Virus record (IMG/VR): IMGVR_UViG_3300010885_010158
Direction: 5' to 3' (one strand)
Length of the DNA: 64,000 nt
Source: an uncultured virus (IMG/VR IMGVR_UViG_3300010885_010158)
Lineage: Duplodnaviria > Heunggongvirae > Uroviricota > Caudoviricetes
The position numbers and the translations under genes were made by a program. Below, in pieces: positions 1-64,000 of this stretch. Each line of letters starts with the position of its first letter. Position 1 is the stretch's first letter. The notes below the pieces were generated by a model. The model worked only from the letters and a program-made list of their open reading frames with translations, was not told the DNA's origin and searched no databases.

Positions 1-1
1 T

Positions 2-1078
2 ACATTCTATACATCTACATATCCTGTAATTACTTCGGGTAAAACTACTCGCGTTATTATCACATCAACTGCTAATGGTTTGGGAAATACTTTCCATAAA
101 TTATGGGAAGGTGCAGTACAAGGCACAAATGATTTTAAATCGTTTAGAGTTGATTGGTGGGATGTTCCTGGAAGAGACGATGAATGGAAACGTCAGACTG
201 TTGCTAATACCTCTGAGCTTCAATTTGACCAAGAGTTTGGTAATAATTTCCATGGTACAGGCAACACACTAATCAATGCTAATGCTTTATTGTCTTTAAA
301 ATCTAAAGAACCTTTATATTCGATGAATAGCGTTAACGTGTATGAAGTTCCAGTGAAAAAAGACAAAGAAGATGCAGAATCTAAAGATCATAATTATATT
401 GTACTAGTAGATGTAGCAAAAGGCAGAGGACAAGATTATTCAACATTTAATATTATAGATGTAAGCACTAATCCATTCAAACAAGTTTGTACGTATAGAG
501 ATAACAATATTTCCCCACTATTGTTTCCAGATGTGATTTATAAATATGCTAACATGTATAATAAAGCATTAGTTGTTATAGAAAACAATGATGCTGGTCA
601 AGTAGTATGTAATGGTTTATTTTATGATTTAGAATATGAGAACACATATACTTCTAATGGTGTTAAAGCTGATGCCATCGGTGTTTATATGGATAAAAGA
701 ACTAAGAAAATTGGTTGTTCACATATTAAAGATTTGGTTGAGCAGAAAAAAATAGAGATTGTTGATGCAGAAACCATAGTTGAGATGTCGACTTTTGTTT
801 CAAGAGGTCAGTCATATGAAGCTATGACTGGAATGCACGATGACTTGATGATGAACTTAGTAATGTTTGGCTGGTTTGCAGCGACTCCAATGTTTGCGGA
901 GTCTATCGATAGCGGTATGAGAGAATATATCTACTCACAGCAGATGAAGCAAATAGAAGATGAAGTACTGCCATTTGGGTTTAATGATGATGGCAGAGAA
1001 GAACAAAACCCCACTCACATAGATAACGAAGGACAGGTTTGGCGAGAATTTAATTGGCCAGAAGATCCACAACCATGA
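2..1078 (+). CDS. gp17: Terminase large subunit, C-terminal part (5' truncated by window)
   Basis: Frame open from base 2 (TFYTSTYPVITSGKTTRVIITSTANG); nuclease motifs VDVAKGRGQDYS and HDDLMM; upstream of tail sheath. Confidence 0.95.
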   Translation, partial: TFYTSTYPVITSGKTTRVIITSTANGLGNTFHKLWEGAVQGTNDFKSFRVDWWDVPGRDDEWKRQTVANTSELQFDQEFGNNFHGTGNTLINANALLSLKSKEPLYSMNSVNVYEVPVKKDKEDAESKDHNYIVLVDVAKGRGQDYSTFNIIDVSTNPFKQVCTYRDNNISPLLFPDVIYKYANMYNKALVVIENNDAGQVVCNGLFYDLEYENTYTSNGVKADAIGVYMDKRTKKIGCSHIKDLVEQKKIEIVDAETIVEMSTFVSRGQSYEAMTGMHDDLMMNLVMFGWFAATPMFAESIDSGMREYIYSQQMKQIEDEVLPFGFNDDGREEQNPTHIDNEGQVWREFNWPEDPQP

Positions 1079-2094
1079 ATTTCACATTGATACTATTCGC
1101 ATCGGCATTTGCTATATCTTCTGTCGCTGCGTATTATTCTGTAGCAGGATTAGTTGCTATATTTTCTGGCGAACCGATTGCAGCTATTATAATGGGTATA
1201 GCTTTAGAAATAGCTAAACTTGTTGCTGCTTCATGGATATATCGCAACTGGCAAACCACGGCTAGACTACTTAAATATTATTTCACTATCGCAGTATTAA
1301 TACTTTCATTGATAACTTCGATGGGTATTTTTGGTTATCTGTCTAAATCACATTTAGAACATAGCGTTGTTTCTGGTGGAGTATCATCACAAGTACAGAT
1401 ATTAGACGATAAGATTTTAACTGAAAAAGAAAATATAACCGCAGCAAGGAAAGCTTTAAGACAATTAGATGAATCAGTAGACCAAACGATGGCTAGATCT
1501 ACTGATGAAAAAGGTGCAGAAAGAGCTGCAGCTTTAAGACGTTCACAACAAAAAGAACGTCGTACCATTTTAGCCTCGATTGATGATTCACAAAAGACAA
1601 TTGAAAAACTTAATGTAGAGAAGGCACCTATTGCTGGTGATCTGAGAAAGATCGAAGCAGAAGTTGGCCCGATAAAATACGTTGCTGAGTTGATCTATGA
1701 TGATTCGTCAGTTGAGGTTATTGATAAGGCAGTTAGATTAATTATTATATTAATTATCTGCGTATTTGATCCACTAGCTATTTTATTGTTGATAGCTGCA
1801 AATATGGAAATGAGGAAAGGTGCTCCTCGTGCAAGTACCACAACAGAACAGAAAGAGGAAAATATCGTGCAAAAACGACCCTCTGGAACATCGAGAACTT
1901 TACCAATAAAACCTAAAAAACCAAGTCTTCCAAAAAGGACAAAAATAAGGCCTACGGTACCAAAAAAGAAACCGAAACCAGTTCCTAAAAAACCGCCGAG
2001 TAGAAAACCAAAGAAGAGCACTGTTAGTGCTACACCTGGATTAGATGATGTTATTACGATTAAAAAAAGTACAGTATATCGTTTCGATGGTTAG
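1075..2094 (+). CDS. Membrane protein: three N-terminal TM helices, coiled coil, further TM, Lys/Pro-rich tail
   Basis: ATG 1075 overlaps gp17 stop (ATGA); hydrophobic segments and KPKK-rich C-terminus in translation. Confidence 0.8.
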   Translation: MNFTLILFASAFAISSVAAYYSVAGLVAIFSGEPIAAIIMGIALEIAKLVAASWIYRNWQTTARLLKYYFTIAVLILSLITSMGIFGYLSKSHLEHSVVSGGVSSQVQILDDKILTEKENITAARKALRQLDESVDQTMARSTDEKGAERAAALRRSQQKERRTILASIDDSQKTIEKLNVEKAPIAGDLRKIEAEVGPIKYVAELIYDDSSVEVIDKAVRLIIILIICVFDPLAILLLIAANMEMRKGAPRASTTTEQKEENIVQKRPSGTSRTLPIKPKKPSLPKRTKIRPTVPKKKPKPVPKKPPSRKPKKSTVSATPGLDDVITIKKSTVYRFDG

Positions 2095-2106
2095 AAATCC
2101 AGAAGT

Positions 2107-2114
2107 TATAAATA
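2107..2114 (+). promoter_or_regulatory. T4-type late promoter TATAAATA
   Basis: Exact gp55 consensus upstream of gp18. Confidence 0.85.
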
Positions 2115-2196
2115 TATGGTAGAAGTGATAATTCTTATTATGGCACATATTATGCTCTCAACAATCCATATTAACTTAAAATCGAGGTAGAGAAAA

Positions 2197-3888
2197 ATGG
2201 CTTTTCAAGTTTCTCCTGGCGTACAAGTACGCGAAATCGATCTTACTAATGTTGTACCTGCAGTCTCTACTTCAATTGGAGCTACTGTAATTACAGCCTT
2301 AAAAGGTCCGATAGAGGAGATTATAACCATTACTTCAGAGAAAGATTTAGCAGATACGTTCGGTGTGCCAACAGATGACACAGCTCCGTATTTCTTTAAT
2401 GCTGCAGCTTTTCTAAAGTACGGTAATAATCTTAAGGTGGTCCGTGTCGCTGGTACTGGTGCATTAAATGCAACAGCTGGTACATCAAGTGCAGGCACTG
2501 GACTTTTAATCAAAAATAAAGATCACTACGAAACCAATTACGAAAACGGCTCAGCGTCTCAAGGTTGTTTTGCTGCCCGTGATGCTGGTGATCTAGGTAA
2601 TTCAATCTCAGTTCAATTTGTAACTAATTCTGCAGGATATGCGGCATGGACAGACTGGAAAGATCAATTCGATAGTGCTCCAGGTACATCTGATTATGCA
2701 ACATCTAAAGGTGGTAGTGCAGACGAAATGCATATCATTGTATACGATAGAACAGGTTATATTAGCGGCGTTGCTGGTACAATACTAGAAAAATTCGAAT
2801 ATGTATCACAAGCTCGTGATGCTAAAAAATTCGACGGCACATCAAATTATTATAAAGAAGTTATCAACGCGACATCAAAATACATTTGGTGGTTAGATCA
2901 TTTATCTACATTAACAAGTGCTGGATCATTAGCTTCAGAAAACTTTGTAACTATCGGCACAGTATACAGTAAAAATCTCGCTGGTGGTGAAGACGGTTCT
3001 GCAGTTGATGAAGGCGATATCGATACGGGTTTCCAAGTATTCAATGATGCAGAAACTGTTGACGTCAATTTATTGATTGGTGCACCAACTCTTGCTTCCA
3101 CAGCAGGCGAAACTCAAGCAGCTAACTTAATTGCAATTGCAGAAAATCGTAAAGATTTAATCGCATTTGTCTCTCCTCCAATCAGCGCAACGGCAGCATC
3201 AACATCGCAAAAAGCAGATGTTATTGACTTCGTTGACACACTAACATCAACGTCCTATGCAGTTGTAGATTCTTCAGCTTTGAAAATTTACGATAAGTAT
3301 AACGACGTATATCGCTGGATTCCAGCTGCTGGTCATATGGCCGGTCTTTGTGCTAATACAGACGAAGTTGCAGATGCTTGGTTCTCACCAGGTGGCTTCA
3401 CTCGTGGTCAATTATTAGGCGTAACAAAGATTGCTTTTAATCCTAAGAAAGCTGAACGCGATGATTTATACAAAAGACGTGTAAATCCAATCGTTTCTTT
3501 CCCAGGTGAAGGCACAGTATTATTTGGCGATAAGACTCTTCTAAGTAAACCTTCTGCATTCGATCGTATTAATGTACGTCGTTTGTTTATCATCTTAGAA
3601 AAAGCTATCTCAACAGCTGCTAAATATCAGTTGTTCGAGCTTAATGACGAATTCACTCGTGCTATGTTCCGTAACATGACAGAACCTTTCCTTAGGGAAA
3701 TTCAAGGTCGTCGTGGTATTACAGACTTTAAAGTAGTTTGTGACGAGACAAACAACACTGGTCAGATCATCGACAGCAATCAGTTTGTTGCAGATATCTA
3801 CATCAAGCCAGCACGTTCTATTAACTTTATTACTCTGAACTTCATCGCTACTCGTACCGGCGTTGACTTTGCAGAAATCGGAGGTTAA
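2197..3888 (+). CDS. gp18: Tail sheath protein
   Basis: MAFQVSPGVQVREIDLT start; FDRINVRRLF and IYIKPARSINFITLNF motifs. Confidence 0.97.
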   Translation: MAFQVSPGVQVREIDLTNVVPAVSTSIGATVITALKGPIEEIITITSEKDLADTFGVPTDDTAPYFFNAAAFLKYGNNLKVVRVAGTGALNATAGTSSAGTGLLIKNKDHYETNYENGSASQGCFAARDAGDLGNSISVQFVTNSAGYAAWTDWKDQFDSAPGTSDYATSKGGSADEMHIIVYDRTGYISGVAGTILEKFEYVSQARDAKKFDGTSNYYKEVINATSKYIWWLDHLSTLTSAGSLASENFVTIGTVYSKNLAGGEDGSAVDEGDIDTGFQVFNDAETVDVNLLIGAPTLASTAGETQAANLIAIAENRKDLIAFVSPPISATAASTSQKADVIDFVDTLTSTSYAVVDSSALKIYDKYNDVYRWIPAAGHMAGLCANTDEVADAWFSPGGFTRGQLLGVTKIAFNPKKAERDDLYKRRVNPIVSFPGEGTVLFGDKTLLSKPSAFDRINVRRLFIILEKAISTAAKYQLFELNDEFTRAMFRNMTEPFLREIQGRRGITDFKVVCDETNNTGQIIDSNQFVADIYIKPARSINFITLNFIATRTGVDFAEIGG

Positions 3889-3890
3889 TC

Positions 3891-4418
3891 ATGGCTATTT
3901 TAGGCGTAGATGATTTTAAATCAAAACTAGTTGGTGGCGGTGCACGTCCCAATCTGTTCAAAGCAACTGTTAACTTTCCAGCTTATGCTGGAGGTGAAGT
4001 TGAATTGACAAGCTTTATGATTAAGGCTGCTCAATTACCAGCATCAGTTGTTGGCACAGTATTGGTTCCTTTCCGCGGTCGTCAACTAAAAATTGCCGGA
4101 GATCGTACATTTGATCCATGGACAATTACAGTAATTAATGATACCGACTTTAAAGTGCGTAATGCATTTGAACGTTGGATGAACGGCATTAATCAACATC
4201 GTAACAATACAGGTTTAACAAATCCTATTGATTACCAAGCTGATTTGCAAGTTGCTCAATTAGATAAAGCAGGAAATGAAGTGAAAGTGTATAACTTCCG
4301 CTCTACATTCCCTACAGCTGTATCTGCAATTGAATTATCATATGATTCAGTAGACATGATTGAAGAATTCCAAGTAGAACTTCAAGTTCAATATTGGGAA
4401 TCTGATACAACGTCTTAA
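3891..4418 (+). CDS. gp19: Tail tube protein
   Basis: GGARPNLF, FRGRQLKIAGDRTFDPWTITVIND motifs; follows gp18. Confidence 0.96.
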   Translation: MAILGVDDFKSKLVGGGARPNLFKATVNFPAYAGGEVELTSFMIKAAQLPASVVGTVLVPFRGRQLKIAGDRTFDPWTITVINDTDFKVRNAFERWMNGINQHRNNTGLTNPIDYQADLQVAQLDKAGNEVKVYNFRSTFPTAVSAIELSYDSVDMIEEFQVELQVQYWESDTTS

Positions 4419-4438
4419 TTAAACGTTGGTAAATAGAA

Positions 4439-4466
4439 GGAGAGGGGAAACTCTCTCCCTCACTTT
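4439..4466 (+). terminator. GAAA-tetraloop hairpin between gp19 and gp20
   Basis: GGAGAGGG-GAAA-CTCTCTCC with weak T tail; could instead be a 5' hairpin after the GTAAATA late-promoter variant. Confidence 0.5.
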
Positions 4467-4487
4467 GTTATTATAAAGGCATAAAAA

Positions 4488-6086
4488 ATGGAATTATTCG
4501 GCTTCGAAATATCACGTAAAAAGCAAGAAGAAGAACAAGCGAAGAAACAATCGTTTGTTGCACCTGACATGGACGATGGCGCTACCGTTGTTTCTGAGGG
4601 TGGATATTATGGTCAATACGTAGATATCGAGGGCACTAAGGCTAAAGATGATTCGGACTTAATTAAAAAGTACCGCGAGATCTCTCTTTATCCTGAGTGT
4701 GATGCTGCCATCACTGATATCGTTAATGAAGCTATTGTAGCTGATGACGATATTCAACCTGTTGATATTATTACTGATGATATTAAATATCCAGATACAA
4801 TTAAAAAATTAATTAAACAAGAATTTGATACTGTAATTAAATTATTAAAGTTTAATTTTCAAGCACATGACATATTCCGTAAATGGTATGTTGATGGTAG
4901 AATATACTATCATATGATTATTGACGAGAAAAATCCTAAAGCTGGTATTTTAGAATTGCGTCCAATCGATTCTATTAAAATTCGTAAAGTTCGTTCAGTT
5001 ATTGAAGAAAAAGATAAAGCTACTGGTGCGAAGATGGTAAAAGGTTTTAATGAATTTTACATTTATAATGATTCATTGATGGGCAATTATGCAAATCCGG
5101 GTGGATTCGGTGGACCTCGAACACAAGGTCTTAAGATTTCTAAAGACTCGATTGTTCATGTTCCATCAGGTTTAATCGATAGCACTTCTAAAAAAATGCT
5201 TTCATATCTTTATAAAGCATTAAAACCAGTAAATCAATTACGTATGATGGAAGATTCATTAGTAATCTATCGTATGGCTCGTGCACCAGAACGTCGTATA
5301 TTTTATATCGATGTAGGTAATTTGCCTAAAGGTAAAGCTGAAGCATATCTTCGCGATATTATGGCAAGATATAAAAACAAAATTGTTTATGATGCTACTA
5401 CTGGTGAGATTAGAGATGATCGTAAACACATGGCTATGTTGGAAGATTTTTGGTTACCACGTCGTGAAGGCGGTAAAGGTACTGAGATCTCTACATTACC
5501 AGGTGGTGAAAACCTTGGTCAAATCGAAGATATCATTTACTTCCAAAAGAAATTATATCGTTCTTTAAATGTACCAATGTCTCGCATGGAGACAGACACT
5601 GGTTTCTCACTTGGTCGTTCTAACGAGATATCAAGAGATGAACTGAAATTTAATAAGTTTGTAAGCAGACTGCGTAAGAAATTTGCAGATGTATTTTTAC
5701 AAGTCTTAAGGTCACAATTGATCTTAAAAGGTGTTATCTCAAGAGAAGATTGGGACGGCATCAAAGAAGATTTAATAATCGACTTTAAGAAAGATAACTA
5801 TTTTGCAGAACTCAAAGCTAGTGAGATCTTAAGAGAGCGTATGCAAACATTAACATTGGTTGATCCTTTTGCTGGAAAATACTATTCACAGATGTGGATT
5901 CGTAAACATATCCTTCAACAATCTGATCAAGATATTGAAGAAATGGATATGCAAATGGAACAAGAACCTCCATCGCAGCAAGAACTAATGATGATGCAAC
6001 AACAGCAAGCTGAAGCGCCTGCTGAACCAACCCCTGATCAACCTGCTAATCCTTTATTAGCTTCTGATCAGAATTCGAACGCGTGA
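4488..6086 (+). CDS. gp20: Portal protein
   Basis: RAPERRIFYIDVGNLPKGKAE and EDFWLPRREGGKGTEI motifs. Confidence 0.97.
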   Translation: MELFGFEISRKKQEEEQAKKQSFVAPDMDDGATVVSEGGYYGQYVDIEGTKAKDDSDLIKKYREISLYPECDAAITDIVNEAIVADDDIQPVDIITDDIKYPDTIKKLIKQEFDTVIKLLKFNFQAHDIFRKWYVDGRIYYHMIIDEKNPKAGILELRPIDSIKIRKVRSVIEEKDKATGAKMVKGFNEFYIYNDSLMGNYANPGGFGGPRTQGLKISKDSIVHVPSGLIDSTSKKMLSYLYKALKPVNQLRMMEDSLVIYRMARAPERRIFYIDVGNLPKGKAEAYLRDIMARYKNKIVYDATTGEIRDDRKHMAMLEDFWLPRREGGKGTEISTLPGGENLGQIEDIIYFQKKLYRSLNVPMSRMETDTGFSLGRSNEISRDELKFNKFVSRLRKKFADVFLQVLRSQLILKGVISREDWDGIKEDLIIDFKKDNYFAELKASEILRERMQTLTLVDPFAGKYYSQMWIRKHILQQSDQDIEEMDMQMEQEPPSQQELMMMQQQQAEAPAEPTPDQPANPLLASDQNSNA

Positions 6087-6099
6087 AAGCGCAATATTT

Positions 6100-6107
6100 T
6101 ATAAATA
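6100..6107 (+). promoter_or_regulatory. Late promoter TATAAATA
   Basis: Exact consensus before prohead genes. Confidence 0.8.
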
Positions 6108-6122
6108 TATTGAAAGAAGGCA

Positions 6123-6380
6123 ATGATGAGTGAATTAGCAACTGATTTGTTAGACGCTATCGCATCTAGTAACCAAGAAGAAATGCGTGCTAGATTTGAT
6201 AATGTAATGAATAATAAAATTAATGATGCCCTTCAAGCTAGGAAGATAGAGCTTGCCCAAAGCATTTATGGCGAGGTGCAAGCAAGTGCTGAACAAGAAG
6301 AAGCTCTTCCAATTGATGATGCTGAAGTTGAAAAACAAACCGAAACGGTAGCATCTGAAGATGGAACTAAAGAAGCTTAA
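6123..6380 (+). CDS. Small acidic prohead core protein (gp67 position)
   Basis: Position after portal; acidic helical 85 aa. Confidence 0.6.
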   Translation: MMSELATDLLDAIASSNQEEMRARFDNVMNNKINDALQARKIELAQSIYGEVQASAEQEEALPIDDAEVEKQTETVASEDGTKEA

Positions 6381-6561
6381 AGACATTCGTGAAAGCGGAA
6401 AGATTTTATTAAGTCTTCCCGCTGGCACAGATAAAGTCGAGGTCAAAGAGACTCTCGGCGTATATTACATTTATATAAACGACTTAAAAGTGGAAACTTT
6501 TAGGACTAAAGAAACAGCTTTAGAAGTTGCTAACGAAGCAGCTCAAGCTTTAGGAACATAA
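6361..6561 (+). CDS. Small hypothetical protein of head gene block
   Basis: 66 aa ORF tightly packed before gp21. Confidence 0.65.
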   Translation: MELKKLKDIRESGKILLSLPAGTDKVEVKETLGVYYIYINDLKVETFRTKETALEVANEAAQALGT

Positions 6562-6563
6562 GA

Positions 6564-7211
6564 ATGAAATTAATTACAGAACAAATTGATTCAGACATTC
6601 AGGTTATAACTGAAGCTAAACAAAACGGATCTAAAGACTTCTTCATTGAAGGTATCTTTATGATGGCTGATTCGAAAAATCGTAATGGTCGTGTGTATGA
6701 ATCCAAGATTTTAAAACCTGCTGTTGAAAAATATATTCAAGAGCAAGTTAAACAAGGTAGAGCTGTTGGAGAACTTAACCATCCAGATGGTCCAACAATT
6801 AACCTTGATAAAGTTTCTCACCTAATTACAGACCTTCGCTTTGAAGGTAATAATGTAATAGGTAAGGCAAAAATCCTAAACACACCTATGGGTCAAATCG
6901 TAAAAGGTTTGCTCGAAGGCGGTGTAAAATTAGGAGTATCATCTCGTGGTATGGGTAGTCTTGAGGAAAGAAACGGTCAAAACTATGTGAAAGATGATTT
7001 TCACTTAGCTACCGTTGATATCGTTCAAGATCCATCTGCGCCCGCTGCTTTCGTTAACGGAATCATGGAAGGCGTAGAATGGATTGTTGAAAACGGTATT
7101 TTCAAACCTCAAGAAATTGAAAAGATTGAGACTGAAATTAAGAGAACACCAAAGGCTCAGCTTGCTGAAGCTCAAGTACGTGTTTTTCAATATTTCCTCT
7201 CTAAACTTTAA
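6564..7211 (+). CDS. gp21: Prohead protease
   Basis: NRNGRVY, GELNHP, GVSSRGMGS, DIVQDPSAP motifs. Confidence 0.97.
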   Translation: MKLITEQIDSDIQVITEAKQNGSKDFFIEGIFMMADSKNRNGRVYESKILKPAVEKYIQEQVKQGRAVGELNHPDGPTINLDKVSHLITDLRFEGNNVIGKAKILNTPMGQIVKGLLEGGVKLGVSSRGMGSLEERNGQNYVKDDFHLATVDIVQDPSAPAAFVNGIMEGVEWIVENGIFKPQEIEKIETEIKRTPKAQLAEAQVRVFQYFLSKL

Positions 7212-7229
7212 CACTAAGGAGTGATTTGA

Positions 7230-8303
7230 ATGTCACAACAAGATCTTAATAAAGGTCAATTAGACGACGTAAAGCTTAGTGATGAACAACTCGTTGAAGT
7301 TTCTGAGGAACTAGCTGAAGATGCAGCAGCAACTGTAGCCGCAAAGGGAGACGCTAAGTCTGCCAAATACGGTCAAGATGCTGATTTCCAAGACGACAAG
7401 GCTAAAACCCTTGCTGATCTAGGAGCTACTAAGACAGCTGAAGCCCCTAAAACTAAATCGGGTATCATCGCTGCAACAGTTGAAAAATTGTCTAGCTTGA
7501 AAAAAGAAGATCTTCAAGTTATCTACGGTAAACTTTTCTCTGAAGAGTCTACTAACGAAGTTAAAGAAGCGGTAGTTGAAATCGATGTAACAGAAGACCT
7601 AAAAGCTCTTACTGAAGCTGATGTCAACTTATCTGAAGAATTCAAAGAGAAATCTGCGGTTCTTTTCCAAACTGCTTTAACATCTCGTGTAACTGTAGAA
7701 AAAAATAAACTTGAAGAGCAGTATCAATCTAACTTAGACGAAGCTGTAGAAGGCATTCGTTCAGAACTCGTTGAGAAAATCGATGGTTACCTGAACTATG
7801 TCGTAGAACAGTGGATGGAAGAAAATGAACTTGCTGTTGAAACCGGCCTCCGTGCTGAGATCGCAGAAAGTTTTATCGACTCTCTAAAAACTGTATTCGT
7901 TGAACACTACATTGATGTTCCAGAAGGTAAAGTCGATCTAGTCGACGGTTTAGCAGAACAAGTTGAAGAACTTGAAGGTCAATTACAAGCTCACACTGAA
8001 AAAGCTGTTGCGCTTGCACAAAAAGTTGAAGAACTTTCCCGTGAAAAAATTGTCCGTGAAGCTACTGAAGGTATGATCGCGACAGAAGCTGAAAAGCTTA
8101 AGTCACTCATTGAAAGTATTGACTTTGATGACGCTGAATCTTTCACTAAGAAAGTTATCATCGTTAAAGAAGCACACTTCAAGGGTACATCACCTACTAT
8201 AACAATCAGTGAAGAAACAGACGAACAACCTGCAGAACAAACTACTGCTTCTCCACGTATGGCAGCTTATATGAGCGCTATATCCCGTACCACTAAAAAA
8301 TAA
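7230..8303 (+). CDS. gp22: Prohead scaffolding/core protein
   Basis: Acidic coiled coil, YLNYVVEQWMEEN motif, between gp21 and gp23. Confidence 0.93.
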   Translation: MSQQDLNKGQLDDVKLSDEQLVEVSEELAEDAAATVAAKGDAKSAKYGQDADFQDDKAKTLADLGATKTAEAPKTKSGIIAATVEKLSSLKKEDLQVIYGKLFSEESTNEVKEAVVEIDVTEDLKALTEADVNLSEEFKEKSAVLFQTALTSRVTVEKNKLEEQYQSNLDEAVEGIRSELVEKIDGYLNYVVEQWMEENELAVETGLRAEIAESFIDSLKTVFVEHYIDVPEGKVDLVDGLAEQVEELEGQLQAHTEKAVALAQKVEELSREKIVREATEGMIATEAEKLKSLIESIDFDDAESFTKKVIIVKEAHFKGTSPTITISEETDEQPAEQTTASPRMAAYMSAISRTTKK

Positions 8304-8317
8304 AGAGGAAACATAAA

Positions 8318-9706
8318 ATGTTTTTAGCTGAACAAGCACAACAAAAATGGGCTGAAGTCCTAGATCACGCAGATCTTCCAGCGATTAAAGACCCATACAA
8401 ACGCGCAGTTACTGCCGTTATTTTAGAAAACCAAGAGAAGGCACTTGCTGAAGAGCGTGCACAATCTTCTTACGGTTCATTAAACGAAGCTGCTCCAACA
8501 AACGCAACTGGTGCAAGCATTTCAAACTTTGATCCAATCTTAATCAGTTTGGTTCGTCGTTCAATGCCTAACCTTATCGCTTATGATATTGCTGGCGTTC
8601 AACCAATGTCCGGTCCTACTGGCTTAATCTTCGCGATGAAGTCACGTTATACATCACAAAGCGGTACAGAAGCACTTTACAACGAAGCTGATACAGATTT
8701 CTCATCATCATCATTCTCAGGTAGCTCAGCTACTAACAAGAATGGTACACACGGTGGTACATCTGATGGTCTTCCAGGTACAGACACAACAGTTAACGCT
8801 GGTGGTGCTGGTACATCTGGTACTGCTGCTGCTGATACAATCGCTGATAGCTTCGGCGTTGGTGGTGGTATGACTACAGCTGAGTCAGAAGCTTTAGGTG
8901 ATTCTTCAACTAATTCTTTCGCTCAAATGGCATTCAGTATTGAAAAAGCAACAGTGACTGCAAAGACACGTGCTTTAAAAGCTGAATACACAATGGAATT
9001 AGCACAAGACTTAAAAGCAGTTCATGGTCTTGACGCTGAAACAGAATTAGCGAACATCCTTTCAGCTGAAATTTTAGCTGAAATCAATCGCGAAGTTATT
9101 CGTACAATCAACGTTAAAGCAAAATTAGGTGCTCAAACAGCTAATTGCACAAGCGCTGGTACATTTAACTTAGTAACTGATGCTGATGGTCGTTGGTCAG
9201 TTGAAAAATTCAAAGGTCTTTTAGTTCAAATCGATCGCGAAGCTAATCAGATTGCCAAAGATACTCGTAGAGGTAAAGGCAATTTCATCGTTTGTTCATC
9301 AGACGTTGCAACAGCTTTAGCAGCTTCTGGCATGTTGGTATACAATCCAGCTATGTCAGTTGATTTAGCAGTTGACGATACTGGCAATACATTTGCTGGT
9401 GTATTAAATGGCAAAATCAAAGTGTACATCGATCCATATGCTACACAAGACTACGTAACTGTTGGTTACCGTGGTACAAACCCATATGACGCTGGTTTAT
9501 TCTACGCTCCATATGTACCACTCACAATGGTTCGTGCTGTTGATCAAGGTTCTTTCCAACCTAAGATCGGTTTCAAAACACGTTACGGTATGATCGCTAA
9601 CCCATTCTCTAATCCTGGTTCAGCACCAGTTAATGATACTGGTTTAAATCGTACTAACTGTTATTTCCGTATTTTCAAAGTAACAGGTCTTTTAGACAAC
9701 GCTTAA
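8318..9706 (+). CDS. gp23: Major capsid protein
   Basis: GVQPMSGPTGLIFAM, TRALKAEYTMELAQDLKAVHGLDAE, FQPKIGFKTRYG motifs. Confidence 0.98.
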   Translation: MFLAEQAQQKWAEVLDHADLPAIKDPYKRAVTAVILENQEKALAEERAQSSYGSLNEAAPTNATGASISNFDPILISLVRRSMPNLIAYDIAGVQPMSGPTGLIFAMKSRYTSQSGTEALYNEADTDFSSSSFSGSSATNKNGTHGGTSDGLPGTDTTVNAGGAGTSGTAAADTIADSFGVGGGMTTAESEALGDSSTNSFAQMAFSIEKATVTAKTRALKAEYTMELAQDLKAVHGLDAETELANILSAEILAEINREVIRTINVKAKLGAQTANCTSAGTFNLVTDADGRWSVEKFKGLLVQIDREANQIAKDTRRGKGNFIVCSSDVATALAASGMLVYNPAMSVDLAVDDTGNTFAGVLNGKIKVYIDPYATQDYVTVGYRGTNPYDAGLFYAPYVPLTMVRAVDQGSFQPKIGFKTRYGMIANPFSNPGSAPVNDTGLNRTNCYFRIFKVTGLLDNA

Positions 9707-9745
9707 ATCTATACAAGCTTAGAATTACAATAAGTATAGAACTCT

Positions 9746-9774
9746 AAGAGGGAACTTCGGTTCCCTCTTTTTTT
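9746..9774 (+). terminator. Rho-independent terminator after gp23
   Basis: AAGAGGGAAC-TTCG-GTTCCCTCTT plus T run. Confidence 0.92.
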
Positions 9775-9786
9775 GTCTGGGATTGA

Positions 9787-9794
9787 TATAAATA
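9787..9794 (+). promoter_or_regulatory. Late promoter TATAAATA
   Basis: Exact consensus before gp3. Confidence 0.8.
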
Positions 9795-9820
9795 GATAAT
9801 ATTGTGGAGATATATTAAAA

Positions 9821-10324
9821 ATGGCAAATAAAAATTACGATATAGGCGTTGAACCGGGGTTAGTAACAGCAAATAAAAATCCATTAGTTGCATCAGATGG
9901 ATTTAGATTCGTATTTGCTCGAGCGCCAAACGTTCAATACTTTGCACAGAGTATTAGTATCCCTTCTGTAACTGTTTCAGAAGTTGCAATTCCTCGTGGA
10001 CAACAAACTGCATTTGTACCAGGAGATCATATTCAATATGATCCTTTAACTATTACGATGTTGGTTTCTGAAGATATGAATAACTTCCAAGAAATCTATG
10101 ATTGGTTAAATCGCAGTATTAATATGGCTAAGTATGAAGATAAATTTGATGATTTGACAATTTATGTTTTAACAAGCAAAAATAATCCTAACAAGAAAAT
10201 ATTTTTCCGTAATGTATTTCCAACCAGTATAGGGAATATTTCGTTTTCAGTACAAGAAGCAGATGTTGTTTATGGTACTGTAGATGTCACTTTCCGCTAC
10301 GACTATTTCACGTTCGAAAATTAA
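9821..10324 (+). CDS. gp3: Tail tube terminator/tail completion protein
   Basis: gp19-like fold motifs (YFAQSISIPS, YDPLTITMLVSEDMNNFQEIYDW); conserved position after gp23. Confidence 0.8.
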   Translation: MANKNYDIGVEPGLVTANKNPLVASDGFRFVFARAPNVQYFAQSISIPSVTVSEVAIPRGQQTAFVPGDHIQYDPLTITMLVSEDMNNFQEIYDWLNRSINMAKYEDKFDDLTIYVLTSKNNPNKKIFFRNVFPTSIGNISFSVQEADVVYGTVDVTFRYDYFTFEN

Positions 10325-10327
10325 CTG

Positions 10328-10356
10328 TTTACTTTTCCTTAAATATGTGGTATAAT
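10328..10356 (+). promoter_or_regulatory. Early/sigma70-type phage promoter
   Basis: TTTACT-N17-TATAAT with TGG extension; member of repeated family. Confidence 0.8.
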
Positions 10357-10387
10357 AGGGTATAAAACATAACCCTAAGGTTTTAAC

Positions 10388-10837
10388 ATGCTGACACTTG
10401 AACAAATATTAGATAATTGGAAAGTCGATTGCCAGATCGATGATATTGAATTGGATAAGTCTTCTAAAGATACTCCTAAATTACATGCGAAATATGTAGA
10501 ACTTCTTTCACTAGCTAAACTTCAAAAACATCGTAAAGAAATGGAGTTTAAAAAACTGTTGAAAGATAAATTCATGTGGTATAATGGCAAAATGGATAAA
10601 GCTACAATGGATGACAAAGGTTGGGATTATGATCCATTCGATGGACTAAGTAAACCCATGAAAAGCGATATGGATTATTTTTATGAAAGCGATGATCAAG
10701 TTCAAACACTTCAATTACAAATTGAATACTGGAAAACAGTAGTAGATACATTATCTGATATAGTTTCTAATATTACATGGCGTCATCAGACGATCGGTAA
10801 TATGATTAAGTGGAGACAGTTTACATCCGGTGTATAA
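10388..10837 (+). CDS. uvsY: Recombination mediator
   Basis: Size, PKLHAKY and NMIKWRQFTSG motifs, position before uvsW. Confidence 0.9.
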   Translation: MLTLEQILDNWKVDCQIDDIELDKSSKDTPKLHAKYVELLSLAKLQKHRKEMEFKKLLKDKFMWYNGKMDKATMDDKGWDYDPFDGLSKPMKSDMDYFYESDDQVQTLQLQIEYWKTVVDTLSDIVSNITWRHQTIGNMIKWRQFTSGV

Positions 10838-12315
10838 TGGATAAGATAGTAATTAGCAAAATTAATGATGTGCACTTGAAGGTTGAGTGCGATGGTGGTG
10901 TTAAACAAGAATTAGCAGACTATTTTACATTCTATGTTCCTGGCTATAAATTCATGCCAGCGTTTAAGAATAAAATATGGGATGGAAAGATTAGACTATA
11001 TGATCTACGATCTAAAACTCTGTATGTAGGTCTATTAAATTATATTATTAAATTTGCTGAAGAACGTGGATATGAAGTCGAAGTTAACGTTCCAAATCAA
11101 ATAACTAAAGTCAACGAAGAAGATTTACAAACTTTCGTCAATAAATTTCTAAAGCTTCCATTTGAACCGCGCGATTATCAATATCAAGCCGCTGTTTATG
11201 GATTAAGAAACAAACGTGCACTACTCGTATCACCTACCGCATCTGGTAAATCTTTAATAATTTATATTATCATACGCTTTTATTTAAGTGTATTAAAGCA
11301 ACAACGGTTATTACTAATCGTTCCAACTACTAGTTTAGTTGAACAGATGAGATCTGACTTTTTGACGTATGCACAAAATGATGATTCATTTGACGAATCT
11401 ATGATCCATACAATTTATAGCGGAAAAGAAAAAGATACATCTGCTCAGATTGTTATTACTACATGGCAATCTGTATATAAGTTACCTAAAGAATGGTTTG
11501 AATCTTTTAGAATGGTTATCGGCGACGAAGCCCATACATTCCAAGCAAAATCATTATCATCTATTATGGAGAAATTAATAGATTGCCCATATCGTTTTGG
11601 TTTAACTGGAACTTTAGACGGTACATTAACCCATAAATTAGTTTTAGAAGGTTTATTTGGTACTGTATATCAAGTAACTACTACTAAAGCTTTGATGGAT
11701 GCAGATCAACTTGCAAAATTAGACATTAAGTGTTTAGTGATGAAATATTCTGACGAAGAATGCAAGTTAATTAAAGATAAAACTTATGCAGAGGAAATCG
11801 ATTTTATCATTGCTCATCAAAAGAGAAATAACTTTATCAAAAACTTAACGCTAGATCAAGAAGGTAATACACTAGTATTGTTTAATCGTGTTGATAAACA
11901 TGGCAAACCTTTATTTAAATTGATTAGAGATAATGCCGTAGAAAGTAGAAAAGTATTTTACGTATCTGGAGAAACTGATGTCGCTGATAGAGAAACAGTT
12001 CGTGCTATAACAGAGAAAGAAAAAAATGCTATTATCGTAGCATCATTAGGAACGTTCTCAACAGGCATCAATATTAAGAATTTGCATAATATTATATTTG
12101 CATCTCCTTCTAAATCACAGATTAAAGTATTGCAATCAATTGGCCGAGGTTTAAGAAAAGCTGATGATGGCAGAGATACAACTTTATATGATATATCCGA
12201 TGACTTACATTGGAAGACTAAAAAGAATTTTACGCTTATCCATGCTGGAATTCGGATTCAAATATATAGTAAAGAACAGTTCAATTATAAGATCCACGAG
12301 GTCAAACTAACATGA
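10837..12315 (+). CDS. uvsW: SF2 DNA/RNA-DNA helicase
   Basis: PRDYQ, SPTASGKS, GDEAH, QSIGRGLRK; ATG 10837 overlaps uvsY stop. Confidence 0.95.
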   Translation: MDKIVISKINDVHLKVECDGGVKQELADYFTFYVPGYKFMPAFKNKIWDGKIRLYDLRSKTLYVGLLNYIIKFAEERGYEVEVNVPNQITKVNEEDLQTFVNKFLKLPFEPRDYQYQAAVYGLRNKRALLVSPTASGKSLIIYIIIRFYLSVLKQQRLLLIVPTTSLVEQMRSDFLTYAQNDDSFDESMIHTIYSGKEKDTSAQIVITTWQSVYKLPKEWFESFRMVIGDEAHTFQAKSLSSIMEKLIDCPYRFGLTGTLDGTLTHKLVLEGLFGTVYQVTTTKALMDADQLAKLDIKCLVMKYSDEECKLIKDKTYAEEIDFIIAHQKRNNFIKNLTLDQEGNTLVLFNRVDKHGKPLFKLIRDNAVESRKVFYVSGETDVADRETVRAITEKEKNAIIVASLGTFSTGINIKNLHNIIFASPSKSQIKVLQSIGRGLRKADDGRDTTLYDISDDLHWKTKKNFTLIHAGIRIQIYSKEQFNYKIHEVKLT

Positions 12316-12716
12316 TTAGTAGAGATATAAGACAGCTTAAACTAATGAATGGCGAAGAAATCCTAACTGAAGTTATTGGTGAGGATCGCGAAGAAGTGTT
12401 GATTAGAGCACCATTAAAGGTTTATAGAGAGCGTATAGAAATGGGAACGGTTGCTAGAGAAGCAAATTTGTTTACGCCTTGGATGGGATTTTGTGATGAA
12501 GAAGAACACATCATTGCTAAGTCTAACATAGTCGCTATGGGTCTTGTCAACGATGCTGTTGCAATGTATTATACTAAGATGATGATTAATGTAGAGCATG
12601 ATTCAATGACTCCTATCTTAGATGCATCTCAAGCTAAAATACCTGAAGTAGCTCATAGCAGAACAGCTTTCCAGATCTTAGAAGAGGATGATGATACACC
12701 GCCAACGTATCACTAA
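12312..12716 (+). CDS. Conserved hypothetical protein (Sm-like fold possible)
   Basis: QLKLMNGEEIL start typical of the uvsW-gp55 intervening gene. Confidence 0.75.
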   Translation: MISRDIRQLKLMNGEEILTEVIGEDREEVLIRAPLKVYRERIEMGTVAREANLFTPWMGFCDEEEHIIAKSNIVAMGLVNDAVAMYYTKMMINVEHDSMTPILDASQAKIPEVAHSRTAFQILEEDDDTPPTYH

Positions 12717-12748
12717 TCCTTATACTGCTGGCCCCTGGGGGTAGATAT

Positions 12749-12777
12749 ATTATACACTGTAAATAGTCTGTTGTACA
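12749..12777 (-). promoter_or_regulatory. Antisense copy of phage promoter
   Basis: Minus strand reads GGGGGCCTA-TGTACA-N17-TATAAT. Confidence 0.75.
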
Positions 12778-12808
12778 TAGGCCCCCTGAAAATATATTTT
12801 TAAATAGA

Positions 12809-12837
12809 TGTACATTTTGTTATTTTTATGGTATAAT
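12809..12837 (+). promoter_or_regulatory. Phage promoter for gp55
   Basis: TGTACA-N17-TATAAT with TGG extension. Confidence 0.85.
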
Positions 12838-12866
12838 ACCAGCATGTGTCCCATTAATTGGAGTGA

Positions 12867-13490
12867 ATGAAGATGTCTGAAATAAAGACCCGTCCGCATT
12901 ATGTGGATAATAAAAAATTCGGCCTAGCGTTAGTCGACTATGCAACAGCAGTCAACGAAGCAAAAGCCAACGGAACTACAATTCCTGTAGTACCTAATTA
13001 CATAGCTGAATGTTTTTTAAAAATTTCAGAAGGTTTATCTCACAAGGTAAACTTTATTAGATACACGTATCGTGAAGAGATGGTGATGGATGCAGTAGAG
13101 AATTGTTTACGAGCGATTACCAACTATAATCCAAACGCCGTAACTAGAACTGGTACACAAAACGCCTTCTCATATTTTACTCAAATTTGCTTTTTTGCAT
13201 TCTTAAGACGTATTGAAAAAGAGAAAAAACAACAAGACATCAAATTTAAGTTTATTGAACAAGCTGGTATCGAAGATTTCATCGCTCAAGTTGAAGGAGA
13301 TGATACACACGGCGAGCAAGCATTCATTGACTCTTTAAGAGAACGTATTGGTCGAATCAAAGAAAAAGACTCACAAATTAAAGAGTATGCAAAAAAAGAA
13401 AAGAAAAACAAATCATTAGAACTATTCATGACTGATTCAATGGTCGATGAATTAGAATCTTTTATTGCTGAAAACACTGAGGCTGTTTAA
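12867..13490 (+). CDS. gp55: Late transcription sigma factor
   Basis: HYVDNKKF, NYIAECFLKI, NAFSYFTQICFFAFLRRIEKEKKQ. Confidence 0.95.
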   Translation: MKMSEIKTRPHYVDNKKFGLALVDYATAVNEAKANGTTIPVVPNYIAECFLKISEGLSHKVNFIRYTYREEMVMDAVENCLRAITNYNPNAVTRTGTQNAFSYFTQICFFAFLRRIEKEKKQQDIKFKFIEQAGIEDFIAQVEGDDTHGEQAFIDSLRERIGRIKEKDSQIKEYAKKEKKNKSLELFMTDSMVDELESFIAENTEAV

Positions 13491-14552
13491 TTGAAGATCG
13501 CTATATTAAATGACACCCATTGTGGTGCTCGCAACTCATCTGATATTTTCATGGATTACCAAGAAAAATTCTACACAGATGTGTTTTTCCCATACCTACT
13601 AGAAAATAAAATTCACAAGATTATACATCTTGGAGATTATTACGAGCACCGAAAGTATGTTAACTTTAAAGCGCTCGAACATAATCGCCGCATTTTCTTA
13701 GATAGATTGCGAGAATACAATATTACTATGGATATTATTCCAGGTAATCATGACGTGTTTTATAAAAATACAAATGAACTATGTTCTCTCAAAGAACTTA
13801 TGGGTCATTATATGGATTGCATTAAGATCTATATGGATAATGTAGTAGTTGAATATGATGGTTTGAAAATAGCTTTGATTCCTTGGATCAATGCAGAAAA
13901 TTATGCTGATACTATGGAATTCATCAAGACATGTACAGCAAATATTGTGGGAGGTCACTTTGAATTCTCTGGTTTTGAAATGTATAAAGGTATTCCAAAT
14001 CCCCATGGAATGGAAACGAAAGAGTTTACTCGTTTTGAAATGGTGTTGTCTGGTCACTTTCACACTAAGTCTAGTAGGGATAATGTTCATTATCTTGGTT
14101 CCCAAATGGAGTTTACTTGGGGCGATTGTGATGATCCTAAATATTTTCATGTGCTTGATACTAATACGAGAGAAATAACACCTGTTCGCAATCCACACAC
14201 ACTTCATACAAAACTAGTGTACAACGACGAAAAAACAGATTATAATACTGTAGACGTATCTCATATGGATCATCAATTCGTTAAAGTCGTCGTAGAACGA
14301 AAACAAGATTTTTTTGGCTTTGATAGACTCATTGATCGGATCACACAACGGCCAATTCACGAGCTTAAGATTGCAGAATCTTTTACAGAATATTTAGGTG
14401 AGAATGTGGAAGACGAAGAGATCAAACTAGATGATACGCAAGTTTTATTAGATTCATATGTTGATGCTGTAGAGACTGAAGCTAATAAAGATAAATTAAA
14501 AACTCTATTGCGTGGTTTGTATGTTGAAGCGCAAACTACGGAAACGGTATAA
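13491..14552 (+). CDS. gp47: Recombination nuclease subunit (Mre11-like)
   Basis: DTHCG, HLGD, GNHD, SGHFH metallophosphoesterase motifs; TTG start. Confidence 0.95.
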   Translation: MKIAILNDTHCGARNSSDIFMDYQEKFYTDVFFPYLLENKIHKIIHLGDYYEHRKYVNFKALEHNRRIFLDRLREYNITMDIIPGNHDVFYKNTNELCSLKELMGHYMDCIKIYMDNVVVEYDGLKIALIPWINAENYADTMEFIKTCTANIVGGHFEFSGFEMYKGIPNPHGMETKEFTRFEMVLSGHFHTKSSRDNVHYLGSQMEFTWGDCDDPKYFHVLDTNTREITPVRNPHTLHTKLVYNDEKTDYNTVDVSHMDHQFVKVVVERKQDFFGFDRLIDRITQRPIHELKIAESFTEYLGENVEDEEIKLDDTQVLLDSYVDAVETEANKDKLKTLLRGLYVEAQTTETV

Positions 14553-16268
14553 ATGGCAGCAATTATTTTTAAGACAGTACGCTGGAAAAACTTCTTAAGT
14601 ACTGGTGATAAATTTACACAGATTCAATTAAATCGTAATGATAGTACTTTAATCATAGGTCAAAATGGTGCAGGGAAATCTACATTATTAGATGCTTTAT
14701 CATTCGGTTTATTTGGTAAACCATTTCGAAATATTTTAAAACCGCAATTAGTAAATTCAATTAATAATAAAGCGGCAGTTGTAGAAGTTGAATTCTCAGT
14801 TGGTGCCGCTGAATTTAAGATTGTGCGAGGCATCAAACCAAACACATTTGAGATATATCAAAATGATAATTTAATTAATCAAGAAGCAAACTCACGAGAC
14901 TATCAAGCATTTTTAGAGCAGAATGTATTAAAATTAAATCACAAATCATTCCATCAAGTAGTAGTAATTGGATCTGCATCATTCACTCCTTTTATGCAAT
15001 TACCTCCAGGTCAACGGAGAACAATCATAGAAGAATTGCTTGATATCCAAGTTTTTTCTAGAATGAATCAAATTCTAAAAGAAAAAATAGCAAGAACTAA
15101 GGAACAAATAAATGATGTCAACAATCAACTCGAAATTATATCGGAAAAAGTCAGACTTCAAAATAAGTACATTACTGATGTCGAATCACTTGCAAAGGAT
15201 CAAGTTCGAGATAAGCAGAAAGCCATCACGGACAATCAGACAGCAATCAAGAATTTACAATCCAAAAATGCTGAGCTATCCGAGAAACTTGCAGAACTGG
15301 TTACTAAACAAAAATCCCTCAAATCGATTGAGACCAAGAAAAATAAACTCTTATCATTTGGTGATAAGTTTAGCACTACCATTAAGAGCTTACAAGAAAA
15401 CAGAACTTTCTTTGTGGAATCAACTGCGTGCCCTACATGTTCTCAAGAAATATCTGCCGATACACGGCAAGAGCATGTGCATAAGTGCGATAGCAAGATC
15501 AGGGAAGTTGATAAGCATATTGAGGAACTAGAAGAAGAACTCATGCTTATTGAAGCCGAAGAAATGATTTTGTTGGAAGAAGTAGAATCATTTCAAAATG
15601 CTCAAATGGACATAGTAGGAAATAATGCATCTATCACAGCATTGCAAAATCAAATAGACAAATTCGAATCTGAGGTTGTAAAAATTGTTGGAACTGAAGG
15701 AGATGTTGGAGCTGCAATTGCAGATCTAAAAGCTTTGCAAATTGAAAAAGAATCTCTAGCAGAATTAAAGCTATCGCATATAGATGGCCAAAATTATAAT
15801 ATGATAGCAAGTGAAATGCTTAAAGATACTGGAATTAAGACTAAGATTGTTAGACAATACTTACCAGTTATCAATAAGCTTGTTAATCAATATCTACAGA
15901 TCTTAGACTTCTTTGTATTGTTTAATCTAGATGAATCTTTTAATGAGACTATCAAATCTCGATATCGCGATGAGTTTACATATGCTAGTTTCTCAGAGGG
16001 TGAGAAGCAACGTATTGACTTAAGTCTTTTATTTACTTGGCGACAAATCGCTAAAATGAAAAACTCAGCTAATACAAACCTATTGATTTTAGATGAAACA
16101 TTTGATTCATCATTAGACACAGATGGTATTGATAATCTTATGAAGATACTTGACTCTGTGCAAGATACTAATGTGTTTGTTATCTCCCACAAAGGAGATG
16201 TATTGGATTCTAAATTTAGAAATAAAATTGAATTTGTTAAAGAAAGAAATTTTTCAAGGATTAAATAA
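14553..16268 (+). CDS. gp46: Recombination ATPase subunit (Rad50-like)
   Basis: GQNGAGKS Walker A, CPTC zinc hook, FSEGEK signature, LDETFD. Confidence 0.96.
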   Translation: MAAIIFKTVRWKNFLSTGDKFTQIQLNRNDSTLIIGQNGAGKSTLLDALSFGLFGKPFRNILKPQLVNSINNKAAVVEVEFSVGAAEFKIVRGIKPNTFEIYQNDNLINQEANSRDYQAFLEQNVLKLNHKSFHQVVVIGSASFTPFMQLPPGQRRTIIEELLDIQVFSRMNQILKEKIARTKEQINDVNNQLEIISEKVRLQNKYITDVESLAKDQVRDKQKAITDNQTAIKNLQSKNAELSEKLAELVTKQKSLKSIETKKNKLLSFGDKFSTTIKSLQENRTFFVESTACPTCSQEISADTRQEHVHKCDSKIREVDKHIEELEEELMLIEAEEMILLEEVESFQNAQMDIVGNNASITALQNQIDKFESEVVKIVGTEGDVGAAIADLKALQIEKESLAELKLSHIDGQNYNMIASEMLKDTGIKTKIVRQYLPVINKLVNQYLQILDFFVLFNLDESFNETIKSRYRDEFTYASFSEGEKQRIDLSLLFTWRQIAKMKNSANTNLLILDETFDSSLDTDGIDNLMKILDSVQDTNVFVISHKGDVLDSKFRNKIEFVKERNFSRIK

Positions 16269-16750
16269 TGGAATTAATTTATAAGCTTATACCGTATGAT
16301 GATCCGCTTTTAACTAAGCGACTAGAATATAGTGAAATAGAAGATATGCCAAAATTTGCTGGTATGATGGTCAATGCATGTAAGTTTTTTAAAGGCATTG
16401 GACTTTCAGCTAATCAAGTTGGTATTGACAATAGGATTTTTTGTATTACGTTCAATGATTTTTCAGAAACTTTCTTTGATCCAAAAATTGTTGAATATTC
16501 TACAGAAGAAACTTTATTTGATGAAGGATGTCTATCTCAACCTGGAGTTTTCATTAATTTAAAACGACCTAAGACGATTAAGATAGAATACACAACTCAA
16601 GAAGGCAAACGTGTTACCACTGAATTTAGCGGCATTACAGCGCGCATAATTCAGCATGAATATGACCACATGGAAGGTACCAATTTCTTAGAACGCGCAT
16701 CTCCACTCAAACGAGCTTTGGCTTTAAAACATGCTAAACGAAAAAAATAG
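16268..16750 (+). CDS. def: Peptide deformylase
   Basis: GIGLSANQVG, EGCLS, HEYDH motifs. Confidence 0.93.
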   Translation: MELIYKLIPYDDPLLTKRLEYSEIEDMPKFAGMMVNACKFFKGIGLSANQVGIDNRIFCITFNDFSETFFDPKIVEYSTEETLFDEGCLSQPGVFINLKRPKTIKIEYTTQEGKRVTTEFSGITARIIQHEYDHMEGTNFLERASPLKRALALKHAKRKK

Positions 16751-16761
16751 CTATTAGGCTA

Positions 16762-16790
16762 TGTACTGCAGGATATTAATATGGTATAAT
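16762..16790 (+). promoter_or_regulatory. Phage promoter
   Basis: TGTACT-N17-TATAAT. Confidence 0.85.
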
Positions 16791-16832
16791 ATACCTATAT
16801 TAAGTAATAAATAACATGTAAAAGGTGTCCAA

Positions 16833-19061
16833 ATGCCAGTAGAAAATATAGCAATAAATTTTAATCAGCAGTCTACTCTAGCTAAACTTCTAGCTAAAGA
16901 AAATATCAATGTTATTCACGGATCTTATAAGACCGCATGGTTTGATCCGCAACGAAGAGTTTTAGCTTTACCAGTTTGGAAAAATAAAGGTAAAGCTGTC
17001 TACGATCTACTTACAGGTCACGAAGTTGGTCATGCGCTTTATACACCAGCACTTGGTTGGCATGATGCCGTTGATGACGTCGAAGGTGCACCAAAAGCAT
17101 ATCTCAACGTATTAGAAGATGTGCGCATTGAACGCAAAGTTCAAGACAAATATCCTGGTCTCCGTTCGCAATTCCAAAAAGCATATAAACAATTATCAGC
17201 AGAAGATTTCTTTGGAATAGAATCTGTTGATGTTGACAGCATTCGCGTGATCGATAAAATCAATCTTAAATCTAAGCTTGGCCCAAATATAGAAGTTCAG
17301 TTCGATAACATTGAGCGTGGATTTTATAATGCATCTTTTAAAACAGAAACATTTGAGGAAGTAGTTAAACTCGCAAAAGACATTTATGCATACCAAAAAG
17401 CTTTAGAAGAAACTGCTCCAAGAGAAACACAACAACCTATAATTAATCAATCTCTTGATGATCTTCTTGAAGATGACGGTAGTACTAGCGAAGATGATTA
17501 TCAAAAACCCGATCAAAGCGAAGAATCAGGAGAATCTGAAGAAACTAAAGATGAGACATTAAAAGGTCAAACTGGTAAAGGTCATGACGGAAAAAATGAA
17601 GGTTTAGACGAAGAAGATGTTACAAAAGGTCCATCTGATAAACCTACTCAAGATGAGCAAGAAGCTTCTGCTGAATCTTTAACAGACAAAGCTTTTCGTG
17701 ATCGTGAAAAAGAATTAGTAGTTACAGACCTTCAAGAAAACGTATTCACAATCAATAAAGTTCGTCAATCAAATATAGTTATTGATTATAAAGACTATTT
17801 TGCAGAATGGGAAAAGCATCTTCGCTTTGAAGATCCAGATAAAGATTATTTGGTAGAACGTCTTGCTGAGCAAAAAGAACTATTAAAAGATAAGTATCGC
17901 AAATTTAAAACTGAGACTGAGATGGCTGCAGCATATATGGCCAAAGAATTTGAACTTCGTAAAGCTGCATTTCAATATTCTAGATCTAAACTAGAAAAAA
18001 CTGGTATCATCAATACCAATAAGTTGCACGCTTACAAATATTCAGAAGACATATTCTTAAAATCCACAAAGCTTGCAAACTATAAGAATCATGGTATGAT
18101 GATGTTCATCGACTTCAGTGGTTCTATGCAAGATAATTTAGGTGCTACTATTCGGCAACTATTGAACTTAACTTTATTCTGTCGCATGGTTCAAATACCA
18201 TATGAGGTGTATGCATTTACAACTCGTGTACGCGATGATCAAGATGATCGTAGTCAAAAATGGGAAGAATTCTCAGATAACGAGATCATTCCAGAAAAAT
18301 TTAATTTGCTTAATTTAATGTCTTCACGCATGACTCGTGCAGAATATAATAAAGCGCAAGAAATGTTGTGGACACTATCTCAAGCTTGGGACGGTGGTAT
18401 TTCACAATGGTATATTAATTCTTGGAATCAATTGCATAGTACGCCGTTAAATACATGCATTGTTGTTGCTAATGAAATGATTAAAAAATTCAAACTTCAA
18501 CACAACATTGAAAATATGACAGCTATGTTTTTATCAGATGGAGAATCTGATAATTTCCAAGTTCGCATGACAGAGGAAGGTGAGAAACATAGAACACAAG
18601 CAGCTGGATATTATTATCGCTCTAGAAAATGTTACATTAGAATTGATGGCAAGACGCTAGAATTGGAATCAGCTGTAGGTAGTGCTATGACTGAAGGCTT
18701 ATTAAAGTTCTTAAAACAATCTACCAATAGTAATGTGCTAGGTTTCTTTATCTCGCAATATCGTAACCAAGCAATCAACAAAGTATTACATGAAGTTGGA
18801 TCTGCAAACTATATTAAGAATAAAGAAAAATATACTTCGCAGATGAGTAAGAATCGCGCTATCATTGAAGACAAGATTTTTGGCTATGATCGTTATTTTG
18901 GTCTATGTACAAAATATATGGACATTGTTGAAGATGAGTTTGGAGAGCTTGTGGAAGACGGAGCAAGCAAAGGCAAGATTAAGACAGCATTTGCAAAGAT
19001 GACAAAGGCTAAGCGAGTTAATCGTGTATTATTGAATGCTTTCGTAGACTCTATTGCATAG
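16833..19061 (+). CDS. CobT-like protein: HExxH metallopeptidase-like N-domain, acidic linker, VWA domain
   Basis: HEVGH and NVLEDVRIE; DFSGSM MIDAS and LSDGE; partner of adjacent AAA ATPase. Confidence 0.8.
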   Translation: MPVENIAINFNQQSTLAKLLAKENINVIHGSYKTAWFDPQRRVLALPVWKNKGKAVYDLLTGHEVGHALYTPALGWHDAVDDVEGAPKAYLNVLEDVRIERKVQDKYPGLRSQFQKAYKQLSAEDFFGIESVDVDSIRVIDKINLKSKLGPNIEVQFDNIERGFYNASFKTETFEEVVKLAKDIYAYQKALEETAPRETQQPIINQSLDDLLEDDGSTSEDDYQKPDQSEESGESEETKDETLKGQTGKGHDGKNEGLDEEDVTKGPSDKPTQDEQEASAESLTDKAFRDREKELVVTDLQENVFTINKVRQSNIVIDYKDYFAEWEKHLRFEDPDKDYLVERLAEQKELLKDKYRKFKTETEMAAAYMAKEFELRKAAFQYSRSKLEKTGIINTNKLHAYKYSEDIFLKSTKLANYKNHGMMMFIDFSGSMQDNLGATIRQLLNLTLFCRMVQIPYEVYAFTTRVRDDQDDRSQKWEEFSDNEIIPEKFNLLNLMSSRMTRAEYNKAQEMLWTLSQAWDGGISQWYINSWNQLHSTPLNTCIVVANEMIKKFKLQHNIENMTAMFLSDGESDNFQVRMTEEGEKHRTQAAGYYYRSRKCYIRIDGKTLELESAVGSAMTEGLLKFLKQSTNSNVLGFFISQYRNQAINKVLHEVGSANYIKNKEKYTSQMSKNRAIIEDKIFGYDRYFGLCTKYMDIVEDEFGELVEDGASKGKIKTAFAKMTKAKRVNRVLLNAFVDSIA

Positions 19062-19067
19062 GGCCTA

Positions 19068-19096
19068 TGTACTGCAGGATATTTTTATGGTATAAT
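19068..19096 (+). promoter_or_regulatory. Phage promoter (near-duplicate of 16762)
   Basis: TGTACT-N17-TATAAT. Confidence 0.85.
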
Positions 19097-19145
19097 ATAT
19101 CTATATTATGTAATTTTATTATGTTAAAAGTGAAAGGTGTCCAGT

Positions 19146-20294
19146 ATGAAATCAGAAATTAAACAAGCATTCGTTAAAACTTTAGGCGACAAGTTTCCAG
19201 GTCGTTCAGTGTTTGATGTACAAGAATTAGTAGACCACGCCCGTGATATGGGATTAAGTTATCCTAATTTTATCACAAAGCCAGAAAATCGAGTAGGTCG
19301 CGGTCGTTATCAAGTAGAAATGTTGGCAGCAGTATTGCCTATTAAAAAACTTGAAGCGCAAGTTGCAGATCAACCAACAGAAAAAATTACACAGAAGGTA
19401 TTCCAACAAGTGCAAATCGAAGTGCCAGAAAAAGATTCATCATATGTTACATGGGGATTTTTTCGCGACGTAAAACTAGTCGTTGAATCTAATGCATTCT
19501 ATCCTCTATTCATTTCAGGTCTGTCAGGTAATGGTAAGACTATGATGGTTGAACAAGCATGTGCTCAATCTAAACGCAAGTATGTGCGTGTAAACATTAC
19601 AGAAGAAACTGACGAAGACGATCTAATCGGTGGTTTCCGTCTAGTTAACGGTGAGACTGTATGGTGCGATGGTCCTGTACCACAAGCCATGAAACAAGGC
19701 GCGATCTGTTTGATTGACGAGATCGATCGCGGATCTAACAAACTCATGTGTTTGCAAGCCATCTTAGAAGGCAAACCACTATACATCAAGAAAACTGGCG
19801 TAGTAATTAAACCTGCAGACGGTTTTAATGTCATCGCAACGGCTAATACTAAAGGTCGTGGTTCTGAAGACGGCCGTTTTACAGGTGCTCGTATTCTCGA
19901 TGAAGCTTTCCTTGAAAGATTTGTTGCAACCCTTGAGCAGCCATATCCTTCTATTGCAGTAGAAAAGAAAATTATCTTAAATGCAATGGAAACTTATGGC
20001 AAACTTGATGGAGAATTTGCAGATAATCTAACTACATGGGCAGATATTATTCGTCAAACATATAAAGACGGTGGTGTAGATGATCTTATCTCTACTCGTC
20101 GTTTAGTGCATATTGCACGTAGTTATGGTATTTTTGCAGATCGAGCTAAAGCAATTGAATTGTGTATCTCTCGCTTTGATGAAGACACTAAAGTAGCTTT
20201 CTTAGATTTGTATACTAAAGTAGATTCTAAAGCAATAGTAGCACCGATTGCAGGAGAAACAGTTGTTGAAGATGTTCAACCTCAACAACAATAA
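19146..20294 (+). CDS. CobS/MoxR-family AAA+ ATPase
   Basis: GLSGNGKT Walker A, LIDEID Walker B, ATANTKG sensor, EAFLERF. Confidence 0.9.
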   Translation: MKSEIKQAFVKTLGDKFPGRSVFDVQELVDHARDMGLSYPNFITKPENRVGRGRYQVEMLAAVLPIKKLEAQVADQPTEKITQKVFQQVQIEVPEKDSSYVTWGFFRDVKLVVESNAFYPLFISGLSGNGKTMMVEQACAQSKRKYVRVNITEETDEDDLIGGFRLVNGETVWCDGPVPQAMKQGAICLIDEIDRGSNKLMCLQAILEGKPLYIKKTGVVIKPADGFNVIATANTKGRGSEDGRFTGARILDEAFLERFVATLEQPYPSIAVEKKIILNAMETYGKLDGEFADNLTTWADIIRQTYKDGGVDDLISTRRLVHIARSYGIFADRAKAIELCISRFDEDTKVAFLDLYTKVDSKAIVAPIAGETVVEDVQPQQQ

Positions 20295-20297
20295 GAA

Positions 20298-20353
20298 CAC
20301 CTTCGGAAAGGATTTCACACTCCCTTTCCGGTCAATAGGTGAATTTGAGTGTG
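20298..20353 (+). promoter_or_regulatory. Putative pseudoknotted leader RNA
   Basis: CGGAAAGG/CCTTTCCG stem; loop CACACTC complementary to downstream GAGTGTG. Confidence 0.55.
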
Positions 20354-20373
20354 TGTTATTATGGAGCTTTAAA

Positions 20374-20610
20374 ATGAAAAGCAAACAAAGCCGTCTTTTA
20401 GCGGCATTTCAAAAGGGCCAAAACTTTACGGCCGGTCAAATCAATTCTAGATTTGATATTAAAAACGTAACTGCTACTGTTAGCAATTTGCGTTCACAAG
20501 GTTTTTGCATTTATGCAAATAAAACCAATGGCATGACAACTTATCGTTTAGGTACACCTACACGTTCAGTTATTGCTGCTGGTATTCGTGCCCTCCGCGG
20601 AACGATTTAA
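20374..20610 (+). CDS. Small basic winged-HTH-like protein
   Basis: GGAG SD then ATG 20374; pattern FTAGQINSRF...TVSNLRSQGFCIY...YRLG. Confidence 0.7.
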   Translation: MKSKQSRLLAAFQKGQNFTAGQINSRFDIKNVTATVSNLRSQGFCIYANKTNGMTTYRLGTPTRSVIAAGIRALRGTI

Positions 20611-20640
20611 TCTTGTTGCCTAATATTGTTTAGGCATTTT

Positions 20641-20687
20641 GAAGAGAGAGGGGAGATTGGACACCGACCCTCTCTTCTTCATTTTTT
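20641..20687 (+). terminator. Putative terminator
   Basis: GAAGAGAGAGGG...CCCTCTCTTCTTC followed by T run. Confidence 0.6.
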
Positions 20688-20783
20688 ATTTTAGGATTAT
20701 ATTATGGATATTTGGAAAAATATAGTAGACCAGATTGCTGGTTATTCACCATCAAAATTAACTCTACGTGAGAAATTTAAATT

Positions 20784-21146
20784 ATGGCTAGCAAGAAAGA
20801 TTTAAAAGATATTGTGAAAGCCAGTCAAAATTCAAAGACTGGTGGACGAAAGTTTGATGGTGACAAAGCTCAATACGGCTTGTTGCCACCTTTGGCATTG
20901 AAAGCCACAGCAGAAATTCTAACATTTGGTGCACAGAAATATGAACCAGATAATTGGAAGCATGTTCCAGATTCTAAACGCAGATATTTCGATGCACTAC
21001 AACGACATGTTTGGGCATGGAAAGAAGGCGAGCAAAATGATCCAGAATCTGGAAAGAACCACCTAGCACATGCTTTATGTTGTCTCATGTTTTTATATGA
21101 ACACGACGTAAAATATAGTGTACAAAATGACAAAAATGTGGTATAA
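20784..21146 (+). CDS. dATP/dGTP diphosphohydrolase-like protein (DUF5664 type)
   Basis: GRKFDGDK, LTFGAQKY..DNW, DPESGKNHLAHA motifs. Confidence 0.8.
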   Translation: MASKKDLKDIVKASQNSKTGGRKFDGDKAQYGLLPPLALKATAEILTFGAQKYEPDNWKHVPDSKRRYFDALQRHVWAWKEGEQNDPESGKNHLAHALCCLMFLYEHDVKYSVQNDKNVV

Positions 21147-21147
21147 T
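21119..21147 (+). promoter_or_regulatory. Phage promoter overlapping end of upstream gene
   Basis: TGTACA-N17-TATAAT. Confidence 0.85.
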
Positions 21148-21174
21148 ATATATTATTAATCGTGAGGAATCAAT

Positions 21175-21849
21175 ATGAAGTTAACTAAAGAGACGATTGC
21201 AATTTTAAAAAACTTTGCAATCATTCAACCAAACCTTATGTTCAAAGCGGGAAGCGAACTTAAAACTATTGCTGAAGCTAAGAATATCGTAGCTAAAGCA
21301 ACAATCACTGAACAAATCCCCCAAGATTTTGGCATCTATGATGTCAATGATTTCTTGTCATCGTTATCATTATTCAATGATCCAACATTTGATTTCTCTG
21401 AAGATGGTAAATCAGCATATATCTCAGAAGGTAAATCATCTTTGACTTACTTTTTCTCTGAAGAATCTTCATTGACATTCCCACAAAAAGATGTCTCAAT
21501 GCCTCAAACAGATGTGTCATTTGTATTGACAGACACAGTGTTGAGTTCATTGAAACGCGCCACATCACTATTATCTGTATCAACAGTAGCTATTGAAGAT
21601 GCTGGTAGTGGTATGGTAATTCGAGTTAAAGATGCTAAAAATAATACATCTAACTCATATGGTACTGAAGTAGAAGGTAATAACGGCAATCATAATTTTA
21701 AATTCCATTTCGATATCAGTAATTTTAAAATTTTACCAGGCGATTATGATGTATCCATCTCTGGTAAATTAATCTCTCATTTCAAACACAAGACATTACC
21801 TATTGAGTATTGGATTGCACTTGAAAAATCATCAACTTATGAGGCATAA
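21175..21849 (+). CDS. gp45: Sliding clamp
   Basis: MKLTKETIAILKNFA, FGIYDVNDFL, YWIALE. Confidence 0.95.
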   Translation: MKLTKETIAILKNFAIIQPNLMFKAGSELKTIAEAKNIVAKATITEQIPQDFGIYDVNDFLSSLSLFNDPTFDFSEDGKSAYISEGKSSLTYFFSEESSLTFPQKDVSMPQTDVSFVLTDTVLSSLKRATSLLSVSTVAIEDAGSGMVIRVKDAKNNTSNSYGTEVEGNNGNHNFKFHFDISNFKILPGDYDVSISGKLISHFKHKTLPIEYWIALEKSSTYEA

Positions 21850-21851
21850 TT

Positions 21852-22064
21852 ATGAAGTTAACAGACTTACAATTAGTAGTACAAATCATAGATTTGGCAT
21901 CTGAAAAAGGTGTATTTAAAGGTGCTGACCTTAAAACAGTCGGCGAAGTACGTGAACGCATTATTGAATTTGTAAAAGCAAATGCTCAACAAGTCCCACC
22001 ACAACCAGCAGAAACAGCAGCAGAAGGAGTAACAACAGATGAGTCTAACACAGAAACTAAATAA
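21852..22064 (+). CDS. Hypothetical protein
   Basis: 70 aa ORF in replication operon. Confidence 0.7.
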   Translation: MKLTDLQLVVQIIDLASEKGVFKGADLKTVGEVRERIIEFVKANAQQVPPQPAETAAEGVTTDESNTETK

Positions 22065-22299
22065 TCCATCAGATCGTAAAGCAGTCTACGATGCTATTGT
22101 AGAGATATCTAATTCTATGACTCGCATGGAAGCAGAGCGTGATCTTATCAGTGAAACTTTAAAAGATGTAGCAACTAAATACGAGTTACCACAAAAGTAT
22201 ACACGTACGCTTGCAAAGATTTATCATAAACAAAACTTTAACGAGTTTAAAGCTGAGCAGTCTGAAGTAGAAGATCTATACGAATCTATTAGCGCTTAA
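22039..22299 (+). CDS. dsDNA-binding protein, T4 DsbA-like
   Basis: Helical pattern ending LAKIYHKQNF...EVEDLYE resembles T4 DsbA. Confidence 0.65.
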   Translation: MSLTQKLNNPSDRKAVYDAIVEISNSMTRMEAERDLISETLKDVATKYELPQKYTRTLAKIYHKQNFNEFKAEQSEVEDLYESISA

Positions 22300-22330
22300 T
22301 TATTGTACTATTTTATTATGGGGTTTTTGA

Positions 22331-23269
22331 ATGCAAGACCAATTTTTATGGGTAGAAAAGTATCGTCCTAAAACAATCGATCAGTGTATCCTTCCAAAAG
22401 CTCTTAAGGATACATTTCAAACAATAGTCAATAACGGTGAATTGCCAAACCTAATGTTCTCAGGAACTGCAGGTCTTGGCAAAACCACTGTCGCGCGAGC
22501 CTTATGTGAACAACTTGGCATCGACTATATCATCATCAATGGATCTGAAGAAGGTAACATCGACACTCTTCGTACAAAGATTCGTCAGTTTGCATCAACA
22601 GTATCATTACAAGGCGGTTATAAATGTGTGATCCTAGACGAAGCAGATTATCTTAATCCACAATCAACTCAACCAGCTCTTCGTGGATTCATTGAAGAAT
22701 TTGCTGATAATTGCCGATTCATCTTAACATGTAACTTTAAAAATCGCATCATTGAACCACTTCATTCTCGTTGTGGCGTCATCGACTTTAAGTTTGATAA
22801 AAAACAATTAGCTGGTCTATGCGGTCAATTCTTAACACGTCTTAAAGATATCCTTACAAAAGAAAGCGTAAGATTCGAAGAAGCTACATTAGCTGAACTA
22901 ATTCTGAAGCATGCTCCAGATTGGAGACGTGTTCTTAATGAAGCTCAACGCTATTCTGTTGGTGGTACCATCGATTCTGGTATCTTAGTTACACTCAATG
23001 ATAAGTCTATCAAAGATTTAATGGAAGCACTTAAAGCTAAAAACTTTAAAGGCATGCGCGAATGGGTTGTCAATAATATTGATACAGAACCACATGCTAT
23101 CTTCCGTAAAGTTTATGATGTTCTTAGTGAACACCTCCAACCACAATCAATTCCACAAGTGATTCTTATACTTGCTGATTATCAATATAAGAATGCCTTC
23201 GTAGCTGACCATGAGCTAAATGTTGTTGCATGTATGACAGAAGTTATGGCTAATGCGGAGTGGAAATGA
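22331..23269 (+). CDS. gp44: Clamp loader ATPase subunit
   Basis: LWVEKYRP, GTAGLGKT, ILDEAD, SRC. Confidence 0.96.
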   Translation: MQDQFLWVEKYRPKTIDQCILPKALKDTFQTIVNNGELPNLMFSGTAGLGKTTVARALCEQLGIDYIIINGSEEGNIDTLRTKIRQFASTVSLQGGYKCVILDEADYLNPQSTQPALRGFIEEFADNCRFILTCNFKNRIIEPLHSRCGVIDFKFDKKQLAGLCGQFLTRLKDILTKESVRFEEATLAELILKHAPDWRRVLNEAQRYSVGGTIDSGILVTLNDKSIKDLMEALKAKNFKGMREWVVNNIDTEPHAIFRKVYDVLSEHLQPQSIPQVILILADYQYKNAFVADHELNVVACMTEVMANAEWK

Positions 23270-23448
23270 TGCTAGCTAAAATATATCCCAAAGAACAATT
23301 TTGGTTTGTAGAATATATAGATCAAGATACTGATACACCACCTGCTACAGGTATTTTTGTAGAATTACAAGATGCTAGACAAGCAGCAATTGAATGGTGT
23401 AAAGGAGTCGTCGAAAATGTGGCGATTGTGGGCAAAAGCGATTGGTAG
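23266..23448 (+). CDS. Hypothetical protein
   Basis: ATGA overlap with gp44 stop. Confidence 0.6.
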   Translation: MMLAKIYPKEQFWFVEYIDQDTDTPPATGIFVELQDARQAAIEWCKGVVENVAIVGKSDW

Positions 23449-23566
23449 TAAAGGAAGTGCTAATAATTCTGAAGCCGACAAAATAGCTATTATTAGAACA
23501 CTTATCCTTTGCAGCTATCTTATAACTAACCTGGTTATTATTGCAGGTGTAATACATCATTGGTAA
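23417..23566 (+). CDS. Small membrane protein
   Basis: MWRLWAKAIG... with C-terminal TM; GGAG SD. Confidence 0.65.
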   Translation: MWRLWAKAIGSKGSANNSEADKIAIIRTLILCSYLITNLVIIAGVIHHW

Positions 23567-23569
23567 TAT

Positions 23570-23944
23570 ATGAATCCTTTTGAATATGTAAATGCTATCT
23601 GCGATACTAAACAAAATCTTATCGTAGATGAGCTAAGTGAGAAAAATTATAATCCTTTCATGGTGAATAGATCTTTGTCCTATCACTATGACACTGTCCT
23701 GCTGGCTAATGAAATGAACCAGCGCCATTTCCTAGATAAGAAGCTTCAAAACGAGTTTCTTATAAATACAATCAGGAAGAAAAAAAGGTTTGCCAAATGG
23801 ATAAAACCTATTTCTTCTGATGATTTGGAAGTGGTTAAAGAGTATTATGGCTATAGCAATGAGAAGGCTCGTCAAGTTCTGCCTCTGCTTAGTCATGATC
23901 AAATGGGACAATTGAGACAAAGGATTTTTAAAGGTGGAAAATAA
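23570..23944 (+). CDS. gp62: Clamp loader small subunit
   Basis: YNPFMVNRSLS, ANEMN, VKEYYGYSNEKA. Confidence 0.93.
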   Translation: MNPFEYVNAICDTKQNLIVDELSEKNYNPFMVNRSLSYHYDTVLLANEMNQRHFLDKKLQNEFLINTIRKKKRFAKWIKPISSDDLEVVKEYYGYSNEKARQVLPLLSHDQMGQLRQRIFKGGK

Positions 23945-24359
23945 CGAAAAGAGCGTCGAGTGGACGCCAGCTTCTATGCTGGAAATCACACTAAACGAGC
24001 CGGACGATTTCCTAAAAGTACGCGAAACTCTAACTAGAATTGGAGTAGCGTCACGTAAGGATAAAAAGTTATATCAATCTTGCCATATATTGCATAAGCA
24101 AGGTAGATATTTCATCGTTCACTTCAAAGAATTATTTGTATTAGATGGCAAGCCGTCAACTATTACAGAAAACGATATTCAAAGACGAAACACAATCGCG
24201 GTATTATTATCGGATTGGGGTCTTGTGACTATAAATAATGTAGAACAATCCAAAGATCGGGCTCCTTTAAGACAAATCAAAGTACTGGCATTTAAAGAGC
24301 GCGATGAATGGGAATTGTGTCCTAAATATAATATAGGTAATACACGAAAAGAATTCTGA
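23934..24359 (+). CDS. regA: Translational repressor
   Basis: DDFLKVRETLTRIG, LYQSCHILHKQGRYFIVHFKELF. Confidence 0.97.
   Translation: MENNEKSVEWTPASMLEITLNEPDDFLKVRETLTRIGVASRKDKKLYQSCHILHKQGRYFIVHFKELFVLDGKPSTITENDIQRRNTIAVLLSDWGLVTINNVEQSKDRAPLRQIKVLAFKERDEWELCPKYNIGNTRKEF
24230..24237 (+). promoter_or_regulatory. Late promoter inside regA, upstream of hsp20
   Basis: TATAAATA. Confidence 0.55.
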
Positions 24360-24432
24360 TCCTTCGGGATCCGAACATGGTGATAGTAACCATGTAAAAA
24401 ACTATCACTCTCATGCCCATTCTGGGGTGAGA
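24358..24432 (+). promoter_or_regulatory. Structured hsp20 leader (UUCG hairpin, pseudoknot, hairpin)
   Basis: Complementary segments detailed in findings. Confidence 0.6.
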
Positions 24433-24467
24433 TTTTAATAAACTTAACTCGCTTAATAGGAGCTATT

Positions 24468-24998
24468 ATGAACACATTAGTAAAACAACTATTCGAAAAA
24501 CCTTTCGAAACTTTAAACGTATCTTCAAAAGACTTTGATAAGTTCTTTGTTGGTTTTGACGATCAATTCGACAAACTAGCGAAACTTCAACAAGACTTTG
24601 CAAAGAACGTTCCGAACTATCCTCCATATAACATCCGCAAAATAGCCGATAACAAATATGTTATTGAACTTGCTATTGCTGGTTTCGCGCAATCAGATGT
24701 AGAAGTTACAATCGACGGTAACAAACTTACTGTTACTGGTAAAACTACAGATGACGCAGAAACAGATTACCTATTTAAAGGTATTGCAAATCGTGCATTC
24801 ACCCGCACATTTGCTTTAGCTGATAAAATAGAAGTTGAATCTGCTGAGATGGTTAATGGTATGTTAAAAGTTGCTCTTGAAAAGTTGGCTGAAATTTCAA
24901 CTGTTAAGAAAATTGACATAAATTCTTCAGCTAAAAAATCCAAGAAAAAGTTTTTAACAGAGGATGAAGAATATGACACAGCTGCTGAAACTCTTTAA
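24468..24998 (+). CDS. Small heat shock protein (Hsp20/IbpA-like)
   Basis: NYPPYNI, IELAIAGF, KGIANRAFTRTF, NGMLKV. Confidence 0.95.
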   Translation: MNTLVKQLFEKPFETLNVSSKDFDKFFVGFDDQFDKLAKLQQDFAKNVPNYPPYNIRKIADNKYVIELAIAGFAQSDVEVTIDGNKLTVTGKTTDDAETDYLFKGIANRAFTRTFALADKIEVESAEMVNGMLKVALEKLAEISTVKKIDINSSAKKSKKKFLTEDEEYDTAAETL

Positions 24999-25074
24999 AG
25001 ATGTAATTGGTGGATTGTATGAAGGCATCATAATGATGCGCAAACATAAAGCTGATAGGTTTAATAGATTATGA
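24973..25074 (+). CDS. Small hypothetical protein (33 aa)
   Basis: MTQLLKLFKDVIGG...; ATGA-coupled to next mini-ORF; not in ORF track. Confidence 0.4.
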   Translation: MTQLLKLFKDVIGGLYEGIIMMRKHKADRFNRL

Positions 25075-25148
25075 ATAATTGGATACCTATGACTGATGAT
25101 GATTGGGATTGGGTTAACGGTATACCACCTAAAAAATCTAAGTCTTAA
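25071..25148 (+). CDS. Small hypothetical protein (25 aa)
   Basis: MNNWIPMTDDDWDWVNGIPPKKSKS, followed by hairpin. Confidence 0.4.
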   Translation: MNNWIPMTDDDWDWVNGIPPKKSKS

Positions 25149-25153
25149 AAACC

Positions 25154-25182
25154 GGGAGGCTTAAGTGCCTCCCATCTCTTTT
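25154..25182 (+). terminator. Putative terminator
   Basis: GGGAGGC-TTAAGT-GCCTCCC then T-rich. Confidence 0.55.
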
Positions 25183-25194
25183 ATAGATAATACT

Positions 25195-25395
25195 ATGAAA
25201 GAAAAAACAAACCATTTAGTTTCAATGGAAACGGTTCGATTAGGAGATTGGTATATAAAAGCCAGTCAAATGAAAGGATATGTTTTATTGATTATGATAA
25301 ATTTTTATAATGCTAAGTTTGTTTTACAACATGTTGATGATGTACATAAGGCAAACTTAATCGTTGAATACGTTATTGAAAAAGGTGATTTATGA
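25195..25395 (+). CDS. Hypothetical protein
   Basis: ATG 25195; ATGA overlap with next gene. Confidence 0.6.
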   Translation: MKEKTNHLVSMETVRLGDWYIKASQMKGYVLLIMINFYNAKFVLQHVDDVHKANLIVEYVIEKGDL

Positions 25396-25682
25396 TTAGA
25401 GTACTTCAATTAGTAACTGCACAAGAAATTATTGGTGAAGTTACAGAAACCGCAGATACATTTACTGTTAAAAATCCTGCAACAATCCACATGGTACCAC
25501 AACAAAACGGTGGTTCATTCGGAATCGGACTAATACCATTTATGCCGTACTTAGATGGTTCTCAAGTTAATATCAATAAAGACAAAATAGTAATTACCGC
25601 AGAACCTTCAGTGGATATGCGAAACAATTACAATAAAATGTTTGGGAGTGGCATTCAAATAGCCAATGTAATACCAAAATAA
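25392..25682 (+). CDS. Conserved hypothetical protein upstream of gp43 (Sm-like)
   Basis: LVTAQEIIGEV, GLIPFMPY, YNKMFGSGI pattern. Confidence 0.8.
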   Translation: MIRVLQLVTAQEIIGEVTETADTFTVKNPATIHMVPQQNGGSFGIGLIPFMPYLDGSQVNINKDKIVITAEPSVDMRNNYNKMFGSGIQIANVIPK

Positions 25683-25696
25683 GATTCAAAAAAGCA

Positions 25697-25725
25697 TGTA
25701 CTTTTTTTTCTCGTTATGGTATAAT
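25697..25725 (+). promoter_or_regulatory. Phage promoter for gp43
   Basis: TGTACT-N17-TATAAT. Confidence 0.85.
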
Positions 25726-25732
25726 AGGCTAT

Positions 25733-28249
25733 ATGGAATTCTACACAAACATTTCTCGCTACGGCAATCAACTTCTTTACCGCGGTTATAAAGACGGTAG
25801 ACGAATACAAACAAAAATCCCCTTCTCCCCTACGCTGTACGTACCAGTAGAAAAATCTACTGCATGGAAAGCTCTCGACGGAAAGTCAGTTGAACCTGTC
25901 CGTCTCGAAACCATGCGTGAAGCTAAAGAATTCGTCGAACGATATAAAGATGTATCGAACTTCGAGATCTATGGCAATACAAACTATATTGCTCAGTTCG
26001 TAGCAGAAAAGTTTCCTAATGAAATCAAATTCGATTCTTCATTAATCAATATCACCACTATCGATATTGAAGTTGCTTCTGACGAAGGATTTCCTGAACC
26101 TGAACAAGCTAATTATCCTATCACAGCAATTACAATTAAAAATAACATAGACAACATTTTCTATGTATTCGGTCTTGGTGATTATGATGTGTCTAAGTCA
26201 ATCATGAAAGACAATCTTGTTAAATACGAGAAGTGTCGTGACGAACATGAATTGCTAATCAAGTTCATTGCCCATTGGGGTACACCTTCTCATATGCCAG
26301 ATGTTGTAACTGGTTGGAATATTCGTAACTTCGATATTCCATATATTATCAATCGTGCAGCTCGCATTGTGCATGAAGATACTATTAAAAAGTTATCTCC
26401 ATGGGGTAGAGTCGAAGAAAAGCAAGTCACTATGCAGAAAAGACAAGTGCAGATGTATGATATCATCGGCGTAGCACAACTTGATTGGATGGATCTCTTT
26501 AAGAAATTTGGTTATACCTTCGGCCCACAAGAAACATATCGCTTAGATCATATCGCCAATGTAGTACTCGGTGAACGTAAACTAGAATACGATGGTACAT
26601 TACATTCGTTGTATATGACAGATCATCAAAAATTCATCGACTATAATATTCGAGATGTAGATCTTGTTGATCGTATGGAAGACAAAGTAGGTTTGATCGT
26701 ACTATGCTTTACGATGGCTTATAGAGCTGGTGTTAATTACAGCGACACATTCGGCACAACTGCTATTTGGGATAGTTTAATTTATCGTTATTTGTTACCA
26801 CAAAATATTGTAGTACCACCAAATAAAGAATCTATTAAAGAAGCATACGACGGTGGTTATGTTAAAGATCCACAATGCGGTGTTCACGATTGGGTTGCAT
26901 CATTCGACGTCAATTCACTTTATCCTAATATCATTGTTCAGTGGAATATGTCACCTGAAACTATCATACGAGGTCGTCATGACCATCGTGTGTCACCAGA
27001 TTCTATTCTTGAAGGATATCAACCTGAAAAGACAGAATACGGTATTGCAGGCAGCGGTCAAATGTTCTCTAATCAAAAGCAAGGTTTCATGCCTAAGATC
27101 ATCGAAGAGATGTATGACGAACGCGTGAAGATCAAAACGCTTATGCTCGATGCTAAAAAAGAATTAGAAGCATCTGATAAGACGAATAAACAAGAAATGT
27201 ATAGAATTGAACGAGACATCGCTCGATATGAAAATCAACAGACATCTATTAAGATTCTATTAAACTCTCTTTACGGTGCACTAGGCAACAAGTATTTCCG
27301 ATACTTTACTATGGAAATTGCAGAAGGCATCACATTATCTGGTCAAATGATTATTCGATGGGCAGAAAAAGCTGTAAACGAATATCTTAATAAAGCATTA
27401 AAGAATAAAAAAGAAAAAGACTATGTCATCGCTATTGATACTGATTCTGTTTATGTTAATCTTAGTGAGGTTGTTAAGGTAACTAATATAACTGACAAAA
27501 CAAAGATAACTGATTTCTTAGATAAACTATGCACTGATTCAATGGAATCTGTTTTAAGTAAATCATTCGATGAACTTGCAGATACGATGAATGCATATAA
27601 GAAGCGTCTTAGCATGAAACGAGAAGCTATCGCTGATCGTGCGATATGGACTGCTAAGAAACGATACATCTTAAACGTACTAGATAATGAAGGAGTACGC
27701 TATGCTAAACCTAAACTCAAGATCATGGGGATTGAAGCGATCAAGTCCTCGACACCGGGCACGTGTCGCACGGCTTTTGAAGAATTGTTTCAAGTGCTCA
27801 TCAGTGGTACGGAAGCTGAAACTCAGACTTTTATTCAAAATTATAGAGAGAAATTTGATCAACTTCCAGCGCACGAAAAAGCATTCCCTCGGGGAGTCTC
27901 GTCGGTTAAAGAATATCAATCGCGCGACACGCTCTACAAGAAAGGTACACCCATAAATTCACGTGCAGCCATCTTGTATAATCACATGCTGCAAAAGCAA
28001 GGATTGAAAACTTACACACCTATCAAAGGCGGTGATAAGATTAAATACATTTACTTGTATCCTCATAATCCTATGAAAGAAGATGTTATCGGCTTTGTCG
28101 ACATCTTACCTCCAGAATTTAAGCTTGATAAGTATATTGATAATGACAAACAATTCGAAAAAGCTTTTTTAGAACCAGCGAAATTGATTCTCGATGCGAT
28201 CGGTTGGAAAGCAGAAAAAATAGCATCTCTTGAAGATTTCTTTGCTTAA
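25733..28249 (+). CDS. gp43: Family B DNA polymerase
   Basis: DIEV exo I, SFDVNSLYP, KILLNSLYGALG, IDTDS, KKRY. Confidence 0.98.
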   Translation: MEFYTNISRYGNQLLYRGYKDGRRIQTKIPFSPTLYVPVEKSTAWKALDGKSVEPVRLETMREAKEFVERYKDVSNFEIYGNTNYIAQFVAEKFPNEIKFDSSLINITTIDIEVASDEGFPEPEQANYPITAITIKNNIDNIFYVFGLGDYDVSKSIMKDNLVKYEKCRDEHELLIKFIAHWGTPSHMPDVVTGWNIRNFDIPYIINRAARIVHEDTIKKLSPWGRVEEKQVTMQKRQVQMYDIIGVAQLDWMDLFKKFGYTFGPQETYRLDHIANVVLGERKLEYDGTLHSLYMTDHQKFIDYNIRDVDLVDRMEDKVGLIVLCFTMAYRAGVNYSDTFGTTAIWDSLIYRYLLPQNIVVPPNKESIKEAYDGGYVKDPQCGVHDWVASFDVNSLYPNIIVQWNMSPETIIRGRHDHRVSPDSILEGYQPEKTEYGIAGSGQMFSNQKQGFMPKIIEEMYDERVKIKTLMLDAKKELEASDKTNKQEMYRIERDIARYENQQTSIKILLNSLYGALGNKYFRYFTMEIAEGITLSGQMIIRWAEKAVNEYLNKALKNKKEKDYVIAIDTDSVYVNLSEVVKVTNITDKTKITDFLDKLCTDSMESVLSKSFDELADTMNAYKKRLSMKREAIADRAIWTAKKRYILNVLDNEGVRYAKPKLKIMGIEAIKSSTPGTCRTAFEELFQVLISGTEAETQTFIQNYREKFDQLPAHEKAFPRGVSSVKEYQSRDTLYKKGTPINSRAAILYNHMLQKQGLKTYTPIKGGDKIKYIYLYPHNPMKEDVIGFVDILPPEFKLDKYIDNDKQFEKAFLEPAKLILDAIGWKAEKIASLEDFFA

Positions 28250-28251
28250 CA

Positions 28252-28280
28252 TGTACAGCGAGAAAATTATGTGGTATAAT
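28252..28280 (+). promoter_or_regulatory. Phage promoter
   Basis: TGTACA-N17-TATAAT. Confidence 0.85.
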
Positions 28281-28300
28281 ATTATTTTAAGGAGTAAAAT

Positions 28301-28702
28301 ATGAGTAGAGATTGGGTACAAGATATACAGGAAATGCATACTAAATATGGTGTGCGAGAAGTCGTTAGAAACTTTGATGCACCTAAGTTAGACACATATC
28401 TAACATTCAGAGCAAATTTTTTACAAGAAGAATTAGATGAACTGAAAACATCTAAGAATGCAGATGATGCTGTTGATGCTTTGATCGATCTTTGTGTTGT
28501 AGCAATTGGAACATTAGATGCATTTGGTGTAGATTCATATACTGCATGGGATCGCGTTCATAGAGCAAACATGAATAAAGAAGTTGGTATTAAAGAATCT
28601 CGACCAAACCCATTAGGATTGCCAGATCTTATCAAGCCAGAAGGTTGGACAGCACCAAGCCATGCTGACAATACTGCATTGCTTGAAAAGATCTATGACT
28701 AA
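28301..28702 (+). CDS. MazG-like all-alpha NTP pyrophosphohydrolase (candidate dCTPase/dUTPase)
   Basis: LQEELDEL, DALIDL, VHRANMNK, DLIKPEGW.AP motifs. Confidence 0.8.
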   Translation: MSRDWVQDIQEMHTKYGVREVVRNFDAPKLDTYLTFRANFLQEELDELKTSKNADDAVDALIDLCVVAIGTLDAFGVDSYTAWDRVHRANMNKEVGIKESRPNPLGLPDLIKPEGWTAPSHADNTALLEKIYD

Positions 28703-28704
28703 AT

Positions 28705-29697
28705 ATGAATTATTCTTTGACAGCGTTTTCGTCTATATTTGATAATAAGACGCATCGCCAAATACATCATGAAACGTGGGAAGAGTTCGAAGCCATGCTA
28801 TATAAAATGGCTGAGACTCCAGGTTATAAATTAAAACGTGGAGAACGCAAAGCACCGAAAGGTCTTAAAGCTTCTCCATTAATTTCTCCTGCTATATTTC
28901 CAGAAGGAAAAACCCGAGCTAACGATAATGTTATTGAATGGGCAGGATGGGCAGCATTAGATATTGATGATCATCAATTCCAAGGAAATTTAAAAGATGA
29001 ATTACATACTCTTTATGGCAATTATTATTATGTGTGTTACTCTACCTCTAGTAGTACTATCGATCATCCGAAGTTTCGCCTTGTATTCCCACTTAAATCT
29101 AGTGTGCGGAAAGAATTCATTAAGCATTTCTGGTTCTCACTCAATAGAGAGTTCAACAATCTCGGAGATGAACAGACTAAAGACTTATCGAGGATGTATT
29201 ATGTCCCTGCTGTTTATCCAGGGGCTAATAACTTTATCTTTACTAATGTTAGTGATAGTTTTATTGATCCAATTGTTTTGATGGATAAACATCCATACAT
29301 TGTGCAACAATCTGGTATTGCAACATTTATGGATAGATTACCACCAGAAGTACAGAAGAAAGTTATTAATCATCGTGAAGAGTTATTAAAAAATCAAGCA
29401 AATTATGATTTTGAATGGACATCATATAGAGATTGCCCATTCGTTAATAAAAAAATGGTTAACGATTATAGTGCTATATCTAATACAGATGGATCAGGTC
29501 GCTATGCAATGATTTACAAGATCATGACATCAATAGCATGTAATGCAATCAAACGCAAGTATCCAATAACATCTAGTCAAATCGCAGAGCTAATTAGGCA
29601 GCTTGATAAAGATACATCTCGTCGTTATCAAAAACGACCATTGCAGACTGAAGCAGAGCGAGCTTTAGAATATGCGTATAGGACCGCTGAAATCTAG
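28705..29697 (+). CDS. AEP/primase-polymerase-like protein
   Basis: RANDNV, ALDIDD, YST...PKFRLVFPL, KDLSRMYYVP. Confidence 0.65.
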   Translation: MNYSLTAFSSIFDNKTHRQIHHETWEEFEAMLYKMAETPGYKLKRGERKAPKGLKASPLISPAIFPEGKTRANDNVIEWAGWAALDIDDHQFQGNLKDELHTLYGNYYYVCYSTSSSTIDHPKFRLVFPLKSSVRKEFIKHFWFSLNREFNNLGDEQTKDLSRMYYVPAVYPGANNFIFTNVSDSFIDPIVLMDKHPYIVQQSGIATFMDRLPPEVQKKVINHREELLKNQANYDFEWTSYRDCPFVNKKMVNDYSAISNTDGSGRYAMIYKIMTSIACNAIKRKYPITSSQIAELIRQLDKDTSRRYQKRPLQTEAERALEYAYRTAEI

Positions 29698-29726
29698 TGT
29701 ACAGCGAGTTATTTTTATGGTATAAT
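29698..29726 (+). promoter_or_regulatory. Phage promoter for base-modification operon
   Basis: TGTACA-N17-TATAAT. Confidence 0.85.
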
Positions 29727-29752
29727 ATACCTATCAACGTTAAGGAAATTAC

Positions 29753-30136
29753 ATGCAAAAATCATACTCAAGACCATCAGCAAATATCCTGCTAGAAGCT
29801 GCAGAAATTCAAGAAAGAAAAGGTCAAGATTATAATAATGCAGCTAGTCGAGTTGAACAAGCTGACTATTATCCACGCGGTGTAGTTTCTATTCTTGATA
29901 TCATTCATGCCAAATATCTTCGTATGGTTTCAGTCCTTGAAACTATGGAAGCTGGTGGTAACGTTAACTACGAATCAGTCGAAGACTCAGCTCTTGACAT
30001 GATTAACTATGCATCATTTGTAGTTGCTTATATGCGCGGTGAAGTACCTGGTCAAAAACCCGATCGTGATATATTCAACAAACCAAATCCAGAAAATCAA
30101 GCACTTATTCCAACAAAATTCAGAGGTACTAAGTAA
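29753..30136 (+). CDS. Nucleotide-modification-associated domain 1 (Nmad1/DUF1599-like) protein
   Basis: RKGQDY, KYLRM, ESVEDSALDMINYA pattern; adjacent to hydroxymethylase. Confidence 0.65.
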   Translation: MQKSYSRPSANILLEAAEIQERKGQDYNNAASRVEQADYYPRGVVSILDIIHAKYLRMVSVLETMEAGGNVNYESVEDSALDMINYASFVVAYMRGEVPGQKPDRDIFNKPNPENQALIPTKFRGTK

Positions 30137-30840
30137 TGTATGTTATTCCAACAGTTTATGATATCCGTCATCAACTTATTAATGAGTTACACGATCAAAA
30201 TTTTGTAACTGATAAATCTGGTGTTAAGACCATCGAAATAATAAATGCTTCTTTTCTTGCTGACGAAGAAGCAATATTCGGCACACCAAACCAAGATTAT
30301 ATTGAACGTGAACTTAAATGGTATCGTTCAATGTCACGTAACGTTAATGATATTCCTAATGGTCCTCCAGAAATATGGAAAATGGTTGCAGATAAGAATG
30401 GTATGATCAACTCAAATTATGGTTGGTGCATTTATTCAGAAGAAAACGGTTATCAATTTGCTAAAGTTGTAAAAGAACTTGTAGAAACTCCGTTATCTCG
30501 TCGTGCAACCATGATTTATACTAGACCAAGTATGCATGAAGATTATAATAAAAATGGTATGTCTGATTTTATGTGTACTAATGTTGTACAATATTTTATT
30601 CGTAAAGGTAAACTCCACGCGTCAGTCTATATGAGATCTAATGATGCTGTCTTCGGTTATAAAAATGATTATGCATGGCAAAAATATGTTCAACAACAAG
30701 TCCTTGAGGCAATCAATGGCAAGCTTTCTACTGTATATGGTATTGGTGATCTTTTCTGGAACGTCAGCTCTCTTCATGTCTATGAGCGGCATTTTAAACT
30801 AGTAGAAGATGAGGACGGAGAATATGGATCAAACACATAA
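30136..30840 (+). CDS. gp42: dCMP hydroxymethylase (thymidylate-synthase fold)
   Basis: Matches recalled T4 gp42 along length: DKSGVKTIEI, INSNYGW, SRRATMIYTRPSM, GMSDFMCTN (catalytic Cys), RSNDAVFGYKNDYAWQ (dCMP-specifying Asp), SLHVY. Confidence 0.9.
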   Translation: MYVIPTVYDIRHQLINELHDQNFVTDKSGVKTIEIINASFLADEEAIFGTPNQDYIERELKWYRSMSRNVNDIPNGPPEIWKMVADKNGMINSNYGWCIYSEENGYQFAKVVKELVETPLSRRATMIYTRPSMHEDYNKNGMSDFMCTNVVQYFIRKGKLHASVYMRSNDAVFGYKNDYAWQKYVQQQVLEAINGKLSTVYGIGDLFWNVSSLHVYERHFKLVEDEDGEYGSNT

Positions 30841-31273
30841 ATGGGATTTACGATATTTAGATCTAGCTAAACATGTTGCGCAATGGTCGAAAGATCCTAA
30901 CACTAAAGTTGGTGCTGTAGCAGTTGGACATATGGGTCAAATATTGGCTCAAGGATATAATGGATTTCCTCGAGGTATCTTAGATACTCCTGATCGTTTA
31001 AACGATAGACCAACTAAATACAAATTTGTAGTTCATGCAGAGATGAACGTAATCTATAATGCAACATATAATGGAGTGTCATTGAATGGTGCTAGATTAT
31101 ATGTTTACGGTTTACCAGTTTGCAGTGAGTGTGCAAAAGGTATCATACAAGTTGGTATACAAGAAATAATTATTTCTCAAGAATGTTTGAATCTTCAACC
31201 ACATTGGGTTGAAAGCTGGAAAATATCTGCAGATATGTTCGCTGAAGCTTGCATCCTCGTAAAAGTAATATGA
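30824..31273 (+). CDS. cd: dCMP deaminase
   Basis: SKDPNTKVGA, GYNGFP, HAEMN, PVCSECAK zinc motifs. Confidence 0.92.
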   Translation: MDQTHKWDLRYLDLAKHVAQWSKDPNTKVGAVAVGHMGQILAQGYNGFPRGILDTPDRLNDRPTKYKFVVHAEMNVIYNATYNGVSLNGARLYVYGLPVCSECAKGIIQVGIQEIIISQECLNLQPHWVESWKISADMFAEACILVKVI

Positions 31274-32439
31274 ATATAGAAACCACTAAATACTATGACG
31301 AATATATTCGTTATTACAATCTAGCATTAGACCAACAAAATAAGTGTAATGTATCTGATACTGCACCTTATGGTATGTTGTCACATGCTGAATCCGATAT
31401 GAACGATGAGTTGTTACATCACGTAGAATTATATGATGTAGTAGAACGTAAATATGCTGGCTTCTCTCAAATTGTAAATGATGCATTCTACGGTTGGACA
31501 AAAGAACATCCGTATTGGAAAAAAATGGAAGCTGGTAAAATCACACGGCAACGCGAAGCAGTTGCAAAAGATTGGACTGGTAAACACTCTGATTTTAAAT
31601 TACCAGAATGGTTGTATATTTTCATTCTTCATCGTGTTTGTGGTTCAGCTATTAACTATTCTACTAAACCATCTGGTTATCATAATACGTTACTATTCAA
31701 TTTGCATAAGGCAAAAACAATTGAAGAAATGACTATGATCGTTAATAAACATCCTAAACCATTTTATACATCAGTAGGTTATCAATTTCCAGCATTTCCA
31801 AAACCACCTGCAGGTTCAAATTATAAACGTGGCGGTGATTACTATCTAATAGAATTTGCACCACGTTTAGCTCGTGATCTTGCAGAATTTTTAGAAAAAG
31901 GCGGTAAGCGAGATCTTCGAGAGATTGGTTCATTCATGCTAGAATGGAATGTTACTAATGGTTTACGTCAATACCATTTTCAATATGCAGCAGTCATTGC
32001 AGATATCGCAGATTGGTATCCGCAATATGTGAATAAAGAAACGCCGTTTTATTATGGAACAAATGCAGTTGAATGTATCTCATACTTAGGTCGACCAACA
32101 TCTAAGATGAAACAAGATCAATTTTTAGATCAAGTTATGATGAAGATCTATGAAGATACTGGCGCATATCCATATAATGCAGAAGATGTATGTTGTGACT
32201 TTATCCGTTGGGTTGAAAACTATGTTCGACCAGGTGCAGATTACGATCACTTAGATTATGATAATGTATGGTCTTCATGTAAGATTAAAGATCATCCATT
32301 TGGTAGACAACAAAATATGTTGAAATTGGGATTAGTCAAATCATTTAATGGTATGAAAGCACATCCTTCAGATGATACAATTATTAAACAAGCGGGTTTG
32401 ACAGTGGAACAATATAAAGAATTATGCAAAACGATTTAG
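31270..32439 (+). CDS. Putative HhH-fold DNA base-modifying enzyme (aGPT-Pplase/5-hmU kinase-like), paralogue 1
   Basis: DELL...YDVVER, FQY...AD...GTNA, AEDVCCDFIRW pattern; operon context. Confidence 0.55.
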   Translation: MNIETTKYYDEYIRYYNLALDQQNKCNVSDTAPYGMLSHAESDMNDELLHHVELYDVVERKYAGFSQIVNDAFYGWTKEHPYWKKMEAGKITRQREAVAKDWTGKHSDFKLPEWLYIFILHRVCGSAINYSTKPSGYHNTLLFNLHKAKTIEEMTMIVNKHPKPFYTSVGYQFPAFPKPPAGSNYKRGGDYYLIEFAPRLARDLAEFLEKGGKRDLREIGSFMLEWNVTNGLRQYHFQYAAVIADIADWYPQYVNKETPFYYGTNAVECISYLGRPTSKMKQDQFLDQVMMKIYEDTGAYPYNAEDVCCDFIRWVENYVRPGADYDHLDYDNVWSSCKIKDHPFGRQQNMLKLGLVKSFNGMKAHPSDDTIIKQAGLTVEQYKELCKTI

Positions 32440-33407
32440 CAAAATTCATCGATGAACCATATAATAATATTACATATGAAGATACAAGTGATGTAGTATT
32501 AAAGAATGGCAAACCAACAGATAGTTGGATGAAAGATTGGACACAAGAAGAACGATTTGACAAGTTCTTTGAGTGGTGTCAAGCATTCGATAAACGTGAA
32601 GATAAACTATTGAAAGAAGACTATCAGATTTTCTCTCACCGATTGCATTGGCATGAACATCCATTTGTAGATGTTATGCAATCAATCACTGATAATAAGT
32701 TACGCTTATTCTATACACTTGTGTTCTCATTTAGTAATGAACATTGGGGTACACTCACATCATTGATGAATGATGGTATCATCTTAACGCGTGAACGCTT
32801 TAAAACACAACGTCATGCACGAAACGATCTATTCCAAATCTATTATCCTAAAGGTACGAACGTAAAAGATTGGTTGATAGATGGTCCAATGAAAGCTGCA
32901 GAAGATATTCATACTATCTTAGATGAACCTAAAAAGATGGGTCGTCCATTTACGATGATGGAATTTGCTAAACGTTTAGAAGCATACTTCAAAGAACATC
33001 AAGGATTTAGAAGTCCATTGTATCCATGCAAGAACACTGCACGTTATATGGCATTTGCTTATCCTCATTTAGTAGATCCAGAATCTGTATTGTTTGGTGG
33101 TACAGGTCACTTCGATGGCATGCAACAAATCTTCGGTGGTCCAAATTTAAATGGCAAAGTTAAGTATGAGATTGGCCCGAATGGAGAGTTTACAGCAACA
33201 AATAAGTATGGTATAATGTGGCTAGAACAGATGAATACATTAGCTAACGATTCTCGCAATCCAATGACAGTACAAAAGATGTTAAATGTAGAAGATAAAA
33301 CTTGTTTCTTTTATAAACATATTGCTATTAGTCATGGAGTTAAATCACCAACCAAACGTATTCCATATACATGGATTTTCCCACAGGAATTTAGCTTAAA
33401 AAAATGA
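32424..33407 (+). CDS. Putative HhH-fold DNA base-modifying enzyme, paralogue 2
   Basis: DKLL..DYQIFSHR, VDPES..GGTG..GM, NVEDKTCFFYK pattern parallels previous gene. Confidence 0.5.
   Translation: MQNDLAKFIDEPYNNITYEDTSDVVLKNGKPTDSWMKDWTQEERFDKFFEWCQAFDKREDKLLKEDYQIFSHRLHWHEHPFVDVMQSITDNKLRLFYTLVFSFSNEHWGTLTSLMNDGIILTRERFKTQRHARNDLFQIYYPKGTNVKDWLIDGPMKAAEDIHTILDEPKKMGRPFTMMEFAKRLEAYFKEHQGFRSPLYPCKNTARYMAFAYPHLVDPESVLFGGTGHFDGMQQIFGGPNLNGKVKYEIGPNGEFTATNKYGIMWLEQMNTLANDSRNPMTVQKMLNVEDKTCFFYKHIAISHGVKSPTKRIPYTWIFPQEFSLKK
33189..33217 (+). promoter_or_regulatory. Internal phage promoter upstream of SGNH and PLP genes
   Basis: TTTACA-N17-TATAAT with TGG extension, inside a CDS. Confidence 0.65.
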
Positions 33408-34387
33408 ATGTCTTAACAAACCCAATTAGTAATGTACCTCAACTAAAGAACTCTCATGTCCTTGGTTGGTCACAAATATGGGCAAATCAATTAGATGCTG
33501 CTATCGATCATAAGTGTTCTCCAAATATTGTTAATGCTTCAATCGTTTATATTGAGCACGGTGTAAACTTCGGTGGTACACTAAACTTATTTGGTGGCGC
33601 AACTAAAGAGATCTATGATAGAATCAATAGAGTTGCAGCACATCCTAATGTAGTATCATTAGACTTCGATATGCCAGATTGGGGAGACCAACTTAAGAAA
33701 CGAATTGGTGCACCGACTACATACATAGGTATCACTGAACAATGGTGTGATGCATTATCTTTACGCTTATCAAAAGTACAATCTGTTAAACAACAAGACT
33801 TATTGCAAGTATCATCTAAGTTCGATGGTATTTCTGTGGGAGATTCTCATACACCAGCATTCTCCCGTTCCACTGATATTGTACTAAGAGAAAATGGTAA
33901 GACATTATATGGTACTCTTAAACGCGGATTGATCACAGAGTTTAGAGGCTTGAAACCATTTGGCAATGTAACATTTTGTTATGGATCAATAGATATTCGC
34001 CATCATATACTTCGTCATGAGAACTTTAACTTAGACGACATGTTAGATGAGTATGTTAGACAAGCTGTTACTATACAAAAAGAACATGGATGCGATATCT
34101 CATTCACAACTCCAGTTCCAGTTGAATACGAAGATCGTAGATTACCAAAGACTGGTTATTTTAAAGGTACTCCATTCTTTGGATCAAGGCAAGATCGTTT
34201 AGACTTTACATACCGAATTATAGAAGGACTAAATAAAAGAAAGGTGAATGTTATTATGCCACCTGAAGAATGGTATAAGATGGATGGTGAGAAGTATGCA
34301 AAGACTTATATGGAAAATAGTTCGAGCGTTCATATTTCACCACAATATTATAGACGAAACGATTGGGGTCAAACTTGTTTAGCATAA
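33404..34387 (+). CDS. SGNH/GDSL-like hydrolase or acyltransferase domain protein
   Basis: VGDSH block I, YGSIDIRHH block III-like, C-terminal SVH. Confidence 0.55.
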   Translation: MNVLTNPISNVPQLKNSHVLGWSQIWANQLDAAIDHKCSPNIVNASIVYIEHGVNFGGTLNLFGGATKEIYDRINRVAAHPNVVSLDFDMPDWGDQLKKRIGAPTTYIGITEQWCDALSLRLSKVQSVKQQDLLQVSSKFDGISVGDSHTPAFSRSTDIVLRENGKTLYGTLKRGLITEFRGLKPFGNVTFCYGSIDIRHHILRHENFNLDDMLDEYVRQAVTIQKEHGCDISFTTPVPVEYEDRRLPKTGYFKGTPFFGSRQDRLDFTYRIIEGLNKRKVNVIMPPEEWYKMDGEKYAKTYMENSSSVHISPQYYRRNDWGQTCLA

Positions 34388-35337
34388 CAGAAGATACAGG
34401 TAATAAAGATATCCCGATGGGAATGGATCGCAGCGATGCGAAAAAATATTATGAAGAATTGTGGGGATCATATGATTCTAAAATATCAGATCCAGTAATA
34501 GAATCATATGGAGATAAATTTATACTAAGAGCTGATTTAGCACCAGGCGGATTGAAAGCTTTCGGTGGTGAAAGAGTTATAGCAGAATCAAAGTATGATA
34601 CATTTACATATTGTGCACCTCGGCAAGGTCATGCTATGGATGCTATTTCAATGTTAGCAGAGATGTATAATAAAAAAGTAGTATTCTTTTGTCCGTCATC
34701 TAAAGAAGTATCAGATCATCAAGGTGCATTATTCTCGTATCCTCACGTTGATATGCGATTCGTTCGTATTGCTGCAATGCCAGTTTTAAATCAATATGCA
34801 AAGAAATGGGCAAAAGAAAATAATGCGCAGTATCTTCCACTAGGTTTAAAAGATATGCCAATGGTTACAGCAGGACTTGTGAACATGGCAAATAAGATAA
34901 CTAAACAATTAGGTAAAGAACCTACACAAATTTGGTGTGCAGTTTCAACAGGAACTATGACACGTGCATTGCAAATTGGATGGCCGACAGCAGAAGCACA
35001 TGGTATTGCAGTGGCACGTAATATACATAAAGGTGAAATCGGTGATGCGAAAGTTGTAACAGCAACTATACCTTTCCTTAAAGCATGCATTACAAAAAAT
35101 ACTATGCCATTCCCCTCGACAGCAGCATATGATGCAAAAGCATGGGACGCTTTTGTTGAGCACGGAAAACCAGGATCTATTTTTATTAATGTTGGTGCTG
35201 ATGAACATATCAATAGAAACTTGTCAAAAGTAGATATATCTAATATCAATAGTTACAGAGAATGGCATGATATGGAAGATTTAAAACGCAATAGAGCATT
35301 TAAAAACAGTGTACAAACTAGTGAAAATGTGGTATAA
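34363..35337 (+). CDS. PLP-dependent enzyme, fold type II (Trp synthase beta/ACC deaminase-like)
   Basis: LRADL..GGLK (Schiff-base Lys), WCAVSTGTM phosphate loop, YDAKAW, FINVG; true start may be TTG 34375. Confidence 0.75.
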   Translation: MGSNLFSITEDTGNKDIPMGMDRSDAKKYYEELWGSYDSKISDPVIESYGDKFILRADLAPGGLKAFGGERVIAESKYDTFTYCAPRQGHAMDAISMLAEMYNKKVVFFCPSSKEVSDHQGALFSYPHVDMRFVRIAAMPVLNQYAKKWAKENNAQYLPLGLKDMPMVTAGLVNMANKITKQLGKEPTQIWCAVSTGTMTRALQIGWPTAEAHGIAVARNIHKGEIGDAKVVTATIPFLKACITKNTMPFPSTAAYDAKAWDAFVEHGKPGSIFINVGADEHINRNLSKVDISNINSYREWHDMEDLKRNRAFKNSVQTSENVV

Positions 35338-35338
35338 T
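35310..35338 (+). promoter_or_regulatory. Phage promoter for uvsX
   Basis: TGTACA-N17-TATAAT. Confidence 0.85.
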
Positions 35339-35369
35339 AATATATGAATACAAATAGGAGTAATATGCA

Positions 35370-36440
35370 ATGGGCTTAATGAGCAAACTACAGAAGAATT
35401 CAAAAATCGAATTCACTTCTCCGCTCGAAGACTCGAAATTCTTCGGCGATAAAGATATGATTACAACACCAGTTCCAATGGTGAATGTAGCGCTAAGCGG
35501 TAAACTTGATGGTGGTTTGACACCAGGATTGACAGTACTTGCTGGTCCGTCCAAACATTTCAAAACTGCTTTTAGTTTACTTATGGCTAAAGCATACATG
35601 GACAAATATAAAGATTCAGTATTGTTATTTTATGATTCTGAATTTGGTACTCCTCAAGGATATTTCGATTCTTTTGCTATTGATAAATCTCGAGTACTTC
35701 ATACTCCTATCACTGATGTAGAACAATTAAAATTTGACTTAGTATCACAGCTCAATAATCTTGATCGTGGTGAAAAAGTCATTGTAATTATCGACTCAAT
35801 TGGTAATTTGGCATCTAAGAAAGAAATGGAAGATGCATTGAACGAAAAATCTGTGGCAGATATGTCACGTGCTAAAGCACTTAAAGGTTTGTTCCGTATG
35901 ATTACTCCATATCTAACAATGAAAGATGTGCCATTGCTTGCTGTGAATCACACGTATATGGAAATCGGTATGTTCCCTAAAGCAGTAGTTTCTGGTGGAA
36001 CAGGAATCTATTATTCAGCTGATACAATTTGGATTTTAGGTCGTCAACAAGATAAAGAAGGTACAGAGATTAAAGGTTACCACTTTATTATTAATGTGGA
36101 GAAAAGTCGTTATGTTAGAGAAAAGTCTAAGATACCTTTATCTGTTAGCTATGAAGGTGGAATTCAGCGTTATTCTGGTTTGCTTGACGTTGCTTTGGCT
36201 GGCGGTTTCGTCGGTAAACCTTCTAACGGGTGGTATCAAAAAGTGGACAGAAACACTGGTGAGTTCTTGGATCCAAAGGTACGAGAGAAAGAAACGCTAT
36301 GCGAAGAATTCTGGGCACCACTATTAAAAGATCCAGCATTTCAAAAATATATTACAGACACATATCAAATGGGCACTGGTAAGATGTATCAAACAACAGA
36401 ACCAGATCATGCAGAAGAGTTAACTGATGAAGATATCTAA
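35370..36440 (+). CDS. uvsX: RecA-like recombinase
   Basis: AGPSKHFKT, FYDSEFG, DSIGNLASKKE, DMSRAK. Confidence 0.97.
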   Translation: MGLMSKLQKNSKIEFTSPLEDSKFFGDKDMITTPVPMVNVALSGKLDGGLTPGLTVLAGPSKHFKTAFSLLMAKAYMDKYKDSVLLFYDSEFGTPQGYFDSFAIDKSRVLHTPITDVEQLKFDLVSQLNNLDRGEKVIVIIDSIGNLASKKEMEDALNEKSVADMSRAKALKGLFRMITPYLTMKDVPLLAVNHTYMEIGMFPKAVVSGGTGIYYSADTIWILGRQQDKEGTEIKGYHFIINVEKSRYVREKSKIPLSVSYEGGIQRYSGLLDVALAGGFVGKPSNGWYQKVDRNTGEFLDPKVREKETLCEEFWAPLLKDPAFQKYITDTYQMGTGKMYQTTEPDHAEELTDEDI

Positions 36441-36765
36441 AGATAGTTATACTTTTGTTGAGCACAAAGGCGATGAAGATTGGTTTGTTAAAATCAAAGA
36501 AGGCGACTATAAAGGTATCATTTACAAATATGGTCGCATAGAAGTTCAAGAAGAAACAGAAATTGCAAAACTAAAATTTCAATTTAATATATCTAAAATT
36601 CCAGATGATCTATTGATGACGCAAGAAGAGTTACAAGAAGATGTAGTCTTTATGAATCTCTTAGGTGATATCTTAACACATATCATTGAAGACGCAATGG
36701 ATACTGGGAAATATAAGCTAGGGAAAAATGATAAGCCAACTGATACTGAACCAACTATGCACTAA
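36427..36765 (+). CDS. Conserved hypothetical protein (gp40 position)
   Basis: 112 aa ORF between uvsX and gp41. Confidence 0.7.
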   Translation: MKISKDSYTFVEHKGDEDWFVKIKEGDYKGIIYKYGRIEVQEETEIAKLKFQFNISKIPDDLLMTQEELQEDVVFMNLLGDILTHIIEDAMDTGKYKLGKNDKPTDTEPTMH

Positions 36766-38107
36766 TGAAGAATTCACTAGACGTGCATTACCATTTCTAA
36801 AGGATGAATATTTCGAAAGAGGAGACAAACTTCTCTTTGCAGTAATAAACCACTTTATTGAGAAATATAATAAAGTTCCAACTGAAGCAGCATTAAAGAT
36901 TGAATTACAACGTATTCCAAACGTTACGAATGATGTAATGGATATCGTTGATAAGGCATACAAAGCTGAACCCATTGATATTCAATGGGCATTAGATGAG
37001 ACAGAAAAGTTTTGTCAAGAACGTTCCATATATCTTGCCATCATGGAATCTATTCAAATCATAGATGGTAAGCATAAGGAGTTATCTAACAATGCGATCC
37101 CCGATATCCTATCTAAAGCACTATCTGTTAGCTTTGATACCAATGTTGGTCATGACTATATTGACGCTTCTGATGCGCGTTATGATTTTTATCATAGGAC
37201 TGAGTCGAGGATTCCATTCGACCTTGATTACTTCAATAAGATCACTAAAGGCGGTCTTCCAAATAAAACGTTGAACATCATCTTAGCTGGTACAGGTGTT
37301 GGTAAATCTTTATTCATGTGTCATATGGCTGGTTCATCGTTAGTACAAGGTAAAAATGTATTATACATAACGATGGAAATGGCAGAAGAACGCATAGCTG
37401 AACGTATTGATGCGAACCTTATGAATATCCCGATCGACCAGTTAGAACAATTGCCAAAGCAAGTATATGATCAAAAGATCCAAAAGATTGGCCAAAAGAA
37501 TATTGGTAAACTAATCATTAAAGAATATCCAACTGGTGCAGCTCATGTCGGGCACTTTAGAGCATTAATCAATGAACTTAAACTTAAAAAGAATTTTAAA
37601 CCCGATATCATCTTTATTGACTATCTTAATATTTGCGCCAGCTCGAGGATTCGTGGACTGGGTGGATCAGTTAATACTTACTCATACATTAAATCGATCG
37701 CAGAGGAAATGCGCGGCTTTGCTGTCGAAAACAACTGTCCAGTCGTATCAGCAACACAAACAACGAGGTCGGGTTTCTCGAATACGGATGTGGGTCTTGA
37801 GGACACAAGTGAATCTTTTGGTTTACCGGCTACAGCTGATCTTATGTTTGCGGTCATCTCGACGGAAGAGCTTGAGAAACTTGGCCAACTTATGGTTAAA
37901 CAGCTTAAGAACAGGTACAATGACCCAACGTTCCACAAAAGATTCATCGTCGGTGTAGATCGATCTAGAATGAAACTTTACGATGTAGAAGCAAGTGCTC
38001 AAACATTAATTAGTGAAGCAGTACACGTAAAAGAAGATGATAAACCATTAAACACCTTTGGCGATAGAGAAGGTAAAAAAAATTTTGGAGCATTTAAATA
38101 TGATTAA
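36728..38107 (+). CDS. gp41: Replicative DnaB-like helicase
   Basis: AGTGVGKS, ITMEMAEE, IDYLNIC, SATQTTR, KQLKNRY. Confidence 0.97.
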   Translation: MISQLILNQLCTNEEFTRRALPFLKDEYFERGDKLLFAVINHFIEKYNKVPTEAALKIELQRIPNVTNDVMDIVDKAYKAEPIDIQWALDETEKFCQERSIYLAIMESIQIIDGKHKELSNNAIPDILSKALSVSFDTNVGHDYIDASDARYDFYHRTESRIPFDLDYFNKITKGGLPNKTLNIILAGTGVGKSLFMCHMAGSSLVQGKNVLYITMEMAEERIAERIDANLMNIPIDQLEQLPKQVYDQKIQKIGQKNIGKLIIKEYPTGAAHVGHFRALINELKLKKNFKPDIIFIDYLNICASSRIRGLGGSVNTYSYIKSIAEEMRGFAVENNCPVVSATQTTRSGFSNTDVGLEDTSESFGLPATADLMFAVISTEELEKLGQLMVKQLKNRYNDPTFHKRFIVGVDRSRMKLYDVEASAQTLISEAVHVKEDDKPLNTFGDREGKKNFGAFKYD

Positions 38108-38336
38108 AGACGAAGACTTAGCAAAACTTAGTTATGAACTAGATGATCTTATGCATAGATTGTGCATGGAATATAAAATATCTCCTTTGGTATTATCATC
38201 GATTGTGATAGCAAGATTATCTCACTTAAACGTTGCAGCAAAATCTGTAGATGATTATGTAAATTTATTGTTGACTGTTACTAATATGGACTTCACAGTA
38301 TTAAATGACAAGCAAGAACCTGTACAGGTGCATTAA
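38100..38336 (+). CDS. Hypothetical protein
   Basis: GGAG SD, ATG 38100. Confidence 0.65.
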   Translation: MIKDEDLAKLSYELDDLMHRLCMEYKISPLVLSSIVIARLSHLNVAAKSVDDYVNLLLTVTNMDFTVLNDKQEPVQVH

Positions 38337-38500
38337 TGTATAAAGTAACTTATTATATAAACGGTTCGACAGTACAATTCAAATGGTTTAAAACTTTTCA
38401 CGAAGCTACGGATTATTGTATTAATAAAATACCAACCGGAGAAGTACTAGAGATTAAAAAATATGATGACCCGGAGAAATTTCACTATCATGGAGATTAA
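38336..38500 (+). CDS. Small hypothetical protein (54 aa)
   Basis: TAATG overlap; MYKVTYYINGSTVQFKWF...; not in ORF track. Confidence 0.55.
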   Translation: MYKVTYYINGSTVQFKWFKTFHEATDYCINKIPTGEVLEIKKYDDPEKFHYHGD

Positions 38501-39176
38501 ACTTGTTTCCTATTCACAACCAACCGAATCATATAGATCTATGGGTATCGAAGATGCGCAGGAACTCATTGCGTATTGTGCCCGTGTCTCCAATCCAACC
38601 AACCAACTTAACACCGAATCATCAGCAAAACTCATCTCATACCTCATCAAACACCAGCACTGGTCACCACTCGAAATGGTCTCAGCATGCATGGAAATCA
38701 CCACAACAAGAGATATCGCAAGACAAATGTTGCGACACAGAAGTTTTAGCTTCCAAGAATTCAGTCAACGATATGCTGATCCTACTAAAGACTTGTCGTT
38801 TGTACTTAGAGAAGCACGAAAGCAAGATCCCACTAATAGACAAAACAGTGTAAAGCTAAGTGGCCTCACACTTACTGAACAAAACTTGATCGAACAATGG
38901 AAGTGGAAACAAGAAGAAGTTATATCTGCTGCTGAACATGCATATGATTGGGCAATTAATAATGGTATTGCTAAAGAACAAGCACGCGCAGTATTGCCAG
39001 AAGGTTTGACCGTAAGTAGATTGTATATGAATGGCACATTAAGATCTTGGGTGCACTTTATTGAGTTACGTAGTGGACATGGCACTCAACAGGAGCACAT
39101 GGAAGTAGCTCGAGGATGCGCTCAGGTCATCTCAAAAATTTTCCCCTTGATGGATACATTGGTACAGAAAGATTGA
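38490..39176 (+). CDS. thyX: Flavin-dependent thymidylate synthase
   Basis: HWSPLE, RHRSFSFQEFSQRY ThyX motif, AKEQARAVLP. Confidence 0.96.
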   Translation: MEIKLVSYSQPTESYRSMGIEDAQELIAYCARVSNPTNQLNTESSAKLISYLIKHQHWSPLEMVSACMEITTTRDIARQMLRHRSFSFQEFSQRYADPTKDLSFVLREARKQDPTNRQNSVKLSGLTLTEQNLIEQWKWKQEEVISAAEHAYDWAINNGIAKEQARAVLPEGLTVSRLYMNGTLRSWVHFIELRSGHGTQQEHMEVARGCAQVISKIFPLMDTLVQKD

Positions 39177-39217
39177 CGTAACCAGGAGCTGCCGGTGAGT
39201 AATAAAAAGGTTAACAA

Positions 39218-39230
39218 AATCAATGCCTTA
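39218..39230 (+). promoter_or_regulatory. IHF consensus site
   Basis: AATCAATGCCTTA = WATCAANNNNTTR. Confidence 0.5.
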
Positions 39231-39231
39231 C

Positions 39232-39260
39232 AAAAGGACCCTCCAAGGGGTCCTTTTTTT
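39232..39260. terminator. Bidirectional terminator
   Basis: AAAAGGACCC-TCCAAG-GGGTCCTTTTTTT. Confidence 0.85.
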
Positions 39261-39351
39261 AACTTTTTTTACGGTATGAAAAGCTTCCAGATCCAACGCC
39301 GTCCGTGCAAGTCTATGATTTCATTAGCGAATAAATTTTTAGGGGGGCCTA

Positions 39352-39380
39352 TGTACAAACTGCGGGTTTCAGGGTATAAT
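39352..39380 (+). promoter_or_regulatory. Phage early promoter
   Basis: GGGGGGCCTA-TGTACA-N17-TATAAT. Confidence 0.85.
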
Positions 39381-39409
39381 GGTTACATAAATTGAAAAAG
39401 GAAAACATT

Positions 39410-39685
39410 ATGACACACACAGAAAAATTAGCTTGGGAAAAACAAGCATACGGTATGACAGCAGCAGAAGTAGATCAGATGGTAAAGCAACAAGCTTTCC
39501 CCGGTACTGAGATGATGTTTGCAGCTGGTCTTATAAGCGATGCTCAACATGTTATTGATGCAGAATTTAATGCTGATGGTTGGGTTTCTCCACAACGTGC
39601 AAATCAAGCACGTCAATACATGAATATTGCAAAAAAGATTATGTTCGATATGATGGATAATTCTGAAGAAAGAAAGGCAGCTTAA
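39410..39685 (+). CDS. Hypothetical early protein
   Basis: AAGGA SD, ATG 39410. Confidence 0.75.
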   Translation: MTHTEKLAWEKQAYGMTAAEVDQMVKQQAFPGTEMMFAAGLISDAQHVIDAEFNADGWVSPQRANQARQYMNIAKKIMFDMMDNSEERKAA

Positions 39686-39686
39686 T

Positions 39687-40019
39687 ATGTCAAAGACTAA
39701 ACGTACAGATTCTTATGTTTTTACCGCAGATCCTCAGTCAGTTGCTGACATGCAACAGATCGATATTGTTAAGAAGACAGTTAAAGCTATCAACTTAAAC
39801 AATGCTCAGTCTTACAAATACGCATGTCGTACTGCTGAATATCGTGGTGAACCATTACCTAAAAAACCAAGTCGTCTACGTGTTCGTTTGATGGGACGTG
39901 GTCCACGTCGTGTACATGCAAACCTACGATATGGTGGTCGTCATAACAGTGCTTATGATGCATATTTGCCACAGAAACATGCTACTCATTTCGATATCTA
40001 TATTGCGAATGTACGATAA
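39687..40019 (+). CDS. Hypothetical basic protein
   Basis: 110 aa, RVRLMGRGPR motif. Confidence 0.75.
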   Translation: MSKTKRTDSYVFTADPQSVADMQQIDIVKKTVKAINLNNAQSYKYACRTAEYRGEPLPKKPSRLRVRLMGRGPRRVHANLRYGGRHNSAYDAYLPQKHATHFDIYIANVR

Positions 40020-40192
40020 TGAGATATACTGACACAGTAACCATCGTAGATGGCGTGAAGTTTACAGTATGTGAACCACGTAAAATTAAAGCAGCACAAC
40101 GAACATTTCCTAATCGCACAGGAACTATATGGAAAATCGGTGCACGTAATGCCAATTTGATTAGTAATAACTTTAAGAAAGGAAAAGCATGA
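40019..40192 (+). CDS. Small hypothetical protein (57 aa)
   Basis: TAATG overlap; not in ORF track. Confidence 0.55.
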   Translation: MRYTDTVTIVDGVKFTVCEPRKIKAAQRTFPNRTGTIWKIGARNANLISNNFKKGKA

Positions 40193-40362
40193 GTCGCATG
40201 AAGGAACTTGCAATGGACATAGAAGAAAACTTGCGTCAAGGTTATAAACCAATGACTATAGCAGCAATACTAAATGTTCCATTAGAAATAGTAGAAGACG
40301 TTGAAAAAAACTTAATGCAACTTGCAGATCCACGTTTTTTTGGACCAGATTATGATCAATAA
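40189..40362 (+). CDS. Small hypothetical protein (57 aa, HTH-like)
   Basis: ATGA overlap, AAGGA SD; MSRMKELAMDIEE...IAAILNVPLE. Confidence 0.6.
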   Translation: MSRMKELAMDIEENLRQGYKPMTIAAILNVPLEIVEDVEKNLMQLADPRFFGPDYDQ

Positions 40363-40376
40363 GAAAGGCGGATAGC

Positions 40377-40787
40377 GTGGTGGTTTATATAAAACAATCG
40401 AGATATCTTACCGCTGAAAAGCGTGAAGAGTTATACAATGCATCCTCACTTTTTTTAAATGAATTGTTAGGTAAAAAAGACGGTAAAGTTTACGTTGAAA
40501 TATCAGTCCGTGGTAAAGGTTTACAAGATCATATAGATGGTTATTGTCTATGCACAGAAGACTATGATAATGGTAAACCTAAAGAGATTATGGTAGAGAT
40601 CAGGGGCGATCGAGGTTTAGACTATGCTATTAAGTGTTTAGCTCATGAATTAGTGCATGTCTGGCAAATGATGACTGGTAGGATCGACAATAAAGCATAT
40701 AAAGGGAATCATTATCATTCTCCATGGGAGATAGAAGCCAGAGAATTAGAACAGCCATTGTATGAATTATACGTAAAGAATAGTTAA
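40377..40787 (+). CDS. Zincin-like metallopeptidase
   Basis: LAHELVHVWQ and PWEIEA motifs. Confidence 0.8.
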   Translation: MVVYIKQSRYLTAEKREELYNASSLFLNELLGKKDGKVYVEISVRGKGLQDHIDGYCLCTEDYDNGKPKEIMVEIRGDRGLDYAIKCLAHELVHVWQMMTGRIDNKAYKGNHYHSPWEIEARELEQPLYELYVKNS

Positions 40788-40813
40788 GTAGTGTCATAAT
40801 GTAGTACTTTTCA

Positions 40814-40840
40814 AGGGGGTTTCATGCCCCCTCTTTTTTT
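40814..40840 (+). terminator. Rho-independent terminator
   Basis: AGGGGG-TTTCATG-CCCCCT then T run. Confidence 0.75.
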
Positions 40841-40841
40841 A

Positions 40842-40849
40842 TATAAATA
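40842..40849 (+). promoter_or_regulatory. Late promoter TATAAATA
   Basis: Exact consensus opening late accessory block. Confidence 0.85.
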
Positions 40850-40902
40850 GATCTTGTATATGTCAGTTGCCATTTAGAGCAACAGTAACATGGAGCAAGG
40901 TT

Positions 40903-41871
40903 GTGGCACAAAGTCAATATAAGAAACTTACACCCAGTGAATTGTTAAAACCTGGGCGAGAAGGCAGAGGACCAACATTAATCAAGAAAATTGAAGAAGG
41001 ACAAGACTTCGTTTTATTTTCTGGTGGAGTTGTGAAATTTAAAAATGATAGTGCTATTCTTGGAGCAATAGCTCAAGGATTAAAACAAGGCAGCAATGAT
41101 TTGCTAAATGCTATTCGCTTAACGACCACTACAAACAAACAATATAAGATATCTGATCTTGCAAAAACGGCAGAATTCGGTGGTAAAGGTGCTGGATCTG
41201 GCACAGTAGCTGAGTCAATAGCATTAACAGATATTCAAGCTAAATTGCAAGCGATCTTAATTAAAGAAAACAAACCATTTATTAAAGTTGACATAAATGG
41301 AAAAGTAATTCAATGTTCTAATTTTCAAAAGACTGATGGAACACCTAAAAGCGACTTTCATATATTAGATCCTAAAGGTAAAGAGGTTGCATGGATCTCC
41401 CATAAAAAGGGTACACGTGCAAAAGATTTCCAACAATATGGTGGCATGATTGAATTGTCTCCGTCAGAAGAACTAGATACATTTGTAAAAGATGTAAAGA
41501 ATACATTAGCAAGTAATGGTTCTGCTGGAGTTTTACCTATGAAGACGGCGTATTATCAAAAAGTTAAAGATAAACGCACTCGTATGAAAACTCTTTTTGG
41601 TAAAGATTTTAAAACTTCAGGTCCTGATTCTAGACAAAACATTGATGTCTTATATCAAGGAGTATTAGATTTTAAAAAAGGCACTGGCGGTATTTACACT
41701 ATCACTAGTAGTCATACAGTATTTCATGGTAAAGAACCAACTGGTGATTATGAACCATATTATTATATTAGACCAGAACAAGCTAAAACACAATTCGGAG
41801 TTAGAGGCGGTAGATTTTTTATCGTAGCTAAATTAACAGCAATTTCAAATAAGAATGCGACAGAGATATGA
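40903..41871 (+). CDS. Putative PD-(D/E)xK nuclease
   Basis: GGAG SD with GTG 40903; TPKSDFHI...WISHK catalytic-like motif. Confidence 0.55.
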   Translation: MAQSQYKKLTPSELLKPGREGRGPTLIKKIEEGQDFVLFSGGVVKFKNDSAILGAIAQGLKQGSNDLLNAIRLTTTTNKQYKISDLAKTAEFGGKGAGSGTVAESIALTDIQAKLQAILIKENKPFIKVDINGKVIQCSNFQKTDGTPKSDFHILDPKGKEVAWISHKKGTRAKDFQQYGGMIELSPSEELDTFVKDVKNTLASNGSAGVLPMKTAYYQKVKDKRTRMKTLFGKDFKTSGPDSRQNIDVLYQGVLDFKKGTGGIYTITSSHTVFHGKEPTGDYEPYYYIRPEQAKTQFGVRGGRFFIVAKLTAISNKNATEI

Positions 41872-42251
41872 TAACTTTCAAAGAATACTTACAAGAAGAA
41901 CACGGCGCAGGAGAATGGGGAACAACCAAACTTACTAAGCGTTATAAGAAAGATACTCCTGGCCAAGATGATAAAGAAGACATCAAAGAATATGCTGTTG
42001 ATGCTAAAGGACATAAGTCGTCTACTGGTGGATTAACACAAAAAGGTGTTGATGCTTATAAGAGAGAAAATCCAGGTAGTAAACTTCAAACAGCTGTAAC
42101 TACTAAACCTTCCAAATTAAAACCAGGAAGTAAAGCTGCTAATCGTCGTAAATCATTTTGTGCTCGTATGAGCGGCGTTGATGGTCCTATGAAAGACGAA
42201 AAGGGTAGACCAACTAGAAAAGCTTTGGCTTTAAGAAAGTGGAATTGCTAA
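41868..42251 (+). CDS. Putative internal head protein (basic; RRKSFCARM motif)
   Basis: N-terminus MITFKEYLQEE resembles T4 capsid-targeting sequence. Confidence 0.7.
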   Translation: MITFKEYLQEEHGAGEWGTTKLTKRYKKDTPGQDDKEDIKEYAVDAKGHKSSTGGLTQKGVDAYKRENPGSKLQTAVTTKPSKLKPGSKAANRRKSFCARMSGVDGPMKDEKGRPTRKALALRKWNC

Positions 42252-43387
42252 TGATTACTTTTAAAGATTTCTTGTTTGAGGCTACATCAGTAGATGATGA
42301 GATGCTTGGTCATCTAACACATACTAAAGATTTACCTCATGAAGATTCACGATATGGCAATGCAGCTATAGATCTAATACACCAGTTTCATAAGCTTCGT
42401 AAAGGCGAGAAGAGCGAAGTGTCTGCTTCATTGAAAACCGATGGCGGTTCATCTGTGCATGTAGTACACGATGCCAAGGGTGTGGGTGTATCAGATAAAC
42501 ATAGAATTGCAAGAGGAGTTATCGCAAGAACTCCTGAAGAAGTAGATCAACATTTTGGGCATCAACCACAATATGCGCATGCATTAAAACATCTATTGAA
42601 ACACGGTCATGAGATCGTAAGTAAAGGACATCATATTCAAGGTGATTTGTTACATACACCAAAAGATGAAACTACCAAACAAAGTAAAGATACTACTACA
42701 ACAACTCCAAATAGAATCACTTATAAAGCAAAGACAAAAGCTCCTATTGGATTGGCTATACATACTGAAATAACTAAAGGCGTTGCTCATGCACCGTCTA
42801 AAGGTGCTGTGAAGAAAAGTAGTAATGTGTTTGTCCCAACATATACGTTTAATCATAAAGAACATCCATATACAGCTGAAGATCAAGCACACGTAGAACA
42901 TCATTTGACTGCTGCTAAAAAATTAATGGATGATCATTCTACACATCACTTAACACCTGATCATACTAGCCATTTTACAATATACTTAAATAGAACTACG
43001 CGAAGAGGAGAAGCACCTTCAATTGCTGGATATAAAAAGCATTTGGCTGGTGAAGGAGAAAAAGCAGCTGGTAAATTAAAGACAGCAGTTGGTAAAGAAA
43101 AAGTTATGTCAAAATTTAATACATTATCTAATCACGTTGATACTCATAAAGAACATTTCCAACGTTCATTAGATATTCGCCATCATTTAGGTCAAGCAAC
43201 TGAGCATGCATTGAAGGGTATAAATCATCCTGATATGGAAACATCTATTGATAATAAGAAATCTCCTGGTGAAGGTATAGTATTACAGAAAAAACACAAT
43301 GGAAAATTAAGACCAGTTTCGAAACTTGTTCCAGTCAAAGTTTCTAATGCTATCTTAAACAATCCAAGATTCGCTAAGGAAAAATAA
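42251..43387 (+). CDS. His-rich ligase/nucleotidyltransferase-like protein with capsid-targeting-like N-terminus
   Basis: MITFKDFLFEA; LKTDGG, QGDLL, GEGIVL, KLV motifs. Confidence 0.6.
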   Translation: MITFKDFLFEATSVDDEMLGHLTHTKDLPHEDSRYGNAAIDLIHQFHKLRKGEKSEVSASLKTDGGSSVHVVHDAKGVGVSDKHRIARGVIARTPEEVDQHFGHQPQYAHALKHLLKHGHEIVSKGHHIQGDLLHTPKDETTKQSKDTTTTTPNRITYKAKTKAPIGLAIHTEITKGVAHAPSKGAVKKSSNVFVPTYTFNHKEHPYTAEDQAHVEHHLTAAKKLMDDHSTHHLTPDHTSHFTIYLNRTTRRGEAPSIAGYKKHLAGEGEKAAGKLKTAVGKEKVMSKFNTLSNHVDTHKEHFQRSLDIRHHLGQATEHALKGINHPDMETSIDNKKSPGEGIVLQKKHNGKLRPVSKLVPVKVSNAILNNPRFAKEK

Positions 43388-44007
43388 TGCAAACGTTTTC
43401 AAACTTCCTTAAGGAAGAAACAGAAGCTAAACACGCAACTCTCGCATATGGTCGCATGAATCCTCCAACATCTGGTCATCTTAAAGTAATTAATAAAGTG
43501 CAAGAAGTTGCTAAGAAACATGGAGGTGAGCATCACATGATCGTATCACATTCTCAAGATTCTAAAAAGAATCCACTATCTGGTGAACAGAAGGTTAAAC
43601 ACCTTAAACGTTATGCACCTGGCGCAAACATCCGTTCATCATCAAAAGAAAATCCTACACTGTTCTCACACGCTGCTGAGCTACATAAGAAAGGTGTAAC
43701 GCATTTACACGTTGTTGCTGGTTCAGATCGTGTATCAGAATATAAAAAGAAGTTTAAAGAATTGAACGGTAAACCAAACAAAGACGGTCATGTGCCATTC
43801 CATTTTAAAAAGATCACAGTTCATTCTGCTGGTACAAGAGATCCAGATGCTGAAGGTGATACAGGAGTGTCAGGTACAAAGATGCGTGGTCATGCTGCGG
43901 GTAACGACTTTAAGTCATTCCGCAAAGGTGTTCCAAGCCATGTATCAGATGAACATGCACACGAATTAATGCATGATGTACGTAAGGGTATGGGCCATAA
44001 CGATTAA
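43387..44007 (+). CDS. HIGH-family nucleotidyltransferase (cytidyltransferase/NMNAT-like), His-rich
   Basis: MQTFSNFLKEE; YGRMNPPTSGH, KNPL, VAGSDR, SGTKMR. Confidence 0.85.
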   Translation: MQTFSNFLKEETEAKHATLAYGRMNPPTSGHLKVINKVQEVAKKHGGEHHMIVSHSQDSKKNPLSGEQKVKHLKRYAPGANIRSSSKENPTLFSHAAELHKKGVTHLHVVAGSDRVSEYKKKFKELNGKPNKDGHVPFHFKKITVHSAGTRDPDAEGDTGVSGTKMRGHAAGNDFKSFRKGVPSHVSDEHAHELMHDVRKGMGHND

Positions 44008-44021
44008 CTGAAAGTAATATC

Positions 44022-44294
44022 ATGTCTACAAAACTCCAGCGCAAGAAGAAACAGCGCACTGGTTGGTATGAATTAGAGTATGAAGAATTAGCTAAACCTA
44101 AGAAAGGTCCGACTAAAAGGGCTAGCACTAGGAAATACTATTCCACGAAAGTTACATATTGTAGCATGAGAGAAGAAGAGTATTTAAATATAGCAGATAG
44201 GATAGTTGGTCTTTCCCCAGAATCACATAGGATGACTATATTAACATCAGAAGGTCAACAAGAATTTGATCAAGATGATGATGAAATAGATTAA
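44022..44294 (+). CDS. Hypothetical protein
   Basis: 90 aa ORF, basic N-terminus, acidic C-terminus. Confidence 0.55.
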   Translation: MSTKLQRKKKQRTGWYELEYEELAKPKKGPTKRASTRKYYSTKVTYCSMREEEYLNIADRIVGLSPESHRMTILTSEGQQEFDQDDDEID

Positions 44295-44312
44295 TCTTGT
44301 AACCTAAACTAT

Positions 44313-44320
44313 TATAAATA
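44313..44320 (+). promoter_or_regulatory. Late promoter TATAAATA
   Basis: Exact consensus. Confidence 0.85.
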
Positions 44321-44328
44321 AGAGTGAA

Positions 44329-44418
44329 CCAGTTATAAAATTTGATGGAATTGAAATAGAAGCTGTTAACTGGGACCGCTTCGTAAGATGTTCAATTCGA
44401 TTATTATCACACGTGGTT
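44329..44418 (+). promoter_or_regulatory. Putative pseudoknotted late leader RNA
   Basis: GAATTGAA/TTCAATTC and GAAGC/GCTTC nested stems; CCAGTTA pairs with loop TAACTGG. Confidence 0.55.
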
Positions 44419-44429
44419 AATGGGAAAAT

Positions 44430-44876
44430 ATGTTAAAGTTTAAAGAATATTCACAGGAATTCGATCTTCAATTAGAGTCAATACAATTGACAGACGAAGA
44501 AGTATCTGAGCTTAATGAAGTTTTAGATACATCTGCTCGAATCAAAAGAAAACAACAGTTCATTCGTCGTGGCGCTCGCATTGCCATGCAACGTAAAGTA
44601 CAGCAACGTAGGTTCGCTAGTCCTGAACGATTGAAAGTTAGATCAAAACAGAGGGCAAAGAACCTCTTAATAAGACGCCTTTATCAAGGTCGTTCTAGAT
44701 CACAAATTCCCCTCGCACAAAGAAAACAAGTAGATATTAAATTAGGTCGCATGAAGAATGCTGTCAATCGCTTATCTCAAAAATTAATAAAACGCGTTCG
44801 ACAAGAAGATATTGCAAGAAAAACAAAAAATAGAAACTTACCAAAATTTGATAGTAAGAGTCAAGTAGGATTTTAA
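44430..44876 (+). CDS. Arg/Lys-rich putative internal (core/DNA-condensing) protein
   Basis: MLKFKEYSQE, acidic leader ending LNE, then very basic domain. Confidence 0.7.
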   Translation: MLKFKEYSQEFDLQLESIQLTDEEVSELNEVLDTSARIKRKQQFIRRGARIAMQRKVQQRRFASPERLKVRSKQRAKNLLIRRLYQGRSRSQIPLAQRKQVDIKLGRMKNAVNRLSQKLIKRVRQEDIARKTKNRNLPKFDSKSQVGF

Positions 44877-44878
44877 TT

Positions 44879-45817
44879 ATGAAGCAATTTAAAGAATATC
44901 TTAAAGAAACGAGTGGTAAAGTTACATTGACGTTTGGTCATTTCAATCCACCAAACATTGAAAACGAAAAGCTAATTAATAAAGTATATGAATCTGCCGA
45001 AGGTGGACCATATAGGATCTATACATCGCAAGAATGTGATGAACATTCTCCATTAGAGTATAGTACAAAAGTTAAATTCATGCGCAAGATATTTCCGCGT
45101 CATGCACGTTCTATAATTAGTGATTCGAATATCGTAGATCTGTATGGTGCATTAGATTCTTTATATGAACAAGGTTATACTAAAGTTGATTTAGTGATGC
45201 CTAATATTCCTAAAGAACTTGAAGAGCAAGTTAATAATTATAATAGATCTAGATATAATTTTAAGTCAATAGATTTTATCTCTGTTGATACACATAATAT
45301 TGAACAAAAAATAATTGAAGCTGCTAAAAATAATAACTTTGAATTGTTTGTTAAAAGTTTACCTTCGACATTAAAAGAAGGACATAAGTTATATAATGCT
45401 CTTCGTTCAGCACTCGGTTTAAAAGAAACATTTAACTTTAGGCAACATATCCAACTTCCTACATTATCCAAAGAACGCGAAGCTTATGTAAACGGAGAGT
45501 TGTTTAAAGTAGGTGATGTAGTTGAAGTTAAAGAGACTAAAGAGATTGGTCAAATTCAAAGACTCGGATCAAATTATGTAATCATTGAAACATATGAAGG
45601 CAACAAACAACGTAAGTGGTTGAAAGACGTTGTTAAAGTCGAAGAGGCTGTCATCAATCAAATGCTTGAGAAGATGGGTAATCCTTGCTGGTCTGGTTAT
45701 ACAATGGTTGGAACAAAAGAAAAATCAGGTAAAACAGTGCCTAACTGTGTGCCTATAAATAAGAAAAACAAAATTAAGTCTTTCAAAGAAGACTTATCAA
45801 CATTTAATGGGAAATAA
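44879..45817 (+). CDS. Degenerate nucleotidyltransferase paralogue with SH3/KOW-like domain
   Basis: MKQFKEYLKE; FGHFNPPNIEN (HIGH lost); FKVGDVVEV; PCWSGY...PNCVP. Confidence 0.7.
   Translation: MKQFKEYLKETSGKVTLTFGHFNPPNIENEKLINKVYESAEGGPYRIYTSQECDEHSPLEYSTKVKFMRKIFPRHARSIISDSNIVDLYGALDSLYEQGYTKVDLVMPNIPKELEEQVNNYNRSRYNFKSIDFISVDTHNIEQKIIEAAKNNNFELFVKSLPSTLKEGHKLYNALRSALGLKETFNFRQHIQLPTLSKEREAYVNGELFKVGDVVEVKETKEIGQIQRLGSNYVIIETYEGNKQRKWLKDVVKVEEAVINQMLEKMGNPCWSGYTMVGTKEKSGKTVPNCVPINKKNKIKSFKEDLSTFNGK
45754..45761 (+). promoter_or_regulatory. Late promoter TATAAATA
   Basis: Exact consensus near 3' end of upstream CDS. Confidence 0.65.
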
Positions 45818-45819
45818 AA

Positions 45820-46074
45820 ATGTCAGATAGATTAATTCAAGTATTGGGTACAGAAATAAGTCTCACCACAGCTAATACTGTTGATGGTGCACATGTTGTC
45901 CGCTTACATACCGGTGGTTCAGATACTTTAGCAACAATTAAAGATTCTAATGCAGTAACCATCGGTACAATTACTTTAAAGGCTGGTGACATAACGTTTA
46001 TAAAGAAAAGAGCGACTGATACAATTGCAACTGCTGCAGCAACTAAAGCAGTTTCAGTTGGTTTTGGGGATTAA
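45820..46074 (+). CDS. Small beta-rich virion-type protein
   Basis: 84 aa Thr/Ala-rich, late context. Confidence 0.7.
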   Translation: MSDRLIQVLGTEISLTTANTVDGAHVVRLHTGGSDTLATIKDSNAVTIGTITLKAGDITFIKKRATDTIATAAATKAVSVGFGD

Positions 46075-46075
46075 A

Positions 46076-47221
46076 ATGAAAACATTAAAAGAATTTTTAG
46101 AAGCACGAATGATAGCAACAGGAGATTTCAAAATCTCTGCATCTGGTCGCAAAGTACGTCGTCTAATTAAAGTTGGTGATGATGCTTATAATAAAGCCGA
46201 TGATCTTGATAAAGACGGTGATGTCGATAAAGACGATAGACGCTTAGCTAAAGAAGAAGTCGAACAGATCGAAGAAGCCACAGTGAAATCTGCTAATTAT
46301 TCTTGGGGTACAATGAAAACTGTACATCATGGTAAAGACTTCTCAATCCCTCTTCATCCAGAACACCACAAACCAATCGCAGCATTAAAGCATGGTGAAT
46401 CTCATTCATTTAAAGATGAGACTGGTAGTAAATGGAAAGCTACACGTGAAGATGATACAGTTCATTTCCATGGTGGTTCATATGGTACACAAAAAACTTC
46501 AGTGAAACATGACACTATGAAAGAGTCATATATCAATGAACAACATTTAGTACATGTTAATGATGGTAGTAAGTATAATGAAGAACCACATGACAAAGAT
46601 GTTGAACACGTAATGTCAGGTGCTAAAACACATAAAGGTGAATTTGATAGTCACACCGATAAAGGTGCAATTTTTAAATTCAAAGACCGTAGCGATGCTG
46701 ATAATTTCAAACGTCATGTTGATAAATGCCCAAAACGTACATGCTCAGCAGATCATTTAAACGAATCAACAGAACAAATTAATGAAGCATCTGATAAACA
46801 AGACTCACGTCTATTACAGCTTGCTCGCTTAGGTTTATTAGATAAAAATGATGTAGCAATATTTAGAAATGCTATGCAAACGTTCAAAGCTGATAAACAA
46901 TTATCGATTAAACAACGTAATATGTTATTGAGTGTTTATAACGATTTAGTGAATATGGTAACAGGCGATGATGCTATGTTTGCCCGCGCTAAGTTAGATA
47001 TACAAAAAGAAGAAGCACAATCTGAAGGTTACTATAAAGATATTGATACTAATGCAAAAGAAGATGAACGTTTAAGCGGTTCATGGAAAAAAGAAACTCC
47101 ATGGCGTAAAATAAAACCAGATTCTAATATAGTTACTGATAAGTCGGGAGCTAAACATACTCCTATGTCTAGAGCACGCCACTTAGCTAGAATGGCATTA
47201 AAGAAAACAGATACTAAGTAA
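46076..47221 (+). CDS. Modular putative internal protein
   Basis: MKTLKEFLEA; modules separated by IEE/INE/LNE; DLDKDGDVDKDD Ca-binding-like motif. Confidence 0.7.
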   Translation: MKTLKEFLEARMIATGDFKISASGRKVRRLIKVGDDAYNKADDLDKDGDVDKDDRRLAKEEVEQIEEATVKSANYSWGTMKTVHHGKDFSIPLHPEHHKPIAALKHGESHSFKDETGSKWKATREDDTVHFHGGSYGTQKTSVKHDTMKESYINEQHLVHVNDGSKYNEEPHDKDVEHVMSGAKTHKGEFDSHTDKGAIFKFKDRSDADNFKRHVDKCPKRTCSADHLNESTEQINEASDKQDSRLLQLARLGLLDKNDVAIFRNAMQTFKADKQLSIKQRNMLLSVYNDLVNMVTGDDAMFARAKLDIQKEEAQSEGYYKDIDTNAKEDERLSGSWKKETPWRKIKPDSNIVTDKSGAKHTPMSRARHLARMALKKTDTK

Positions 47222-47232
47222 GGGTTTTAGTA

Positions 47233-47571
47233 ATGTCAACAGTAGAAAATGTTAATATAGAAAGAATAACGAGATTGGAAACTCAAATGGCAGATTTAAA
47301 AGAAGATGTTGCAGCAGTTAAGTCTGATATCAAAGAGTTACACTCTAGAATTACCTCAGGCAATAGAGAGATCATGGATAAACTCGATCAAAAGATAGAT
47401 GAGTTAGCTAAATCTGATAAAGATCAACACGCCTCATTGAAAGAAACAATGCAAAATGTAAAAGAACGCGTTGATATATTAGAAAGATGGCGATGGATGA
47501 TTGTAGGAGCCGCAATAGTATGTGGATATTTATTGGGCAATACTAATTTAATAACAATATTAAGTAAATAA
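47233..47571 (+). CDS. Coiled-coil protein with C-terminal TM helix
   Basis: Heptad pattern then WRWMIVGAAIVCGYLLG. Confidence 0.75.
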   Translation: MSTVENVNIERITRLETQMADLKEDVAAVKSDIKELHSRITSGNREIMDKLDQKIDELAKSDKDQHASLKETMQNVKERVDILERWRWMIVGAAIVCGYLLGNTNLITILSK

Positions 47572-47593
47572 CAATTTATAAAGGAAAATAAAA

Positions 47594-48748
47594 ATGAATT
47601 GGGGAATTTTCAAAACAGATTCTGTATCTGAAGCATATAAAAAGATGAAAGCTGAAGAATCATCTTGCGATAAAGATATGAAAAAAGAAGAGCTTAAAGG
47701 TAATCAACATAAGCTTGATAAAAACAAGAATGGTAAAGTCGATGCACATGATTTTAAGTTGTTGCGTAAAGAAGAAACAGTTGAAGAAACATTTTCTAAA
47801 GATCAACTTGCCAGCATTCATTCAACGCATGATAAACTAAGTAAATCTGTTGGTCTTGATCCATCAAAAAAATACGGAACAATAGTTACTAAAAAGAAAT
47901 CATCTGCTGATAAAGTAATGGATCAAGCAATAAAAGATGAAATGAAAGAAGAAGCCGAAGAGTTGGCTGAAATGGAATTCGACAAGAACGGTGTTTATAG
48001 ACATCACGCAAAACCTGGTGTTTACGGCGGTTCTGAAAAAGAAAAACATGTAGTAGACACATTAGCTGGTCCTAAAAAGGCTGATCTAGAAAAGATTGCA
48101 GCTAAAAAGAAAATGAAGAAAGAAGACTTAGAACTCTTCAATGAGAGAGAACTAGATATGCTTATCAATGAAGTATTATCTAAAGATGCTCCAGCTGGTA
48201 AATGGATTGGTGATTTTATGCAATCAGATGCACCACAGTTTGCAGGTAAGTCAACAGAAAAACGTAAGCAGATGGCTTTAGCTGCTTATTACTCAGCACA
48301 AAAAAATGAATCAACAGAATACGATTCATTTTTAAGTGAAGAAGGCAACCCTAAACCGTTCATCGGTCAAGGTGCCAAAGAAATTAAACACGCAAACATG
48401 AAGGATAAACAAGATGATCAAGACGTTATGGAACCTCATTCAGAGGGCGAGCAAAGCTTTGTTGACGACCACTCCGTCCTCGTTACCGACGAGCCAAACA
48501 AAGACGGAACCCCCAATGGAGCCGACAAAACCAAACGAGCAGATGAACCAAAAGGAAAAGGTCCAGCAAGCTATGATGCCAAGGAAAAACTCGGCAAACA
48601 AGGTGCAGTCAAAGAAGCCGTCTTCAAGACAACCGCAGGTGAAGAAATCGACACCACTCCCCAAACCAAGAAAGACGGCGACGGTAAAAAGAAATTCAGT
48701 CAGTTAAAAAAGAAAGTAGTTGCAGCAGATAGCGCTAGCAATTACTAG
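47594..48748 (+). CDS. Charged modular putative internal protein
   Basis: Many VEE/LAE/INE/LSE/VKE sites; LDKNKNGKVDAHD motif. Confidence 0.7.
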   Translation: MNWGIFKTDSVSEAYKKMKAEESSCDKDMKKEELKGNQHKLDKNKNGKVDAHDFKLLRKEETVEETFSKDQLASIHSTHDKLSKSVGLDPSKKYGTIVTKKKSSADKVMDQAIKDEMKEEAEELAEMEFDKNGVYRHHAKPGVYGGSEKEKHVVDTLAGPKKADLEKIAAKKKMKKEDLELFNERELDMLINEVLSKDAPAGKWIGDFMQSDAPQFAGKSTEKRKQMALAAYYSAQKNESTEYDSFLSEEGNPKPFIGQGAKEIKHANMKDKQDDQDVMEPHSEGEQSFVDDHSVLVTDEPNKDGTPNGADKTKRADEPKGKGPASYDAKEKLGKQGAVKEAVFKTTAGEEIDTTPQTKKDGDGKKKFSQLKKKVVAADSASNY

Positions 48749-48803
48749 TAGTAAATAGTAAGGGAGAGATGTTCTCCCTACTAAAACTTTGTCATAGGAT
48801 ATT

Positions 48804-49172
48804 ATGAATAGCTTTGAAAAATTATCGAGCAAGAATTTTACATTATTTGCGGCAAAAAATTACAGCAACCCGCAGTGTATGACAACTGAAGAATTTCATG
48901 AAGATCTTCACAAGTTTAAATATATTAAAAGATTGTTTAACCGTTACGAAACAACGGGTGAATTGAGCGAACGTCTAATATTAAATCATTTGATAGTACT
49001 TTATAATGTATTTGGTATTAACTCAGCTAATCACATGATGTTCTATAAGATTGATAAAAAGAACTGGCCATTATTAAAGACATTTTTAGTCTATTTGAAT
49101 TATTTGCCAGAGGATCAATATGTTGAAGTGCCTCTCGATCAAAAGGTCGTAGATGTATTAAGGAAAATTTAA
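48804..49172 (+). CDS. Conserved hypothetical protein of T4-like phages
   Basis: EEFHEDL..FKYIKRL, ERLILNHLIVLYNVFG. Confidence 0.8.
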   Translation: MNSFEKLSSKNFTLFAAKNYSNPQCMTTEEFHEDLHKFKYIKRLFNRYETTGELSERLILNHLIVLYNVFGINSANHMMFYKIDKKNWPLLKTFLVYLNYLPEDQYVEVPLDQKVVDVLRKI

Positions 49173-49173
49173 G

Positions 49174-49767
49174 ATGGCATTAGTACAAAGAGCAGTAGAC
49201 GTGTACTACACGTTTAGATTTATGCGCCAATTAGTAACACCATGGAATGAAACAAAAGCATTTCAACTTGGACTAATTGATGCAGATGGTAATAAATTAA
49301 AGAGCGCTGAAACGCCTGAAGAAAAAGATGCATATACATTATTTTTCAGATTAGTTTATAATATAAAACGATTATTGAATAAAGTTCCATTTGGTAAGAC
49401 TAAGCTAGCTTCTTATGCTGCAGCTCTATGGCTTATTAAAGAGAATACAAATATGAGTTCTGAAGCTGTATTTTCAGGCTTCGCGCAATATGCAAAAGAT
49501 TTAGGTATTGAATTAGATAATACATTAAATGAATCTAAATCTTGGATGTTAAAAGATAATAATTTATTGCCTGGAAAATACAAGTTAGCAGAACATTGTT
49601 TGTCTCCTGCAACTGGTCAAACCGTTGCATTTAAAGGGTCTATGATCATAGTTAATGAGATGAACTCTATACCTCATGCAAAAATAGGTGATGTCAACTT
49701 ATATTCTGTGTATCATCCATCTAGTAAACAACATATATACGTAACCATAGAAGATATTTACAGGTAA
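49174..49767 (+). CDS. Conserved hypothetical protein
   Basis: YYTFRFMRQLVTPW, LASYAAALWLIKE. Confidence 0.8.
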   Translation: MALVQRAVDVYYTFRFMRQLVTPWNETKAFQLGLIDADGNKLKSAETPEEKDAYTLFFRLVYNIKRLLNKVPFGKTKLASYAAALWLIKENTNMSSEAVFSGFAQYAKDLGIELDNTLNESKSWMLKDNNLLPGKYKLAEHCLSPATGQTVAFKGSMIIVNEMNSIPHAKIGDVNLYSVYHPSSKQHIYVTIEDIYR

Positions 49768-49771
49768 ACAA

Positions 49772-52045
49772 ATGGCAATTGATGCATCAGTTCAACGTAA
49801 AGTAGCTAGCATGTCAGATGAGATGACTAAGCTTCGTCAACAGCACAAGGATGCAGTGTCTTCGCAATCTGATCAAGTGGCAAATAAACTTGATATGTTA
49901 AAGAATAAGAAGCAACAAATATTAGATGCTGAAAGAAAACGCTCTAACGCTACACATTCATCAACTGCCAATAAAGATTCTGCTACAGCTTCTCATTCAG
50001 AACAAGTTGATGTAACTGTTGCAATTGATGCAATGTTATCTGAAAAAGCAGCCGTCGGAGGTTTCAATTATGAAAAAGAAGTCAATGACAAGTTGAAAAA
50101 GATGGGCAAAGCACATAAAGATTCTACTACTGCTGGTTCTTCAGCTGATGCACCCGATGCCAAGTTTACACATGATGGTGAAGAACACCATTTAGAAGTC
50201 AAACAAAATAGTAAAGCTATGTTTGGTCAAATCGAACTTCACCATGATGGTAAGAAGTGGGATATCTCTGAACGTTCTAAGAAAAAATATCCAGCTACAC
50301 ACGCTGCAATAGCAGCCACAGGTTTCTTAAGTAAAATAAATAAACAATGGGATAAACCCACTGGCGATTATGATACAGACTTGCAAAAAGGAAATGTGTA
50401 TCACACTCATCATGATGCTGAACCAATTAAATCACATTACGGTACAGATCGAAAAACTAATTACATTCAAATTGGTGGTGGTCATGGATTTTACCACACC
50501 GGTAATGATGCAGCAGGTTTAGGTTCTCCTGAATTAGAAGGTAAAGCAACACTTCGTGCACGCATGAAATATCGTGGCACAGATCGAAAAACAGGCAAGA
50601 AAAAATACGGAGCATTAATAGTCATGGGCTTAAAAGACGCAGAAAAATCTCATCATAACTTAGATGAATCTCTCCAAAGGAAATGGATACTTGATGCATT
50701 GCAAGGTCATGAATTGTTTGAGTCTGCATTAAATCCTAAAGATCCGCATAAAGATTACGAAGTTAAACGGAAAGCATTACACGATCTATCATTGAATAAA
50801 GATGTAGATCAAAAAGCTGTACAACAAAGACGTTTAGATTTAGATAAAGAATATACTAAACATACAGTTAAAGAATCAGATGCATCTTGGGCAGCAGCTA
50901 AAGAAAAAGAAAAAGAAGATCGCTTAATTCCTAAAGATAAGAAAACACTTGATTCTATTCGTGCTATGCTTGCTAAAGAAAAGAAACCAGTTAAAGAATC
51001 TAGCGATATCAATGAATTGTCTACAGATTTATTAGCAGCTTATAAGACTAAAGCTGCTGCTTCTGCAAAAGAAGCTGATGCTTCTGGTAACTATGCCAAA
51101 GGTGACAAACGCTTTAAAGGTATCAACAAAGCTACGAATAAACAATTTGATAATGATCTAAAAAAACATGGTCAATACCAAAAAGAAGAAGTCGAATTAG
51201 AAGAAGCTCACAAGATTGGTGATAAAGTTATTATCCATAAAGGTCCTAAAGATGTTGTTGGTAAAACTGGCCATGTCGGAGAGATTCGCAAACGTTGGGC
51301 TGGTGATTCTAAAACATACACGATCGACCATGAAGGTGGTTCAATCCAATTAAAGTCTACACATTTCAAAGCACTTAAAGAAGATATGCTTCAACTTCGC
51401 AAGATGTTAGATAAGCATACAGAAAAAGCTTTAGCTGCAAATAAACAAGGCGATGATGAGAAAGTTAAACATCATCAAAGAATGATGAATAAGGTAAAAG
51501 ATCAGATGTCTAAGTTAGTCAAAGAAGATTTAAACGAAGAAGCAATCCCGTTTGTCGATGCCTTCTGGTCAGGGCAACAAGAAGAACCTAAACAAAATCC
51601 TTATGCAGAAGATACAGTTGAATATGCTGAATTCGAAAATGGTTATATGCAAGGTGTAATGACTCGTAGACGTATACAAACTGAATCACGCGGCCATAAA
51701 ACACTAGAAAGATTTTTTAAGAATAGAAACGCATGGTCAGCAACTGGTAAAGAAGGAACTCATCGTGAAACTGGTGAGAAGACTAAAGAATATCAAGAAG
51801 TAGATCACGAAGGTAAACCAACTGGTAATCGTCATTGGAGAAATGCTAAAGGCCAAAACATGGGCGAATCGGTTGTACAAGAAGAAGGCGAAGGCGCTGT
51901 ACCTGCTAATAACGCAGGTGATGGCAAAATAGCTGGATTTGCAGGCGATGCTGGTAAAAAAGTTAAGATGATGAGTCAACCATTAAAACGTAAACCATTA
52001 CCTAAATTTAAAATGTACGTTTCTCAAGAACACGACTACGAATAA
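49772..52045 (+). CDS. Large modular putative internal polyprotein containing a PD-(D/E)xK nuclease domain
   Basis: GFNYE...APDAKF...LEVK; repeated (L/V/I)xE sites. Confidence 0.65.
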   Translation: MAIDASVQRKVASMSDEMTKLRQQHKDAVSSQSDQVANKLDMLKNKKQQILDAERKRSNATHSSTANKDSATASHSEQVDVTVAIDAMLSEKAAVGGFNYEKEVNDKLKKMGKAHKDSTTAGSSADAPDAKFTHDGEEHHLEVKQNSKAMFGQIELHHDGKKWDISERSKKKYPATHAAIAATGFLSKINKQWDKPTGDYDTDLQKGNVYHTHHDAEPIKSHYGTDRKTNYIQIGGGHGFYHTGNDAAGLGSPELEGKATLRARMKYRGTDRKTGKKKYGALIVMGLKDAEKSHHNLDESLQRKWILDALQGHELFESALNPKDPHKDYEVKRKALHDLSLNKDVDQKAVQQRRLDLDKEYTKHTVKESDASWAAAKEKEKEDRLIPKDKKTLDSIRAMLAKEKKPVKESSDINELSTDLLAAYKTKAAASAKEADASGNYAKGDKRFKGINKATNKQFDNDLKKHGQYQKEEVELEEAHKIGDKVIIHKGPKDVVGKTGHVGEIRKRWAGDSKTYTIDHEGGSIQLKSTHFKALKEDMLQLRKMLDKHTEKALAANKQGDDEKVKHHQRMMNKVKDQMSKLVKEDLNEEAIPFVDAFWSGQQEEPKQNPYAEDTVEYAEFENGYMQGVMTRRRIQTESRGHKTLERFFKNRNAWSATGKEGTHRETGEKTKEYQEVDHEGKPTGNRHWRNAKGQNMGESVVQEEGEGAVPANNAGDGKIAGFAGDAGKKVKMMSQPLKRKPLPKFKMYVSQEHDYE

Positions 52046-52051
52046 ACATAT

Positions 52052-54154
52052 ATGTCAATATTACCAAAAACAATAAAAAAGATTAGATTTTCTTCTGGAG
52101 AAACGATCAATAGAAGTACATTTCTTGAAGACTTAACAGTCAAATCTAATAAAGATGTAAAGATTATAGTAGAACAAGATAGTACTTCTACAGAATTTGC
52201 ATTTAAAGATGTGGCCGGGTTGGGCGAATTAACAATTCCAGCTGATGGTAAAATAAATTTTGGGGTTGGTCCTGAAATTTCAAACACCAGTGATGCATTA
52301 AATATTAATGCTGCTGATATAAACATCGAAGCTACTGATGAAATTGTTGTTTCAGCTGGAGCAAAAAGCTGGAATTTTGCTAACACTGGATTACTGCAAT
52401 TACCAATTGATGGAGATATTGTAGACGAGAATGGCGATAGCGTATTAAATACCGGTACTGCTGCTGGTGCACCGCGTTTAACTATTCATGGATATTTAGA
52501 TGGTGTAACAGTACCTGGCACGGCTAAGAACTTTATAACGTTTACGACTGGTAAAGAACCTATCAGTGCATTATACTTAACCAAGTTTATCAGTGTTGAT
52601 AATAGAGGATGGTTTGCTATACAAGTGGGTTCAACTTGGACAGCTTCACAAACTGCTATCACAGCCGATCACGTTGCCTATGGACACTTTGGTCCTAATG
52701 CTACTCTCGTAAATACTCTTGGTGCTAATTTACTTGCAACAACTGGTTATACACTGTTGCCTGAAACATCATATACGATGTGGATACAACAGATTAATGC
52801 TATAACCGAATATGCATTTTCTACTTCTCCGTTAGATCAAGGTGGCAATGAATACACAGTATATTCTAATGTTACGAGTACACCAAACGTTATACCTTTT
52901 TATACATCTATAGGATCTGGTCCCGTAGCTTTAAGTGAAGAAGCTAGATTATCTAATACCATATTAGAAGGTACAACAACTCATAATCAATTAGTAGAAG
53001 CTATAAAGACAAAAACTAATGCTGGTTTAACTGTTGTACACGACTTTAAAACATCTTCTACATGGTATCACAGTTCAATATCCCAAGATTTTACGCCAAA
53101 CTTTACTAACATACCGACAAATAATGATAGAGTTATTCCATTAAAGTTAATTGTAGCTAACGGTGCTACTCCATATAAACCACTTAGTCCAATAAAAATT
53201 GCTGGCACTGATGTTGCAGTTACTTGGGAAGGCGGAGTTTATCCAACAGGTACTGCTAACTTAACAACTGTATGGACATACAATTTAGTTCGTAATGCTG
53301 GAACATGGAAAGTATTTGGTAAAGCAGAACTATATACAGCATCAACAGATGTTGGTTCACGCGCATATACACATAGTCCTACATTTACTGGTACACCATT
53401 AGCACCAACTGCAACAGCAGCAACAGCCACTACACAAATAGCAACTACTGCTTTTGTTGGTACTGAAATTACTAATGCAAAAGCAAGTCCTACATTTACT
53501 GGTGTACCTCTCGCTCCGACGGCCGTTGCAGGAACAAATACTACACAGATAGCAACTACTGAATTCGTAAAAACTGCAGTAGATAATGTAATAGCTGATG
53601 CACCAGGTGCATTAAACACTTTAGATGAATTAGCTGCTGCATTAGGTGACGATCAAAATTATGCAGCTACTATAACTACTGCTCTAGGAAATAAAGCTCC
53701 AACAGCAAGTCCAACATTTAGTGGCATAGTAACTGCATCTGATGGAACAGAAGCTTCAGCATATAATACAGCTGCTGTAGTTTTATCTGGTGGATTGGGA
53801 GTTACAAAAAATATTCGCTCTAATGGTTTAATATATGATTCTAAAGGTGAACTTAGAAATCTACCACAAAATTCTAAAACTGCTGCTTACACATTAGTTT
53901 TAGCTGATGCTGGTAAACATATATCAATTACGACTGGTGGTGTTATAGTTCCAGCTGGTGTATTTGCAATCGGCGATTCAATTACAATATTTAATAATTC
54001 ATCATCAACTCAAACAATTACAACTACAGCGGTAACATGTTATGTTGCAGGTACATCATTAACTGGTAATAGATCACTAGCACAACGAGGTTTATGTACA
54101 TTGTTGTGTGTTGCTTCTAATATATTTGTTATAACAGGTGCAGGTTTAACTTAA
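52052..54154 (+). CDS. Tail fibre protein
   Basis: SPTFTGTPLAPTA repeats and APGALNTLDELAAALGDD motif; Thr/Gly-rich. Confidence 0.85.
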   Translation: MSILPKTIKKIRFSSGETINRSTFLEDLTVKSNKDVKIIVEQDSTSTEFAFKDVAGLGELTIPADGKINFGVGPEISNTSDALNINAADINIEATDEIVVSAGAKSWNFANTGLLQLPIDGDIVDENGDSVLNTGTAAGAPRLTIHGYLDGVTVPGTAKNFITFTTGKEPISALYLTKFISVDNRGWFAIQVGSTWTASQTAITADHVAYGHFGPNATLVNTLGANLLATTGYTLLPETSYTMWIQQINAITEYAFSTSPLDQGGNEYTVYSNVTSTPNVIPFYTSIGSGPVALSEEARLSNTILEGTTTHNQLVEAIKTKTNAGLTVVHDFKTSSTWYHSSISQDFTPNFTNIPTNNDRVIPLKLIVANGATPYKPLSPIKIAGTDVAVTWEGGVYPTGTANLTTVWTYNLVRNAGTWKVFGKAELYTASTDVGSRAYTHSPTFTGTPLAPTATAATATTQIATTAFVGTEITNAKASPTFTGVPLAPTAVAGTNTTQIATTEFVKTAVDNVIADAPGALNTLDELAAALGDDQNYAATITTALGNKAPTASPTFSGIVTASDGTEASAYNTAAVVLSGGLGVTKNIRSNGLIYDSKGELRNLPQNSKTAAYTLVLADAGKHISITTGGVIVPAGVFAIGDSITIFNNSSSTQTITTTAVTCYVAGTSLTGNRSLAQRGLCTLLCVASNIFVITGAGLT

Positions 54155-54813
54155 TGTCGATTTATAATACCTTTACTGGGCATGGATCATTTAATGGATT
54201 ATGGTATCAAGAAAATGTAACTGAAGCCGGAGGTATCCAAACCATTGGATCTAACATCGTTCCATTTAATCGTGGATATTGGACAGGTAATTCTAATTAT
54301 GTTTCAGTTGCTGATTCTGCATATTGGACAGGAGGCGCAGGTTCTATAACCGGAATGGGTAGTGTGTCTACTTTAGCTCCTAATGGAATCAGATTACACG
54401 GATGGAATGGTGCTGCTGATAGCTATACGTTAACTTTGCCAGATTTGCCAGCTCATACACAAGTAAGATATGTTGTTATATGGCATTGTGTAGATTCACT
54501 AGATACTGAAACTAGTAATTTATTCATTACAGATAATAGTGGAGAAGTAGAATTTTTAAGATTTACTAAAGCGCTAGGTACAGGCGGCATATCAACACAA
54601 GTTGTCAGATCTGGATTAACAACTCCTTGGACAACGGCTACTTATTCAACTGCCCCATGGCCTGGTGGTTCAATAGATGGTTATATCACAGTAGATACTG
54701 GATATTTTGATCATACATTACCAACGTTTACTGCTAGACATTATTTGGGTGCAGATCAACCACAAGTAGATGAAGCTATGTACTTATCTCATAGCGCGGT
54801 ATATTTAAGATAA
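54154..54813 (+). CDS. Putative fibre-associated/receptor-binding protein
   Basis: TAATG-coupled to fibre; Gly/Thr/Trp-rich beta composition. Confidence 0.6.
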   Translation: MSIYNTFTGHGSFNGLWYQENVTEAGGIQTIGSNIVPFNRGYWTGNSNYVSVADSAYWTGGAGSITGMGSVSTLAPNGIRLHGWNGAADSYTLTLPDLPAHTQVRYVVIWHCVDSLDTETSNLFITDNSGEVEFLRFTKALGTGGISTQVVRSGLTTPWTTATYSTAPWPGGSIDGYITVDTGYFDHTLPTFTARHYLGADQPQVDEAMYLSHSAVYLR

Positions 54814-54838
54814 CATTTTTACATGAGGCATTAATAAT

Positions 54839-55414
54839 ATGTGGTTACTATCATTTGTACCCGATTGGATTTTTTATGGACTGGCACTTGCCAGTTTTGT
54901 TGCTTTGATTTTAGCAACATTTTTAAAAGTTATACCGTTCATAGGTAAGTATGCAATACCTATTCAATTATTATCATTTGTGGTATTATTAGTTAGTGTA
55001 TTCTTGTGCGGAGGTCTTGCAAACGAGGCTTCATGGCAACTCAAAGTTGCTAAGACTAATGCAGAAATCGCAGAATTAAAAGTTAAGTCGGAAAAAGTCT
55101 CGACGAAAGTCGTAACCAAATATATAGATAGAATACAAGTTGTTAAAGAAAAAGGAAACGAAATTGTCAAATACATTAATAAAGAGTCTGATACTAAGTG
55201 TGAGTTGCCTAATTCTTTCGTCATGCTCCACGATGCTGCCGCAAAAAACGAGCTTCCCGACCCCACCCGAGCTTCTGATGCGGGAGCCAGCGAAGTTAAA
55301 CTCTCTGGAGCCACAACAACAATCGTCCAAAACTACGGAACCTGCTGGGAAATAAGAGAGCAATTAAAATCTCTACAAGAGTGGGTTATAGAACAGAAAA
55401 AACTTAACCCGTAG
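54839..55414 (+). CDS. Inner-membrane spanin (Rz-like)
   Basis: N-terminal TMs, periplasmic coiled coil with Cys; embedded lipoprotein ORF. Confidence 0.8.
   Translation: MWLLSFVPDWIFYGLALASFVALILATFLKVIPFIGKYAIPIQLLSFVVLLVSVFLCGGLANEASWQLKVAKTNAEIAELKVKSEKVSTKVVTKYIDRIQVVKEKGNEIVKYINKESDTKCELPNSFVMLHDAAAKNELPDPTRASDAGASEVKLSGATTTIVQNYGTCWEIREQLKSLQEWVIEQKKLNP
55164..55355 (+). CDS. Outer-membrane spanin lipoprotein (Rz1-like), embedded in +1 frame
   Basis: AAGGA SD with TTG 55164; signal peptide with lipobox LSSC; Pro-rich FPTPPELL. Confidence 0.8.
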   Translation: MSNTLIKSLILSVSCLILSSCSTMLPQKTSFPTPPELLMREPAKLNSLEPQQQSSKTTEPAGK

Positions 55415-55450
55415 TACTCTCCCCCGTAATAAAATAAATTGAATTGGCTA

Positions 55451-55479
55451 TGTACAAAACATAGCTAATATGGTATAAT
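55451..55479 (+). promoter_or_regulatory. Phage promoter for nrdA
   Basis: TGTACA-N17-TATAAT. Confidence 0.85.
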
Positions 55480-55507
55480 ATACTCTTCTATTGACTGATA
55501 TGGAGCT

Positions 55508-57820
55508 ATGAAAAAATACATGCATAACAAGATTATTACAAAAAGAAATGGTGAGCAAGAACCATTCGATGTAAATAAAATCCATAAAGTTTTAGAATGG
55601 GCAACAGAAGGTATTAATGGTATTTCCATTAGCGAGATTGAATTAAAAGCAAATATTCAAATTAGCGATGGTATGGCAACATCAGATATCCATGAATTAT
55701 TAATTATTTCTGCTGCTGAACTTATCAGTGAACACACCCCAAATTATCAATCAGTAGCTGCACGACTTGTAAATTACAAGTTGCGTAAACAAGTATACAA
55801 TCAATATGAACCTTGGTCTTTAATCAAGATCGTACAAGAAAACGTTAATCGTGGAATGTATGATGCTCAAGTTCTTATTGAATATAGCGAATCTGAATTC
55901 GATCAATTAGACAAATACATTAAGCACGACAGAGATAACGATTTTACATATGTAGGAATGGAACAATTCCGCGGTAAGTATTTAGTACAAGATCGCATTA
56001 CCCGAATTCCATATGAAACGCCTCAAATATTGTATATGTTAATCTCAATGAACTTATTCATGAGCTATCCTAAAGATACGCGCATGAAGTATGTTAAGGA
56101 GTATTACGATGCAATTTCTCAATTTTATATTAGCTTACCTACCCCAATCATGGCTGGAGTTCGTACACCTACTCGTCAGTTTTCAAGCTGTGTGCTTATT
56201 GAGTCTGGTGATTCTTTGGACTCGATCAATTCGACGGCAACTTCAGTTGTCAGATACATTTCTAAAAAGGCTGGCATTGGGATCGGCGCTGGTAGTATTC
56301 GTGCTATTGGCAGTCGTATTGGTGATGGTTCCGTTATTCACACGGGGCTTATCCCTTTCTTAAAATATTTTCAAGCAGCAGTAAAATCATGTTCACAAGG
56401 TGGTGTACGTGGTGGAGCTGCAACCATATATCTTCCGATATGGCATCTTGAATTCGAGAACCTAATTGTATTAAAAAACAATAAAGGTACAGAAGAAACT
56501 CGAGTTCGCCATATGGATTATTGTTTCCAGTTTAATAAGACGATGTATGAACGTCTATTAACTAGTGGTAATATTACATTGTTTTCACCTGATGAAGTTC
56601 CTGATTTATATGAAGCATTCTATGCAGATCAGGACAAATTTAAAGAGTTATATGTTCATTACGAACAAAAAGAAGGTATCCGCAAAAAAGTGCTTTCAGC
56701 TATGGAAGTTTTTACACAGTTCATGACAGAACGTAAAGACACTGGAAGAATTTATTTAATGAACGTTGACCATGCTAATAGTCATGGCGCATTCTTACCA
56801 GAATTGGCACCTATAAAGATGTCCAATCTATGTTGCGAAATCGATTTACCTACTAAACCTTTAACATCATCGGAGGATACAAATGGAGAAATCAGTCTGT
56901 GCACTTTGTCGGCCATCAATTGGGGACTCATCAACGAACCAAAAGAATTTGAAAAATATTGCGAGCTTGCAGTCAGAGCTCTCGACAACCTCCTCGACTA
57001 TCAACAATACCCAGTCTTGGCAGCAGAGAGATCAACCAAAGATCGCCGTCCTCTTGGTGTCGGCATCATCAACCTCGCGTACTTCTTGGCAAAACGAGGA
57101 CTTAAATACAACGATGCAGCCCTCACAACGATAGACGAATATGCAGAAGCATGGTCATATTATTTGATTAAAGCTTCTAATGATTTAGCTAAAGAAAAAG
57201 GTGCATGTCCTAAAAATCATGAGACTAAGTATTCACTTGGAAAAACTCCGAATGATACATATAAGAAAGAAGTAGATGAGTTAGTACCACATAGTGAAAG
57301 ATTAGATTGGAAAACATTGCGAAACGATCTACGCACACATGGTATTCGTAACTCAACACTGATGGCATTAATGCCTGCAGAAACTTCAGCTCAAATTAGT
57401 AACTCAACAAATGGTATCGAACCACCACGTGCTTTAGTTTCGTTTAAACAATCTAAAAATGGTGTAATGGCTCAAGTCGTTCCAGGTTTTTATAAATTAA
57501 AAAATCAATATGACTTACTATGGGATCAGAAATCTCCTGAAGGTTATTTAAAGATTTGTGCAATACTCCAAAAGTATATTGACATGGGTATTTCTGTTAA
57601 TACATCATATAACCCAGAAAATTATGAAGATCATAAAGTCTCGATGGCTGATATGATTAAACACTTGGTTATGTTTTATAAGTATGGTGGTAAACAACTA
57701 TATTATTTCAACACCTATGACGGTGCTGGTGAACTTCATGAAAAAGAATTCAAAGCAATAGAAGCACAGCTCGCTGAACCCGTTGATGGTGAAGACGACT
57801 GTGATTCATGCAAAATATAA
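55508..57820 (+). CDS. nrdA: Ribonucleotide reductase class Ia alpha subunit
   Basis: ATP cone, QFSSCVLI, SNLCCEI, MPAETS, C-terminal CDSC. Confidence 0.98.
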   Translation: MKKYMHNKIITKRNGEQEPFDVNKIHKVLEWATEGINGISISEIELKANIQISDGMATSDIHELLIISAAELISEHTPNYQSVAARLVNYKLRKQVYNQYEPWSLIKIVQENVNRGMYDAQVLIEYSESEFDQLDKYIKHDRDNDFTYVGMEQFRGKYLVQDRITRIPYETPQILYMLISMNLFMSYPKDTRMKYVKEYYDAISQFYISLPTPIMAGVRTPTRQFSSCVLIESGDSLDSINSTATSVVRYISKKAGIGIGAGSIRAIGSRIGDGSVIHTGLIPFLKYFQAAVKSCSQGGVRGGAATIYLPIWHLEFENLIVLKNNKGTEETRVRHMDYCFQFNKTMYERLLTSGNITLFSPDEVPDLYEAFYADQDKFKELYVHYEQKEGIRKKVLSAMEVFTQFMTERKDTGRIYLMNVDHANSHGAFLPELAPIKMSNLCCEIDLPTKPLTSSEDTNGEISLCTLSAINWGLINEPKEFEKYCELAVRALDNLLDYQQYPVLAAERSTKDRRPLGVGIINLAYFLAKRGLKYNDAALTTIDEYAEAWSYYLIKASNDLAKEKGACPKNHETKYSLGKTPNDTYKKEVDELVPHSERLDWKTLRNDLRTHGIRNSTLMALMPAETSAQISNSTNGIEPPRALVSFKQSKNGVMAQVVPGFYKLKNQYDLLWDQKSPEGYLKICAILQKYIDMGISVNTSYNPENYEDHKVSMADMIKHLVMFYKYGGKQLYYFNTYDGAGELHEKEFKAIEAQLAEPVDGEDDCDSCKI

Positions 57821-57969
57821 AAGAACTAGCTACAAAAAGATACGAGATCTGTTCTAAGTGTCCTAAGAAAACAGATCTATTAAAAATAGAACGTTGTAAA
57901 GCATGCGGGTGCGTAATTTTATTTAAGATTATAGCACCCACATCTAATTGTCCTTTAGGAAAATGGTAA
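57808..57969 (+). CDS. Small Cys-rich protein (53 aa, DUF6171-like)
   Basis: RYEICSKCP...CKACGC...CPLGKW; not in ORF track. Confidence 0.7.
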   Translation: MQNIKELATKRYEICSKCPKKTDLLKIERCKACGCVILFKIIAPTSNCPLGKW

Positions 57970-59094
57970 ATGTCATCAGTATTTAAATTAAAAACAACGA
58001 GTCACCTCGAATCTCCTATGTTTTTTGGAGAGTCAGTAGATATAGCAAGATATGATACAGTTAGATACCCACAGTTTGAGAAGATTACAGATAAACAACT
58101 AGGTTTCTTTTGGAGACCTGAAGAAGTAGATCTATCTAGTGATCGTAAAGATTTCCATGATTTAAATGATTTTGAACAACACATCTTTACATCAAATTTA
58201 AAACGCCAAATTTTATTAGATTCTGTACAAGGTAGATCACCGAATCTGGCATTTTTACCTATGGCTTCAGTACCAGAATTAGAAGTAATGGTTGAAACAT
58301 GGGCATTTTTCGAGACGATTCACTCACGTTCTTACACACATATAATTAGGAACATCTACGCAAATCCTTCTAAAGTATTTGACGAAATTAAAACTATACA
58401 ACCTATTTTAGATTGCGCTGAAGATATTTCTAAGTATTACGATGACTTCATTACAGCTTCGCGTTACTATGAAATGCTTGGTGTTGGAATTCATACAATT
58501 AACGGTGAAACTATTAACGTAGATCTCTATGAATTAAAGAAAAAATTATTCCTTTGTTTGTTGAGTGTATACATACTTGAAGGTATTCGTTTTTATGTTT
58601 CATTTGCATGTTCTTGGGCATTCGCTGAACTTAAAAAAATGGAAGGCAATGCCAAGATTATTAAGTTTATTGCACGCGATGAGAATGTGCATTTAGCAGC
58701 AAGCACTAGCATTATTAAACATCTTATTAAAGATGATAAAGATATCGAACGTATTCGCCAAGAAACTGAAAAAGAAATTAACGATATGTTTGTATCTGCA
58801 ATAGAACAAGAAAAAGAATGGTCTAAGCATTTATTTAAAGATGGCTCGATGATTGGTTTGAATGAAAAATTATTAGCCGATTACGTCGAGTGGATTGGTT
58901 GTCGTCGTATGCGTACATTAGGATACCATTGTCCATACACAGTTTCACAATCAAATCCACTCCCTTGGACAGAGAAATGGATTTCAGGAGGTAACGTACA
59001 AGTTGCACCTCAAGAAACTGAGATCACATCATATATAACTGGTGGTGTTAAACAAGATGCTACCGCAGACTCATTGAAAGGTTTATCGCTGTAA
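57970..59094 (+). CDS. nrdB: Ribonucleotide reductase beta subunit
   Basis: FFWRPEE, ETIHSRSY, EGIRFY, DENVH, VAPQETE. Confidence 0.98.
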   Translation: MSSVFKLKTTSHLESPMFFGESVDIARYDTVRYPQFEKITDKQLGFFWRPEEVDLSSDRKDFHDLNDFEQHIFTSNLKRQILLDSVQGRSPNLAFLPMASVPELEVMVETWAFFETIHSRSYTHIIRNIYANPSKVFDEIKTIQPILDCAEDISKYYDDFITASRYYEMLGVGIHTINGETINVDLYELKKKLFLCLLSVYILEGIRFYVSFACSWAFAELKKMEGNAKIIKFIARDENVHLAASTSIIKHLIKDDKDIERIRQETEKEINDMFVSAIEQEKEWSKHLFKDGSMIGLNEKLLADYVEWIGCRRMRTLGYHCPYTVSQSNPLPWTEKWISGGNVQVAPQETEITSYITGGVKQDATADSLKGLSL

Positions 59095-59336
59095 TGAAAA
59101 TTTATACAAGAACAGTTTGCCCTTATTGTGATCAAGCAAAAGCTTTGTTAGATTCAAAAGGAATTAGTTATGAAGCCATAAATATAGAAGACGACGCAGA
59201 TGCTAGGAATTTCTTAGCAACTCAAGGTCTTAGATCAGTACCACAAATCTATGAAGAAAGTACATTGATTGGTGGATTAAATAAACTAAAAGAGTGGATA
59301 TCCATTCAAGAAATTACATCTCAGATAAAATTATGA
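59094..59336 (+). CDS. nrdC: Glutaredoxin
   Basis: CPYC, SVPQI, IGG. Confidence 0.92.
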   Translation: MKIYTRTVCPYCDQAKALLDSKGISYEAINIEDDADARNFLATQGLRSVPQIYEESTLIGGLNKLKEWISIQEITSQIKL

Positions 59337-59524
59337 CAGAAAAAATACACGAATGTTTAGAATGTGGCGCTGAAGCTACCATAAAATATGACTATGATTC
59401 AGTCATAGAAGAACCACAATATTGTCCATTCTGTGGATCATCATATATACAAGAGGAATTAGAAGATGATGTTAACCTCTTGAAAGGTGATGGTTTCGAT
59501 GATGACATGGATTTACAATGGTAA
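59333..59524 (+). CDS. Small zinc-ribbon protein
   Basis: CLEC and CPFC motifs. Confidence 0.75.
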   Translation: MTEKIHECLECGAEATIKYDYDSVIEEPQYCPFCGSSYIQEELEDDVNLLKGDGFDDDMDLQW

Positions 59525-59930
59525 GCCTTACGAATTAGGCGAGCAGACGCATAAAGAAGTATATGGTTTCGTTTACGTAATTACTGATTTAAAAACAAAT
59601 AAACAGTATGTAGGTAAGAAACTATTTTGGTCTAGCAGAACTAAACAAGTTAAAGGTAAGAAAAAGCGGCTTAAAGTAGAATCAGATTGGAAAACCTATT
59701 TTGGTTCCAATAAACTATTACTTGAAGAACTTGAAAAGAACGGCGCAGATAATTATAAGCGAGAGATCCTTCACCTATGTGCAGGAAAGGGCGAATGTAA
59801 TTATTTAGAAGCACATGAACAGTTTACTCGCGGAGTATTAACTAGCGACCAATACTACAATGATTGGATAATGGTTAAAGTTCATAGAGCTCACATAAAG
59901 GGTTTACAGCAGGCAAAAACTGTGGTATAA
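59499..59930 (+). CDS. GIY-YIG family nuclease
   Basis: GFVYVIT...YVGKK, WKTYFGS, REIL. Confidence 0.8.
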   Translation: MMTWIYNGKPYELGEQTHKEVYGFVYVITDLKTNKQYVGKKLFWSSRTKQVKGKKKRLKVESDWKTYFGSNKLLLEELEKNGADNYKREILHLCAGKGECNYLEAHEQFTRGVLTSDQYYNDWIMVKVHRAHIKGLQQAKTVV

Positions 59931-59931
59931 T
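59903..59931 (+). promoter_or_regulatory. Phage promoter for rnh
   Basis: TTTACA-N17-TATAAT. Confidence 0.8.
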
Positions 59932-59938
59932 ATAGATT

Positions 59939-60790
59939 ATGATTATTATTGATTATTCGCAAATTTCCATCGCATCTTTCTATGCTCAGCCTAATGCTGA
60001 ACTTAATGAAGACTTTCTAAGACACATGATTCTTAATAGTATTAGAATGTATTCGCATAAGTTTAAGAAAGAATACGGTGATATAGTTATTGCATGCGAT
60101 GGTGGAAAATCTTGGCGTAAAGGTTATTTTCCTCAGTATAAGGCTCATCGTAAGAAAGCTCGTGAGGATAGCGGTTTAGATTGGAATTTATTCTATGAAT
60201 ACTTGAATCAGATACGCGAAGAGATTAAAGAAAACTTTCCATATAAAGTTATTCATTTAGAACACATAGAAGCTGATGACGTTATAGGAACTCTGGTTAA
60301 AGAGACACAAGAATTTGGTAAAAATGAACCAGTAATGATCATATCATCTGATAAAGATTTTATTCAATTACAGAAATATAAAAATGTTAAACAGTTCTCA
60401 CCAGTCCAGAAGAAAATGGTTACAGATACCAACCCCAACTTATACTTATTTGAGCATGTTCTTCGTGGCGATAGCGGTGATGGTATTCCTAATGTCCTAT
60501 CTGCTGATACTACCTTTGTGGATGGTTTACGACAAACTCCTCTCACTCAGAAAAAGATTGATGCGTGGTTAGAAAAAGCTGAAGATATCAAATCAGCAAT
60601 GGATGATGAGACGTATAGAAATTATCAAAGGAATAAAACATTGATTGATCTTGACATGATTCCAAAGGATTATGTAGACTCAATCAAGTATTCATATGAT
60701 AACCAAACACCAGCACCTCGTGCAAGAATGTTAGATTATCTTATTAAGAAGCGTTGTAAAATGTTAGTAGAATCTATAAGCGAATTTTAA
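59939..60790 (+). CDS. rnh: RNase H / 5'-3' exonuclease (FEN family)
   Basis: IIIDYSQI, EADDVIG, SSDKDFIQL, GDSGDGIPN. Confidence 0.96.
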   Translation: MIIIDYSQISIASFYAQPNAELNEDFLRHMILNSIRMYSHKFKKEYGDIVIACDGGKSWRKGYFPQYKAHRKKAREDSGLDWNLFYEYLNQIREEIKENFPYKVIHLEHIEADDVIGTLVKETQEFGKNEPVMIISSDKDFIQLQKYKNVKQFSPVQKKMVTDTNPNLYLFEHVLRGDSGDGIPNVLSADTTFVDGLRQTPLTQKKIDAWLEKAEDIKSAMDDETYRNYQRNKTLIDLDMIPKDYVDSIKYSYDNQTPAPRARMLDYLIKKRCKMLVESISEF

Positions 60791-60792
60791 AT

Positions 60793-61227
60793 ATGGCCAA
60801 AAAATTACTTGTCACCGAAATGTTAGAAGCTGTCGCTAAGGCGGAAGCACGCAAAGAAAAACTTGAACTGTTAAAACATTTCAATTGTTTAGAACTTCGT
60901 GATATCCTTAAAGGAGCTTTTGACGACACTATCGAATTCACTCTTCCAAAAGGAGTTCCTCCTATCAATGAAGATGAAAAGAAAAATTATGACAAGACTC
61001 GTTTATTGTCAGAGACCAAAAAGTTTAGATACTTTGTTAAAGGTGGTCCTGGAGATCAAGTTAACAGAGTCCGTAGAGAGAAAATGTTTATAGATATATT
61101 ATACAGAATAGATTCAAAAGAGATTCCGCTTATATGCCATATGAAAGATAAAACACTTGATGGCGTATATAAAGGTGTCACTAAAAAATTAGTTCAAGAA
61201 GCATTTCCAGGACTCATTATTAAATAA
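60793..61227 (+). CDS. Conserved hypothetical protein
   Basis: LPKGVPP, RREKMFI, LVQEAFP pattern; follows rnh. Confidence 0.8.
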   Translation: MAKKLLVTEMLEAVAKAEARKEKLELLKHFNCLELRDILKGAFDDTIEFTLPKGVPPINEDEKKNYDKTRLLSETKKFRYFVKGGPGDQVNRVRREKMFIDILYRIDSKEIPLICHMKDKTLDGVYKGVTKKLVQEAFPGLIIK

Positions 61228-61263
61228 ATATAGTATATGCTTGCACGCACCCCATCAACCCGT

Positions 61264-61298
61264 AAGGCCTAGATTCCCGACAGATCTAGGCCTTTTTT
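61264..61298 (+). terminator. Rho-independent terminator
   Basis: AAGGCCTAGAT...ATCTAGGCCTT plus T run. Confidence 0.85.
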
Positions 61299-61372
61299 GC
61301 TTTAGGAGAACGATAGACTAATTAACTTTTATATCATGTGATTTTTAACCTTTCAACTTCACGGAGATATGC

Positions 61373-61552
61373 ATGTTTTTTTCCAATTTAGAAAAATTAA
61401 AACGCGATTCGAGAGAGCTCGGACATTTTATACAAAAAATGCGAAAACGAGGGCGAAGCGATATTGCTGGTAGGCTTAAAATAAAAAAAGCACAGATAGA
61501 TTCACATGTTCAACAATACACAGAAGAAAAAAGAGTTAATTTAGTCAATTAG
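61373..61552 (+). CDS. Small basic protein (59 aa)
   Basis: GGAG SD; MFFSNLEKLKRDSREL...; not in ORF track. Confidence 0.6.
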   Translation: MFFSNLEKLKRDSRELGHFIQKMRKRGRSDIAGRLKIKKAQIDSHVQQYTEEKRVNLVN

Positions 61553-61574
61553 TAAAGGCGGTGATCGAATATCT

Positions 61575-61605
61575 CGGGAGGTTCACAAAACCTCCCGTTA
61601 TTTTT
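61575..61605 (+). terminator. Rho-independent terminator
   Basis: CGGGAGGTT-CACAA-AACCTCCCG-TTATTTTT. Confidence 0.8.
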
Positions 61606-61628
61606 ACAAACCCAAAAGGAGATACATT

Positions 61629-61757
61629 ATGGAAGATAAAAAAGAAATAAAACAAATAGAAGAAGTAAAAGAAGAAATACAACCAGAAATACCGTGCAAA
61701 GATGATGATAAAGCTTGCACTCGCAGATGGATAGATTCTCTTAGTGACTGCGCATGA
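61629..61757 (+). CDS. Small hypothetical protein (42 aa)
   Basis: AAGGAG SD; ATGA overlap with next ORF. Confidence 0.6.
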   Translation: MEDKKEIKQIEEVKEEIQPEIPCKDDDKACTRRWIDSLSDCA

Positions 61758-62011
61758 TAGTTGAATTTGCTATGGTAAGTGCCATGTATGTGGCTGATAT
61801 TTCAACTGCAGCGGATTATATCAATCCTATCACCATCGTTGTGAAAGGCGGAGAAAAATTAATAGATCATATTGATAAATCTTCTAAAAAGAAAGAACAA
61901 CTTCTCCCTAAAGAAATAACAGACAAATTTAATTCATGGGAAAAAGAAGATTGGTATAAAGACGATAAGAATAAAGATATGTGGGATCCTAACTGGATAA
62001 AAAAGTCTTAG
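61754..62011 (+). CDS. Hypothetical protein
   Basis: 85 aa ORF. Confidence 0.65.
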   Translation: MIVEFAMVSAMYVADISTAADYINPITIVVKGGEKLIDHIDKSSKKKEQLLPKEITDKFNSWEKEDWYKDDKNKDMWDPNWIKKS

Positions 62012-62017
62012 CGCCTA

Positions 62018-62046
62018 TGTACAACGAGTTATTTTCATGGTATAAT
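62018..62046 (+). promoter_or_regulatory. Phage promoter
   Basis: GCCTA-TGTACA-N17-TATAAT. Confidence 0.85.
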
Positions 62047-62053
62047 ATTAACT

Positions 62054-62389
62054 ATGATTATACACGCTCCAGCAATCAAAAGTAAAAAACGCAAGCCTAA
62101 CGCTAAACAACGAGCTTTAGCTGAATCTTGGCAAGCGATGCTCAAAAAATACGAAACCAAACCAGTACCAAAGTCTGTTAAGCTTATGCAGTCTACTAAG
62201 GCATACGTACGCGAGACACCTCGCTATCCATCGCTTAATAGCGGTGTTGGTTCTTGTACCAAACCCGTTCAAGGCAAAGTCTACACCGGCACAGCAATGA
62301 TCGGTATCGGCACACTACACAAATCTAATGCAGTACCTATCTTTAGCGCTGAAGAAGCTATTGAGATCTCTAAGATGCGTCGTGGTTAA
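62054..62389 (+). CDS. Conserved basic hypothetical protein
   Basis: YTG..MIGIGTLHKSNAVPI..MRR motif. Confidence 0.8.
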   Translation: MIIHAPAIKSKKRKPNAKQRALAESWQAMLKKYETKPVPKSVKLMQSTKAYVRETPRYPSLNSGVGSCTKPVQGKVYTGTAMIGIGTLHKSNAVPIFSAEEAIEISKMRRG

Positions 62390-62491
62390 TCTCAGATTTT
62401 TTCCTAAAGTAAAACAGCGCGGGTGACACCCCCGGCCCCCTAACGCACCCAGGATTTAGGGCCCCTAAAAATATATTTAAAAAGCTAATAA

Positions 62492-62504
62492 AATCAACGA
62501 CTTG
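62492..62504 (+). promoter_or_regulatory. IHF consensus site
   Basis: AATCAACGACTTG with upstream A/T tract. Confidence 0.55.
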
Positions 62505-62521
62505 CAAGGCCAGGGGCCCTA

Positions 62522-62550
62522 TGTACAAACAGCGAGAAACGTGGTATAAT
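62522..62550 (+). promoter_or_regulatory. Phage early promoter
   Basis: GGGGCCCTA-TGTACA-N17-TATAAT. Confidence 0.85.
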
Positions 62551-62581
62551 ATTCCTATACAATGAAAAAAGGACAAATTAT

Positions 62582-62968
62582 ATGATACTCGTTATTAGAA
62601 CACAGTTTATGGAAAACTACGGTGCACACGATTGGGACGGTGAAGGTGAATGTCCGCAATATTGGAAGATGAAAGGTGGTTCAGAGTACATGATTGACAA
62701 TGTACCACTTAACATCGATTATGCAGCAGTGGTCGAAATGGCTGAAGTTGAGAAAAATAACGAGTATGTTCGCGAATATATTCTTGATTGGTCACTCGAA
62801 AGCGATGACTATATGTCATGGTTTGAGAAGTCTCAACTTGAGTATGATGGCAAGATTTCGTGTAAAGAACCACGTCTTGACTATAACGAACTAAACGATC
62901 GTTATACAGATCCAATGGAATATGCAGAGATGTGTGCAGATAATGACGCAATCGCTTATGGAGCTTAA
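62582..62968 (+). CDS. Hypothetical early protein
   Basis: ENYGAHDWDG...WKMKGG; AAGGA SD. Confidence 0.8.
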   Translation: MILVIRTQFMENYGAHDWDGEGECPQYWKMKGGSEYMIDNVPLNIDYAAVVEMAEVEKNNEYVREYILDWSLESDDYMSWFEKSQLEYDGKISCKEPRLDYNELNDRYTDPMEYAEMCADNDAIAYGA

Positions 62969-62969
62969 T

Positions 62970-63197
62970 ATGAAAACATATAAAGGTGTTGAATACAACA
63001 CTCGTCACGGTGGTCCATTCGATCGCGGATCCGCTGATAGTTGGTACAGTCGTGGCATCAATCCTCATTATTATGTTGGTGACACACATATGACTACTAG
63101 GATTGATCTAGTCGACATGAGTAAAAAAGAGATAGAAGACTATCTCGCTGGTTTCAATTATAATGAAGAATTTGGTGGAAAAAAGGAGTATGATTAA
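62970..63197 (+). CDS. Hypothetical early protein
   Basis: HGGPFDRGSADSWY motif; GGAG SD. Confidence 0.75.
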   Translation: MKTYKGVEYNTRHGGPFDRGSADSWYSRGINPHYYVGDTHMTTRIDLVDMSKKEIEDYLAGFNYNEEFGGKKEYD

Positions 63198-63400
63198 TGT
63201 TAGCTTATTGTGATTATATGGCGAAAGTCATTCATGATTCTTTGAAAAAAGATGCATATGAATATGGTACATTCGTAGACTCAGTTGGTAAAGTGAATTG
63301 GGATCTTGGCGAAAAAGGCGAATTTTTATCAACTAAAAAAACTATGTCTGTGATTGATAGAAATGGTAAATCGTATCGTATAACTGTTGAGGAGCTTTAA
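63197..63400 (+). CDS. Hypothetical protein
   Basis: TAATG overlap, AAGGAG SD. Confidence 0.7.
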   Translation: MLAYCDYMAKVIHDSLKKDAYEYGTFVDSVGKVNWDLGEKGEFLSTKKTMSVIDRNGKSYRITVEEL

Positions 63401-63401
63401 A

Positions 63402-63788
63402 ATGGGTTTAGATATGTACGCGTTCTCTGTGCGCAAAGAAGATGCAATTGGAGATTTTGAATGTAAAACCGACAACGATGGTGGTGAGCATAAAGAAATT
63501 GCTTATTGGCGTAAGTTTAATGCTTTGCACGGTTGGATGGAAAAATTGTATCGCGAAAAAGGCGGAGACAAAGAATCTTTTAATTGTGTACCTGTACGCT
63601 TAACAGAAGACGATCTGATACGATTAGATCTTGATCTCATCAATGAAAATTTACAACCAACATCTGGATTCTTTTTTGGAGAACAAGAGATTGAAGATTA
63701 TCAATTAGAATCTGCTCATGAATTTCTTGCTAAAGCGAGAGATGAGATTGATGCAGGTCGCGAAGTTTATTATGATTCATGGTGGTAA
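63402..63788 (+). CDS. Conserved phage hypothetical protein
   Basis: MGLDMY, YWRKFNALHGW, GFFFG, YYDSWW. Confidence 0.8.
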   Translation: MGLDMYAFSVRKEDAIGDFECKTDNDGGEHKEIAYWRKFNALHGWMEKLYREKGGDKESFNCVPVRLTEDDLIRLDLDLINENLQPTSGFFFGEQEIEDYQLESAHEFLAKARDEIDAGREVYYDSWW

Positions 63789-63789
63789 T

Positions 63790-64000
63790 ATGATACGAGA
63801 AAAACAACTTACACACACTCCTATAATTGATCTTACAGGTCCAGAAGGCAATGCATTTTGTCTAATGGGTTATGCGAAGAAATTTGCACGACAGCTTGAA
63901 TTAGATGGAGATAGTATCATCAATGAAATGAAAGCAGGAAACTATGAACATTTAGTCTCTACTTTTGATAAACACTTTGGCGAATACGTTATTCTTGAGC
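63790..64000 (+). CDS. Hypothetical protein (3' truncated by window)
   Basis: IDLTGPEGNAFCLMG motif; open to end of window. Confidence 0.75.
   Translation, partial: MIREKQLTHTPIIDLTGPEGNAFCLMGYAKKFARQLELDGDSIINEMKAGNYEHLVSTFDKHFGEYVILE

Follow-up and report, generated by a model that had tools for sequence, protein, structure and literature searches.

What does an uncultured T4-like phage make of its cytosine when the place of the T4 sugar genes is taken by a different set of genes? In T4, hmC glucosylation involves gene 42, gp56, gp1 and the alpha- and beta-glucosyltransferases. In M6, PaMx11, ViI and PhiW-14 it is thymidine that is hypermodified, by a dUMP hydroxymethylase, a P-loop 5-hmdU DNA kinase with a helical domain (PF18723), an amino acid:DNA transferase (PF18724, aGPT-Pplase2) and tailoring enzymes such as a PLP decarboxylase. 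We analysed a stretch of 64,000 nucleotides (hereafter the window) in which nine genes, A to I, separate gp43 from uvsX. With moderate confidence, we read this region as a cassette for the non-sugar hypermodification of 5-hydroxymethylcytosine (5hmC), the side group probably being derived from an amino acid. Relatives of enzymes that in other phages add amino acids to thymine and then trim them stand in the slot of the T4 sugar genes, and the phage DNA therefore probably contains a decorated form of cytosine as yet undescribed; our literature search found no paper that describes the cassette.

Organization and distribution of the cassette

The ORF list places A to I at 28301..35337, all on the + strand, and the nine-gene cluster between gp43 and uvsX is present as the preliminary description of this DNA had it (Table 1). 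The T4 gene order here is 43-imm-42-bgt-segA-uvsX, and the cassette occupies the 42/beta-gt slot. From C to H adjoining ORFs overlap by 1 to 32 nt; elsewhere the gaps measure 2 nt (A/B), 55 nt (B/C), 32 nt (I/uvsX) and, provided that I starts at 34417, 29 nt (H/I). The ORF of F opens at a TTG at 31249, the ATG at 31270 being the likely start.

Table 1. The gp43–uvsX region and ThyX, in window positions
Feature	Assignment	Position	Strand	Evidence or remark
gp43	DNA polymerase, left flank of the slot	25733..28249	+	838-aa ORF; used as query, its translation finds the syntenic neighbour in related loci
A	MazG/PRA-PH-type nucleotide pyrophosphohydrolase	28301..28702	+	Pfam PRA-PH 1.9e-8; phrog_671 'nucleotide pyrophosphohydrolase' 3.1e-19
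B	Like the N-terminus of a primase	28705..29697	+	phrog_9765 'DNA primase' 9.6e-87
C	Small helical Nmad1/DUF1599-like protein	29753..30136	+	DUF1599 E 0.0013 (below cut-off); phrog_1485 1.3e-18
D	T4 gp42-type dCMP hydroxymethylase (5hm-dCMP synthase)	30136..30840	+	PDB 1b49
E	dCMP deaminase	30809..31273	+	dCMP_cyt_deam_1 (Pfam) 7.7e-19; phrog_174 2e-40
F	Helical, PUGT/HhH-glycosylase fold, partner domain of H	31270..32439	+	Invariant E305-D306-x-x-C309
G	Second helical PUGT-fold protein	32424..33407	+	Invariant E290-D291-x-x-C294
H	Predicted two-part alpha/beta enzyme	33404..34387	+	phrog_13881 1.2e-121
I	M6 gp52-type fold-II PLP enzyme	34363..35337	+	phrog_7093 5.8e-66; likely start ATG 34417
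uvsX	UvsX recombinase, right flank	35370..36440	+	356-aa ORF; used as query, its translation finds the syntenic neighbour in related loci
ThyX	ThyX	38463..39176	+	Pfam Thy1 8.6e-43

The cassette is widespread in IMG/VR, where F, G, H and I are found together in most of 150 loci. Wherever the flank reaches far enough and the lineage is T4-like, a gp42-type gene stands immediately upstream of F–I. A second lineage has the order H-F-G-I; five contigs from it, each only 26–65% complete, yielded no gp42-type gene, four having no TS and one a canonical ThyA.

B is confined to the nearest relatives plus one other group of loci and lies outside the core of the cassette. It had been called AEP-like, for which its alignment to the 'DNA primase' profile (positions 17–270 of 939) gives weak support, but B matches no Pfam family, hence no Pfam primase, and has no PDB sequence match. 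The Nmad1 likeness proposed for C comes from a DUF1599 match of 19.5 bits, under the 25-bit cut-off; C also matches phrog_18404, and A and C align to adjacent parts of that one profile.

Nucleotide supply and the predicted modified base

D aligns with T4 gp42 (PDB entry 1b49) at E 4.6e-80 over residues 6–224 and retains FMCTN, with its Cys, and NDYAW, with its Asp, in keeping with its earlier assignment as a dCMP hydroxymethylase with the catalytic Cys and dCMP-specifying Asp of gp42. At the diagnostic positions given in PMC13326640, D shows the same signature as T4, namely L143D, Cys146, a conserved Asp169 and N177D (E. coli ThyA numbering), and this D-C-D-D signature is found in 76/76 related loci that cover the motifs, as well as in the window and in T4. 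The 5-hydroxy-dCMP signature is absent from D. The MazG-like pyrophosphatase A, the dCMP deaminase E and a separate dTMP supply by ThyX were likewise recovered. These four enzymes are assigned by homology, and the roles that we give them in the pathway are predictions from sequence; by analogy with T4 gp56, A would remove dCTP and perhaps dUTP as well. In contigs with modified cytosine, PRA-PH is found alongside TS homologues (PMC8670742).

The gene for the deaminase lies immediately 3′ of that for D, with a 32 nt overlap, and all of the characterized relatives of the cassette proteins (PUGT and M6 gp52) work on uracil-derived bases (PMC11472151, PMC8989533). Both points would suit 5-hydroxymethyluracil as the target, E deaminating 5hm-dCMP to 5hm-dUMP and the remainder being an ordinary thymidine-type pathway that reaches hmU in an unusual way. 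We regard this as improbable, given that ThyX is present for dTMP and that we found no hydroxymethylase of the dUMP type (Asn177), the residue there being Asp in 76/76 loci. T4, too, combines gene 42 with a dCMP deaminase, yet makes hmC. The P-loop 5-hmdU DNA kinase (5-HMUDK, PF18748) has no match at E <= 1 in any of five near-complete relatives, and PRA-PH, TS and deaminase are the trio reported for the modified-cytosine contigs (PMC8670742).

Candidate enzymes of the post-replicative steps

F and G are mostly helical and their structure models are confident. In an unbiased comparison with 48,161 chains, the top structural match of each model is PUGT, a solved amino acid:DNA transferase. The pattern E-x3-C-x-[FW] occurs exactly once each in PUGT, PaMx11 gp50, F and G. 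The PUGT copy is the published E243/C247 site (PMC11472151), and its equivalence with those of F and G is judged from sequence pattern and helix position. These residues do not vary in 46/46 F and 40/40 G sequences, and because this PUGT-type motif is so kept we argue that both proteins are catalytic, G being a candidate amino acid (or amine):DNA transferase. At E <= 10, 0/46 F and 0/40 G members match ADDT or HMUDK_hel in Pfam, and hhalign of F and G against gp46, gp50 or an HMUDK_hel family profile is not significant. The two had also been described as related to each other. They have the same best structural match, and their family HMMs match one shared stretch of two intermediate proteins, but the direct comparison of F with G gives no BLASTP similarity and an hhalign probability of 1.9%.

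The fold-II PLP assignment of I is upheld by a weak Pfam PALP match, a cysteine synthase match (E 0.0076) and membership of phrog_7093, into which M6 gp52 also falls (2.2e-159). Aligned directly by hhalign, I and M6 gp52 match over 215 columns (probability 95.2%, E 2.9e-8), and the Lys of I that aligns with gp52 K36 is invariant in 40/40 sequences. M6 gp52 is reported to have decarboxylase activity on DNA adducts (PMC8989533), and by analogy I would decarboxylate an adduct of an amino acid and a base on DNA.

H combines two parts. The C-terminal half (residues ~145–320) is GDSH/SGNH-like and esterase-like, and across 128 sequences the invariant core of H comprises GDSH (128/128), D197, R199, H201, E304 and H310. 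The GDSH motif speaks for the SGNH label given earlier to this protein, but Lipase_GDSL matches only 2/45 family members, below threshold. Residues ~20–115 faintly resemble the N-domain of T4 beta-glucosyltransferase (BGT): PF09198 matches this same N-terminal region in 16/45 members, and in hhalign comparisons T4 b-gt is matched at E 1.9e-4 (probability 48%) and 2.2e-4, with NLFGG aligned to NFFGG. The claim that the locus has no glycosyltransferase thus holds for the Pfam GT families, none of which is found among the 76 window ORFs, but must be qualified for the N-terminus of H. A Glycos_transf_1 gene lies elsewhere in the genome in 4/5 more distant relatives.

The PF09198 and b-gt matches of H, together with its position in the T4 beta-gt slot and the Aeromonas phages that have an H homologue and gp42 but no G- or I-like genes, would suit H as a very divergent, BGT-derived DNA glycosyl (or other group) transferase and a sugar- or ester-decorated 5hmC as the final base. 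F and G would then be DNA-binding or base-flipping helpers or tailor the donor, and I would make or trim the donor rather than a DNA adduct. We consider this unlikely, while granting it some weight. All of the PF09198 matches fall under the 27-bit cut-off, the residue aligned to Asp100, which we take to be catalytic in BGT, is Asp in only 22/128 H sequences, no match of H to the UDP-glucose domain was found, and its invariant core is the GDSH set. Moreover, I is clearly homologous to a DNA-adduct decarboxylase, and the invariant E-x3-C argues that F and G act as enzymes.

We instead infer that H acts on the 5-CH2OH group in place of a DNA kinase. H is fused to HMUDK_hel in one protein (P0264, 4.5e-11) and to F-like domains in five proteins of other viruses, which is the site where the P-loop DNA kinase usually sits. 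The preliminary description had invoked an HhH-fold DNA kinase and phosphorylation as the first step. The former is wrong as background, for the PaMx11 kinase gp49 is a P-loop protein and the helical protein is the separate family PF18723. The latter is not supported: H stands in place of the kinase, which was not found in the five near-complete relatives.

Are F, G, H and I parts of one pathway at all? The slot between gp43 and uvsX varies among T4-like phages and DNA glycosylases are the next-best structural matches of F and G after PUGT, as might be expected if the four simply shared a hyperplastic region, with F and G serving as DNA glycosylase-like proteins in repair or anti-defence, H as an esterase and I as a PLP enzyme of metabolism. 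This seems to us very improbable: their linkage is kept across three gene orders and in lineages whose polymerases are only 27–29% identical, H–F fusion proteins occur, and the closest characterized relative of I is a DNA-modification enzyme.

Proposed pathway and comparison with known systems

In the 5hmC pathway that we favour, dCTP would be removed by A before replication, as in T4, D would make 5hm-dCMP, and E and ThyX would supply dTMP, so that the DNA would be built with 5hmC. After replication, H and F would together bind 5hmC in its flipped state and equip its CH2OH with a leaving group (acyl, phosphoryl or glycosyl), the job of the P-loop kinase and helical domain in hmU phages. The PUGT-like Cys of the E-x3-C motif of G, possibly of F, would then attack C6 and expel the leaving group, the exocyclic methylene receiving an amino acid or amine in its stead, and I would decarboxylate the adduct. 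The expected product is a cytosine with a small amine side chain which, if formed, should block restriction and Cas nucleases. The idea that hmU-type machinery is here combined with hmC stands as a prediction, backed by the signature of D, the PUGT match of F and G and the kinship of I with M6 gp52; the kinase step is unsupported, and F and G fall outside the ADDT and HMUDK_hel models.

Compared with T4 glucosylation, the locus has the same gp43–uvsX slot, a gp42 orthologue with an identical active-site signature, a dCMP deaminase, and a pyrophosphatase that probably keeps dC out. It differs in that a recognizable glucosyltransferase is absent, H being at most faintly like the BGT N-domain with the presumed Asp100 position unconserved, and in that F, G and I have no T4 counterpart. 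In the 5-hydroxycytosine arabinosylation of RB69 and DLP3, a TS homologue in the same Straboviridae region also feeds post-replicative hypermodification, but the synthases there are D169N and make 5hoC, whereas D keeps Asp169 (PMC13326640 for RB69 and DLP3); the arabinose genes and glycosyltransferases are absent here. The MetaGPA 5hmC carbamoyltransferase contigs (5-carbamoyloxymethylcytosine; PMC8670742) similarly place a metagenomic phage TS homologue, PRA-PH and dCMP deaminase beside a non-glycosyl 5hmC enzyme, which is TobZ-like there, a domain not found here. With respect to M6, PaMx11, ViI and PhiW-14, the hydroxymethylase is of the cytosine type, a P-loop kinase was not found and the beta-GT-N/GDSH hybrid H stands in its place, F and G lie too far off for HMM or hhalign to link them to PF18723 and PF18724, and no radical-SAM, FAD or acetyltransferase partner was found in the window. 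Yet the two systems share a hydroxymethyl-pyrimidine made at the nucleotide level, a pair of helical proteins that belong to the PUGT fold class and have E-x3-C, a catalytic domain fused or adjacent to a helical domain, and a PLP enzyme homologous to M6 gp52.

Genomic setting and nucleotide-level genes

The phage is T4-like, with a window G+C content of about 35% and family matches to terminase, sheath, portal, gp23, UvsY, UvsW, the clamp and clamp loader, and further to RegA, a gp41-type helicase, RNR and RNase H. The nine + strand ORFs announced in the preliminary description (A to I) are indeed present between gp43 and uvsX (see the table). From C to H successive ORFs overlap by 1 to 32 nt, and the remaining junctions are short gaps (2 nt for A/B, 55 nt for B/C, 32 nt for I/uvsX and 29 nt for H/I if the start of I is taken at 34417). 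The gene order of T4 at the same place is 43–imm–42–beta-gt–segA–uvsX–40–41; the cassette therefore fills the gene 42/beta-glucosyltransferase slot. A DNA search of the GenBank phages with the region gave no match.

Coordinates of the cassette, its flanks and the other features discussed
Feature	Record	Coordinates
Peptide deformylase	window	16268-16750
742-aa ORF and AAA_5/CbbQ-type ATPase	window	16833-20294
120-aa ORF	window	20784-21146
Hsp20	window	24468-24998
gp43, left flank of the cassette	window	25733-28249
Nine-ORF cassette (A to I)	window, + strand	28301-35337
F, helical protein	window, + strand	31270-32439
G, helical protein	window, + strand	32424-33407
H, two-part protein	window, + strand	33404-34387
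I, PLP enzyme	window, + strand	34363-35337
uvsX, right flank of the cassette	window	35370-36440
DUF6267 gene and cytidylyltransferase-like gene	window	42239-44007
H + F-like/HMUDK_hel-like fusion	Aeromonas phage 44RR2.8t, NC_005135 (L001)	5995-8382
gp42 homologue	Aeromonas phage 44RR2.8t, NC_005135 (L178)	1495-2190
I-type PLP domain protein	Microcystis phage Mae-JY30 (L003)	5995-6705
DUF6378 gene	H-F-G-I lineage (L143)	5290-5586
Large terminase with intein-like insert, and AAA_33 P-loop kinase/HD protein region	F-G-H-I relative (L097)	3770-5758 and 13253-13738

Several other genes of the window are worth recording. The 120-aa ORF between an HTH gene and gp45 has as its sole match the N-terminal domain of a dATP/dGTP diphosphohydrolase (PF18909, 1e-34). 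A 742-aa ORF that matches no family precedes the gene of an AAA_5/CbbQ-type ATPase (8e-21), with which it forms a MoxR/CobS-like pair, and a DUF6267 gene (1.6e-22) precedes that of a cytidylyltransferase-like protein (1.3e-6). Also among the phage genes are those of a peptide deformylase (1.8e-35) and of an Hsp20 (7.4e-18).

ORF D aligns with T4 gp42 (PDB entry 1b49; E 4.6e-80) from residues 6–224 on 7–226, that is over the whole TS-like fold. A 5hm-dCMP synthase is characterized, in ThyA numbering, by Cys146, an Asp in place of Asn177 (dCMP specificity), an acidic residue in place of Leu143 and a retained Asp169, whereas some phage TS homologues, with an Asn at position 169, make 5-hydroxy-dCMP instead of 5hm-dCMP (PMC13326640, in part). 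D carries Asp at 143, Cys146, Asp169 and Asp at 177, a D-C-D-D signature identical to that of T4 and found in 76/76 cassette-adjacent TS homologues from the related loci that cover these motifs. The expected base is thus 5hmC and not 5hoC or hmU, and D may be assigned, by homology and active-site signature, as a putative T4-type dCMP hydroxymethylase. ORF A is a PRA-PH/MazG pyrophosphohydrolase (PF01503 at 35 bits, for a cut-off of 21.3 bits) and E is a dCMP deaminase in both Pfam and PHROG; a TS homologue, a PRA-PH protein and a dCMP deaminase form a trio typical of modified-cytosine contigs in the MetaGPA study (PMC8670742, in part). B is primase-N-like in PHROG only and is missing from most related loci, C has a weak Nmad1 match, and a ThyX gene lies 3 kb downstream.

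The co-occurrence with gp42 that the preliminary description proposed to check is seen in those 76 loci and in five of five near-complete relatives, each with one TS-family gene, of the gp42 type. It was not seen on five contigs of a second lineage with the order H-F-G-I, whose polymerase is only 27–29% identical: on these contigs, 26–65% complete, no gp42-type gene was found, four being without any TS and one carrying a canonical ThyA. In one locus of this lineage, H has a DUF6378 gene (3.5e-11) immediately upstream and a split family-B polymerase downstream. The nearest record (G001) is only 43 kb long and its negatives say little.

A gp52-like PLP enzyme and two helical proteins

The strongest single link between the cassette and amino-acid-type chemistry is the homology of I to gp52 of phage M6. 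I matches phrog_7093 at 5.8e-66, a family that also includes M6 gp52 (2.2e-159), and hhalign aligns the I family with gp52 over 215 columns (probability 95.2%, E 2.9e-8). The lysine of the GGLKAFG motif of I, invariant in 40/40 sequences, falls on that of SFSKIRG in gp52 (K36). This K36 is the PLP-binding lysine of gp52, which is reported to decarboxylate Cα-glycinyl-thymine in DNA, as gp226 of ViI is for O-seryl-thymine (PMC8989533, in part). I is thus a gp52-type homologue with a retained PLP lysine, and a putative decarboxylase of base adducts. In Erythrobacter phage vB_EliS_R6L (gp1; L002) and Microcystis phage Mae-JY30, an I-type PLP domain forms the C-terminal part of proteins annotated as ‘DNA modification methylase’, the gene of the latter phage adjoining two ParB/sulfiredoxin genes. 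These two proteins hint at another DNA hypermodification system sharing the PLP module.

F and G belong to no Pfam or PHROG family, tblastn against the GenBank phages finds no match for either, and profiles of F, G and H give no match against the PDB sequences at E ≤ 10. They are nevertheless frequent, with relatives encoded by 119 (F) and 148 (G) IMG/VR stretches, and clustering at 90% identity gives 937 clusters of F relatives (E ≤ 1e-3). AlphaFold2 models of F (46-sequence alignment, pLDDT 89.5) and G (40-sequence alignment, pLDDT 90.2) are confident and mostly helical. Foldseek alone gave a weak signal, its best hits being the PUGT structure for G (PaMx11 gp46, PDB entry 8z2n; E 0.23, probability 0.87) and archaeal and other HhH DNA glycosylases for F. 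With VIA-align, the PUGT crystal structure ranked first for both proteins, and on these models F and G appear to share its two-helix-bundle fold. In PUGT, Glu243 and Thr244 are metal ligands and Cys247 is the proposed C6 nucleophile (PMC11472151, in part), all on a C-terminal helix. The motif E-x3-C-x-[F/W] is found once per protein, at E243 in PUGT, E265 in the HMUDK_hel protein PaMx11 gp50, E305 in F and E290 in G; its Glu, the next Asp and the Cys are invariant across both the F and G families. The likeness to the PUGT active site is an agreement at the level of this motif.

The preliminary description had looked to the aGPT-Pplase models for F and G. The structural side of this comparison is borne out by the rank of PUGT, but the family side is not: no member of the F (0/46) or G (0/40) family matches PF18724 (ADDT) or PF18723 (HMUDK_hel) at E ≤ 10, while PaMx11 gp46 itself matches PF18724 at 1.6e-27. 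Comparison of F or G with PaMx11 gp46 or gp50 by hhalign was not significant, although the G/gp50 alignment spans 187–239 columns with matching motifs, and neither was that with a 57-sequence HMUDK_hel profile (E 0.22 and 0.3). Membership of F and G in ADDT (aGPT-Pplase2) or HMUDK_hel is rejected on these statistics. Between F and G themselves, BLASTP finds nothing, hhalign gives a probability of 1.9%, and hhalign of either against single fused proteins is uninformative. Two intermediates relate them: the HMMs of F and G match the same stretch of P0358 (3.7e-34 and 1.8e-11, respectively) and of P0271 (8.5e-58 and 6.1e-6).

H and the activation step

H corresponds to phrog_13881, a family of unknown function in PHROG, with 704 representative clusters at 50% identity. 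Its invariant core comprises the GDSH motif (128/128 sequences), D197, R199, H201, R245, R265, E304 and H310. In SGNH/GDSL enzymes, block I is a GDS with the nucleophilic serine, block III is G-x-N-D and block V is D-x-x-H. H has a near-invariant G194-[N/S]-I-D197 that is out of register with GxND, and it has no DxxH, E304 and H310 being invariant. An Atlas lead points to GDSL (0.93), and the Lipase_GDSL profile is matched by 2/45 H members, at best at E 0.0033 and 18 bits, below the 23.6-bit cut-off.

The N-terminal part of H bears on the earlier claim that the cassette contains no glycosyltransferase, which must be qualified. PF09198 (T4 beta-glucosyltransferase) is matched by 16/45 H members, all below the 27-bit cut-off (best 18.5 bits, E 0.0017) and all within residues ~20–115; the H of the window has no such match. 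Profile comparison with the T4 enzyme by hhalign gives a probability of 47.8% (E 1.9e-4) over 68 columns, with NLFGG on NFFGG, and 45% (E 2.2e-4) over 42 columns with a wider H profile. Sugar transfer by H is a possible but less likely reading. The H column aligned with the catalytic Asp100 of T4 BGT is unconserved: of 128 sequences, 49 have Pro there, 22 Asp, 20 Glu and 12 Lys. Outside the cassette, and far from it, a Glycos_transf_1 gene occurs in 4/5 more distant relatives (G008–G011; loci L172–L175) and Glycos_transf_2 in one. All three GT families that were looked for are absent from G007, the closest complete relative.

The favoured reading, in which H activates the hydroxymethyl group of the base, draws on its fusion partners. 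In cultured Aeromonas T4-like phages (40 records), a 795-aa protein (44RR2.8t ORF233c) consists of H followed by a C-terminal domain with a weak HMUDK_hel match (0.0036) and the motif in the form E-x3-C-C-x-F. Five other proteins join H to an F-like domain (F match 1e-65 to 4e-34) that retains ED..CCD, and a metagenomic protein of 981 aa (P0264) is a triple fusion of an FkbM-type methyltransferase, HMUDK_hel (PF18723, 4.5e-11) and H, a hint at additional versions of the pathway. The F-like domain is thus fused to a partner, as expected of an HMUDK_hel domain, this partner being H and not a P-loop kinase; a partnership of H and F is predicted from the fusion proteins. The P-loop kinase of hmU phages is paired with a helical PF18723 protein, as for PaMx11 gp49 and gp50, and from domain architecture H would stand in place of this kinase. 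The 5-hmdU DNA kinase itself (PF18748) gave no match in the window, nor in any of five relatives at E ≤ 1 (0/5; completeness 79–99%, three at 99%), so that phosphorylation by a DNA kinase, as first proposed, is not upheld. In an F-G-H-I relative (L097), whose large terminase has an intein-like insert, genes for a P-loop kinase of the AAA_33 family (1.7e-16) and for an HD protein lie 2–3 kb downstream of I.

The gp42 homologue of 44RR2.8t lies beside gp43 and has the full 5hm-dCMP signature, which speaks against an absence of gene 42 from Aeromonas phages. The cultured Aeromonas phages 44RR2.8t, 31 and 25 combine gp42 with the H-F fusion and have neither G nor I, which already opens the predicted first step to bench work. 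Searches of the GenBank phages gave no F, G or I match. The gene of the fusion protein adjoins a sodium:solute symporter gene.

A candidate route to an amine-bearing cytosine

The preliminary description had proposed that hmU-type chemistry (kinase, amino-acid transfer, PLP trimming) is applied to 5hmC. The observation behind this proposal is confirmed in part and the proposal itself supported in part: the gp42-type D, the gp52-type I and the PUGT fold speak for it, but no kinase was found. We consider it possible, at rather less than even chances, that a kinase-free activation by H (with F), an amino-acid swap by G (perhaps F) and a gp52-like decarboxylation yield an amine-bearing cytosine that replaces the glucosylation of 5hmC. 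In H, a base-flipping domain derived from beta-GT would be welded to a Ser/His esterase-type domain and, together with F, would activate the hydroxymethyl group, for example as an ester. G, and perhaps F, would act as Cys-dependent PUGT-like transferases that put an amino acid where the leaving group was, and I would decarboxylate the adduct. The product might be an aminoethoxymethyl- or aminoethyl-type dC, in a widespread aquatic group of T4-like phages.

In the literature covered, amino-acid-type DNA hypermodifications are all on thymine/uracil, and cytosine is decorated either with a sugar (on 5hmC or on 5hoC) or with a carbamoyl group. The main-text passages searched (including those of PMC13229309) contain no link between AADT/aGPT-Pplase and 5hmC and describe no phage DNA in which 5hmC bears an amine or an amino acid; related contigs may figure in the supplements to PMC8989533 and PMC8670742. 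If true, the pathway would provide a new natural cytosine base and a kinase-free route for activating the 5-hydroxymethyl group on DNA, both as yet undescribed. It would bear on escape from restriction and CRISPR, on sequencing bias in viromics and on the supply of enzymes for 5hmC derivatization. Aquatic viromes are rich in cassette genes (>100 IMG/VR contigs each for F and G), and with F, G and H so common there one would expect such a base to be abundant in nature.

In its proposed mode of action the cassette resembles thymidine hypermodification in phages M6, PaMx11 and ViI. Three features set it apart: its hydroxymethylase is of the cytosine type, no kinase was found, and its transferase-like proteins fall outside the curated families.
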